In this document: piece by piece, positions 1-64,000 of the stretch | Position numbering within the stretch: the stretch's first letter is position 1 | Layout of the letters: each line of letters begins with the position of its first letter | DNA from: Azolla caroliniana | Lineage: Eukaryota > Plantae > Polypodiophyta | Direction of reading: 5' to 3' | Assembly (NCBI GenBank): GCA_043228905.1 | Contig: JBHGNT010000012.1 | Span: 6,324,001-6,388,000 of the forward strand | DNA: 64,000 bases | The notes under the pieces: model-generated | The model's database searches: none | Seen by the model: the letters and a program-made list of their open reading frames with translations, nothing else | Told to the model about the DNA's origin: nothing | Program-made: the position numbers and the translations under genes

Positions 1-178
1 TACCAAATCTATTGAAAAATGAGAAAACAAATTTATTCTCAAGAATATACGTATATGTCACAACTGGAGAGAGAAAACATAGAGATTGCTAATTATTACA
101 TGAGGAGAAGGTTCCTCTTTATAAAGGGCCTAGATCTTGTCGTTGGGCTATAACTTTAATCATTCTCAACACTCCCCC

Positions 179-1000
179 TCAAGATGGGCAAAAGATATCC
201 ACGAAGCCCATCTTGTCACACAATCTAGAAAGACTTACTGGCCCAAGTCCCTTTCTAAGGCAATCTGCTACTTGACCTTCAGTAGAAACATGACTCAATT
301 TTAATATTCCATTGGCGATTTCGATGTGCTTGGTCCTATCATGTTGTACCGGATTGTTGGCAATGTTGATTGTTGACTTATTGTCACACCATAGCCTCAT
401 CTGATTTTCGTGATTCATCTTTAGTTCTACTCAAAGAGTTCTCAGCCACAACATCTCCGCAACTCCTATAGCAATAACTCTATATTCTACTTCTGTTGTT
501 GACCTTGCTACTACCGATTATTTCTTACTCTTCCAAGAGACCAAATTGTCACCAACAAACATGTAGATTCTTGATGTGGATTTCCTATCACCAGCACAAC
601 TAGCCCAATCATAATCACAATAGCGTTCAATGTTAAAATGACCATGTTTTCTAAAGATCAATCCCTTCCCTTGGGCACCTTTGAGATATCTCAAAATTTG
701 GTACACTACATCCATATGATCTTTCCTCAAATCATGCATGTAGCGACTTACCACACTTACTGCAAATGAAATATCTTGACGAGTGTGAGTCAAATAAATC
801 AGCCGACCTACCAATCTTCGATACCTTTCACCTACAAGTTCAGTTAACTTGATCTTTGGCTCAATTGGAGAAGCTACATGCCTACAACCCATTCCAATTT
901 TCGTGAGAAGATCTAATACATATTTTCTCTGAGATAGAACAACTCCTTTTGCCCCACAAGCTATCTTAATTCCATGAAAAGTATCGTAGTAAACCCACAT
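179..1000 (-). pseudogene. Copia RT C-terminus/RNase H, disrupted
   Basis: ORFs 518-1000 and 179-418 carry LSQRKYVLDLL, RLVGRLIYL, SWKSKK, HDRTKHIE; separated by a stop. Confidence 0.9.
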
Positions 1001-1073
1001 CCTTCACCTCAAACTCTTTACACAATTGCACCTTCAATTGGGCAATTTCTCCTTCATTGTTACTCGTGATAAT

Positions 1074-2302
1074 TGTTGAAGACAAGGTCGTCAATATGCG
1101 GATAACATATCAGCACTGTAATGTTAATAACATCAAGATTGCTATACATAAATAATATGAACAGAAGATTTCATAGACAACTTAGTAAGATCTAGAAGAT
1201 CAACAAAGAAACAGAGAGAGGTAGAGAGACAGAGACAGAGATCCCCAAGAAGCACACAAAACAGTAACTCTATTATTCAAAAAGATGTTACATAGAAAGA
1301 ATGGGGGCATAATCTTAACTAGGTTACAAAGTCAGTTATATAATAACTAAACTAGGGCAACTGCCCTTTGGTCTTATTACAAAGGTGTCCTAACCTAGAT
1401 TGTAAATGGGATAATGTGAATACGGCCACTAGAGAGAGAGGGAGAGATCCCCAAGAAGCACACTAAACAGTAACTCTAATATTCAAAAAGATGTTACACA
1501 GAAAGAATGGCAACATCATCTCAACTAGGTTACAAAGTCAGTTATATAATAACTAAACTAGGGCAATTGTCCTTTGGTCTTATTACTGTGAAAGTGTTTT
1601 TAGAATTCAAGGTATTGAAGTCTACAAGAATATAAGGTATGGTGCGTTCACATCCGGAGGGCAAGATCACGAGCTAAGGTCTTGAGGATAAGTCAAACAA
1701 AAAGCAAGACACGTGGAGAAAAGTAAAAGAAGAAAAAAGCGGGCCACCAAAACGCGGTCTGCAACGAACGCTCATAACTCATTCGTTTGGAAGCAAAATA
1801 TAATGTGCAAATATGGGTTGGAAAGCTTGTGAAGAGAGCTATCCATAGCTTTTTAAAGTTCTAAATTTAGAGCTTGGAAGAGGGAGATATGACGATTTGA
1901 AGATCATTGTGTCATAGATAAGAATAGGACTCAATGAAAACTCTAAAAAAAAACATAAAAAAGAAACCAAGGGAAGCTTATCCAGTGGAAGAGAACTTTA
2001 TATAAAGGAAGAAGAGTAAGGTGGTGTGAAAGAGTCTCTTTCTTGTGATGTTTTCTTGCCTATTCACATAGTGTTGGTTGAGTTGTTATCAATTTATCCT
2101 TGTAGACTTGGATTTATGTATCTTCTTTCTCTCTTCCTTCCATCATAATTATTCATTAGCAATAGATCTTTGTGGTTTTGGGTCTGTTTATCTTCCTTAT
2201 CTCTCCTTTCTATCATCTCTACCTCATCAATTACAAAGGTGTGCTAACCTAGATTGTAAATGGGATAATGTGAATATGGCCATTATGTACCCGTATTCGA
2301 CA
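1074..2302. mobile_element. Solo LTR inserted in the copia RT, with an internal duplication of about 200 bp and a nested solo LTR
   Basis: TGTTGAA...TTCGACA termini; perfect 5-bp TSD ATAAT (1069-1073 and 2303-2307); removing it restores YVDDIIIT. Unit 'atccccaagaagcac...gtgaatayggcca' occurs at about 1240-1430 and at 1447-1586 plus 2235-2283. Confidence 0.85.
1587..2229 (+). mobile_element. Solo LTR of the same family as the LTR at 45356
   Basis: TG...CA ends, TSD ATTAC (1582-1586 and 2230-2234); aligns with 45356-45903 (cgtggagaaaagtaaaa, gcgggccacca, aaatatgggttggaaagct). Confidence 0.85.
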
Positions 2303-3157
2303 ATAATTATATCATCCACATACATAGCAAGTAATGTAGTATGCTTCTTGTGTTGCTGGAAAAATAGTGTATGGTCCGCATTGATTTTGTTGGTATCCCA
2401 TACCCACCATAGCCCTTCTTAACCTGTCGAACTAGGCTAGAGGAGATTGATTCAATCCATAAAGTGACTTCCTTATTCTACAAACCTTGCATACTGTTTG
2501 AATTGTACCAAAACCTGGGGGGATATCCATGTACACTTTCTCCATCAACTCTCCATGAAGGAATGCATTTTTTACATCTAATTGATGTAATTTCTAACCT
2601 TATTCACTGCTAAGGAAATAAACATTTTAACAGTGCTCATTTTCTCTACAGGTGCAAAAGTCTCATCATAATCAATGCCATATGTTTGACTATATCCCTT
2701 AGCCACTAATTGTGCCTTATAACGATCTATTTTGCCCTTTGGGGCTTGTTTTATTGTAAACACCCATTTCCACCCAACAGCTTTCTATCCTAGTGGTAGT
2801 TACACAATCTCCCAAGTTTTGTTCTTCTTAAGAGCTCTGAGTTCTTCCTGCATAGTTGCTTTCCACTTTGGATCTTCTTTAGCAACCTGCCAACACTTGG
2901 GTAAAGTGACAAAGTCTAATGATGCAATGAATGCTCAATGTCTCATTCATATGTTAGAATAAGAGATAAACTAAGCAATATCATGAGGAAAACCATAACG
3001 AACATGATGGAGTGTTGCATTACTACGAGAGGTCCTCCTAACCACTACAGGAGGAGGGAAATCATATCATGATTTCTAGGTTTGGGAGTTCTATAGGTAT
3101 TTTAGAAGTCAAGGCAAGTCGGGACATGGGACTTGATGGCACAAGTGGCACTGCATA

Positions 3158-3640
3158 TAGCAATGGGCGCGGTTCGGTTCGGTTTCCTAGCCTTGAAACC
3201 AAACCAAACCATTTATTTATATTAAAAACCAAACCAAATTGTTTAAATTTTATGAAGCCATTTAAACCAAACCGTTTATGAAAATTTTAGAACTAAACCA
3301 AATCGGTTTATCATAAATCAAAACCAAACCAAATTTATAAACCGATAAACTTATAAACCTTTAAACCTTCAAATTTTCTAAACCTTTAAACCAAACCACA
3401 TAAGCTGAAACCGCTAAACCGTGAAATTCAAAACCAAACCAAACCGAAACCGATAAACCGATAAGCCACTAAACCTCTAAACCGCTAAACCATGAAATTC
3501 AAAACCGAACCGAACCGAAACCAAACCGGATCATAATATTTGAAACCAAACCAAACAGTTTATTTATCTTTGAGCCAATAAACTGTTAATCCATGGCTTA
3601 ACAGTTTGGTTTGGTTCGGTTCGGTTTGAGCCGAAACCAT
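3158..3640. mobile_element. AACCG/CGGTT-rich MITE-like (probably hAT-derived) element, right end lost at the gypsy insertion
   Basis: Begins TAGCAATGGGCGCGGTTCGG, similar to the TIR of 23508-23823; dense AAACCG/AAACCA subrepeats in both orientations. Confidence 0.6.
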
Positions 3641-4563
3641 TGTCGTGGAGAAACCCGGCCATAGGAGGAAACGGGAGAAAAGACGCAAGAACCGACCCTT
3701 ACGCGTGGCAACACTATTAATTAAGTTGTACATAACTAGGTCTGATTCAGCCGATGTAAATATACTAGGTAATGCGCATTAATTGTCTAGGGAATCCAAG
3801 AGTATCTCTGTCCGACGGGACAAAGGATAAATGCATGTAACGGGGGTGTAACGGTGTCGTAGTGTATTCCACACACTACGTGAAAACCATAAAATAATAT
3901 ATCCGATTTTAGATACATATAAATAAATAAATAATATATCAAAAGAATTTATCATGTGCATAGGGCAAGATTCAAACCATGCACCTCCGCGTAGATAAAC
4001 CCCAACTTTACCATTGTAATAACTTATCTTTAGTGTTATAAATATAGATTTAATATGTATAAGGCCTTTATTTACACATACCTTTATTAAAAGGTAAAAA
4101 TCATGTATTCTTTAGAGTGTGAATATTTTATTTACACGTGCCATTAAAAGTGACTCATGCACATCTAGCGTGCATGAGCCCTATATTTAGGAAATGACAA
4201 AGCATCACATGCACATTTAGTGTGCATGGACACTTTAGGTGAAAAAGGCATGAAGCCATGCTTAGCCTCTTCCATCTTTATATAAGGAGGAGAGAAATAT
4301 GTATAAGGTTGTTGATTAATATACAAGGTTGGATCAATCTAATATATTCGTGGGATTCACGAATTTTGCCATCTAATTGCTCTTATAATCTAAATATTGT
4401 TTTAATTACACTAAACTCGTGGGATTCACGAGATTGCTATCTTACTTCTCTTTCCACTATTCATAACTAGCCTTAAGTTGTATTCCTCTTCCTCCTAGTC
4501 AAAAACCTCGGCGGTTCCCACCCGACTCACGCAACGATCCGGAGCCGAAGGGCACGACACAGT

Positions 4564-4581
4564 TGGTGAACCCGACGTGAA
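4564..4581 (+). promoter_or_regulatory. Primer binding site complementary to the tRNA-Trp 3' end
   Basis: TGGTGAACCCGACGTGAA is the reverse complement of TTCACGTCGGGTTCACCA, the plant cytosolic tRNA-Trp 3' end as recalled; it starts after a 4-nt spacer following the LTR. Confidence 0.85.
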
Positions 4582-4598
4582 AACCGGGTGGCAAGGAG

Positions 4599-6101
4599 AT
4601 GGAAAATCAACCGGAGGCTAGCAACATGATGATGATGTTCGAGCGCATGCTACAAGAACAACGCGCGATGTCGGAGATAGCGGCATCAGTGGAGCGGCTC
4701 GTGCAACGAAACGGGCAATTCAACGGGAAAGACGTGTCGCGGTATCTTCGGGACTACAAGGCGGAGATGCTACGGTGCGGAATATCGGAAGGACTGCAAG
4801 TGACGTCCTTCAACCGGGTGGCGACCGACGGGCTTCAAGCAAGCATCCATGGGCTACGACAGCAAAATCCGACATGGGAGGCGTTTGAAGTAGAGCTAAA
4901 GAGGACGTTCGCCATCGAGGATTCCTCCAAGGCGACGCGAAGGGGATTCGAAGATTGGGTGGAGACGCCGGACAAGGGATTGAAGGTCGTTGATGTGTTT
5001 TCGGCATTCGAAAGCTGGTTCGGGAGGTTGTCCGCGAGAGATCAAGCTATCCTCGTACCGGACAAGGTAATCATGTTCTTGCGAGCCGTGGACGTCCGGG
5101 ACCGGAAAGATCTCGGAGTGCTCTTGGAGGACACGACCACGGAGAGCGGCCTCACCGAAACATGGGAAAGCGTGCGGGATATCGTCGCGCGATACACGAA
5201 GAGGGGGCAATGGCTTGCCGACGAGGAAAAGAGGGTTTCGGAACCGATTCCGAAACCGAGAACCGGATTGGAAGACCATCAACCGAGGGCTCGAGAGACT
5301 ACAACCGAGAAGGGGATTGATGCATCTACGGTGGAGCAACTATTGAAGGAGATGGAGAATCTGAAGATCGCGATGGTGAAGAAGTCGGATGACCGCCCCA
5401 CAAGCTCCAAGTATATGGACCGACGGTGCATATGGTGCGATAGCGCCGAACACGATCGGAGGGATTGCGACGAGCATAAGGAGGCGCTACGGCGGGATCT
5501 CATCTACTACGAGGGAAACCGGATTCATTCGATGGACTCTCGGAAGCCACTCCGACCGAACTTCCGAAAAGGCGGCATGAAGAAGGTGCTCGAGGAGGAA
5601 TTGGCGGCAAGAAGCAACTATGCGACAACCGCGGGAATATGTGTCGGGGAGTCATCGAGAGCAAAGACGTCTTTTTGGCCGGAAGTTCTAGAAAACACCG
5701 AGAAAACCGACTCCAACGAGATCCGAAGCACCGCGGAAGGCGTCCGGGAAGCTACGGGATGGGAGTGCCCTGTCGACAAGAATAGCATATACGTCCTGTG
5801 TCAATTGCATAAGGTGTATGTGGACGAGAAACGACGACGCACGGAGGATGCGGACGGGCCATCGAAGATACCGGAAAGCTGGAACTCTGGAGGTAAGGGA
5901 AAAGAAAAGGCGACTCCGGCATTCAAGCTTGCCTCGGACATAGAACAACAAACCGACTTGAAAAGAATGTTCGAGGAAAGAATCTTGGATAGCCGGGTAG
6001 ATTTCTCGCTTCGGGAGCTACTCGGAATAGCAAAGAAGGAGTTCCACGATCACGAAAGGAACAAGAGGGAACTCTTGTCACAAGTGAGAATGGATTTTTA
6101 A
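4599..6101 (+). CDS. Gypsy Gag (500 aa) with CCHC zinc knuckle; no aspartic protease motif visible
   Basis: FNGKDVSRYL N-terminal gag motif; CIWCDSAEHDRRDC knuckle; ends MDF* over GGATTTT. Confidence 0.8.
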   Translation: MENQPEASNMMMMFERMLQEQRAMSEIAASVERLVQRNGQFNGKDVSRYLRDYKAEMLRCGISEGLQVTSFNRVATDGLQASIHGLRQQNPTWEAFEVELKRTFAIEDSSKATRRGFEDWVETPDKGLKVVDVFSAFESWFGRLSARDQAILVPDKVIMFLRAVDVRDRKDLGVLLEDTTTESGLTETWESVRDIVARYTKRGQWLADEEKRVSEPIPKPRTGLEDHQPRARETTTEKGIDASTVEQLLKEMENLKIAMVKKSDDRPTSSKYMDRRCIWCDSAEHDRRDCDEHKEALRRDLIYYEGNRIHSMDSRKPLRPNFRKGGMKKVLEEELAARSNYATTAGICVGESSRAKTSFWPEVLENTEKTDSNEIRSTAEGVREATGWECPVDKNSIYVLCQLHKVYVDEKRRRTEDADGPSKIPESWNSGGKGKEKATPAFKLASDIEQQTDLKRMFEERILDSRVDFSLRELLGIAKKEFHDHERNKRELLSQVRMDF

Positions 6102-8341
6102 AGCGGACTGTTGCGGAGTGGGGAAGTGATAGTCCGAGAAGCCCTGATACCCCACATAGGAAGAAAACTCTCGGAGCAAAACATGTACAAATCGGTCCGG
6201 ATGGGGCATCTACGTACACGACCGTAACCGGAGGATTGAAGAAAGGATACCGACAAGTGGAGGATAAGTTGCGGTCGGCATCAATAATAAAAGAAGATGA
6301 AGAAATCGTGGGGATAGTCGAAGAAGTGTTCTATGGGAGCACGCTACAACGACTTGAAGAGCTTGCGGAAGATAAAAGCCAAGGGAACCGGGTAGTCCCG
6401 GTGGAATCGGTCGAGATGTACGATATCATTGCGAAAATGGAGCCGGATACGCTCCGCAAAGAAGAAGCAATGGTAAGTACGAAATACAAGACCGTGGAGA
6501 AGAAGGTGAAACTGGCCGCGGGACCACTACCCGCCGATAGCGAACAAAAGAGGAAAGAAGTCTCGGGAGACCCGACACTTCGGAAGACCGTGGATATCGG
6601 ACATGCCTTCACGGATGAGACCCGGAAGAAACTTCGGATCGGTGGAGGTGGGTTCCTATTACAAAAAGAAGAAAAACGGTTTCGCGAGATGTTGGAGCAA
6701 CACGGCAAAGCATTTGCATTTACATCAAGGGAGATAGGATGCGTCGATCCGAGAATAGTGGAGCCGATGATGATCTTCACAATTGACCATGTACCGTGGA
6801 ACCTGAAGCCAATTCCGGTACCACGAGCGCATATTCCAAAAGTCATTGACTTGCTCAAGGAGAAGGTAGCGATGGGGATTCTAGAGCCATCAACTGCTCC
6901 GTACTCAAATCGATGGTTTACGGTTCCGAAGAAGAATGGGTCACTCCGATTTATCCAAGACTTGCAACCGGTGAATAAGGTCACGATCCGGAACTCGGGA
7001 GTCGGTCCGATAGTGGACGAATTTGCGGAAGCTTTTGCCGGTCGTGTGATATACTCCATCGGAGACCTATACTCAGGGTATGACCAATTCCAACTAGCCG
7101 TGGAGAGCCGAGACATCACAACCATGCGAACACCGATAGGATTAGTCCGAATGTGCACATTACCACAAGGAGCGACAAACTCGGTTGCTCATATGATGAA
7201 CGCGATGAACAAGGTGCTTCGAGACTGCATTCCGGAGATAACGATGCCGTTCCTCGATGACATTCCGATGAAAGGATGCGCGGTAGAAGAAAAAGATGAG
7301 ACTATGGATGATCGGGGATGCCGAAAGTTCGTGGTCGACCATATTCATGATTGCGAGAAAGTGTTGCGAAAGCTAGAAGATGTGCACCTAACACTTTCCG
7401 GGGAGAAATCGGCATTCGGGCAAGAAGAAATATTGGTGGTCGGACATCTATGTGGGCCCTACGGCCGAAGACCGTCACCAACAAAGATCGATGCGATTCA
7501 AGCTATGGAGGAAGTATGCGAGTCAACATCCGAAGTCCGAAAGTTTCTCGGTGCATGTGCATTCTATCACATATGGATTCCGCACTATGCACATATAGCG
7601 GATCCGCTCTACCACTTGTTGCGGAAAGGTAAGAAATTCGAATGGAAACCGGAACACACCAAAGCCATGAAGAAATTGAAGAAGACACTTCGGAGGGCGG
7701 AAGCACTTAAGAAGCCGAGCTATGACCGACCGATCATAGTAACGGTTGATACAAGTCCAACCGGTATCGGGTGGGTCATCAATCAAGCCGACTCGGATGG
7801 TTCGCGGTATCCGATCCGATTCGGAGCAAAGGTTCTCAACGAAAGGCAACGTGGATATGCGCAAGTCAAAAGAGAACTGTGGGGAGTCGTGTCGGCGATA
7901 AAATCGGATCGGGATTATTTGATCGGAGCCGAAGTGGTGATCGAGACGGATTGTCTTCCGATACTCGGGATGATGCGGTGTTGTACGATACCGGATGTAG
8001 CTATGCTAAGGTGGGTTGCATATGTCAAGTCGCTTGATCCGGAGGTTCGACACATCTTGGGGAAGGACAACGCGGTAGCGGATATGTTATCAAGGGCTCG
8101 GTTCGGAGACGACATAACCGAATCGGATAATGAAGAAGTTTCCAAAGCCTACTTCGCGTCGGAGCACATATGCCGAGTAAACGTAATCCGAGAATTCCGG
8201 GAAGAAGAATACGAGGGAGAAAGCTTGATGATCGGAAAGATGTTACAAGAGGCCGAGGATTCAACAAACGATAAAGGAAGAAGAGCCGAGATCCGAAGGA
8301 AGAAGAGGCAAGTCCAAAGTTCTTCTTGGAAAACGGATTAA
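6092..8341 (+). CDS. Gypsy Pol RT-RNase H in the -1 frame relative to gag
   Basis: Frame is open from 6092; YSNRWFTVPKKNGSLRFIQDLQPVN, DLYSGYDQF, PQGATNS, PFLDDI, TVDTSPTGIG, RELWGV, NAVADMLSR. Confidence 0.85.
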   Translation, partial: GFLKRTVAEWGSDSPRSPDTPHRKKTLGAKHVQIGPDGASTYTTVTGGLKKGYRQVEDKLRSASIIKEDEEIVGIVEEVFYGSTLQRLEELAEDKSQGNRVVPVESVEMYDIIAKMEPDTLRKEEAMVSTKYKTVEKKVKLAAGPLPADSEQKRKEVSGDPTLRKTVDIGHAFTDETRKKLRIGGGGFLLQKEEKRFREMLEQHGKAFAFTSREIGCVDPRIVEPMMIFTIDHVPWNLKPIPVPRAHIPKVIDLLKEKVAMGILEPSTAPYSNRWFTVPKKNGSLRFIQDLQPVNKVTIRNSGVGPIVDEFAEAFAGRVIYSIGDLYSGYDQFQLAVESRDITTMRTPIGLVRMCTLPQGATNSVAHMMNAMNKVLRDCIPEITMPFLDDIPMKGCAVEEKDETMDDRGCRKFVVDHIHDCEKVLRKLEDVHLTLSGEKSAFGQEEILVVGHLCGPYGRRPSPTKIDAIQAMEEVCESTSEVRKFLGACAFYHIWIPHYAHIADPLYHLLRKGKKFEWKPEHTKAMKKLKKTLRRAEALKKPSYDRPIIVTVDTSPTGIGWVINQADSDGSRYPIRFGAKVLNERQRGYAQVKRELWGVVSAIKSDRDYLIGAEVVIETDCLPILGMMRCCTIPDVAMLRWVAYVKSLDPEVRHILGKDNAVADMLSRARFGDDITESDNEEVSKAYFASEHICRVNVIREFREEEYEGESLMIGKMLQEAEDSTNDKGRRAEIRRKKRQVQSSSWKTD

Positions 8342-9206
8342 TATGGAGGGCACCGAAAAGACCGGATGGTATACCACTTCGAGTAGTCGGGACAAAAGAG
8401 CAACAAGACCGGATAATGTCCGAGTTTCACGAATCCGATTGGGCTGGACACCGAGGAACATGGGCAACATTTGTGAAGATCAAGCAAAAATATTGGTGGA
8501 AGAAAATGTACAAAGATGTCGCGGAGTTCACGGAGAGCTGCGAGAAATGTCAAGTCTACTCCGGGGTTCGACATCGAGATGAGTTACATCCGACATTCTC
8601 ACCGACAATCAACTTCAACTGGATGGTTGACATAGTGGCCATGCCGACCGGGATCGGACAAAAGAAATACTTGGTATTAGCTCGGGAAGATCTCACGAAT
8701 CAAGTAGAAGGTCGAGCGCTATGCCAATTTCTTTTGGAGGAAGTATTTTGTAGGTACGGGTGCGTAGGACAAGTGATTGCGGACCGGGGAGAACTCGACT
8801 CGGACAAAGCTAGGGGATTCTTCGCCAAACACGGAGTTCGGTTATCGCTGACAGCGGCATACAATCCGGAGGCCAACGGGAAAATCGAACGAGGACATAG
8901 TCCGATCGTGAAAGCACTTGTGAAGGCATGCGATGGAAAGGTGAAGGACTGGCCACAGATGCTTCCGTATGCACTATGGGCGGATCGGACGACGCATAGC
9001 TCCATAACTAGTTACATGCCGGCAGAACTCATGACCGGACAAGCACCGGTAATGCCGACGGAAACCGCGATCGCAACATGGACAATGCTACCGTGGAAGG
9101 AAGAGATGAGCCGGGAAGAACTACTAGCGGTCCGGATACGACAACTAGAGGGAAGACCGGCAGACATAGCGGAAGCAATACGCCGACAACAAGAAGCACG
9201 ATTAAA
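8326..9206 (+). pseudogene. Gypsy integrase, frameshifted from RT-RH and truncated
   Basis: HHCC (FHESDWAGH...CEKC), WMVDIV, IADRGE, PEANGKIERGH; last 70 nt of the ORF-track ORF are host copia sequence. Confidence 0.85.
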
Positions 9207-9339
9207 TGTAATGTTAGCATATTCTATTCCATTATCAGACCTCAACATCTTTATTGTTGTGCCATATAGAGTTTGAGCAACTCTATGAAAATCTTTAAAA
9301 CAAGAAAATACTTCATTCATATCTTTCATCAAATATAAC

Positions 9340-12300
9340 TATTAAGAATTAGGTGATTAATTAGGGGTTAATTAGGGGTTAATTAGTACCTAATTATGTG
9401 ATTAGTTGATAAGCGGAAGATTAAGTGATATGTGTGTGTATGTGTGTGAGAGGAAGAGAGAGAGAGAGAGGAAGTTAACACTTATAAACAACAAAAGATA
9501 GGGGATGAGTAACTATATATTAAATTAGCATGAACATCATCAAATACAAAAATACCTACAATGAGGTATATATAGATCTCATGTGCAAGGGTGCACATGT
9601 GTGAGGATAATATAGGTACAAAAGTGTAAGTCCTATATTAAATGTACTTGGGAGTGGAGGATCTAGAATATCCCACTTAAGTACAAGGTCCTATTTAAGG
9701 CATTATAGTCAACACTTCTAATTTGATTCTATTTAGGTAACTACAAAGTTACATGGTTGACTAACTAACTAAACTAAGTTGAGCTTGATCTCTCAACACG
9801 CCCCCTCAAGCTCAAGTGGGAGGCATCCAACATCCACTTTGGCTTTCATCGGCTTCGTGTGCTTCCGTCCGGCCTTCGGCTTTCTTCGTTGTGGCAATCT
9901 CGGTTCCTCCCCCTCAAGCTGACAACTAAGGCTTGTAGTGTATGGGCGAATGTCAACTACTTTGGTGGAGCTCTTGGGCTCTTGTTCGGCCGCTACCTTC
10001 ATCGTGATGGCATAGTGATGGGCCATGTACTTGTTGTGGCCGAGCCGAGTGACGGGATTCTTCTCTCTAGAAGAGCGTCAAAGTTTTTCACTCGCCGATG
10101 TCAACGCCTTCTTTACTCCGGGTGTCCGCATGATGGGTACACCAAACTCACTATCTAGTGAGGGAGCCGAGACATCCGAATCATTGTCATCAGGGTGATT
10201 GACTTTGTATTCGGGCATCTTACCTTTTTCTTTGTCCAAGTTCGGACTTGGCCGCGACGTGCTTGGAAGGCTTGAAGACTTGTGTGGCCGAATATCATCC
10301 TCCGAGTTGACGTTCAACTCTTCCTCGGTCAGGTCGGGTGGAGTCGAATCGGGCTTATACCATGATGCCGATTCGTCGAAGACTACATCTCGACTCACCG
10401 GAACCGCTCGGGTTGAAGGGTTATAGCACTTGTATGCCTTCTTCTTGGACGAGTATCCTATGAGGATACATTCCTCTGACTTCGCGTCAGGCTTCTATCA
10501 GCTTTCGTTCGGGATGCGTACATTCGCAATGCTTCCGAACACCTTGAGGTGCAACAAGATCAGCTTCCTTCCGACGAGGAGCTCGTATGGAGTTAGCTCA
10601 TGCACTCCATTAGTGGTGCGCCAATTCATGAGATAGACGGTCGTGGATGCCGCGTCGGCCCAATAGAAGTTTGGCATGTGCTTCTCATGTAACATGGCTT
10701 GTGCAGCCTCGAGTATTTGCCGATTTTTCCTTTCGGAGACTCCATTTTGTTGGGGTGTGTGTCGGCACAAGAATTCTCTCCGAATGCCTTCACTTTGGAG
10801 GTAGGAGGTGAATTCATCGGAGAAGTACTCCTTGCCCCCATCCGATCGTAGGCATCGAATGTGCCAACCGGTTTCTTTTTCGACTTGGCCCTTGAGCTTT
10901 TGGAAGTGGGAGAACACTCCGCTCTTCTTCTTCATCGGGAAGATCCACGCATAACGCGAGTAGTCGTCGATGAAGGTGACGTAGAATCGGCATCTGTCGA
11001 TGTCGGCATTTGAGTCGGTCCCCATACATCCGAGTGTATGATGTCGAGGAGGCCTTTGCTTGCGGAGCTCTCCTCCGTAAATGGGAGTCAATGTTGTTTG
11101 CCAAGTTGACATGCTTCACATACTCGGTCAACTCGTTTAGACTCGAAGGTTGGAAGTCCGATGACGACTCCCTTTGATTGCATAGCTCGGAGCCGTTCGA
11201 GGTTTATGTGGCCGATTCTTTTGTGCCACAACTCAATGCTTGTCTCGGTTTTGAGACCTTTGGCATACATGGCCGATTTCACCTCATTCGAATTGAGGAT
11301 GAACATGCGACCATCTCTCCGTCCCTTGGTTATGAGTTGGCCATCTTTCTCGATGAAATAACCTTCATTGTTGAAGCGGACTTGCATGCCTTGCTCCACG
11401 ATTTGGCCGACGGAGACCAAATTCTTTGTTATTGTGGGCACATGCAAGACATTCTTGATGCAAGTTTGTTCGCGTTCTTTCCTGAATGGGACATTGCCGA
11501 TGTGCCAAATGGGATGTGTGGTGTCGTCTCCCGTCTCTATGAAGCCGGGTCGATGCGGCGTTCGTAAATCATGAAACCACTCTTCGTAAGATGTCATGTG
11601 GTGTGAGGCAACGGAATCGACGAACCACATGTCTTTCGAGTTGGAGGCGCTTGCGGAGTTGGAGGCCGACATAGAGTTTGCTCTATGCCTCATTATGAAT
11701 AGTCCGCCGTAATCATTGTATTCAGAGTTGACGGCGTAATTCGTGAGTTGTTGACTTGTGGAAGCCAACTCATTTCTTCTTTTTCGGCACTCCTCGCGGT
11801 GGCCGATTTTGCCGTAATAGTTGCAAGTTGTGGGCCTCGTTTGTCGACCTTGTTCGGCATGGAAGCTCCCCCTTCTTCAGAATATTCCTTGATGGCTTCC
11901 GTGAAGGTTTGAGTTCCCTTCGTGTGATGGGCCGAATTGGCCTCTTCTTTTGTCGTGACCTCGTCCTCGGCCACCGTCCGAACTTGAGAAGAACATTTGT
12001 CCTTCCGACATCTTCATCTTGGTTCGAACATGGTTCTCTTCAACCAATAACATTGATTGGAGGTCGAAGAATGAAGGAGGATTTTCCCTCGCCAAGATTG
12101 CCCTCCTCAACGAGTCAAATCGTTGTGCGAGGCCGCCCAAGCATACTTGAACCATCTCATCTTCGTCGACGTTTATTTTGATGGAGCCAAGCAAGTCGCA
12201 AATGCTCTTGATCTTGGCGGTGTAGTCCGACACGGACATGTCTTTTTGCCGAATGTTGTTCAACTCTTGTCGGAGTTGAAGCTTTTGGGAGGTTCTGTTG

Positions 12301-12866
12301 GCGGCGAACATTTTCTTTAAGTTCTCCCACGCCTCTTTGGGCGTCTTGGCATCTTGAATGTGGTTAAGCATGTGGTCGTGGACACATGTTGCCAAGCAAT
12401 ACATGACTCGACTCGCCGCTTGCTCCCATGATTAGTAGTCGACGTTCTTTGGGTCGGGTCGATTTTCTTGAGCGTCGTTGATGTAGCTCCAATACCCTTG
12501 GCCGACAAGGTATTGGGTCATCTTGTACTCCCAAGATGAATAATTGCTCCGGTCTAGCTTTTCACTAGGGAGCGAGCTACCCATTTGTGTGTTCATGTTG
12601 ATTGACGTATCTTCCATTTTTACTTTCCTTCCTTCAGTCACGTACACGTGTTACGTAGCAGCACTATGGTAGCCGATAGCCAGATTTTGTCGTCGGCATC
12701 TCGAACACACAATCACGAAGTCGGGTGGGCTTAGTGGATTTTCTAAACCACATGCTCTAATACCATGTTAAGAATTAGGTGATTAATTAGGGGTTAATTA
12801 GTACCTAATTATGTAATTTGTTGATAAGCGGAAGATTAGGTGATATGTGTGTGTATGTGTGTGAGA

Positions 12867-12902
<36 letters not shown>

Positions 12903-13227
12903 GTTAACACTTATAAAGAACACAAGATAAGGGATGAGTAACTATATATTAAATTAGCATGAACATCATCAAATACAAAAATACCTACAATGAGGTATAT
13001 ATAGATCTCATGTGCAAGGGTGCACATGTGTGAGGATAATATAGGTACAAAAGTGTAAGTCCTATATTAAATATACTTGGGAGTGGAGGATCTAGAATAT
13101 CTCACTTAAGTACAAGGTCCTATTTAAGGCGTTATAGTCAACACTTCTAACTAGATTCTACCTAGGTAACTACGAAGTTACATGGCTGACTAACTAACTA
13201 AACTAAGTTGAGCTTGATCTCTCAACA
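9340..13227 (-). mobile_element. Ty1/copia derivative with both LTRs (9340-9798, 12766-13227) but lacking RT/RNase H
   Basis: Two highly similar LTRs of about 460 bp; TSD ATAAC (9335-9339 and 13228-13232); PBS TGGTATTAGAGC (iMet type, 12754-12765); PPT at 9799-9806; gag (KLDRSNYSSW), protease (WFVDSVASHHM), integrase (RSDGGKEY, PQQNGVSERKN); no YVDD. Confidence 0.9.
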
Positions 13228-14272
13228 ATAACCAAGTAACACAAGAGAAGTAGTCAATGAAAGAGACAATTTATATGTATATCCATTAATAGAACTTGTG
13301 GAACACGGTCCCCAAACATTAGAGTGTATTACATCAAACACATGGGAACTCCTATGACTTGAACTAACATATGAGCTTTAGTAAGCTTACCAAATTCACA
13401 TGCATCACAAACAAGTTTCGATTTATCAGCCTTTTCAAAAAGATGTGGATATAGCCAACTTAAAACCCCATAAGAGGTATGTCCCATATGTTGGTCGTAA
13501 AGCATCAACAAGTCCTCACAACTCATTTTAGATCCCGTTACATCTATTCCATCTACATAGATGTTAATGTTGAATCCAATCCTTTGTCACGACACAATGA
13601 CATCAAATACAGAGTTGGTGAGGATTGAACCTACAACCTCATATCAACAAGATGTCATGCTCAACCATTTTTATATGAGCATGCATTTATATATAATAGT
13701 TTAGCATATAGTACATTTCAAAATCAAAATATATTCTAGTTGTTAGTATATTCTAGAAATATTGTACAGTATATTCTAGACGGGTATATTCTAGAGATAT
13801 TCAGTCTCGAAACATGTATAAATACTTGTAACCTCCTTGGTCCTTTTCAGGGGATTCAACACCATTCATTGACACATCAATCTAGTATTCTCATTTCGTC
13901 CCATCTTGTCTCCTTGATCTTTATCTTTGTCTTCATGCTTTTGTGTCGTTCCACACTATTAGCCCCATCATCCATGCTTCGTCCAAGTCCACGGTTGTGT
14001 GTTCGTGATAGTTTGAATCCCTTCCAACTAGAAGTATTGCCCTTCTTCGTTAATACCTTTGCTTCTATAGTTACCATCATCACCGTCCTTGCTTCCAGAG
14101 TTACCGTCATCACCATCCTAGTCTTCAACATCATCTTTTTTAGCACCTCTTCGCCCAACTTTCATCGTAATCAACACAACTTTGCATGGTCTTTCATTAT
14201 CATCATTGTTCCACCCTCTTCATTATCATTGTCATCATCTATCTATAGGTATCATTTTGCATCACGATTTTG

Positions 14273-14635
14273 GCGAGGATTGATTTCGATCGCTCGCGTT
14301 CACAGTTGCGATGGGGGTTACAACCGCTCATTTTCCTGGTGGGGATCGAATCATTGCTCGTTTGCACTCCATTTTCATTTCGGTTCAAGTTTCACTCCAC
14401 TTTCCTTTGGCGAGGATCAATTTTGATCACTCAGCTTCACAGTTCCGGTGGGGGTCACAACCACTCACTTTCTTGGTGGGGATTGAATCGTTTCTCGCTT
14501 GCACTCCATTTTCATTTTGGTTCACATTTCACTCCACTTTCCTTTGACGAGGATTGATTTCGGTCACTCACCTTCACAGTTCCGGTGGGGGTCACAACCA
14601 CTCACTTTCCTGGTGGGGATCGCATCGATTTCTTG
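14273..14635 (+). repeat. About 2.6 copies of a unit of about 137 bp, each with three bulged hairpins
   Basis: Units start near 14275, 14412 and 14549 (gaggatYRatttYgRtcRctc...gggggtYacaacc...ggtgggga). Confidence 0.85.
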
Positions 14636-14755
14636 TTAACGCTACCGTTTGTGCCATGTTTTGGGTCAACCTCAACTATTTACCCTCTCATGATAGAAGA
14701 CGTCGAGTCGACCGCTTCACTTGCACTCCTTCATCCGTTGTTGTACCAGTTCCCA

Positions 14756-15252
14756 GTGAGGACAACACATGGTTGCTCACATTCCAATTCCTGGTGAGGG
14801 CCACACATGATCGCTCACACCCGTTCGTGTTCCAGTTCTCGGTGAGGATCGCATGGTCACTCACACTCGTTCGTATTCTAGTTCTCAATGAGGACCACTT
14901 GGTCGCTCACTCTCATTCATGTTCTAGTTCCTAGTGAGGACCTCACATGGTCACTTAGCCCGTCAACCATCAGTGTTCGTTCATGTCTTTGTGAGGACTA
15001 CACATGGTCACTCACGTCCATCTGTGTTCCAGTCTTCGGTGAGGACAACACATGGTCGCTCACATCTGTTCGGGTTCCAGTTCTCGGTGAGGACCACACG
15101 TGGTTGCTCACGTCCATTGGTATTCATGTCTCTGGTGAGGACCGCACATGATTGCTCACACCCATTGGTGTTCTAGTTCCCAGTGAGGACTACACATGGT
15201 CGCTCACATCCGTTGGTATTCGTGTCTCTGGTGAGGACTGCACATCGCTCAC
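14756..15252 (+). repeat. 11-copy tandem array, period about 48 bp, core GTGAGGACYACACATGGTCGCTCAC
   Basis: Exact 48-bp period for units at 14991, 15039, 15087, 15135, 15183, 15231; the core is a self-complementary hairpin. Confidence 0.9.
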
Positions 15253-15939
15253 GCTTGTCGGTGCTCCAAGTCTTATTCGTCCCTACACCATGCTTTCGAA
15301 AAGGCAACCGTAAAAGAGAAGATAATATCACGACATGGTGACATCAAATCCATAGTTGGTAACGATTGAACCTATAACGTCATATCAACAAGATGTCATG
15401 CTCAACCATTTTGATATGAGCATGCATTTGTATATAATAGTTTAGCATATCGTACATTTCAGGATGAGAATATTCTAGTCGTTAGTATATTCTAGAAACA
15501 TTGTATTGTATATTCTAGACGAGTATATTCTAGAGATATTTCTCGACTATGTTCTACAGATATTCGATCTAGGAACATGTATAAATACTTGTAACCTCCT
15601 TGGTCCCTTTCAGAGGATTCAACACCAGTCATTGACACATCAATCTAGTATTCTTGTTTTGCCCCATCTTGTCTCCCTGAACTTTATCTTTGTCTTCATG
15701 CTTTTGTGTCGTTCCACACTATTAGCCCCATCATCCGTGCTTCGTCTGAGTTCACGGTTGGTGTGTTCGTGACACCCTTCACAATCCAAATACCTTAGTC
15801 TACTATGCCATGTGCCAGTCCCAAGTCTCTTACTTGTCCCTTTCTCCTGGAATGTCACCTTGGGAACATCAAAAGAAACAACACATTTTATACTCTAAGT
15901 AGATAATTTATTCAAGTAGATATTTCATTAGGGCACATT

Positions 15940-16480
15940 CCACTCGTTGAGTTCCTTGATAGCTTATTTGGAATAGTGAACTACTCGCTTGTGGCACTTT
16001 TTTTCAATGATTTTGTTTTTGCCTGCATCCTCTTCTCCTCCTCGTACAAGACTTTCTATAACTAGTTTCTCACTTACGCGTTGTGCTCAAGCTTATGCAC
16101 ATGTAAGTGATGTGAATGAAGTCGAGAATTTATGTCCACATTGAGAAAGAATGGTTAGAAGGAAATCCATTGATAACCAGTATCTTGATAGATATCTATG
16201 CATGCCAAATGTATTACAATTACAAAAGCAAATATGCAATATTTCGAAGATTACATGTATGGTATATTGTGGAACACTATGATACGCGCAAATGAGTTTC
16301 ATCTCAACAAAGAATGCTTGGAATATCTTGGAGTTGATGCAAAGAGACTATCAAAAGAGAATATAAGGTTTCCGTGGATACATAGCCAAATTGTCATTCT
16401 TTAAGTGCAAATAAACATTTAGAAACCGTTATGGTCATGATTTTAAGTGGGTACCTAGGCCAAATTATCACACTTAAGTG
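15940..16480 (+). pseudogene. Degraded PPR gene fragment
   Basis: Frame-hopping reads VHIEKEWLEGNPLITSILID..HAKC..LWNTMI, matching PLS-PPR motifs (LIDMYAKC, WNxMI). Confidence 0.45.
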
Positions 16481-17129
16481 TGAGTGAAAATTTAGAGACT
16501 TCTGGTCATTGTTAATCATGGACTGGACTAGCCACTAACACAGGTTGTCCTTCCGGATCACTTCACCAAAGGGGTGGTTACGGGGCGACACAGATATCAC
16601 TTTATCCGACTAGTTCCGGATCTGTTCCGAATTAACAACTCATACATATTGATAACACACGTAAGATATGACAGTAAGCACAGAACGGAAAGTAAGTAGA
16701 TACACAATAATCTTAAAGCCAACTTTACTTATATTAATTCTGTCCCTTAATACATCGTTCTTCGGGTCCTTTTATAGGCATCCGGTTTTGTTTACAAAAC
16801 GGTGCCATATCGGCAACCGGTTACGAATTTGTCCGGATCCGGATCGGTGCAACTCTTCCACATCCGTTCGTTCCTATTTTAATTCTAGCTAATTAATAAC
16901 TAATACTAATAACTTGGATTCCGCTTCTAACTTGTCCCCCACTTGTCTTTCATACTCCGGCCACCAGCCAATTATCATAATTTTAAGATAGTAGACTCTA
17001 GCAAAGTGTTGTGAGATCTGAGGTGATGGACTCAAGGTTATTTTTATATACATGACATTCTCGTGAAGTCTTATTTAGGGATCACTTTTCTTTCTTTGAA
17101 GATTTTTTTTAAATAAAAGATTCACCTTG

Positions 17130-19950
17130 GTATTAATTGAAAGATGTTGAAAGGCTACAAAGAACTCATACCTTCATCAACTAAATTTATACATCTAAAT
17201 TCGGGGTCCTTCCAAGACAAGGGGCGGAAAAAGCCATCTTGGTATCTCCACTTTATTCTCTCCCCAAAAGAGATGAAGATATCTGCCTTTTTCCACATTT
17301 CTCTAAAATGTTGTTGCTCATGAAACACGACATTAGGCTCGCCAGTTATTTCCTCATATAGACCTCTTAGAGTATGCAGAGCATCAATGATATCTCCTTG
17401 TCGAACTCAACCACATTCTGGTTGACTTTCTGAAATACATTTACATATTGCCTTCCACAATACCCAAACTACTAAAGAAGATATCGTAGACAAAACCTTG
17501 GCCCTCTACCAAAAAACAAATTGTTGTAGTATAAGAGACATCCAATGCATGTTTTCCATCTGAGAGGAGAAGAAAGTCAACAAACTCCTTTTCATAATTT
17601 TGTATTTCTTCAACCGGCCTTCCCCATCTCACAAAACCCCATGTGTACACCTATTTAACACAAACAAGATACAAAATTCTCAGCATTCTTTTTCAAACTA
17701 CTCTAACAATAGGACATACATATAAGACATGATGAACCAATTCAATGGGAAAACCACAACTATCACAATTTAAATCATGGCAATGCCCACATCCATGACT
17801 TCACAGGAATCCCATAATGTACCAACAACCATCTAAATGATACAACTTTTTTAGGAATTTGCATGGCCCATAGCCATTAAACCAATAAACGCCCAACCAA
17901 GAGTCTTGTACATTACCCAATCTCCAAATTTTATAAGTTTCTCGCACAACAGCCAAACCCCTCCTTAGCAATTCTATACTATTTTTTATAGAGAACTGAA
18001 AAAAAGGGATTTGTTTACCTATTATTCCTTGCACTGATATGATTGGCCATCTCCACTCACCTGGATCCCACAGAAGATGATCTATGGACTTATTCTCATA
18101 AACCCACAATTCAAATAAACTATTTATGTCATTTGGATGTGGATTCAACATCCACCCTTTTCTGTTCTTCCACAATATACGAATAGGCAACATACTCCCT
18201 TGAGTTACAACATCGTCTTCCATAAAGATAGAATGAAACCATCTAGAAGGCAAAACATCGAAATAAAGACATTCATGAGAGTTTTTATAACCCCTGACCC
18301 CTAACAAGACATGTAAGGATGAAACATACCATACCAAAATAGACGAATTTGAGAAGGCTGAAAGGAAGACATCATAAACACTCTATCCATCTCAACATAC
18401 ATAATATTCCCTCACCAAATTGTTCTACAAACATGGTTATTGTTGTCTACCATCGAAGAATAAAAGGTCATCCTTACTGGCCCAGCTTCTCCTCTATCAA
18501 AATCAACCCACTTCTATCTAGTTCTCTTCCCTAACATTACCCTCTCCTCTGTAACGAATCTTCGAAGATATTTTTGTGTTAAGGCTTCCAAGTAATGATT
18601 TACATTTATATTGAGACAAATATAATGAGGATTTTCAAGTATCTGACATCTATTAAGGAAAACAATTCCATGCCCAATTCCAATGACCCATCAAGAAATA
18701 TATTGATTTCAATATCATTCAAGAACGGCTCTCGCTCGGATGTGGAAGTACTTATGATGCCTTAAGTGTGTTTTTTATTCAATGGATTAAACTATCATTG
18801 TCCATTGGAATGCATTGATTGCATTCTATGTTCGATGAGGTGAGCACAAACAATAAAACTTGAAAAAATACCACAAAAGCCTGATGTTAAGTTCAGCTTG
18901 ATGTGTAAACTATCACAACTCCTAGTTCTTCGGTAGATGCTTTCACATTCAAACTCTAGATGTATATATCAATTTATCTTGATCACATGATTTTCCTTGA
19001 AAATGTTCACCCACCCATGATACCAATCTTGTCAAGCACAGATCTTGATCAACATTGGCCTCCCTTGAATAATCAAATAAGCTCATAGTAGCTCATCCAT
19101 CTTAATCCTAAGATAACAAGCCCAACTTCCTAAATAGTTAACCACTGTTATTTATGCATTCGAATAGATGCACAAATCCATATGAAATCATACAAACCTG
19201 AACTCAATCCAACCCACAAAACTATCATCAGCCTTCATCCTTCACCAAAAACCAGGAGTATGCCATATCAATGTTCTCAATCTTAATCACATATTTGGTA
19301 GTATGGTTTTAAAGCACCCACAACAACCAATGGGCCTCTTTTCATTACTGGAGATATGTGTGCCATTGTTTGTTGATGACCAAACATCACCATTTCTTAA
19401 AATGGCATATTCATTGCCATTGATGCACATAAGATCTTCAAAAAAGATCATAAGATTCTTCTCCTTGACCCAACACATAATCCCCGTACGCAATTTCTTC
19501 TTTCTTTCTCTCCATCTCTTGTTTAACTGGTGCATTGACTTTCTTCGTTGTTTCATAACCTATTTTATCCTTAGTTCTATAAAGATGTCTCTCCTCTACA
19601 TTCTCATCAACTCAATGTATCTTTCTTTAGCAGAACAATATCTATTCCAATCCATGCCATTATACACAAATAATTAATACCATTATCACAATGGCAATGA
19701 CCTCTCTTTTTGGAAAGGGGTATCATATCCAAACAACTCCAACATTGTTCTTATATTAATCTTCCAAAGAACCATGACCCGCATTGATGAACCTCCTTTC
19801 TTCTAGAAACATTTCACAGGAAAATGTAGTTCATTCGGCTTCTCTTCTAACACATGCATCTGATGGCACACATCTCCTAATGGATCACTTTTTGCAATAA
19901 CTTTCTACGCCACAATATTCATGCCTTAAGAAAAAACCAGCTATTACTTG
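17130..19950 (-). mobile_element. Degraded LINE (L1-like) ORF2 remnant
   Basis: Minus-strand fragments including SFRWLLVHYGIPV and CDSCGFPIELVHHVLYVCP (zf-RVT type) and Trp-rich ORF 17801-18337; many stops and frameshifts; boundaries approximate. Confidence 0.6.
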
Positions 19951-20505
19951 TGAACCACTAGAAAAGAGAAAATATATATTGTTCTTTTGTTGCAAAGAAT
20001 TTCCATATAGGATTGCCTTTGTTAGTTCATTCTGATTCCGTCAGATTGGTTGCAACCACTCACCTCGCCATTATTCTGGGGTTGCTCAAAAATGCCCCAC
20101 ATGAGCTAATTAATTGACAGCTCAAAGACCCACATGAAAACCGATTGAAAATGTGAAATGTGCGCATTTAGCATGCCTCCAGATTTGGTGACCCAACACT
20201 TCCAGGATTGGACATTAGGCATGGGCTGCACCAAAATTGAGAAGATCTTGCCAATCACTTGGAGCAATCCATTCATCAACATGTGTGGCATCCATTCTTT
20301 GGTTTATGGATATCACTTTGTATTCATTTATTCATATCGCACATTCATCAACATGTTTTAGTATGTCCTCTATTTTCTCTGTGTTGCCCAATTCTGTTTC
20401 TCCGAATTTTGTGTTGCTGTGACCCAAATCATCTGTGCCCTTCGGTAACACTCATAAGAGGAGCACATGAACTCAAGTGTTTTTCTTTTCTTAACATCTG
20501 TATTC

Positions 20506-23139
20506 TCATATGACCATATTCGATAGCAACAAAACCGCCGCGGTGTTCTCCCGTTCTAATTCTAGAACATACTCCGCAGCACAGGTAGCTAGATTGACAT
20601 TGTTACAGAATTTACATGCAGAAAGTAATGACATCCATATATCAACATTCGGTTCACACTGTATGTTTTCAACTACATATAGAGCCACATCTAACTGCCC
20701 CGCACGGCTGATAAGATCAACAAGACAGCCATATGACTCAATTGATGGGGTTATGCCATTATCCCTCATACACATGAAATAACTACAGCCTTCCAAAACT
20801 AGGCCAATATAATTACATGCACATATAATAGAAATATACGTTATATGATCGAGCTTACCACCTCTTGAATGCATTCTATGGAAAACCGCTGAAGCCTCAT
20901 TAAAAAACCCATGTTGAGCATATCCAGCAATCATCACATTGCAAGAGACCATATCTTGGTCCATCAAATTCTCAAACAAGTTGGATGCATCCATTATACT
21001 ACCACATTTGGCATACATGTCAAGCAGTGTACTTCTCACAAAAGCATCACATCCATATAAGGTTTCCCTTACAATGACATGTATTTGCTTACCATAGTCA
21101 ATAGTTACTAGATCGGAGCACACCTTGAGGACAGTGATAAATGTGACCTCGTTCGGTTCCACACCCTCTTGTAGCATCTCGAGAAAAGAATCATAAACCT
21201 CTTGGCCATGCCCATGTTGGGAATACCCTGTGATAAGGGCATTCCAAGAGACGATATCTCTTTCGCATAGTTCCCTGAAAACGTCCAGAGACATATCCAT
21301 TCGGCCGCATTTTGCATACATGTCAATGAGAGCATTCCCAAGAAATATGTCAGAGCTGAAACCAGCTTTATCAATGAAAGCATGGATTTCCCTACCGATG
21401 TCATATTTTCCTGAGTTAGTACAGGCTTTGAGGATGCTCAAAAATGTGACTTTATCAGGGGCAATACCCTTGCATTTCATTTGCTCAAAAATATCCAAAG
21501 CTCCTTCGATGTGTTTATGCTGAGCATAACCCGCAATCATCGCATTCCATGTCACCAAATCATGTTTTTCTAATCTCTTAAACATTGTGCATGCATCGTG
21601 TAAACTATTGCATTTTGCATACATGTCAAGTATAGTATTTCCCACCTCAATGTTAAGATGAACCCCACTTTCGATTACAAGGTTATGAACACATTTCCCT
21701 CGCTCTCCATCGCCAAGAAATGCACAAGCCTTGAGAACACATGTAAAGGTCGCTTCGTCTGCTTTCACACCTTCAACAACCATCATCCTTGTAAAGAGTT
21801 TGAATGCCTGCTCTGCACACTCGTGTTTTACAAACACTGAAACCATCGAGTTCCAACACACCACGTCTTTATGAGGTATCTTGTTAAAGACATTGTATGC
21901 ATTCTCTAGCTCTCCACATCGTCCATAAAAGTCAATGAGTGTGCTTGCTGCAAACCTATCTAACTCCATCCCACATATGTACACATATTTGTGAATTTCC
22001 ATGCCTTCTTTTAGAGCTTCTATACTAGTACAAGCTTTCAATGCTGTGGCAACAGTGATACTATCAGGTTTTACCCTCTCCACCACCATTTTCTTTAGCA
22101 TTATCAATGCTCGTTCAAAATGCCCATGCTGCACATAACCCGAGAGCATAGTATTCCATGTGACGATCTCTGGATTAGGAACTCTATCAAAAACCTCTTG
22201 AGCTTCGAGTAAAGCTCCATATTTGCAGTACAAATTTATGAGACTGTTGAAGAAACATAGGTTTAGTTCAACTCCACAATGCAAGGCCCACACGTGAATA
22301 TGCTGGCATTGGTTAAGGCCCGCAGCGCCACACGCCTGGAGGATGCAAAAAAAAGTGAACCCATTACACATTACACCCTCTTGTTGCATAAGCTTTAAAA
22401 GCTCAAACGCTTTCCAATGATCACTAAAGTCAGCATATCCTGATATCATGAGGTTCCATACAACAATGTCTCGGTTCGGCATGTGAAGGAAAGCATGGAA
22501 GGCATCATCAAGGCTTCCACATTTGCTATACATGTCTAGAAGGCTACTATTCACAAGTACGTTCAATTCAAATCCATACATGATAATGCAAGCATGGACA
22601 TTCGTCCCTTGCCGTAGAGTTCTAAGGCCACCACATGCCTTCAAAACACTTAGAAAGCATATTTCATCGGGTCTGATACCATTCGTTTCCATTGTGACAA
22701 ACAATAATAAAGCGTCTTCAGAAGCTTTATGTTTTGCATATGCTTCAATCATGATAGTCCAGGAGAACACATCTCGATGTGGCATGGAATCAAACATCTT
22801 CCGAGCATCGGATAAGCATCCACATTTCCCATATAGATTTACAAGGGCATTCCACAATATGTTATTTGGTTCAAAATCATGCCTGGCAATGTGATCATGG
22901 ACGTACATTCCTTTGACAAATTCCTTAAGGCTAATGCATAGTTGTATAAGCCTGACATAAATGTAGTCGTTTCTGGTCAAATGTGTTGTATCGAGTGAAT
23001 CCAACATGTGCAATGCATCGTCGAGCATTCCTTGTTTTATGAGAAGTTTAAGATGTCTATTCTCATGAATCTGGGATGTTCCAGAGATCGAGGCGGCAGA
23101 AGAACAATAGGCTCTCCATAAGTGTTTCTTCTCTCTCAT
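20506..23139 (-). CDS. PLS-class pentatricopeptide repeat protein with E-type C-terminus, no DYW seen (organellar RNA editing factor family)
   Basis: Uninterrupted ORF of about 877 aa with repeated P-L-S motifs (LIDMYAKCG, DVVSWNAMI, PDxVTF), ending YGCLVDLISRAG...WMSLLSAC...VLLLSNM. First ATG at 23139 (track start is GTG). Confidence 0.93.
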   Translation of the reverse strand: MREKKHLWRAYCSSAASISGTSQIHENRHLKLLIKQGMLDDALHMLDSLDTTHLTRNDYIYVRLIQLCISLKEFVKGMYVHDHIARHDFEPNNILWNALVNLYGKCGCLSDARKMFDSMPHRDVFSWTIMIEAYAKHKASEDALLLFVTMETNGIRPDEICFLSVLKACGGLRTLRQGTNVHACIIMYGFELNVLVNSSLLDMYSKCGSLDDAFHAFLHMPNRDIVVWNLMISGYADFSDHWKAFELLKLMQQEGVMCNGFTFFCILQACGAAGLNQCQHIHVWALHCGVELNLCFFNSLINLYCKYGALLEAQEVFDRVPNPEIVTWNTMLSGYVQHGHFERALIMLKKMVVERVKPDSITVATALKACTSIEALKEGMEIHKYVYICGMELDRFAASTLIDFYGRCGELENAYNVFNKIPHKDVVCWNSMVSVFVKHECAEQAFKLFTRMMVVEGVKADEATFTCVLKACAFLGDGERGKCVHNLVIESGVHLNIEVGNTILDMYAKCNSLHDACTMFKRLEKHDLVTWNAMIAGYAQHKHIEGALDIFEQMKCKGIAPDKVTFLSILKACTNSGKYDIGREIHAFIDKAGFSSDIFLGNALIDMYAKCGRMDMSLDVFRELCERDIVSWNALITGYSQHGHGQEVYDSFLEMLQEGVEPNEVTFITVLKVCSDLVTIDYGKQIHVIVRETLYGCDAFVRSTLLDMYAKCGSIMDASNLFENLMDQDMVSCNVMIAGYAQHGFFNEASAVFHRMHSRGGKLDHITYISIICACNYIGLVLEGCSYFMCMRDNGITPSIESYGCLVDLISRAGQLDVALYVVENIQCEPNVDIWMSLLSACKFCNNVNLATCAAEYVLELERENTAAVLLLSNMVI

Positions 23140-23202
23140 GAACACTCAGCAAAAACATACATATGTATAAACATATAGACAAACTCTGTCAAATTTGTTA
23201 AA

Positions 23203-24159
23203 GGGAAAAAAAAAAGGATGTGATTTCATACCTTAGGGTTAAGAGATTGATGGGTCTACAAGTTTTGATCTTCCCTGTCGACATAAACGAGAGAGATGAT
23301 ACAGACCTTTGCTCTGTTTGGCCATGAAAGAACCTTCTATGAAGGAATTCCACTGATATGCTGAGGATTTAAGCCACATTTGGGGGAGATAAATATAGTT
23401 AGGGGTAGTTGGGGAGATAGTGATAAATTTAGGGGTACTTGGAGAAATAGTGATAAACGATTTAGGAATTCCACTTATATATGTTGAGGATACATATAAC
23501 CCAATGCTAACAATCGGCAACGGTTCGGTTCGGTTCGGTTCGAGAGGGTTCAAACTGAACCGTTTAACATTTTTTTAACCTGAACCGAACCACGAAACCG
23601 TTAAACAATTTTCAAACCGTAAAAACCGCGGTTTTGTGGTTCGGTTTCGGTTTTCAACATAGGTCAAAAAAATTATTTTTTATTTTTTATAAAACCTCGT
23701 TAAACCGTTTAAACCGCGGCTTCTGGCTGTTAAAACCAAACCGAACCGTTTGAAAAAACCTAAACCTAAACCGAACCGTTGAGCCGTTGAGCCGCGGTTT
23801 CACGGTTCCGTTGCCGATTGTTATAAGCCACAAAGGAAGGGCATTTAGGGGAGATAAATATACTTAGGGTTACTTGGAGAAATAGTGATAAACGATGCAG
23901 GAATTCCACTTATATATGTTCACATACATATAAACCTCAAAGGAAGAGCATTTAAGGGAGATAAATATACTTAGGGGTACTTGGAGAAATAGTGATAAAC
24001 GATGCAAGAATTCCACTGATATTGTGGAGGATATAGGCCATCAGAGTATTTGGGGGAGATAAATATACTTTGGGGGTACTTTGGGGAAATAGTGATAAAA
24101 TTAGGGGTACTTGGAGAAATAGTGATAAATGTAGGGGTGTAATTCAAGTGTTTTTTCCC
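23203..24159. mobile_element. Possible non-autonomous MULE-like element with tandem subrepeats, just upstream of the PPR start
   Basis: GGGAAAAAA...TTTTTTCCC imperfect inverted ends; flanks TTGTTAAA / TTGTAAA; many copies of 'ttaggggtacttggagaaatagtgataaa' in 23380-24130. Confidence 0.45.
23508..23823. mobile_element. MITE with perfect 16-bp TIR and AACCG subterminal repeats (hAT-like)
   Basis: TAACAATCGGCAACGG ... CCGTTGCCGATTGTTA; no clean TSD. Confidence 0.8.
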
Positions 24160-25222
24160 TTGTAAATTAAGGTGTGGGTGGAGAGATGCTTTAAGAAAGC
24201 TTCTATTGTCTGGGTTTTGAACTGGGGTCGCTATGGTGAAATCATTTAGTTCTTAGGATTGGATATGTGTGCTCCCGAACCTCATGTCTATATATCCCTC
24301 TCTGTCCTGTCTTGTTGCTCAATAGACTCTACAGTCTTGGAAGGGGTAACATATGTGTTAGTAGTTCCTTCGGTTGCAATCCACGAAGGCTCTAGTTTCA
24401 TCTCCTTCGCCTCTTTTGTTTTTGTTACGTCCTTCACATCAACTTGCTTTACATGTACAACATTAATTGCAAAATACCCAAATGTATATAGAGCATATAT
24501 ATATATATATATAATAAGATGCGTGAATATGCTTAAAGTAGCTCTAGGCCCAAAACTAGAATGACAAAATTCATTGGTCAGACAATCAACAAATATGTAA
24601 TTAAAGCTAAGCACAAGATAGTGATCCACCAGAATGTATATTAAAATCACCATAGGGCACACAATAATGAGAATCAAGTGTGAGAACAACAACAATGATT
24701 CAACAACATAAATAATTTGTTCTTCCCTTAATCATGTAACTATGTATTACATTACATATATTTGCCTAACTCTAGAGTTTAGTCTCATGTCATTGTTTAG
24801 GTGTTCGCTATGTATTACATTACATATATTGAGTTGGCGTAATCAATTGTTAAGATGTGTTTGTGAGTAATTGTATATTATAGTCATTTAAGTTGGTATC
24901 CTCCTTATCATGGGGTTTGGTCAAGTGCATGACATTTGTAACATGTAGTAGCCTTGCCCTCCTCTTGAATGATGGATAAAAAGCAAGGAAGACCGTCTTT
25001 GATGGCATCATGCTAATAAATAACCTTCCAAGTGGAATCTAATATACTAGTGTCCGATAACGATTCTTTTTTTGGGCAAAACTTCAGGATGACTGTAGAA
25101 GGCGAGAGTCATGCATGTGGTGGCTTCCGGCCCGCTTTCCTAATGTGCCGCACGCGTGCGCAGGTCCCTTCCTCGGACCCGAAATTTCGGCCACCATGAT
25201 CTACCGGTGAGAAGGGGGGCCT

Positions 25223-25532
25223 TAGGAGTTGGCAACAGCTCGGCTCAAGCCTAAGCCAAACCGTCCAAACGGTTTGACAGTTGCGGTTCAGCTCGGTTCA
25301 TGTTTGAGCTTTCCCAAAATGGTTCGAGCTAGGTTTAGGAAGGCTCAAGCCAAACTGGTTAAGGCTTAACTGGTTTAGGAAGAAGAGTATCCTAAACTAG
25401 TTTGGCATAACCGGTTTAGGAAGGGGTTCGGTTCGAGTTTGAAAACTTCCAAACCAGTTAAGGCTTAATCGGTGTTCGGTTTGGACAAGGCAAAACCGGT
25501 TAAGCCGAAGCCGGAACCGTTGCCGATTCGTA
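25223..25532. mobile_element. Diverged MITE related to 23508-23823
   Basis: TAGGAGTTGGCAAC ... GTTGCCGATTCGTA ends; GGTTCG/AACCG repeats inside. Confidence 0.65.
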
Positions 25533-25824
25533 GCCCCGGCCTATCGCAAGAAATCAAGCAAAAGAGTCTCATTTCAGCTGTTGTTGGGAGCAGAGCAGAT
25601 TATAGGAGTAAAATTGCTTAGACTACAAATTTACTTGATCAGTATTATGTATATATATATATGCTTGTGTGGTTTTGGACAAAGATTTGTTCTTGGAGCT
25701 TCAATAAATTTAAATAAAAATTTAATCATTTATTTATTAATTTATTTATTGATATTTCTTTTTTCTTCTGATAGACTTGAGGGGCAGGGGCAGAGGCAGA
25801 GGCAGAGACAGAGACAGAGAAATC

Positions 25825-26247
25825 ATGGAAGCTATCATCCATCAGAGCTTAACTTCTTCTGCATCCACCTTCTTCTCCTTCCCTCACCCCCACCCCCACC
25901 CCCACCACAGATTCCTGCTTCAGAACCCTTCTTCTTCTTCTTCTTCTTCTTCTGATGTCTGCCTCAAGTCCAAGGGAGCAGTGGGAAGAATCGTTGCCGT
26001 GAAAGCAGGCCCCTCGGAGAGAACACAGTATTTCTCAGGGATCAGACCCCTGCATCTCACCACTTCACGAAGATTCCATGCCACTCAGGTCTCTCTACTC
26101 ATCCTTTCCATTCATTCTTTGAAGAATTAAAATTTTGCCATTTCTTTTAATTTTATTTTCTATTTTCCCTTTCTTTTCCATTCATATATATATCTATATA
26201 TATTGTTTTCTTTTTTCTTTTTTCTCTCTTTTTTTCCCATGTACATT

Positions 26248-26293
<46 letters not shown>

Positions 26294-27365
26294 TTAACAT
26301 ATATATATATACATATGTGGAAAATTATTTGTTTATTTATTTCTTTTACATACACACACACACACACATACACACATTTATTTATTTTCTATTTTTCCTT
26401 TCTTTTCCATCCATCCATATATATATATACATATATAGTTTTATTTTTATTAATTTTTTTCAATTTTCTTCACAGGTACATTAACATATATATGTGGAAA
26501 ATTATTTGTTTATTTATTTATTTTACATACACATACACATACGCACACACATATATTTGTTTATTTTTTTATTTTATTTTCTATTTTTCCTTTCTTTTCC
26601 ATATATATATATATAGTTTTATTTTTAGTATTTTTTCCTTTTTTCTTCACATGTACATTAACATATGTATGTGGAAAATTATTTGTTTATTTATTTAGTT
26701 ATTTTACATACACACACACACACACATTTATATGTGTGTGTGTGTGTATTTCAATACATACATACATACCTGTGAGTGATCTCATTTTCCACCAATTAAG
26801 CATTGGAGTGGTGAATCTTGAGAGAAAACAAGAAGGAAAACAGAAGAAGAAGAAGAAACCTGATGCTTGTGGGTTGTATGTTCCGAAAGGGCCACAATTC
26901 GATTTCCAAACCTCTCCGATCGGCTTGATTTCTTGTTCATGTTTTTCATGTGTTTTGGGTTTTTTCCCCGCAGGTCCATGCTGCGAAGCAAACATTTTCG
27001 AGCTTCGATGATTTGCTCAAAAACACCCAAACTGCATTGTTGGTGGACTTCTATGCCACATGGTAATCATTGCCTTAATCCTATGGTTAAGCATTCTGTT
27101 CTATATATATATATATATATAGGTTACGGACTTCTTTTTCCCTCCTCTTGTAACATTTCCTGTCTTCTCATTTGCATAAGAACATAATCAGGGTTTTTTC
27201 TCGTTCAATTGTTATGTGCTCATTAATATAGTCATTTCCTTGATTTGGCCCTCGAGCTTTTGTGCTTGTGTTATACTTGTCTCATCACAGTGAATGACCT
27301 ATTGTGGGTTCCATAAAACCACTATACATAAGGTATTCATATGTATTTGTTCATATATTCATATG

Positions 27366-27405
<40 letters not shown>

Positions 27406-28031
27406 GATGTTTAGGGTTTAGGGTTTAGGGTTTTAGTGTTTATTGTATGTTTGTGTAACACCATCATACCTAAATATAGCAAATGTTATCGTATGTGCAG
27501 GTGTGGACCCTGTCAATTCATGGTTCCTGTCCTTAATGATGTTGGTAAAGAATTGAAAGATAAACTTCGCATCGTAAGTATATGCTCTTACTCTCCAAAT
27601 TTTGCTCTCGCATCGCTATTTTCTTTTAACAGGAGAAATGAATAATGTGTATATATATATATATATGGTTATAGGTGAAGATTGATACAGAGAAGTACCC
27701 GAACATTGCAAGCCGATATGGTGTACAAGCATTACCAACGTTAATGCTCTTCAAAAATGGCGAACCCATCGATCGACTAGTAAGCACATACAAACCCTAA
27801 TTATGCTGGCACACACACCCAATCCATTGTCATTAATCATAATCATAGCACAGATCTGGTTGTCGTTATTGTATTATAATCAATCGGTTTTGTCACTTAT
27901 CTTATGGATGAAGGCTCATATATGGTAACTTTATTGTTTTGGTATTCTGTAAAACATTATAGGAAGGAGCTATGTCAGCTCAGGATCTTGTAAAGCGGAT
28001 TGAGGCAGTGCTCTCTGCATCAAAAGCTTAA
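25825..28031 (+). CDS. TRX-y: Plastid thioredoxin y, 5 exons (25825-26088, 26974-27062, 27501-27573, 27675-27779, 27963-28031)
   Basis: Spliced product: Ser-rich transit peptide, KQTFSSFDDLL..LVDFYATW-CGPCQFM..VKIDTEKYPNIA..ALPTLMLFKNGEPIDRL-EGA; all introns GT-AG; motifs typical of y-type Trx. Confidence 0.92.
27410..27430 (+). repeat. (TTTAGGG)3 telomere-like tract in TRX-y intron 2
   Basis: tttagggtttagggtttaggg. Confidence 0.7.
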
Positions 28032-28847
28032 ATCGGAAGAGTAGCTTTTTTGTGTGTGCTAAGCCTGAGAAATTTATTGGTTGTAAAAGACAATATACCT
28101 ATGTTTTATATGCATTTGGATAGGGGGTGCCGAATTTTGCATTTGCTGAAATTCTGGGGAAAATGCAGACTTTTGTAACAATATTTCTTTCGTATAATTC
28201 CTGCTTGAGGAAGAAGAGACTGAGATCATTCATCTAAATGGAATGGGAAGATGTGACGATAAAGAGATTATATTGGAAAAGAGAGAGCCTGAATTATATT
28301 GAATTTGTTGGTTTGAATTGTTTAGATGAACTGTCATTGATCTTAAAACAAATGGATTTACGAATGCTTTACAACATTTGGCATTGCTCCGCCTCTAATT
28401 ATCATTTTTTGTGCAATAAAGTAAATTGGAACAAGGATGTCAACAATTGACCATCATGTGAAACCACGAGATTTTGGGGTTACTTAACTTTGTTTCAATC
28501 CAAAAAAAGTAAAAACAAATTATTAAGGAGAACTTATGCGAGAATATATGAAGGCCATATGAGATGTATATCTATCGTGGTGACAACGTAATAAGTCACT
28601 TGGAAGATGTTAGGATACACTCATCTCCTCTTTTGTAAAAACATTTTATTCAATGCGAAACACTTGAAAAGTGAAATTTTGTGTGACCAACACTTGAAAT
28701 CAAATCCCATGGTGGTATGTGAGGGCTAAAAAAGTTTGATTCTCTCATTAGCTTATATAGCAAAACCTTTGGCATATGTCTAGATCAACATTCATGATTG
28801 AGGTTCATGGAGAAAATGGCTTTTACCATGTCAACATCCATCCCCAT

Positions 28848-28967
28848 AAAGGGATCATCACAATTGTCATTACCCATTAAAACTTTGATTCCTTATTACA
28901 TGTTTCTAAAGGGATCATCACAATTGTCACTACCCATCAAAACTCTAATTCCTTATTACATGTTTCT
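28848..28967. repeat. 60-bp tandem duplication
   Basis: aaagggatcatcacaattgtca...ccttattacatgtttct occurs twice. Confidence 0.8.
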
Positions 28968-29842
28968 TATTTCTTACCCTAGGAGCTCAAGCTTTCTTCA
29001 TCCATGTCATGTTAACAAACTAATACTATGAGCTAGACATTGGATAGTTCCAACCACATAACATGATACAGTCAATGCACAATATACATGTCACACTTTG
29101 TGAAGTCTAATTGGGAGTTCAGAATAAAACAATTCTCGTTAGCATTATTAGGACAAAAGCTCTTTTATAAGGGGAGCAATTGTAAAAGGTGATGATTGTT
29201 ACAGATGTGCTTAAGTAGTAATCTAGAAATGCCAAAAGAGGTCAATTTGTAGCCATAGAACATTTTAGTGGAGAGACGCCTTGCCTTATAAAGGTTTCCT
29301 TGTACAATGTTACTACCTACATGAAAGGTGAAGAACCCATATACAAGTGTTATGTATTTGAGTTGGTAGGATGGAGCTTTGAGATCTGTGGCCTTATAAA
29401 AGGTCTACTTGTGCAATGTAACCCTACATGAAACAAACCGCTCGAACGTAACAAAGCACTTCTCAACTTTTTCTAAACACACATTTGTATCTTGTAGTGG
29501 ACTAGACATCAAAGGAGGTACACAAAACACGCACGAGACATGAGTACACATGCACGATGGCAGGGTCCATTACGTAAGTCAGAGGATGGCAGGGCAAGAT
29601 CCACCCCACCATAAGTCAAAGGGCAAGCAGTAGCAGAGGTGTTGCTACTATTACTACATATTAGTAGCTCTAATCAGTAGTAATTAGTACTAGTTAGTAG
29701 TAGTACTACTAATACTACTAATTAGCAGTTCTAATTAGTAGCAATTAGTAGTAGAACTACTAATTAGCAGTAATTAGTACTAGTAGTAGTACAAAGGAAA
29801 AAAACAAAAGAATACTTGCTAGTAGCTACTACTATATTTAGT

Positions 29843-29889
<47 letters not shown>

Positions 29890-30020
29890 ATAGCCAGGAA
29901 ATATAGCCGTTATAAGGGCTCTGAGATTTGAATATATCTCTCTGCCTCTCCACCTTTCTTCTCTGTCTCTCACCCTACACTAGTAATCTCTGCTTTTGTA
30001 TTCGCTCCTTCCTTTCAAAG

Positions 30021-33000
30021 ATGTATCAAACCAGAGTAATGTTTCAGATCTAATCTCTCTCTCTCACTCACTCTCCTCTGGTTTTTTCTTTTTCTTTTTC
30101 TTCATCTTCCTTTGGAAGTTTATGCGAGTTTTTTTAATCCTCTTGTTCTTCCTCTTTCAGCATCAAACTGCGCTGCACCAAGATGAGAACATCAAGAATG
30201 GCAGAGATAGCAAAGCAACAACAAGAGGTAGGTGTTTGCCTTTGCTTTTCTCATCCGATTACATAAAATGAATTGTTTTTCTTTCAGATCAATGTAGATG
30301 TTTTGTTCTATATCAATGTAGATGTTTTGTTCTATATCAATGTAGATGTTTTGTTCTATATCAATGTAGATGTTTTGTTCTATATCAATGTAGATGTTCT
30401 GTTCTATATCAATGTAGATGTTCTGTTCTATATCAATGTAGCGGGTTTCCATATCTTATTCATGCTTCAAAAAACACAAAACATGCTGTAAATCTGCATT
30501 CTAATGCAATTGTGACAAATATATGCACTCTTCTTGATGTCATCAAACGCAAAGAAACATACTCAAAAGGCTTCATATGTATGTATACATAAGAAAAGCA
30601 TACTATATAAGGTATATCTATCTATTGATCCATCCATCTATCTATGTACAGACACACATGAGTACATACATATAAATGCAGTACATGAATATGTAGTTAT
30701 ATATATACATATAAGAGATGTATTGGCTTCATAGTTGCAAATGGGAAAGTTGTGGGCGCGAACAATCGTCGCGCACTTGGTGACATCGGGAACGTTGTAC
30801 ACGCAGGCCCTGGACGACAAAACAAAGAGATAGAGTGAGATTATAATGTAGAGTTAATTGTGATTCATCCGTCAGGGTTTATACAGCTTAAATCTAAACC
30901 TTTTTTGTGTCTTTGTATTAATTCTAGGGGAGAATCAAAGAAGACCTTGCAACCTCCTGTGGGAAGGCCAATCACAAGGTAAATTAATGTTAAAAAACAT
31001 ATAGTCTTCACGCATATATACTATATACTATGTAATATATGCTATATGCGTATCTGCATATCTGCTATTTGCTATATACATATGAGACAGTAATGGTAAA
31101 TACTCAGACAAAACCATTTCAAACAATGTGTTAATTCAAATTCACTTCTTCAAACAGAAGCTTTGGAGCACAACTAGCGAACAAGAAATCTCTTGCTGAT
31201 GCTTCAATTGCCATTCAGGTATTTTTCTTGTGTTCCCCATATTATGTGGATTTTCTATGCTCATAAGATCTGGAATTTTTGGGGCATAATCTCATGCACA
31301 TACTGGGATTGATGAATCAATCAATTATGTCAAAACTCCTCACAATGAAATCATCATCATCATCATTGACACTAATATGAAGTTCATTTTTAAGAAGCCA
31401 GCTTCTTTTGTATTTTGTTCAGCCTTCCAAGGAGCAAATTAAGGCAGATAATGTTCCAGGGAAAAATAGTAAAACTGCTCCAAAAGAGAGGAAAGGTCGT
31501 ACACTCACATCGACTCTCACTGCCCGGAGTGAGGTAAAAAAGAATCTTGTTTCCTTCTATGGAAAGTTACATCCATTTTCATTGTTTCACTAATTTAGCA
31601 AGGCCCACATCCATCTTGTTTCTCGTGTTAAGAATTCTAATTATTCATCCATTCTGTCTTGTAAAACCATACCCACGTTTCTTGTGTTATATAATTCTAA
31701 GCATACATCAATTCAGTCTCTATGTGGGGAGAAGAAAGAACAATTGCCTGATATCGATGCTGAAGATGTGGGAAACCAATTAGCTGTTGTCGATTTTGTC
31801 GAAGACATTTACACTTTCTATCGCAAAACTGAGGTAAACAATAATCAACGAGACCCATCTATCATCAGTGTAACCAAATTATTTGTTCTCTCTCTATATG
31901 TGCATATGATTGGTTTTTTGTGCAAAAAGGCTCAAAGTTGCGTCCCACCTGACTACATGTCAAGGCAAACCAACATCAACCATAATATGAGAGCTATCCT
32001 TGTGGATTGGTTAATTGAGGTAATAAATTGTTTTCAATATATATTAGTGTAATAGATCTATATATAATGTATTTATTTTGATTTTCCCCATTGCTGTGGA
32101 TGCATGACCATCTCATGTTTTTTATTGGATTCTTCCTATCATTCTTAGGTTCACTTGAAGTTCAAGTTGATGCCTGAGACATTGTTCTTGACCACAAACA
32201 TAATTGATCGGTACTTGGCGATTCAAAGTGTTGAACGAAAACGGTTACAATTGGTTGGTATGACAGCCCTACTCATTGCATCGAAATATGAAGAGATATG
32301 GGCACCTGAGGTATAATACTTCAATATATGTTTTGTATATATGTACCACTCACATCTCCATTATCATGGGCACCGTCTTTACATTGACCTCTTTATTTAT
32401 GCAAGGTCAATGATTTCGTATACATCTCGGATAATGAGTACACACGGGAGCAAATACTTGATATGGTAAACCCTAAACCTTTTAGTTAGAGAGGTTTCTT
32501 GCTGCATATTAGCTATAAAGGAACCCTAACCTCTTGATTTTTTAACAGGAGAAGACAATGCTAAACATATTGAGGTTCAATCTTTGTGTTCCAACACCTT
32601 ACGTGTTTGTTGTGAGGTTCCTGAAAGCTGCTAAATCAGATCAAAAGGTAAGAACAGGTAGTCATATACACCCATATGCATACACATTTACATTTATATA
32701 TACCAACATTAGTGCACATGTTACATGTCAATCCTACATATATGCATACATGCATTTATCAATCCTACATATATAAACTTATATATTGGCGATCTTTTTT
32801 TGTGTGGTTGCAGTTAGAGATGTTGTCATTCTACTATGCAGAGTTATGCCTTGTGTCCTATGAGATGGTCAAGTTCTGTCCATCATTGCTAGCTGCTTCA
32901 GCTGTCTACACTGCCCAAAACATGTTGAAATCTGAAGAACGACAGTATAACTGGAGCAAGCTTCTCAAGCATCATTCAGGCTATACAGAATCACAACTTA

Positions 33001-33394
33001 TGTAAGTTTCCATTTTATTTTTTTGCTTCTTTACAAGCTTACAAATGGTTTTTTGCTTTTTTCCAATCCCCACTTTTCATTAAAGACAAGATGAATCTAT
33101 ATTTAATATAATTGAATTGAATGAACTGGTTTTAAATTCCTTCTCATCAATAAATGACATGATCATTGATAAAGATCAATTGATTAATGATGTGAATACA
33201 CAGCAATGGTTGTGAAATTGGTGATGATTTATGTATGTAGGGAATGTTCAAAGAAGATGGTGTGCTTACATGAGAAATCAGGAGAAGGGGGAAATCTGAG
33301 CATGGTGAAGAGGAAATACTCTCTGGAGAAGTATGGATTTGTTGCTCTTCTAAAACCTGTTCCTCCTCCTGAACCAATAACCATATATGAATGA
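30021..33394 (+). CDS. CYCB1: Mitotic B1-type cyclin, multi-exon (start exon tentative)
   Basis: D-box RRALGDIGN (about 30767-30795), RPITR-SFGAQL, cyclin box [64 protein letters not shown]; last exon 33241-33394. Confidence 0.92.
30288..30440. repeat. 24-bp minisatellite (about 6.5 copies) in a cyclin intron
   Basis: atcaatgtagatgttYtgttctat repeated. Confidence 0.9.
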
Positions 33395-36180
33395 ATGGAT
33401 GTGGCCACATATATATTCATAAAATCTATATCCATATTTATCTGTTTCTATCGGCCTATATACATCTATCTAACTGTCTATCTATCTATCTATCATCTAT
33501 CCACACATGTTTTCTGTATCAAATCAATGAATGTGGCCATGCATGCATCATCCATCAAGAGTTTCTGTTATCTATCTTCTATATGCAATATTTATTTTAA
33601 CCCATAGCTCATGGGTAGTGGATCTATCTACTCTTAATCTACATTAAACAATTTTGATTAAAGCAAGAAATGTTCCAAAGTTTTGGATATAGTAGATACT
33701 TTTGGTTAAATCATTTTGGTGTGATTGTCCTAACTAAGTACCACCTGATAAAGGGAATTTGTGGAATCATGTGAATTTTGTCCTCTTTGAGACAATCTCT
33801 TTATTCTTTATGGATCGACTCTGTCTGATTTGCGGAAATACCCAGTGGAGAGAGAGAGTATATATTCAGCTTTTTATTTTGAGTAGAGGTCTTGAATCTT
33901 GATTGAGCATCTAGATTTTGTGTAGAAATTTCTTGTTTATGTGGAGAATTCACCTCACATTCATGTTTCCCATGAGCAAAATATATGCATTGCAGTAATG
34001 GAAACCTCTCCATCTCGACAATCCGTAAGGTAAAATGGCGAATGACATAAGGGAAACTACATTTGTGGTAGGTTTGTCAGTCAAATATGGCCAATAACCA
34101 ACCATTTCCTTGTTCAAATCATCTCATTAGTGAGCATTCCGACACTTCCAAGTGTCTTTTTTATGTTAATCCTTGAACTGTTTTTTGCAAGGGATGGAAG
34201 GGGAGGGGGTTCTTAATAATAATACATAGGGAAAAGTGGTTCTAACATGCATCAATTGTACCATTGTTAACAATTTGAAGGTTTAGTTTGTTTATTTCTA
34301 GGAAGTCAAGGCCTTGATAGCACATGAAGGTGAAGATTTTATGCAAAGTAATAACAAAGAAATGAATTTTAATAAGGAAAACAATACAAGGCAAATTAAA
34401 TCACAAACGTTTCCTTTCCAACGATCTTGTATTTGCCACAAATCTTTTTTTGATGCTAGACTACATGTCGGATCTCTTGATTCAATGACTTAATGCTAGA
34501 ATAGTAACATCAAAGATTGCACACCTAGAGATAATCCTACGAATGGGAAGACAATCTGTTTCTATAATCATGTTTGTGTTAATGAGGTAGTCCTACTCCA
34601 CTTGAGCATACAGATTGTTGTCTTTACTTTCCTTTAATTGTCATAGAAATTAAACACGTGCATTTGGAATTTGAGTGGAACCTCTAGGGACATGAGCCAA
34701 AAAATATGGGTTTATCGATGGCAATGTCGAGGGTGGATTGCAAATGATCATATTAGCCCTTGTGATTCGCTGCTAGACCATGGTAGTTTTCTTTTTCAAG
34801 AGACTTGGATGGAAATGAAACTAGTCTCAATGCATAGTCATTCCATTATAAAACATAGTACACCCCATCACACTTTTGTACCACGTTATAACTTTTTTAT
34901 TTATGTCCCCTTTTCCAATTTAAATCCCATTATTGGGCCTTTAAGTTACTTTTATTTTCATTTTCATTCTATTTTCGATGATTGGTACACGTTTTGTTAT
35001 TGTGATAAGTTGTCTCATGGACCTATTTTGGTCATCGAAGATGTTAATATATATTTCTTTCTCTCGCTGTCGACCCCCTCCTATACCCATTATGATTTTA
35101 GTGATTAGGGTTAAGCATTACTTAACCAAACCCTAATTGCTCCTCCTTTTGTATATATGTCTCGACTTGTCTATTTAATTGAGGTGTGGTTAATATTAAT
35201 ATATGTAATCACTTTCTTTCACCTACATGTGTATGTACTTAACTATTAAACCTTACAATGCAGTGTGCACTTGTTAACTTCTTAATTAGAGTTCTCTTGG
35301 TCAAGATGAGTGAGTGTTCCCTATATTCAAGGTAAATGAGATTAGCAACTTCAATGTGCTTGAAGACCACTCTCACCCGACTCGCCATCAATATGGTATA
35401 CAAGGTTTTGGACCCCTCAACGGACTATATCAATGTGGAGACAAAACTCTAGTAGTACAAATATGTGTGCTCTTTGGGAACATCCAAAGCTATGTAACTA
35501 AGTTTTTGGTGTTTCTATTTTCTTGTTCTTGCACATAGCCTTTAGTAGAAATGTTGACGTCAACGTATTTGTGAGGTTTTGCTACATAAAATCCCCCCTT
35601 CGCCTTCCACACCTTTGAATGCACTTTTTTGTGTGCACCACTTGACAAACCATCAAGTGCAGTGGAATTGAGGAATGTTGAGGGGTGGTGGAGTGAAGAA
35701 GAGGGTGATAATATCACAATTGGGTAGAGTCATGGTTTGTTGGTGGCGTGGAATGTTGAGGAGCCATGGAGATCCTTGCTCATATTCACGTGCTAGTCTT
35801 ATAATTAACATGAATAACACCCACATGGTCATTCACCGACTTGAGGACACCCACCAACATAGCTTGCAATGGTGGATGTTGGATGACACCAATTTGACTT
35901 GACTATGGGAAAGATTGGAAGAATGCGAAGTGAGAAAATTGAATATTCTTATGTGAAACGTAATGATGTTTGACATAGGTCATTCACCACATAGCTTGAT
36001 CAATCAAACAAAGGGAGAGATGAAGCTCAATCAACATGGCATTGTTAAACTCGATGGTTCATATGTCATTCACCCTAGAGCTTGATCAATATAGCAAGGG
36101 AGAGATAAAGCTCAATTAGCATGACATTGATAAACACGATGGTTGGTTTGACTATCCTAATGTTGTTTACACACACACAA

Positions 36181-36213
<33 letters not shown>

Positions 36214-37061
36214 GTTAACTTTCAAGTATATATGGTTTGGGACTTACTACGTTGTACATCGATTATTGATTAATACTTTGCGCATTATGTCCACCATTAA
36301 CAACATGCCCTGATACATTACCTCTCTCTGTGCTGCAACATTTGATGGCAAAGGGTGTTTTGCCGCAGAGAAGGAAGATAAGTGCATCATTAGAGTATCA
36401 TCCTCAAACGAATCTAATGATTCTTTCATTGGAATCACGAAAAGTTGCATATGTATTAATTTTCCATCCTCTACATTGAATAGGGTTCGAGTGTTCCCAT
36501 TCCCATGAACCATAAATGCCTAAATGTAAAATACGTAGACGTAAAAAACATTAGGGCAAGATGTGTGTTGTTGGGCGGATCTATGTCTCAGAGGGTGCTA
36601 GCAAATGAGTCAGAAACCAAGGCTCATTGTTGCCGATCCATGTCACGGTTCAACACATTTGACCAATCGTGGGCCCATCCATGCCGATGACGGAACGGAA
36701 CGCCGAAGAAGTTCTTCTTTCGATTAATGCTGTTCAGGAATCGACCGACCCAACGTAATGTGAGTGAGAGATGTTTGGATCCATTCTATACTCTTTTTTG
36801 TTGTTGTTGTTGTTGTGGTTGTGGTTTTGTCATTTATGATCACGAAATTGAAAGAGTCTTGGGACGACAAGACACAAGAGAGTTCCGAGGGTCCGGAGGA
36901 GGATCGGGCAATGGGGGCCTCTTCTTCTTCTTCCTTATATGTACTATGTACAACCTAATATGTAACCTATTCTTATTCTATTTCCATTCCATTCTAGTCT
37001 CTCTTTCCTGTTTTAGGCCTCAATGTTCTTCAACCAGAATAAGAAGAATCAAGAAAACAAA

Positions 37062-37112
<51 letters not shown>

Positions 37113-37799
37113 AGAGAGCGGGAAGTTAAGATTTTTTTCTTCATTTTTTTTTGGAGGTTTTTGAATTTTTGCTTTAGATTTCCCTTCTCCTTCTTCGTTT
37201 CTGCAGGAAAGTAATGAAAAGAAAAGAAAAGAAAAGAAGAAGACAAACAAAATACAATCCATAGACACCAACATACATACATTCTGCTCCTCCTTCTTCA
37301 TCACAGGAGATTTGATTTTAGGTTTCTGGGGGTTTCTTAGCTCTTTCTCCTCGTTCTCATCCTTCTTCATCACAGGAATTTAGTTTTTTTTTAGGTCTTA
37401 GGGTTTTTTTAGTTCCCTTGTCCTCGTCGGATTTTAAGTTTTAGGGGTTTTAACAGGAATTTAGTTTTTTTTAGGGTTTTTAAGTTTTAGGGCTTTTAAT
37501 TTCTTCTTCCCTGTGCTTAAATCACAGGAACCTTAATACTAGGGTTTTGGGTTTTTATTTCCTTCTTCTCCTGCTTCCTCTTCCTTTTCACAGGAAATTA
37601 CAGGGCTTTAATATTAGGGTTTTTTATTTTAGGTTTTGGGCTAAATCTTTTTTTTGGGAGGAATTCCATATCTTTCTCTTACAATGGAGCTTCTTCTCGG
37701 ACTTAGAGGAGAAAATATCTATTCTTTAAGATTGTTTCTTCATCTTTGTCTTCGTCTTATTATTCTACAGATTTGATAGAAAAAGAAGAAGAAGAAAAT

Positions 37800-40700
37800 A
37801 TGGAGAAAGAAGAAGAGAACAGGTTTCTGCTTCTTCTTCAGCCTAATCGAGATTTAGCAGCAAATTGGGCTGTAGATGTCGGAAGAGAATTAGAAATCTA
37901 TCTAGAAGGTCTGGCTTTATCTTCTCAACCACATCATGAAGGTTGTCTGGATGCATCCTTCAACTTTGCTCAAGGTAATTCCTTATATTGCTCTGTCCTG
38001 CCTCGCTTCTGCTTGTTCTGTACTGGTAAAATGTTTTCTTTTTTAAAAGAAATGACCTTCTCTAGGAGTTTTTTTCATGGTTTTCTCCAATGTTATCGGT
38101 CCTTTCCTCAGAAGGGGATTTTTATGCTGAGAACGATTGTGGGCCATCTTAATATTCTCTTATCTTAATGATTTTCTGGCCATATCTGGGTTTGAAATGC
38201 CAAGCATGCTTATGTCTCACCTTATTCTTAGTACAGAAATATTTCTTAATCCTAAGAAATGACGATGGTTCACCTTAAATTGGTACAGACGGGGTTTTAA
38301 ATAACTAATGTGATGACGGATCATCTTAATCCTCTTTAATTTAGTCCTTCAAGTTTTTTTTTTCTGCTACATCTAATGGTGGGCCATCTTTATCTTCTGT
38401 AATCTCAGTGCACACAAGAGTTTTTATGCTAAATATGGCTCTAGATCCCCTTTATCTTCCCTAAAGACGATGCTGGATGAACTTATTCTTCCCTAATCTT
38501 AGCACAGTCTTGATGCATCTCAATCTTCCCTAATTGCATAGTTTCTCTTCCCAGAAATTATGATGATAAAAATATTCTGGTTTTCATAGCAAAGTTATGG
38601 AGACTCACCTTATAATGATGATGGGGGTCACCTTAATTGAAAATGATGATGGGTCTCTGTACCCTTAACTAATTTCAGAGGGTTTCTTTGCATATGGGGA
38701 TTTTGAGGCCAAAAATGACGATGGGTAACCTTAACTGTCCCCTAATATGAACAATTCTTTGTCCGAATGGGGATTTGATGCAGGAATTGATAATAGATCA
38801 CCCTAATCTTAACAAGAAATAGGATTTTGATTCGCTTAACTTAGAATATGCTAAAATGATGTTGAGTCATCTTCTCATACCTAGAAGTGACGACAAGTTA
38901 ACTTAATCTTCCCTAATCTCAGTGCTTCTCTTGGGAGAAGGGATTTTGATACTCCTATCACTAAAATAAGGTGTTTGATGCTAGAAAACATGATTTCTCA
39001 CCTTGAAATTTCCTAATCTAAGGAATCCTTCTCCAAACTTCATAAAATGAGTTTTTGATACTAAAAATGATGCATTGTCTCCTTAATCTTCCCCAGTTCA
39101 GTCTAAGACATCAGTAACCTGGTGTTACTGCTAAACATAACTATTGGGTCACCTTTGGGCTTCAAGATTTCAGAGGTTTGTTTCCTTGTCATCAAGATTT
39201 GGGCTTCAATTTTGGAAAACACAGAGAGTTGCCTTAATTTTCTCTGAATGTGGTGTTTCCTTCCCCACACATCAATTTGATTATAAACTAACCATGGATC
39301 ACCTTAATCTTCCCTAATCTCACTGTTCCTTAAACATCAATACAACGGAGAGTTCAATCCTAAAAATGATTATATGCTACATTAATCAGTCCAAATCTAA
39401 TTATATGATTATTATAATTTAGTTTGGGATATTTCTTTTAGAGAATTACTCTTTTCTTGCTTCTTAGTCAATTTTTTGGGAATAACACATACGAATCGAT
39501 TGCAGCGGCTCTCTTGATACAGGGTTCAATTCAAATTTACAGTCGGAAAGTAGAATACCTTTATGCTCTTGTGCTGCAGGCGTTGGACTTCATTGCTCAC
39601 AAGAAGTTAGACTCTCCGCCTTTTCATCTCATGATAAATATTTGGACATGTTGTCTTTTGAATACTATATATATGTATGTACTTACTTGCTATTAACTTA
39701 TGTAGAGAAGCACACCAAAGTAATAGTTCTATTCAAGATAATGGAAAAGATACAGATATTGTCGAAGACTTGGAAGAAGAATTCTTAAACCTCGATGATG
39801 TTCCCGGTGAGACAAAGTGCAAAGATGAAATTATCCAAAACAAGCTTAGCTAAGATTCTGGCCAAATCATCACATATTTGGTTTATCTTTTTCCAGAGGA
39901 AGCAAACATTGATCTTGTTGAGGCAGATTGTGGATCATCGTGCATTTCTTCAGCTGTTAAGAGGCCTGCATGCTTGCTTATTGTTGAGGGAGAGAATCTT
40001 GACCTTTCTGGAGATATTGGAGAATTGGCATCATACCAGGTATTTTAGACAAAAGTATCTTTACCTTTGAACTTATGAAATATTCTAGATTTGAATTGTT
40101 TTATTAGATCATGTAAGGTTTTTCTGGCAATGGAGTTTACCAAAGATTTTGGTTGTGAATGATGTGATAGCATCATGCGAAAATCTTTTGCTCATGGAGT
40201 TTATCAAAGATTTTGATAGTGAATAACTTCATGCAACGGTCAATTGCCAATGGATTTTTCCAAGACTTTGGTTGTGAATAATTTTGTAGTATCAATTAAA
40301 GACCTATTGGCAAAATAGAGCGTACCAAATATTTTAGCTGTGCAAATTTTCAAAGTATCATGTAAAGATCTTTTGGCTTTGCAGTCTACCAAGAGTTTGT
40401 CTGTGAATAATTTTATTATGTGATGGTTATTATACCTTCTTTTTGGTATGGGTTGGGTGCAGATCTCCACAAGCAGTCTTCACAGAGATTTCCTACTCCT
40501 TGACCCTTGTGATGCTAAGTATGTTGATGAATATTGGAAAACTAACGAGAATCTGAAGACAAGAAGGAATACTCCATCCAATCCTCCTAATTCAGCAAAC
40601 TGCAAAACTCCTAGAAGTGGTACACGTACACCCAGCCGTAAATATACTCCACATCATGATAACGGTGTTCCTGGAAGCTCTCAAGGACATCAGAGTATCA

Positions 40701-43501
40701 CAAAAAGTCCCAGACTCAATATGGGCTCTTTTGATAATGATATGGATGATTGGCATGATGATAATGGAGGGGAGGTGTGTGAATTTGAAGTAATTGAAGG
40801 TTGCAAAGATGGTGCTGAGGCTATCTTTCAACAAAAGACCGACAACAAAAGTGTGCATAATCAATCTGATGTCCAGGAAGATGATTTTTTGGACCCTTGG
40901 GCACCTTTGAATCCACATGAACCCGGAACACTTCCGGTGGTTCCTTATCGAAAAGGTAAAGCATATGGTTTTATATAAACTTAAGAGTTTTAGACTTTAT
41001 ATGCCCTGTTGTTTTTTGCTTAAATCATCTTTATTTGTATGATAGGACGGTCTAAGAAGAGGAGGGCAAAGCCAAAATGGGAAACAGTATCAGAACCAAA
41101 TGACTCCCAAATGGGGAAGGTTTGGCAGGCCTTAGAATGTTTGGAGAGGGAGGTTTGGCGTTCTAAGCAGTTAGAAGAACCTCCTCCTTATGAAAAGGCA
41201 TGCTTACTCTTTTATTTTCTTATGTTATCTGTCAATTTTGATGTCCTTTATTTGTTGTATGTGAAGTTGTTGTGGTGCTATGCAACTTTAAAATCACAAG
41301 ATACATTACGACACTGCACAACTTATTTGTTCTCATACCCCACATTTCTATTTGAATTTTTAGCTGCGGAGCTCGTTCATTAGTAAGGGATCACCATTGG
41401 CTGGCAATGGCTGGAATTCTGACAGAATTAGTGATAGTGAAGATTCTGATGATGGTGGACTTGCTGGTGATGATGCACCAGATCATTGTTATGAGCCAGA
41501 TTTTGTAGACGATCCCATATCATCACAAGAGCTTAGTCAGGTAGGTGATAGGTTTGAATCTTGATTCTTTTGGTGCTAATAATTCTTCTTAGACCGAGAT
41601 AAGTCATGAATGATAAAAATGATAACAAACTATCTAGTTTGTGCATTTTTAAGCAGCAACACAACTATAACATAGACCAAGTCATGCTCAACATACCAGA
41701 GACAACCATAAGTGAAGAACCATGCTTGGAGGCTCTCTGCCAGGCACAATTGGTAAAATTAAACTACATTTGTCTGTTTGGATGCTTGCTTTTAAAAATA
41801 CTTTTTGAATATGCTCTGTTTTTGAATCCTAGTTTGAAGAAGTATATAGAAAAGTTGTTTGGGCATCAAATTGTTTAGGATTGACTGTAGATAGAAGGAT
41901 ATCTACCATGTTGCTATTAATGCTTATGTTGAATATGATCTGTTTTCTGAAATCTAGTTTGAAAAGTTACATAAAAAGGATGTTTGGGTTTCTATTCTTT
42001 TAGATTGATCATATAAATGGAGCTATAAGGGCATTAACCATGTTGCTATTTAAGCTAATATTGAATATGCTCTGGTTTTAAAATCCTATTTTGAAAAGCT
42101 ACATTATGGTTTTTGGGTATCTATTACTTTAGATTGACCATATTGCAGAAACAAAACCAAAAACATTACAGTGCTACAATACAGAAGTGCAAATATTATA
42201 AGGCATTATCGATGATCATTTTTTTATGGGCAGGATACGATCTTAAAAAAGCAGTCACAGGCTGAACATCGATCTGAAATGGCAAACAGAGTAACAAGTT
42301 GGAAGCAGAAAATCGAGAGAAACCTGGCAAAACAGGTTGGTCTTGGCATAAACCAGAAATACGTAGGCCTGTGTTTGTGTAAAAAAACAAAAAATTCTAA
42401 AACATAATCAGGCCAAAGACTCCCTTTGATGGTTGGGTTTTTATATACAGAGTTTGTGAGACCTCAAACAAATATTATGACATCTTTCAGAGGATTAGAA
42501 TTATCTTTCAGAGCATTAGAATTTAGCTTATTTTGTGGTATTTCAAAAACATTCGAATGTAGAAAATAGACGAAAATTTCCAAAACCTTGAAAATTTACG
42601 TTTATTTTCTAGTTAATATTTATGAAAGTTAATTATAATGTTTCTTTATTCCGCAGGATTCTCAGCCTCCTTTTGACATACATGTCTATGGTGAGAGAGT
42701 TCTTGATAAACTGTTGTCATGTCAGGGTACTGGTACTGATTCAAGTGGTGTAGAAGCCTCATTTACACATATTGTACGAGGGCTTGAAAAACATGAAGTT
42801 GCCAGGACATTTGCTGCACTTTTGCAACTGGTAAATACACTATCCACTAACAGTTTTTTGATTTATTTTCCATCTAGTTTGTGGTGAACTCCCGACCTAT
42901 GATTTACAAACGAAAAGTTGAGATCATTTGGACAACCTTTTACATGATTGTGATTGTAGAACATAAATGCATTATTGGGTTGTATTCTTTCTTGTTTTCC
43001 TTATAGGTGAATAATGGCAATGTCTCCCTGGAGACTCAGAATGGGCTGGGCTCATTCGAGTGTTTTACAGCAGAAAGGCCATTTTCCGTGAAGTTGCTTA
43101 GCTATCGGAAAAGACACGAGGAAATGCTACACTATAGGGCACCTTCCAGTAGAGATGCCTTCAAAGGGTCCTCAAAAAAGAAAGGCAAAGGTGACATCCG
43201 AGTTCTAGAAAGTAATGTGTATGATGAAGAAGTCCGAGGTGAGAATCAGTATGAGAATAGCTTTCAAGGGTTACAAATCTCGTCGGGTAAGAAAGGCAAG
43301 CTAGCCATTGCATCAGACAATATGAGGCCTCTGGATGCTCCTAAACTGAACAAATGCTTAACTAGCCCGAGATCGACCACCGTGGATGGCAAGTCACAAA
43401 AGCAAAAGCAAAAAGAAAAGCAAAAGCAAAAAGAAAAGCAAATGGGAAAGCAAAGTCAAAGGCAATCCCTCACACCCATTCAAGTAGGCTTGGTTAGTTG
43501 A
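37800..43501 (+). CDS. CAP-H2: Condensin II kleisin subunit CAP-H2 (NCAPH2/HEB2 homologue), multi-exon
   Basis: [102 protein letters not shown]. Confidence 0.93.
38250..39400. repeat. Degenerate tandem repeat filling CAP-H2 coding intron 1
   Basis: Recurrent 'aaatgaYgatgg..tcaccttaatcttccctaatct' motif across more than 1 kb. Confidence 0.55.
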
Positions 43502-43959
43502 ACCATATGTATGAAGAAGTCTTGTAGAACTTGGGAGAAAGAGGTATATATGCTACAAGATTTAAGAGTTCCATTTTATGTAATTCTTGCCTAGTTTGTA
43601 TTAATGTGTACCATTGGCTAGACTAGCCTCTAATTCTTCTTGTCCAGTTGTTTAACCACTATAGTTAAAAACTCTCATCGGAAAACAAAACTCTTTTAAC
43701 ATCAGAATAGAGGAGTTATGTTTGAAACCATGTTTCATCGCCATGGTATGTGAAGAAGGTCACTTAAGAGGGGCATGGAAATTACTCTGAATTTTCAGCA
43801 TTGGTTGAAAAAGAGGTCCATGTGACTCCACCCTCTGGCAGAATTTACTGATTGCTTCAAATGATATCATCTTTTGTCCACTTTTGAGCATCTCTTTCCT
43901 TTCTACCATTTGTGTTTTGAAAGTGCTATCTATGCTAGTGTATTCAAATTTCCGTAAAA

Positions 43960-44750
43960 AGTGTTTTGAGAATGCCATATAATTGTAATGCATTCAGAAG
44001 GGTGAAGCTTTGAAATTGCTATATTATTCTCTAAGTGATAGGAGAAACGAAGTTCCACATAAGGTTTCTAAATTATTCTATAATATATATGCTGCAAAAT
44101 AGATACAAAACCTATGGTTTATTATCAATTAATTCAACAATTGTTTTGTTGGACTAATTTGGTGATTCTATTCCCAAATAGAGAAGACTAGAACGAGAGA
44201 CGGTGGTCAAGAGATGAAGATGTTAAACATCATAATATAAATGCCCCCATTTGACACACAAGATTGATGAAGTATATAGAAGGGAAAAATGATGAAAGAG
44301 TCATGGGTCCATACCTATGGAAATGATATTGTAGCTTTTGGGTGTAGTTTAGTGAGCTAATGCCTTCTTGGCTTGAGTTCAAGGTTGTGATGTAGGATTG
44401 GATTGATGATTACCCAATTGTTGCATAGATGTGTAAGAGTGGTTGTGAATAATTCTTAAGATAGTAATGATTGTGTTAAACATTTGGATGAACTCTTCTT
44501 CTCTCGCAACCCCAAGCTTTCATGAAGAAAATGGTGCAAATTACGCTTATGACTATACACATGTGCGTTAATTGACGAAATACATAGAAATATAAAGAGA
44601 TGGTACCAACACTTCCAATTAATCCAAGTATCTTGCTTACACAATGTATCTTTGTTGATTGTCTTTTAAATGATTAGAGTTCACATATGGTAAGCAAATG
44701 CTTGACCAAGCAAGAAATTTCTAACTATATTTATAACAAACAATCACATA
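43960..44750 (+). pseudogene. Possible heavily degraded PPR fragment
   Basis: Broken reads such as CIQKGEALKLL and PINPSILL..C..YGKQMLDQA resemble PLS/E motifs; very decayed. Confidence 0.3.
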
Positions 44751-45355
44751 GGCCCCGCTACTTAACAAACTCACCATTTCCTCAAACAATCAAGCCCAAG
44801 GCTCAAACTCGTTTTACCAAGAAGGCACTTGTCCGAGTTATGATCGAGATTGTCTAGTTCCAAATTACCCTGAGAAGCTAAAAAGATGGGCATGAACTTA
44901 CTATTGGTCATGTATTAGCAAAGATAACAGTAAAAGTAGTTGATTGTGATGAAGGGTTGGACAAACTACTAAGAAAAGAAAAAGGAAACAAAAGAAATCA
45001 TGCGGAAAAAACGGCTCACAATTGCCCAACCCTCAAGCTTAAAATTAAGAAACTACAAGACATTTAAAAAACTTTGGGTTCAAATCAACTAGAAGAATGG
45101 ACTTTCCACCAAAAAGTTGTGTGCTCTCCAAGGGACACTTTAGGTTACAAAGCAACCACCTCTTAAGGATGATATACCACAACCAAACATCATAGCGGCT
45201 TAGGGAAAGATGAAAATGAGGGTAATGTACCCCTCCTTCAACAATTATTGAACTATATAGAATGGCCAAAAACTCAAATTTGGAATGCAAAGGCCGGACC
45301 CTTTCTTAGACAAGCATGTTGAACTTATAATTGATGAGATTTTGAAGTTGAATAT

Positions 45356-47480
45356 TGTGAAAATGTTTTTAGAATTTAAGCAATTGAACACTAGAAGAAT
45401 ATAAGGTATGGGTCATTCACATTTGGAGGGCAAGAACACGAACCAAGATTTTGAGGAGAAGTCAAACTAAAAGTAGGAGACGTGGAGAAAAGTAAAAAGA
45501 AGAAAAAGCGGGCCACCAGAAAATAGTCTGAAACGAACACTCATAACTCTTTCGTTTGAAACCCAAATACCAGGTTCAAATATGGGTTGGAAAGCTCGTG
45601 AAGTGAGCTACGTTTAGAATTTTACATCTCTAATTTTGGACTTTGGTGAGAGAGATATGATGATGAGAAGGTCATTGTGTCATAACTAAAAATAGGAGAT
45701 GAAAACTTCTAAAAGGAGCGTGAAAAAGAAAGGAGGGGGAGGAAATTATCTGGTAGGGGATACCTTTGTAATAAGGGCAAGGAAGGAAGGTTGTGTGTTG
45801 GGGGTTTTGGTCTCTTTGTTTTGTTTTTTCTTTTCTTTTCGTTCGTGTAGTATGGTTGATCTTTGGAGGTTTGGAATTTTATATCTTCTTTCTATCAACT
45901 TCATTTTGTTTTGGCGCACTAGGGAGGGCCAATCTTTTCCGTATCTTGGGAATGTTTATTGTATCGCAATATTGTGTGGATATGGCTTTTCAATTTGCCT
46001 TTATAGGTGATGGTGTTGAGGATGTAGGAGCTTTTTTGGCAACCTTCGAGCATCACGTGGTTTCGATTGGGAAGGTGAATGACATAGAGAAACTTCCCTT
46101 GTTGGTGGCAACTTTCTACTCAAGAGCTCGGGAGTGGTATGAGTCACTACCTCCCAACCAACAAACCAACTACGAATTGCTCATTCAACAATTTTGAAGC
46201 AAGTACATTTGATGGCGTAATGCGATGGAGGTGTGAGAGGAACTCTTCACATTGCGTATGTCAACATCAATGGAGTATTCTGGTATGAAAGGGTGTTCAA
46301 AGAGCTTTGGTCAACATGGATCCGTTTACGAGGAGGTGTAGAGAATGAGTGGTTCAAGATGGATCGCGTCAAAGCGGGCTTGAATCCTTACTTTACAATG
46401 GAGGCAAATTTGATGGACCCAACCAATTTTCAAACTCTTCTACAATTGTGTCAAATTTATGATAGACAACTAAAGGTGATGCGGATGGGAGTTGATGCAC
46501 AGTGGCGATAGCTGGTGTGAATGTGGTGCCGACTCTAAATGCCCCACATCTATCCTCTATTGTACATGGAGGACATGTTTTTCCGAACATATTTAATTAT
46601 ACTATAACTAACCAAGCTAGTATACCAATGATGCAAGATGCAGACCATCCAAGACCATCCAAGAACTAATGGCAGTTTCCCTAAGCAACTAAACCGATGA
46701 CTTTACGAGCTGACGACTCAATCCCGCCAAATGCAAGCTAGTTTCAACACCAACCAAGTTCGAGAGATGCCACAAGAAAAACAAGTCTCGGTTTGTTATT
46801 CTTGTGGTGTTGAAGGTCATATTACTACGCGGTGTCCTTTGAGACGATAAGGAGGTGTAGGACGAGGTATCTATCAAGGAGGTTTAAATTCCCATAACAA
46901 CCATGCAAACAATAATAATCAAGCTTCTAGGGATGGAGAACCGTTGCCAATGGCTCAAGTTCCAACAATACATTCCAATGTAAATGTTCTTGATTTTATG
47001 ACATATGATATTGGCAATGATCGTGGTGTTGTTCCCATCAAGAGAACTCAAGCAACCCATAAGGGCAAAGAGGTGGAAGGGGAGTCAAGTAACCCTCAAA
47101 TAAAGAAAAAAACGAAGGAGTCCAAGATGGAGAATCCTTCAAAAAAGCATCATTCAAGGAGAAAGATCAATATGGAGGACATGCCCATGGGGAAAGGAGT
47201 GTACCTCCCAATGTAAATCTTCTTAGTTTTATGTATGATATTGACGATGATCGTGGTGTTGTTCTAATCAAGAGAACTTGAGCTACCCATAAGTGCAAAG
47301 AGGTGGAAGGGGAATCAAGTAACCCTCAAATAAAGAAAAAGCTAAGGAGTCTATTAAGGAGTCTAAGATGGAGAATCCTTCAAAAAATCGTCATTCAAGG
47401 AGAAAGATCAATATGGAGGACATGCCCATGGAGAAAGGAGTGGAGCCTTTCAACCTCAAGTAAGAGTTGATTACTATTGG
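45356..47480 (+). mobile_element. 5' remnant of a Ty3/gypsy: LTR (45356-about 45903), PBS-like TGGCGC, decayed gag with a duplication of about 240 bp
   Basis: LTR homologous to solo LTR 1587-2229; retrotransposon gag motif FLATFE...RAREWYESLP; CYSCGVEGH knuckle remnant near 46795; 46975-47200 repeated at 47208-47440. Confidence 0.75.
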
Positions 47481-47747
47481 ACCCTAAACCCTACTAATTT
47501 GATGAATCTAAAAAGCATAAAAACTAAAAATTAATCAAAGATTTGGGATTAAAAAGTTGATGATCATTTTTGCTAATTAAAAGTCACATTAATGAAATTT
47601 GTTTTCCCAAAACAACTGTAGATACACACAACACAACCTCTCACTATTATGTATGTCTCCATGTCTCCCTCCTTGTCTAATCGTGTTTATTTGAGGTTGT
47701 CAGTGCATATGTTGAGTTAGAGGTGTACAAAAATATCTTGACTAAAA

Positions 47748-47790
<43 letters not shown>

Positions 47791-48783
47791 CTCATGCAAT
47801 TGCCAATGAACATGTCGATTTGGTGGTGTAGCAATTGTATGCCCTGACGCTCAAATACTAAAATACTAAAACACATGTCGATTTGGAAGCTGATAAAATA
47901 CTAAAACACACGGTGACATTTCCCCATGATGTTGTTTTGTGAAAACACAAGATTACATCATGTTAATATATTGAAATGTGACGACCATGCACTGAACATA
48001 TAATGATCACATATAATACACAAGGAATATATTTTGACCACTTGAGCACACATGTTACACACATAAAATTACATCACATAATTGAAGAAAACATACGATG
48101 AAAAAAAAGTATGCGCTATTGTCAATTGTTACAGTCTAATTAATTAATTAAGCAAAACATAAAGAATTATAGACCAAGGAAAGGAAAGAGGAACATAAAA
48201 CCACCTTGTGTACCCCATGGCAAAAGTGTGAGACGTACTTGAACCTCCTCGATATCCCATACCATTGAAGGTTGATGTGAGCCGTACCTTGGGTCTTGTG
48301 AGGATCGCACATGCTTAGGTAACGAGAGTCATAGATACATTGTCATAGTCTGAATATAAGTCCAACCCTCTTGATAAGAAGGTAGTCAACCTTCTTATAT
48401 AGCCAAAATTCTTAGGCCCTACTACTCTATCCATACTTTATGTGATGTTTTCAAGTAATAACACACTTAGTAATTATCCGACACTGTAGAATTGAATATT
48501 ACAATTCATACCCTCGTTCCATTCAGAACTAACCTACATGTACTCATCATAAGATTAGGAAAACTACGGAAAACCTATCTCATGATTAGTTATGGTTACA
48601 CACGTAACAATACCTAAGTTTAACACACTTATGTCATCTAGTTTTACAATACTTGAGAGGGTTTCCTTTGCACTATCACTCTTGATGATGTAGTGAAAAT
48701 AGCACGGGTTGTATTATTATCTTGTTTTAATAACAAACATTGATTTACAGAAAGAGAGAGAGAGAGAGAGAAAGGAGGAGGAG

Positions 48784-48826
<43 letters not shown>

Positions 48827-49166
48827 GCAAGTCTAGTGGAGAGGGGAAGAAGAAGCGAAATTGTTTTTATTGCTGCACTCTCTATCGGGAACAGAATTTA
48901 GCATAAAGACATGTGTTAGAAAGCCCTCGATTAGAGCTCTGTAACGAGATATAGCAAGTTAAATTTGGTGGTTTGTGCGAGAAGCATCGATAGAAATAAG
49001 AAATCTTGTGTTATTGGCATCTATGATGATATGGCACGACTCAAACCCATGACTTTACGTTATATGGGTCAAGCTCTTGACCATTATACCATCTATTGTA
49101 ATACATAACATATTATTTTCATTTAAGTTTTATTATAGGAAATTAATGTATATTCCAGATTTCTCT

Positions 49167-49186
49167 AGAACATTCTAGAAGCTTCA
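49167..49186 (+). promoter_or_regulatory. Heat-shock element (four nGAAn units) upstream of the LTR TATA box
   Basis: aGAAc aTTCt aGAAg cTTCa; TATAAAAG at 49206. Confidence 0.7.
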
Positions 49187-52100
49187 GGATTACTTTTGAG
49201 AACACTATAAAAGAAGGTACTAGGCATTATGTTGAACCAAATTGGTTCAACACCAGTCTTAAGCCTCATAGCCATCTTGTACTTACTCTTCCTATAATAT
49301 CATATGTTATCATCATCTCTCTCTCTCTCTCTCAGCCTCACACACACACACACACACACTCTCTCTCTCTCTCTCTCTTCTCTTCTCTTCTCTTCTCTTT
49401 CCTCCCTAGTACTATTCCTGATAGTTTGAACCAAATTTTCTTCTTTAGTCTTTCTTTTGGTTTCCCTCATCCTCTTATCCTTTTTCTATACAATGGCTTC
49501 TGTTAGCGCCCAAGAATACCAATCCGTTTTCTCCGAGCTACAATGTCTAAAAGAAAAATTTGTTGCCTTGGAACAAGAAAACCAATGGTTGTTAGGGGAT
49601 CTTCAACAAATCACCCTAGAAAAACAGCAAACGCAGCAACAACATGGGGAGTTGCAACAACAACATGGGGAGTTAGCGTTAGGTGTGCAACAACTCGAAG
49701 CAGAGTTGCAACAACAAGGATCAAGTCCCCACGGATTTCATAAAGAGCCCAAGATTGGACTTCTTGTGAAAGTTGATGGAACACGATCACAATTTAGGGG
49801 ATTCCTCAATCAGGTATGCTTAGTCATTCAAATGCATCCTTCTTGATACCCCACTGATGCATCCCGAGTCGGCCTAATAGGCACGTTGCTTAGCGGCTCA
49901 GCCTTGACATGGTTTGCTCCGCTTCTGGACAAAATCACATTTAATAACTTTGAAGACTTTATTAGTGAGTTTAAAGCTTGCTTTGGAGATACAGACATCA
50001 TCCGAACAGTGATCAACAAAATCCGATGATTGCATCAAGGCGATTGTCCAACCTTTGCTTAAGCGGCGGATTTCCGTCTACTCGCTTTAGATATCCCCTG
50101 GGATGATCAGGCACTAATGGAGTAGTTTCGTTACGGCTTGCGAAACGATGTCAAAGATCTACTTCTAACCTTCCCCAAAGAACCAAAGTCTCTTAAGAAG
50201 GCAATCAGTTGAGCGGTCCGATGTGACAACCGCCTTTTCGAACGACATTCGGAACGTCAATTACAAATACCACGCTCTAGGCCGGAGCCCACTTACGCCT
50301 CGGTCGTGGCTAAACCGTTTGCACGAGACATACCTCAAGCAAATAATCTGACATCGATGGAGATCTACACCATGCGTCGACATGGCCCGTTATCAGAAGA
50401 AGAAAAACAACGACGACGTCCAAATCGATTATGTCTTTATTGTGGTGGACCAGGGCATCTCGCAATCAATTGTCCCCATAGGCCAAGAAGACAGGTAAAT
50501 CAAATCGTCACATGTACTAAACCTGAGTTAATTCTTCCCTTAGGAGTGTCTGATAGTATTAATAGTACTAATAGCTCAAGTATCTCAAACAAATTTGAAA
50601 TCCTTAGTCAATTAGATGAAGAGTTAAACGATTGAGTCCAGCCAAAATAGGAGTTGTTTGGTTGGACAACCCTAGATATGTATAACCCATTAGTGGTTCC
50701 ATTCCCTCCAAGCAAGTTAGCAATGTGTTCCTAGCCCAAGTCATGGTTAGTACTAAAAGTACTCCCCTAGTACATGTCCTAGCACTTCTAGATTCCGGAG
50801 CTAATTCCTGTTTCATGGATCGAAATTTTTCCCAAGCTTCTCAAATATCCTTAAGAAAACTTCCTTGCCCCGCATCTATAGTAGTCATTAATGGTTGTCC
50901 CATTGCTTCCGGGAATATTGTAGAAGAGTCAGAACCCATTCAAGTTGTCCTAGGTAGTTTTGTGTGTGTAGTAGCATTTAATATAATTAGTAGTCCAGAG
51001 CATCCCATTGTCCTGGGATTACCTTGGTTTGAATTACATAATCCAGACATAGATTGGAGAACAAGAGAAGTCCGACATCGGCAACCCCAAGAATCTACTC
51101 ATCGAGTTTTGACTATTTCACTACGTCAATTACGTGAAGAAGGACACAAGGAGACAATGTTCCTATTTGCAATATCAATACAGCCTTCCAGCACTATTAA
51201 GGAGGAATCCTTAGTGCAACTTCCGACGAAATATCATCCTTATGCCAATGTATTTGACAAGGTAAAAGCCGATACTCTTCCTCATCATCATCCCTATGCT
51301 TGTCCCATCGATTTACAACCAGGAGCAGAGCCACCATGGGGACCAATTTACAACTTGTCACCCACCGAGTTAGAAGTCCTTCGAGCCTACATAGAGGAGA
51401 ACTTGGCAAGCGGGTTTATTCGTCATTCGAAATCTCCGATCGGTGCACCCATCTTCTTTGTCAAGAAGAAAGATGGCTCACTTCGTCTCGTCGTTGATTA
51501 CTGCGGCTTGAATAAAGTTACCATCCAGAATAGGTATGCACTTCCTCTTATATCAAGTCTTTTAGAGCAAGTTAATGGTGCCAAGTTTTTTACAAAAATC
51601 AATCTACGAGGCGCGTATAACCTCGTGCAGATCCGACCGCGAGATGAATGGAAGACCGCCTTTTGCACACGGTATGGGCATTTCGAATATATTGTTATGC
51701 CGTCCGGTCTAACCAATGCACCCGCAGTCTTCCAACACATGGCAAATGATATATTCAGAGACCTCTTGGATATCTGTTTGATCATCTATCTGGATGATCT
51801 ATTCATTTATTCGAAGACCCAGGAAGAGCACGATTCTCATGTACTATTAGTACTAAAACGACTCCGCGAGAATGGTCTTTATGCCAAGCTAGAAAAATGT
51901 TGCTTTGACTGCAAGCAAGTAGAATTTCTAGGTTACGTCATCTCCTCAAAGGGCATCTCCATGGATCCAGCTAAAGTCCAAACTTTGCTAGAGTGGCAAA
52001 TTCCACGGTCGGTACGAGATGTATAATGTTTTCTAGGTTTTGCTAACTTCTACTGCAAGTTTATACAGGATTACTCGAAGATTATTTTACCTCTCACACA

Positions 52101-53507
52101 ACTTACGAAGAAGGGAGATTCAGCATTTCTTTGGTCCAATGAAGCGGACATGGCTTTTTGGCATCTTAAGAAAGCCTTTACATCAGCTCCTATTCTAGCT
52201 CATGAGGATACAAACAAACCATTCATCATGGAGGCTAACGCATCGGATTTCGCCCTCGGTAGCATCCTTTCTCAACAAGGAGATAAAGAAGAGTTACATC
52301 CTGTGGCTTTTCATTCGCGCAAATTCGATGCCGCGGAAATCAACTACGAAATACATAACGAGGAGTTTACTGTTATTAGCCATCGTGGATTCCTTTGTGC
52401 AATGGCGGCATTTCTTAGAGGGCTCTCCACATCAGGTCATCATCTTTAGTGATCACAAAAATCTTGCTTATTTCCAGAATGCTCGGGTGTTAAATCGACG
52501 GCAAGCTCGGTGGGCTCAATTCCTCACGCATTTCGACTTCAAAATCACATATCGACCGGGGAAGTAGTAAGGAAAAGCAGATGCGCTACCACGACGTTCA
52601 TATCTTGCACCTCGTCCTAGTGATCCAACGTTTGATAATCAAAAGCAAGTAAGCTTGGGACCAACACGATTGCACGCAACGCTGATTTTTCACACCCCAA
52701 TGGATTCCCGAATTACCGATGCCATACATGCGAACTTGAAGACAAACAGTTTTGCTCAAGACATTCTGGCGCACATTCATACCTCTCGGGCATCCTGTTC
52801 CCAATCTCAACAACCAGGTATGGACTATCGACAATTCAAATATCATATGATGGTTTGTTATTCTTTAAGAAGCTTGTATATGTCCCCGATTTCTCCTGTC
52901 GCCTTCAAATCGTCCAAAATTGTCACAACACCGATACGACGTTGGATCTCGTTCAACGATCTTTTTGGTGGCCCCATATGCGATGTTTTGTCGACAACTA
53001 CGTTCGAACTTGTGATGCTTGCTGCCGAGCAAAGATGCCCCGACACCATCCATATGGCTTGTTGGAACCCTTACCGATTCCAAGTAAGCCGTGGCAGTCT
53101 ATTTGTCTTGATTTTATCATAGATCTGCCGGTCTCAAAGGGGTTCGATGCTATCTTAACCATCGTCGATCGATATACCAAGATGGCACATTTTGTGCCGT
53201 GTACTAAGGCCATCACTAGCAAGGAAACCATCGCCCTTGTCATGCATGAGGTATTTCGGCATCATGGCCTCCTAGACAGTATCATCAGTGACCGAGGACC
53301 TCAATTCGTCTCCAAATTTTGGCAGCATCTCTTGAAGATGCTCAAGGTCTCTTGCAACCTCTCCTCCGGCTACCATCCCCAGACTGATGGGCAGGCAGAA
53401 CGAACAAACCAATCGCTGTAACAATATCTCCGGTGTTTTTTGAGTTATCAACAGGACGATTGGGCCGAGATTCTCCATTTTGCGGAGTTTGCATATAATA
53501 ATGTTGT

Positions 53508-56500
53508 TGTTACACTTGCGTGTTCCTCTAGTAGCTTTGATGTGAACCATTTTCCCTATACATGGGCACTTTTTACTCTAGTGTTGGCTAGAGGTTTTTT
53601 CCCCATGTTACCACATACATGAGTCACTCATATGTGGTGGTACTTAGTACTTAGGGATATATATTTCAGCTCCTATTTTTTTTAGGAACATTCATCAATA
53701 GAGAGCTATTCCAGCCATTGCCTTCCTTGTGTGAGTGCTTCTTTCTTTGAGCTTCTTGTGTGTTTCCCACTCTTCCTCACATACCCAACAGTGGTATCAG
53801 AGCCAAGTTCTTCATCCTCTCCATCTTCGGTTGTCCGCATCGCGGTGTCGCGGCGCGCGCGCACTTTTCATTGTGCAAATCAACTTCCGAATATAGAGAA
53901 GTGTATTTCAGCACTTGGAGCGCATTTTCAGCAGGTACCCTGCTGTTTTACCCCCATTTCGAAGCCGTTCGTGTAGTCGAAATCGTCATCCGAGTGATAG
54001 TTTGTGAGCTGCATTTTCAGCACTCATTTCCGATTTGTTGAGGTAATATTTTACCACTTTCTTGTTCTTTGGTAAAATGGCAAACAATGGTGATTTGTTT
54101 GGCATGCTTCAAGCTGAAGATAAGCTTGATGGGACAAACTATCCAATGTGGTCCTACATGATGAAACACGTTCTTGTTGCCAAACAACTATGGAACATAG
54201 TGGTAGATGTAGATCGACGCCCCGCCGGTCCTACTACTTCACAGTCTACTATCACAGATACAGGTTCATCTTCGAGCACAGTGACTTCATCTACTCCACC
54301 AACACAAGAGCAACTTAGATGGGATGGAAAAGATGCTCAAGCTCATGCATTGATTGCACTTTCTGTGAAGCGTCATATAGTTCCACATATTCAGTCATGC
54401 TCTACGTCCAAACAAGCATGGGACACTCTTGCTTTGTTGTATGCCGTGCGTAACGAAGCACGTGTTGCATATTTGAGAAAGCAACTTGAGGATGTATATA
54501 TGGCTGAAAATGAGTCGGTAGATGTGTATGTGACACGCATTAAAGATTTGAAAGAGCAATTGGCAAACATTGATGAGATCATTTCGAATACATCACTTGT
54601 CTCTACGTTGTTGAAAGGATTACCCGAATCTTTTCAAAGCTTTGCTACTACTATTCGTTTGGTTGCAAAAGGGAATACGGATATGTACGCATTTGATGAG
54701 GTTGTGTCTCTTCTTTTGCAAGAAGAACAATCTAGAGTGAATAGAAGTGGTTTGATAGAGGGAACACAAGCACTTGCTATCTCACAAAAAGGAAAAGGCA
54801 AGCATGGTTCAGCTTTTGGTTCTTCAAAACCAAAGCCTCAACCTCCCTCTTTCACTTATTCCTCTAATGATGGTGATTTGCAAAAGAAGAAAAGATGCAA
54901 ATATTGTCGAAAGGTTGGCCATACGATTGAAGAATGTAGAAAGCTTGTTAAGCGCAATGAGAAGAAGAAGGAATCCGGCATGACCATTTCTGAAAATGTT
55001 TCAAGTGCAAAGAGTGATGAGGCCAACATGGCTCAAGATTATTGGGCATGTGTTGTTACATATCATTATGATGCATCATTGCACTCTAAATGTATGGTTG
55101 TAAGTGAGATTGATTCGGATTGGTTCTTTGATAGTGGTGCTTCAAAGCACATTACTTCATGCAAAAGTTTTTTTGCATCCTTGAAAGATGCACCCAAAGG
55201 TGGACATGTGGTGTGTGCAAACAATGCCTCTTATCCTATCATTGGAGTAGGAGAAATTGAGCTTTCGGCTGCAAATGGAGGTGTTGTCATCTTAAAGAAT
55301 GTATTGTATGTGCCCGGTATCAAGAAGAACTTAATTTCGGTTCCTTTGATTGCCAAAGCCGGACTTCATGTACATTTTGTTGATGATAAGTGCATGGTTC
55401 ACGATTATAGCAATGGTGATGTTATCGTGATGTCCGGTACATTATGCAATGGCTTGTACCGCTTAGATACATACAAGAGGGCTTCTCTAAATGCCTTGGC
55501 TGTACATACTTCTTCCATGGCTGAAATGGAGCTTTGGCATGCTCGTTTTGGTCACTTGAACTTCAATAGTTTGCTTCACTTGCAAAAGAAGGATATGGTT
55601 ATTGGGTTGCCTACACTTGAGTCCATTGAAAAACATGCATGTGAAGGTTGCATTCTTGGAAAAATGCATCGTGCTTCCTTTCCAAAAGATAGTCATACAC
55701 ACACTACAAGAAAATTACAACTTGTTCATAGTGATGTGTGTGGTCCTGTAAAGACTCCATCTTTTGGAAAGCATGTATATTTTGTTACCTTCATTGATGA
55801 TGCTACTCGTCATACATGGGTGTATCCTATGAAAGCAAAGAATGAAGTCTTTTCTTGCTTCAAATCATTTTTAGCTATGGCTGAAAATTTTTCCGCAAAT
55901 AAGCTCTTGACTCTACGCACGGATCGTGGTGGCGAATATATGTCACATGAGTTTAATGCTTTTCTTTGTGAAAGAGGTATTTTACATCAATGTACGGTGC
56001 CATATACACCTCAACAAAATGGTGTTGCAGAACGCAAAAATAGAACACTCTTAGAGATGGCACGATGTATGGTTAAAGGAAAGCATCTTCCTAACAAGTT
56101 TTGGATGGAAGCGGTTATGTGTGCAAATTATGTGTTGAATCGTTGCCCTACAAAAGCGTTGAGAGTCATTACGCCATATGAGGCTTGGAATGGACATAAA
56201 CCTATGGTTAGTCATATGCGTGTGTTCGGTTGTTTGGCATATGCTCTTGTGCCATCACAACAACGTCACAAACTTGATGACAAGGCAAAGAAATGCATAT
56301 TTGTTGGTTATAGTGCGGAAAGTAAGGGATATCGTTTGTATCATCCATTGACGGACACAATTATTGTGAGTCGAGATGTGGTATTTGCTGAAAATTCAGC
56401 TTTCCCTTTTCTTGAATGCAAAAAACAACCAACAGTTAGCTCACAAGATGTGTTTGATACACTCATGCCTTTGTTCCAAAGTGCTGCGCTTGACCATGGA

Positions 56501-58677
56501 CATGTAGACCAGCCAAGTGAGTCTCAAAGGGATAAAAATTTCCAGCAAATAAGTGTTGAAAATGCACGAAATGTCCAACCAAATGTGGCTGAAAATGAGC
56601 ATGAAATTCAGCCCACGCATGATGTACATATTGAAGATGTATTACATAATGAACGTATGGCTATCGAGAGGTCACAAACTATGCCGAGGTGGCTGAAACA
56701 AACTTTGCAAGATAGCAAATTGAGTGCACCTTTACTTGGTAAAACAAGATCAAGCTCTCGCCATGCATCAGGTAATTTTGTGGATTATTCTATTGTTGCA
56801 ATAGCATGTAATGAGGAGCCACTTACTTTTGAAGATGCATGTGATGATCCACATTGGATGAGTGCTATGCAATCAGAAATGGATTCCATTCATAAAAATG
56901 GTACTTGGGAGTTATGTGAATTGCCAAAAGGAAAGAATGTGATTGGTACTAGGTGGGTTTACACAATTAAACGAAAGCCCGATGGTAGTATTGATCGCTA
57001 CAAAGCTAGATTGGTTGCCAAAGGATATGCCCAACAATATGGCATTGATTATGAGGAAACTTTTGCACCTACTTCACGCATGACTACCATTCGTACCGTG
57101 GTTGCATTGGCTGCCCAAAGAGGTTGGAAAATGCATCAATTGGACATAAAAACAGCCTTTTTAAATGGTGATTTGCAAGAAGAGGTTTATGTGAAGCAAC
57201 CTCCTGGATTTGCTACGAAAGAGAAAGAGCATATGGTTTGTCGCTTGCATAAGGCCTTGTATGGTCTCAAGCAAGCTCCGCGTGCATGGTATGAAAAAAT
57301 CCATAAGCACTTGATTTCTCTTGGCTTCACATGTAGTCCGATTGAAAGCACACTTTATGTACGCAAAGATGGGGCTGATCTTCTAGTGCTCGTTCTTTAT
57401 GTTGATGACATACTCTTGACTGGGTCATGTGATGCAAAACTCGATTTTCTTATGGCTGATTTGCAGCATACTTTTGAAGTCACTTATCTTGGTCTTTTGA
57501 GCTACTATCTTGGCATCCAGTTTGTATCCGTTGAGGGGGGAATGTTTATGCATCAAGGAAAGTATGTTGAAAAACTACTTCAGCGTTTTGACTTTGAGGA
57601 TTGCAAGCCGGTTTATACACCTGTGGAGACAGGATTTAGGTTCTCTGTTGAGGATTCTAGTGATGCGTTTGATACTTCTCTTTATCAACAAGCTGTGGGA
57701 TGTCTTATATATGCATGCAATACAAGGCCGGATATACAGTATGAAGTCTCCCAATTGAGTCGATTCATGCATAGCCCTGGCACTAAGCATTGGCAAGCAG
57801 TGAAACGTGTGTTCAGATATCTTAGAGGCACTTTGAGCTTGGGTCTCTTTTATGGCAGAGATACTCAGCCATGCTTGCATGCTTTTACAGATAGTGATTG
57901 GGCTGGTTGTTATGATACTCGCGTGTCCACTAGTGGTAATTGCTTTTTCTTTGGAAACTCATGTATATCTTGGTTGAGTAAAAAGCAACCTACAGTGGCG
58001 ACATCAAGTTGTGAAGCTGAGTACAGGGCAGTTTTCACAGCTACAGTGGAGTGTATATGGCTAAGACGCCTTTTGATGGATCTTTGCATGGAGATTGAAG
58101 TTGCTACACGTATTCTCACAGATAGTCAGAGTGCATTGGCTGTTGCACGAAATCCTGTATTTCATGCACGGACCAAACACATTGAGGTGCATTATCACTA
58201 TGTGAGAGAGCGCTTTCATGCAGGAGATATTGATTTGGTATATGTGCCTACACAAGATAACGTGGCAGACATATTCACCAAAGCTCTTCCACGAGAAAAG
58301 TTTGAAGCTTTTCGCAAAGCTTTAGGCTTATTGCCTTGTGGGGGCTGATCTGTCACTCCTTGTACATGTTCACATCATTCGCTCCAGGGGGGTTTGTTAC
58401 ACTTGCGTGTTCCTCTAGTAGCTTTGATGTGAACCATTTCCCCTATACATGGGCACTTTTTACTCTAGTGTTGGCTAGAGGTTTTTTCCCCATGTTACCA
58501 CATACATGAGTCACTCATATGTGGTGGTACTTAGTACTTAGGGATATATATTTCAGCTCCTATTTTTTTTAGGAACATTCATCAATAGAGAGCTATTCCA
58601 GCCATTGCCTTCCTTGTGTGAGTGCTTCTTTCTTTGAGCTTCTTGTGTGTTTCCCACTCTTCCTCACATACCCAACA
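53508..58677 (+). mobile_element. Intact young Ty1/copia; LTRs 53508-53790 and 58395-58677
   Basis: 283-bp LTRs with one difference found by eye; perfect TSD GTTGT; PBS TGGTATCAGAGCC (iMet) 53792-53804; PPT AGGGGGG near 58386. Confidence 0.97.
54077..58348 (+). CDS. Copia Gag-Pol polyprotein, uninterrupted
   Basis: CKYCRKVGHTIEEC, WFFDSGAS, WHARFGH..CEGC, RTDRGGEY, PQQNGVAERKN, YVDD, TDSDWAG, ADIFTKAL. Confidence 0.95.
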   Translation: MANNGDLFGMLQAEDKLDGTNYPMWSYMMKHVLVAKQLWNIVVDVDRRPAGPTTSQSTITDTGSSSSTVTSSTPPTQEQLRWDGKDAQAHALIALSVKRHIVPHIQSCSTSKQAWDTLALLYAVRNEARVAYLRKQLEDVYMAENESVDVYVTRIKDLKEQLANIDEIISNTSLVSTLLKGLPESFQSFATTIRLVAKGNTDMYAFDEVVSLLLQEEQSRVNRSGLIEGTQALAISQKGKGKHGSAFGSSKPKPQPPSFTYSSNDGDLQKKKRCKYCRKVGHTIEECRKLVKRNEKKKESGMTISENVSSAKSDEANMAQDYWACVVTYHYDASLHSKCMVVSEIDSDWFFDSGASKHITSCKSFFASLKDAPKGGHVVCANNASYPIIGVGEIELSAANGGVVILKNVLYVPGIKKNLISVPLIAKAGLHVHFVDDKCMVHDYSNGDVIVMSGTLCNGLYRLDTYKRASLNALAVHTSSMAEMELWHARFGHLNFNSLLHLQKKDMVIGLPTLESIEKHACEGCILGKMHRASFPKDSHTHTTRKLQLVHSDVCGPVKTPSFGKHVYFVTFIDDATRHTWVYPMKAKNEVFSCFKSFLAMAENFSANKLLTLRTDRGGEYMSHEFNAFLCERGILHQCTVPYTPQQNGVAERKNRTLLEMARCMVKGKHLPNKFWMEAVMCANYVLNRCPTKALRVITPYEAWNGHKPMVSHMRVFGCLAYALVPSQQRHKLDDKAKKCIFVGYSAESKGYRLYHPLTDTIIVSRDVVFAENSAFPFLECKKQPTVSSQDVFDTLMPLFQSAALDHGHVDQPSESQRDKNFQQISVENARNVQPNVAENEHEIQPTHDVHIEDVLHNERMAIERSQTMPRWLKQTLQDSKLSAPLLGKTRSSSRHASGNFVDYSIVAIACNEEPLTFEDACDDPHWMSAMQSEMDSIHKNGTWELCELPKGKNVIGTRWVYTIKRKPDGSIDRYKARLVAKGYAQQYGIDYEETFAPTSRMTTIRTVVALAAQRGWKMHQLDIKTAFLNGDLQEEVYVKQPPGFATKEKEHMVCRLHKALYGLKQAPRAWYEKIHKHLISLGFTCSPIESTLYVRKDGADLLVLVLYVDDILLTGSCDAKLDFLMADLQHTFEVTYLGLLSYYLGIQFVSVEGGMFMHQGKYVEKLLQRFDFEDCKPVYTPVETGFRFSVEDSSDAFDTSLYQQAVGCLIYACNTRPDIQYEVSQLSRFMHSPGTKHWQAVKRVFRYLRGTLSLGLFYGRDTQPCLHAFTDSDWAGCYDTRVSTSGNCFFFGNSCISWLSKKQPTVATSSCEAEYRAVFTATVECIWLRRLLMDLCMEIEVATRILTDSQSALAVARNPVFHARTKHIEVHYHYVRERFHAGDIDLVYVPTQDNVADIFTKALPREKFEAFRKALGLLPCGG

Positions 58678-59666
58678 GTTGTTCACTCCTTGACTTGGGT
58701 CTCCCCATTTTACGCTTATATCGGTTCTCATCCTCGTTGGTCGGTGATCGTCACCCCGGAGCTACCTACCAATCCTCGTGTTGAGGATCATTTGGAGTGG
58801 CTACGCAAGATCTAGATGGATCTCTCTACTTATCTTCGTCATGCTCAACACACAGAGAAGACTTATGCGGATCGTCATCGGCTTCCCTCCTCTTTTGGCA
58901 TCGGAGATCGAGTATGGCTCTTACGTCGGCACATCAAGACTACTCGACCGTGCGACAAGTTGGATTATCGACGACTCGGTCCTTTCTGTATTACTAATAA
59001 GGTTAATGATGTCACGCTCCACCTTGATCTCCCTCCGCATCTTCAGATACATCCAATTTTCCATAGCTCTCTTCTTGAACCTTATAAAGCAAACACGATT
59101 CCCGATCGTGTTACACCACCACTGCCCCCGCCGCCCCCACTTGAGTTGGAAGTCGGCCTGGAGTATGAAGTTGCTGCCGTCCTCGATTCCAAACTTGTTC
59201 GCAACAAACTTTATTATTTGGTCAATTGGCTCGGCTATAGTCCAAGTGAACGTACTTGGGAACCCGTCGAGCATGTCGCCAATGCTCCGGATCTTCTTGC
59301 TGAGTTCCACCGAAAGTATTCGAACAAACCCGGTCCACAATCAACGCCAACTCGTTCCACTCGTCGTCGTAAGGGGGAAATAGTGTCATGATATGTCAAG
59401 ACTCGAACCCATGACCTTATGTTATATGGGTCGAGCTCTTGACCATTATACCATCTATTGTAATACATAAGATATTATTTTCATTTAAGTTTTATTATAG
59501 GAAATTAATGTATATTCCAGATTTCTCTAGAACATTCTAGAAGCTTTAAGATTACTCCTGAGAACACTATAAAAGAAGGCACTAGGCATTATGTTGAACC
59601 AAATTGGTTCAACGCCAGTCTTAAGCCTCATAGCCATCTTGTACTTAGTCTTCCTATAATATCATC

Positions 59667-59716
<50 letters not shown>

Positions 59717-60039
59717 TCTCTTCTCTTCTCTTCTCTTTCCTCCCTCTCGGGAGTCTTACGTTGTCCCGTCCTCTTAGTACTAATAGTACTTCCCTTCTCT
59801 AGTACTAATTCTCTCTCTGTTTTAGTATTATTCCTGACAACATCCACATACTCAACACATAGTGCAGATCTTCTATTGTATTCATCATCATCAACCTCTT
59901 CAATCAGGTGACTTCCGGTTATCTTTCTTGTTCATGGAAAATTGTTTTTATCCCAGATCGCTATCACATCAAGAATAATGGATATGAACATGAATTCTTC
60001 TCAAATTGTGGGGGACATTGATATGGACACAATTGATCT

Positions 60040-63000
60040 GAAACAGAGTAATATGATGGTTTAATGTAATAGTGAAAGGGAAGACATTGGAATCTCTAAG
60101 AGGTTTAAGGGTATTAAGGAAATTTATGAGAAAAAAGCGACATATTCCGAAGTAATACATGTAAATGAGGTTGACAAGGATCATTGTAATGAGGATAATT
60201 TATGGGGAATTGCTAATACCTTGTTGTTTGATATTGTGGAAGAAAATGAAAATGCAACAAAAGAATGCATTGATGAGGATGTGCATGATGTGGAAGTTGA
60301 TGCTAAGGAAGTGTTGCAATCTTTTGATGTATTCTATGATCGTGTGGTTATATTGTTTTTTATTGGAAAACTCCCATACATTAATTAGATTAAATAATGG
60401 TTGAACAAAATTGTGCCACCAAATTGTGTTAAAAATATATATGCAAGACCACGAGGGTTTTATGTAGTGTTTCGTTCACCAGTGTTGTGAAGATTTTCAG
60501 CAATAGTGTGAAACTTGTAAGGAACATACGAAATCGAGTGTGGTTCTTCTCATGAAATATAAAACAATAATAGTAGAGATACTATTTTAAATAAGTTTAA
60601 TAACTTGGTACAAAAAGATGGAGGTCTTGAAGAGCTTTTGAATGCACTTTACTACGTAGGAAACAAACATCTAAGTGTTAAGTTATGTGGGTATAAAGTT
60701 TGCAAAGAAAAAGAGAAAAATAAAACAATGTGATATCCTACATAGACAGGACAAATAAGGATCCCACCATATAAGGCAGGGCAAAAGCTATTATCTTTGT
60801 GTTTATGTGTGGAGCATAGAAAGGTTAAGTTGTATGACTTAACGAATGGATGTAACCAAATGCATATAACTACGAGTTTTGGACGGATCTGGCGACGACG
60901 ATCGATGGCATCTGGCATCCGGCGACGGCAACCGACGGAGCCGGCGAGACGACGACCGGACGGAGAAACGCCTTGTTAAAAAAATACATTAATAATTAAA
61001 AACATATATGTATATTAAAAAGGAGTGCAAGTGAAGATTTGATCCTTGCATCTCCACGTTGAGAGTCTATAGACTCACGACTAGGCTATGACATTTCCTT
61101 CGAAATCTTTTTCTTATCATTATAATTTTACATGTAAATTCTCATATTAGAGCTTGAGTGACATGTGATGCATGAGCGCCAAATGGCAAACATGCATCAT
61201 ATGCATGGGAGCATCTATAAAAGGGTGGATGAAAAAGATAAAAAAGGCTATGGATTATTCAAGAATTTAAGAAGAAGAAAATTCATTTTCTAATTGATGG
61301 TGTATCTTGTTTCTTAAATCTAAAGTCAAGGGTCCAATCATAATCTCTCTGACTCTATCTCTCTCACGCCATATCAATCTCTCTCGACCCAAAGTCAAGC
61401 GTTTAAATATCTCTCTCTTTTAAACTATCTTAAATCCTTTCTCGTTGAAGTTAGTGCAAACTTCGAATCCTTTCGGTCCAGAACCCTGATGGTTCCGCCT
61501 CACGATCCGCACCTAGTGACGGATCTTCACGACACCGGAACATCGAAGTGCATTGTTGGCTAAAGTTCTTGTGTTTTTTGATAAACGATTGGTGCATGTA
61601 ATGCAATGGTCCCCCGTTGTGGACTATCATGCTTTGTTAAAACAAGAATGCCTCATTTGGGTAACAGTGGATTGTAAGCATGCTTTTTTATGGCCACTTT
61701 TACCAAAGTTGATGAGTCAAATGGGTAAATTGTTTTAAATTGAAGTGGGAGACATTTGTAGGTCATTGTTTTGGATGTGGTGAATGAGGTCACTTTATGG
61801 CGGAATTCCATCGTCATTGTCCTTCAACTATAGAGGTTCCTAATGAAGGGAATGGTAAGGAAGGAGTTGGGAGAGATGTTGGCGTGTCAAATATTGTGGT
61901 TGTTATGGATGAAGGAACATCATCTAGAGTGGGTTATAAAGAGGTTTCACTTCAAGGTTTGGGCCCTAAGAATAGGGAGCTCAATCTATGGATATGGAAA
62001 AACAAAGTTTGGTGGTTATAGATAAGGGGAAAAAAACTGTTGGATAGAGCTAGTAGTGATGTTATTGTTGACAAGGATTGGCATCAGGTTAAAGGCAAGT
62101 TAAAGGGGAAATCAATGAATATGCAATGTAATAGTTTGCCCACTACTCGTGAGACTACTTGGAAAGGTAATTTAGGAACTAGGGAGGGTCCACGAAAAGT
62201 TCCTTGACAAAGACAATTTAGAGATAAGGGATTACCCCTTCACCTTCAATTTGATTCATTGGGATGGGTTGTAAATTCATCAAGTTCTCGAGGTTTTCAT
62301 CAAGCAGGAGGAGCTAAAAAAAAAGATTTCGATAGACGGCCCTAAGGATGTGGTGCATGAAAATTCCATATACAACATTGGAACATGCTTTGACTAGTTT
62401 CATGACATCGGTTGCTCTGAAGGAGCAAGTGCACCCACAACATTGTTTTTTGAATGAAAGTGGTAACATGGAATGTGAGAGGGGCGTGTTCTCCTCATAA
62501 GAAGTATATATTATGGCAAACTTTGTTCAATAAAGTATGTGGTGCATTATGTGCAGTTGAGCATAAGTGTCATGAGTTAGCAGGATCCACAGTTCATTTG
62601 CGTGGATATTCATCATTCTATGCATGACACCTTAATAATCATTATTCAGGTGTGGTATTAATCGTGTGGGATAAATATTATTCTCAAGTGGTGCATAATG
62701 ATCCTTATGGTCGGTGTTTAGTTCTAGAAATCACTTTTTTTGGCGAGGTTGTGTGGGTGGTTGGGATTTATGCCCCTAACCAAGCCACTCAACGTATTGC
62801 ATTATGGGGCTCACTCCGTCAAACCCTATGTGTGGGTCATCCAGGATTACTTATGGGTGATTTTAACATGTGTGTTGATGCATCTCAATTTACATCTGGA
62901 CATTCAATCATGGATGATCCTGAGCAAGTTGCTTGGGATTCATTAGCTATGGAGGTTCTGAAGTTGGATGTTTGGACATGGTTGCATGGGAATGATCCAA

Positions 63001-63860
63001 GTTTTACTTTCCAATCCGCTCAACATAGACAAACATGGAGTCAGTTAGATAGAATGTATGTGATGCACAATGATTCTTTTTTACCGACATCACTTCGTAT
63101 GACAATTTTACAAGATGTAGGAACTTCATATCGCTTTCCTATTTGTTTGGAGGTTTGTGGTCATGCAATTGACATGTATAAGTCTTTACTTGGAAAGTCT
63201 CATTACGTTTTAACTCTTCTCTTTTGCTTCTACCTCACTTTGATTCTTTCATGGAGCAAATTTTGGTAAATTTTTCACAAGAAGTGAATCTTAAAGGAGT
63301 TAAAGCATGGGAAATCACATTACGAAACATTAAGATCATTCATCGTATGTATGGAGTAACTAATGCTCAATGAAGAAGAGGTCTTCTTCGACAATTCTGA
63401 CAAGTTCTCTCCAGAGTGTAATGCATTATTGATACATGCACCATTAGATGAGGAGCTTTTAGATATCCAAAGTCAATTGCATGCTATTATTTCTCAGTTG
63501 CAATGCCAAAGTTATCGTTATGCGAAGATGCGACAATTGAGGGATGGACTCATAGATAATAAATGTCAATCTCATTTGTTTTTCCAAGTGTTACATCCTA
63601 CTTATACTCGATCTAATGTGGTACATGTGAAACAATGGGATGAATAGATAGTGGATCCTACTACAATAATTGACATATGTGTTCATTACTTTAAGGAGTT
63701 GATTGGCCCACAATTGTTAATGACAAATGAGGTGAGTAGGGCACGACATGAGTTTTATGATGTGGTTGGATGTATTGTGCATGAACTCATTAGTCATGAA
63801 TTGGATGCGGATTTCATTGAGGATGAGGTGGACAAAGTTTTAAGGCATCTTCCAAGTGGT
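60040..63860 (+). mobile_element. Degraded LINE (ORF1 about 60040-62300; ORF2 endonuclease from 62454), interrupted by two LTR insertions
   Basis: ORF1 RGFYVVFRSP-EHRSALL..VMQWSP and CFGCGE*GHFM knuckle; ORF2 MKVVTWNVRG, GIYAPN, MGDFN, FTF..SQLDRMYV; 5' boundary approximate. Confidence 0.8.
60483..61534 (+). mobile_element. Solo LTR (about 1.05 kb) in LINE ORF1
   Basis: TGTTGTGAAGAT...ATCTTCACGACA inverted termini; 4-bp TSD CCAG/CCGG; removal restores S-P-E-H frame; TATAAAAG near 61216. Confidence 0.85.
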
Positions 63861-64000
63861 TGTCATGATATGGCAAGACTCGAACCCATGACCTTAGGTT
63901 ACATAGGTCGAGCTCTTGACCATTATACCATCTATTGTAATACATAAGATATTATTTTCATTTAAGTTTCATTATAGAAAATTGATGTATATTCCAAATT
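63861..64000 (+). mobile_element. Start of another LTR of the 49022-59839 chromovirus family, inserted in LINE ORF2
   Basis: TGTCATGATATGGCAAGACTCGAACCCATG... nearly identical to 59384 onward; cut by the window end. Confidence 0.9.

What the first reader, a model, noticed from the sequence alone, without database searches (positions are those of the whole stretch)
14273..15252. Array of about 20 covarying bulged hairpins inside the non-coding element
Seen: the 48-bp units fold as GTGAG-GACCA-caca-TGGTC-g-CTCAC (5 bp, single 3' purine bulge, 5 bp, tetraloop). The unrelated 137-bp units use different sequence for the same fold: GCGAG-GATTG-attt-CGATC-g-CTCGC (14273-14297), plus shorter variants GTGGG-GGT-caca-ACC-a-CTCAC. 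Stems covary while linkers are pyrimidine-rich and more variable. Inference: structure is selected at the RNA level, e.g. a multivalent Gag-binding/packaging signal or a protein sponge that lets a non-coding element compete for helper particles.
Basis: partly seen in the sequence, partly recalled or inferred. Interest (0 to 1): 0.8.

Follow-up and report, generated by a model that had tools for sequence, protein, structure and literature searches.

The report
Hairpin arrays in self-priming gene-less retrotransposon
A gene-less jumping element of a plant carries 20 copies of one small bulged hairpin motif whose core pairing is kept across diverged repeat types, so the hairpins likely act on the element's RNA as handles for borrowing a helper element's particles, though the copies also multiply by ordinary tandem duplication.

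Summary
The array is real: 20 hairpin-like units on the sense strand of a 2.19-kb non-coding LTR retrotransposon (LTRs 13585-14010 and 15326-15774, 5-bp TSD). The element has a Tf1/Tcn1-type self-priming site and belongs to a multi-copy family (55 loci; contigs in five organism labels). Only 4 of 20 units have the exact fold. The 137-bp units share flanks with the 48-bp units, so are likely homologous. The showcase C-G pair at 14296 is nearly private to this copy. Among 437 distinct 48-bp units there is no covariation (35 compensatory doubles, 30 expected) and variation is mostly C-to-T/G-to-A decay. Between seven unit types the six pairs around the bulge stay paired (42 of 42) through G-U and two double changes, which suggests older selection on a sense-strand RNA helix; few events, not significant. 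Best guess (0.4): a cis-acting RNA handle for packaging or dimerisation in a Tcn1-type helper particle. The coding chromovirus in the window lacks the motif, and transcription is not shown. The scan noted similar arrays in fungal, animal and protist elements (unchecked notes); none matched this sequence.

The parts
13580..13584 (.). left target-site duplication (TCCTT)
   Evidence: sequence; one mismatch to the right copy
13585..14010 (+). 5' LTR, 426 bp, TG...TA (decayed TG...CA)
   Evidence: 384 of 421 aligned bases identical to the 3' LTR; 63 contigs with heterogeneous loose ends before 13585
13817..13824 (+). TATA-like box in the LTR
   Evidence: function inferred
13849..13860 (+). predicted 5' end of the RNA and self-primer, complementary to the PBS
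   Evidence: 10 contiguous matches with one bulge here; 12-13 in 10 other junctions
14011..14022 (+). self-priming primer-binding site (no tRNA-type PBS seen)
   Evidence: two PBS variants each match their own LTR start
14023..14268 (+). pyrimidine-rich, unstructured leader
   Evidence: z +0.27; length varies among relatives
14269..14633 (+). 137-bp higher-order array: 3 x subunits a (14273, 14410, 14547), b (14311, 14448, 14585), c (14339, 14476, 14613)
14750..15252 (+). 48-bp array: 11 units starting 14756, 14794, 14842, 14888, 14934, 14991, 15039, 15087, 15135, 15183, 15231
15312..15325 (+). decayed polypurine tract plus short spacer
   Evidence: relatives have a G-richer tract at the same place
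15326..15774 (+). 3' LTR, 449 bp
   Evidence: 43 contigs with heterogeneous loose ends behind 15774
15775..15779 (.). right target-site duplication (CCCTT)
   Evidence: sequence
49021..59839 (+). decayed coding chromovirus of the helper type (Tcn1-like; a Copia element is nested at 53507-58682); not shown to be the partner
   Evidence: RT and integrase; CCHC knuckle; chromodomain and self-priming PBS; named RT relatives include fungal and vertebrate proteins, Cryptococcus 63%; no sense-strand hairpin hit

Best explanation
This is a gene-less, multi-copy LTR retrotransposon with a predicted self-priming site, and its tandemly amplified bulged hairpins likely serve as a cis-acting handle on the element's RNA that gets it packaged and paired inside the particles of a Tcn1-type helper. 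Shown: the LTR/TSD/PPT anatomy, no chromovirus coding sequence inside relatives, a PBS that changes together with the LTR start, family-wide arrays with 38- to 54-nt spacing, and a core helix (3 bp, bulged purine, 3 bp) paired in all seven unit types. Inferred: the RNA starts about 30 nt after the TATA box and primes itself as Tf1 does; helper Gag, which has a CCHC knuckle, would bind the G-rich bulged helix. Because any 5' arm can pair with any 3' arm, the array would also zip two RNA copies together. Copy number would give avidity and redundancy, which relaxes selection on single units and fits the lack of recent covariation.
For: Core six pairs are paired in 42 of 42 type states, with 5 derived states (3 G-U, 2 double changes) and none broken; the breaks are confined to the two outermost pairs. 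A-U/G-U/G-C and C-G/U-G/U-A series occur at two inner pairs. A third series reaches G-C only in the distant locus L019, at two places. G-U exceeds A-C 111:36 in 137-bp types; G-U pairs only on the sense strand. RNAalifold recovers the same 8-pair helix, and pair counts exceed 500 of 500 shuffles for percent paired and covariation score (hand-picked rows). The helix forms with some 3' arm at mean P 0.72 in 21 well-kept units, 0.44 within the unit. Arrays sit upstream of at least three U3 types and two PPT types, one behind what looks by eye like a chromodomain tail, as expected if the RNA recombines with helper RNA in particles.
Against: No covariation in 437 distinct 48-bp units: 35 compensatory doubles against 29.6 expected; stem pairs rank 75-737 of 741 column pairs. 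T-to-C changes are about as common in stems (18, 11, 10 of ~437) as in linkers (17, 15, 21 of ~396-435). The type-level count is 6 of 8 pair-keeping states, p 0.14, and the types are related. Only 5 of 20 window units fold locally with P of 0.5 or more, against 3 of 20 on the other strand. Folding z of 10 stretches ran from +1.0 to -2.6 with no clear strand preference. The coding chromovirus in the window has no sense-strand hit to the hairpin model. Ty1 packaging signals lie in the 5' 580 nt (PMC4974528, passages), whereas these arrays end about 100 nt before the 3' LTR start in most relatives.
Confidence: 0.4

Rival explanations
1. Passenger minisatellite: one ancestral hairpin-containing unit was multiplied by slippage and reverse-transcriptase template switching. 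The hairpin promotes its own duplication and occasional quasi-palindrome correction, and the array has no function now.
For: No covariation or stem-specific constraint among 48-bp units. Recurrent variants that break pairs are shared by several loci. Folding is no better than shuffles for the 48-bp arrays. Internal satellite-like arrays occur in 10 sugar-beet non-autonomous families (PMC13570524, passages) and in about half of Retand elements, function unknown (PMC11963269, passages).
Against: The core stays paired in 42 of 42 type states while loops (CACA, ATTT, CAT), spacing (28, 38, 48, 71 nt) and linkers changed. G-U, not A-C, states are fixed in the core.
Confidence: 0.33
2. The hairpins are selected RNA structure but bind a host protein (export, stabilising or silencing-related factor, or a sponge), not helper Gag.
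For: The same structural evidence as the best explanation. Absence from the helper-type element fits a ligand that coding RNAs do not need.
Against: No candidate protein; no Rfam match. The stems (8-10 bp) are short for Dicer-type processing (own knowledge).
Confidence: 0.2
3. The units are double-stranded DNA sites (palindromic protein-binding sites or an enhancer), or an array of 5' splice-site-like motifs.
For: The arms are near-inverted repeats; 48-bp units begin with G/GTGAG (sequence).
Against: The two half-sites differ by the bulged base; fixed G-U states are mismatches on the other strand; a-type units lack the GT.
Confidence: 0.07

Closest known systems
Non-autonomous LTR retrotransposons: TRIMs, tandem TA-TRIMs, elongated derivatives and LARDs (PMC4717578, PMC13570524, PMC7215508; passages read)
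   Same: Two LTRs, PBS, PPT, 5-bp TSD, no coding capacity, tandem and chimeric copies; internal satellite-like arrays are known in 10 sugar-beet families.
   Different: At 2.2 kb it lies between the TRIM (<1 kb) and LARD (>4 kb) size classes. It has a self-priming PBS, and the array unit is a bulged hairpin kept across diverged types. 'Hairpin', 'secondary structure', 'packaging' and 'self-priming' have 0 occurrences in the main text of PMC13570524.
Tcn1-clade chromoviruses and Tf1 self-priming (PMC6317226, PMC7175516, PMC2864245; passages read)
   Same: No tRNA PBS; about 11-12 bases after the 5' LTR pair with the predicted RNA start. The same arrangement is in the window's coding chromovirus.
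   Different: Non-coding. One unpaired base in the primer duplex. Hairpin arrays are absent from the coding element here. The specific partner is not identified.
[quoted passage not shown]
   Same: Family-specific tandem arrays upstream of the PPT, function unknown.
   Different: Other lineage; those elements are large and mostly coding; no hairpin or stem-loop term occurs in that paper's main text.
Cis-acting packaging and dimerisation signals of Ty1/Ty3 (PMC4974528; passages read)
   Same: Mini-elements are mobilised in trans by a helper and depend on cis RNA sequences; the review says multiple scattered sites may contribute.
   Different: The mapped Ty1 signals are near the 5' end and shared with the helper; no repeated hairpin is described in the passages seen.
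Helenus, Ajax and Cassandra (TRIMp3; PMC10886601, parts 1-4 of 6 read)
   Same: Non-coding LTR element with a small-RNA-like stretch in the LTR (weak tRNA-like signal here).
   Different: The tRNA-like stretch is antisense, below threshold, and also present in the coding chromovirus; the LTR has a TATA box; the element is longer than 1263 bp; the PBS is not tRNA-type.

Membership tests
Non-autonomous LTR retrotransposon | Two direct LTRs with TG...CA ends and a TSD | tested here: met
   one end base decayed in each LTR; TSD 4 of 5
Non-autonomous LTR retrotransposon | PBS and PPT at the interior ends | tested here: met
Non-autonomous LTR retrotransposon | No gag/pol coding capacity | tested here: met
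   0 Pfam hits for the two interior-overlapping ORFs tested; tblastn hits to chromovirus proteins in 3 of 55 loci, all outside the elements
Non-autonomous LTR retrotransposon | Multi-copy, dispersed insertions | tested here: met
   55 loci; heterogeneous flanks at both LTR ends, 63 and 43 contigs
TRIM (strict) | Length under 1 kb | tested here: not met
   2190 bp; 14 measured interiors 703-1461 nt
LARD (strict) | Length over 4 kb | tested here: not met
   as above
Tf1/Tcn1 self-priming group | PBS complementary to the RNA's first ~11 bases instead of a tRNA | tested here: met
   11 of 15 junctions with family-type PBS and visible LTR start match over 10-13 nt, in two covarying variants (8 and 3); 4 match only 4-5 nt, three of them chimeric
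Tf1/Tcn1 self-priming group | Mapped transcription start and RNase H cleavage of the primer | not testable with these tools
   only contigs were available
Tf1/Tcn1 self-priming group | RT phylogeny in the Tcn1 clade | tested here: inconclusive
   the element has no RT; the neighbouring coding element has fungal and vertebrate named relatives and a chromodomain; no tree built
Retroelement packaging signal | Binds Gag/NC and is needed for encapsidation | not testable with these tools
   needs experiment
Retroelement packaging signal | Shared with the autonomous helper RNA | tested here: inconclusive
   absent from the one coding chromovirus in the window, which may not be the partner
Conserved structured RNA motif | Covariation beyond phylogeny and mutation bias | tested here: inconclusive
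   none within 48-bp units; suggestive between types
Helenus (TRIMp3) | tRNA-derived Pol III promoter in the LTR of an element under about 1.3 kb with tRNA PBS | tested here: not met
   0 ARAGORN genes in the window and in 18 loci; Rfam tRNA 19-21 bits against cut-off 29, antisense; size and PBS differ
Retrozyme | Hammerhead ribozyme in the LTR | tested here: not met
   no Rfam match at E up to 5 in 13400-16000

The most novel reading that the evidence does not exclude
Gene-less parasites of self-priming chromoviruses have evolved their own multivalent RNA packaging and dimerisation array, a bulged helix that the helper itself lacks. It lets the parasite RNA outcompete helper RNA for particles and swap helpers' U3 and PPT ends while keeping the array module.
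Probability: 0.22. Interest if true: 0.75.

Novelty: new variant of a known kind. Interest (0 to 1): 0.45.

Why it matters
How non-coding LTR elements stay tied to their helpers is stated to be unknown (PMC10886601, discussion), and so is the function of internal tandem arrays (PMC11963269). This family offers a small, defined, repeated RNA helix with natural variants and a covarying self-primer, so both questions become testable with binding and donor-helper assays. If the array is only a passenger it is an ordinary minisatellite in an unremarked element family.

Tried and rejected
No whole genome is held, and the metagenome records could not be searched further, so no copy census and no partner search were possible. 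The viral collection gave nothing for the hairpin pattern or the chromovirus RT. Expression: no RNA holder listed. Three same-species runs were laid: X15 (RNA is a guess) gave 8 contigs, X16 (kind unknown) 63 and X17 none. Some contigs of X15 and X16 cover array bins, and none cover the U3 bins 13586-13804 and 15338-15556. Three X16 contigs carry another subfamily's U3 as a loose end, so this is no evidence on start site or expression. Rfam found nothing in the element. The PPR search did not identify the host: best named hits were 40% identical or less, mostly non-seed plants and gymnosperms. Stem-versus-linker conservation from the anchor-based unit set was set aside as biased, because units were chosen by stem sequence; the sequence-only HMM set was used. 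Folding z-scores do not separate the array from shuffles. Helenus, retrozyme and splice-site readings were rejected as above. Ten literature searches showed no listing that describes a hairpin array in a self-priming non-autonomous plant LTR element. The library lacks most subscription papers, and no supplements were opened.

Full report
Observation. The stretch 14273-15252 holds two tandem arrays, of period 137 and 48. Counting the G-rich 5' arms gives 20 units: three subunits (a, b, c) in each of three 137-bp repeats, and 11 units of the 48-bp type. A structural descriptor found 21 hits in the window on both strands, 15 of them in the array. A two-unit pattern matched 3 times against 0 in 100 shuffles. 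The + strand folds better than the - strand in 16 of 20.

The element. The arrays lie between two LTRs (13585-14010, 15326-15774), identical at 384 of 421 aligned bases, with a TCCTT/CCCTT duplication. A TATA-like box at 13817 and a decayed purine tract at 15312 put the element on the + strand. There is no tRNA-type PBS. The bases after the 5' LTR are complementary to 13849-13860, about 30 nt after the TATA box. Among 15 junctions with a family-type PBS and a visible LTR start, 11 match over 10-13 nt with one bulge, in two different sequence variants (8 and 3 cases). Four match only 4-5 nt, three of them being one variant's PBS behind the other variant's LTR start. This is the Tf1 arrangement: the first 11 bases pair with the PBS and RNase H cuts off the primer (PMC7175516, passage). 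It is predicted for most plant Tcn1 chromoviruses (PMC6317226, passages), although none was found for SM-Tcn1 (PMC2864245, passage). A decayed coding chromovirus at 49021-59839 has the same arrangement, a CCHC knuckle and a chromodomain, and fungal and vertebrate RT relatives. It shows the helper type; it is not shown to be the partner. The host is probably a non-seed plant (inference from Tcn1 distribution); a scan note calls it a fern, which I did not test.

The family. One metagenome scan gave 117 loci. 59 resemble the element, and I dropped 4 that overlap the same contigs, leaving 55; the other 58 are unrelated chance matches. All 55 come from 15 assemblies with neighbouring ids, so they are not independent studies, and some are near-identical subfamily copies. 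None has chromovirus coding hits inside the element. Fourteen measured interiors are 703-1461 nt. Several are tandem or chimeric. Arrays precede at least three U3 types and two PPT types; one PPT follows a short stretch that reads by eye like a chromodomain tail. Contigs of five DNA runs from five organism labels cover all 30 bins (1908-7766 contigs each), with mixed flanks at both LTR ends in X1. Because loci were found by an array pattern, I could not test whether array-less members exist.

Covariation, against. In 437 distinct 48-bp units aligned by sequence only, change is dominated by C-to-T and G-to-A at CG and CHG sites. Compensatory doubles number 35 against 29.6 expected; only one pair is in excess (6 against 1.8). 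The ten stem pairs rank 75-737 of 741 column pairs. Pair-breaking T-to-C is about as frequent in stems as in linkers. The 137-bp subunits share upstream flank sequence with the 48-bp units, so they are likely relatives, not convergent. The 48-bp arrays do not fold better than shuffles, and only 5 of 20 window units fold locally with P of 0.5 or more.

Covariation, for. Taking the majority state in each of seven unit types (all 24 aligned 137-bp copies in the first and last positions, plus the 48-bp set; 6 rows left out: 2 middle repeats, 2 from L019, 1 fragment, 1 misassigned 48-bp hit), the six pairs flanking the bulge are paired in 42 of 42 cases. Five derived states occur there: three G-U and two double changes. 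The two breaks lie in the outermost pairs. Over all eight pairs the count is 6 of 8 derived states paired, p 0.14 under a transitions-only null, and the types are related. G-U cells outnumber A-C cells 111 to 36 in the 137-bp types and 255 to 138 in the 48-bp type, the latter largely from CG context. On 46 hand-picked units RNAalifold returns the same helix with 4 of 8 pairs changed on both sides, and 0 of 500 shuffles reach the covariation score; 52 of 500 reach the number of pairs changed on both sides. Those rows were partly chosen by patterns that favour pairing. The distant locus L019, with a different LTR, keeps the core and adds a G-C state at a third pair, at two places. In 21 well-kept units from 6 loci the helix forms within the unit at mean P 0.44 and with any unit's 3' arm at 0.72, so the main competing fold is the same helix between neighbours.

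Helper. A covariance model of the hairpin ranks the 20 training units first. Inside the coding chromovirus it finds only one minus-strand hit at E 3.8. The motif is therefore not a general feature of such elements here.

Mechanism. Shown: anatomy, family, primer/PBS covariation and type-level retention of the helix. Inferred: transcription, self-priming, trans-mobilisation by a Tcn1-type helper, and selection on the RNA helix (about 0.6). Given the element's need to enter helper particles, the mix of helper-like 3' ends, and the G-rich bulged core (that CCHC knuckles favour exposed G is recalled, not from a call), I put packaging or dimerisation first at 0.40. A functionless passenger array gets 0.33, a host-protein ligand 0.20 and DNA-level roles 0.07.

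Known kinds. Non-coding LTR elements, tandem and chimeric copies and internal satellite-like arrays are described (PMC4717578, PMC13570524, PMC11963269, PMC7215508; passages). Trans-packaging of mini-elements is shown for Ty1/Ty3 (PMC4974528, passages). The element fails the strict TRIM, LARD, Helenus (PMC10886601, parts 1-4 of 6) and retrozyme tests. Ten searches showed no listing with this combination. The scan's own unchecked notes report comparable arrays in other genomes and no sequence look-alike. Verdict: a real, new variant of a known kind, with weaker covariation than claimed; interest 0.45.

Noticed in passing
window 13600-13680 and 59395-59460; L005 187-257; L028 1139-1208: The first ~100 nt of U3 read antisense look tRNA-like (A- and B-box-like words) in the family's LTR types and in the coding chromovirus. 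Rfam tRNA scores are 19-21 bits (cut-off 29) in two loci, none in the window; ARAGORN finds nothing.
   Followed up: partly
L002 1401; L028 3264 and 6547 (oriented coordinates): LTRs whose start carries one primer variant while the PBS behind is the other variant. This would be expected if the primer bases and U3 are copied from the 3' LTR of a chimeric RNA; such copies would be unable to self-prime.
   Followed up: partly
L028 1106-7764; L009: Head-to-tail array with a 3283-bp period made of two different internal regions and two LTR types, on high-coverage contigs (34x and 24x by their names).
   Followed up: partly
window 13450-13584 and 15775-15900: Both flanks are themselves high-copy, and contigs join across the element (13556 to 15774), so it sits inside another repeat.
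   Followed up: no
window 14660-14715: Between the two arrays a conserved stretch could form a longer, different stem; a similar stretch occurs twice in L019. Seen by eye only.
   Followed up: no
window 3641-9276: Decayed non-chromovirus Gypsy element with a tRNA-type PBS near 4565, cut at its 3' end by a Copia element (LTRs 9342-9798 and 12768-13227, minus strand).
   Followed up: no
window 53507-58682: Young Copia element (LTRs 99.3% alike, 1433-aa open frame) nested in the chromovirus integrase.
   Followed up: no
window 20506-23145, 31594-32052, 37707-40978: Host genes: a PPR protein, a cyclin exon and condensin II CAP-H2 exons.
   Followed up: no
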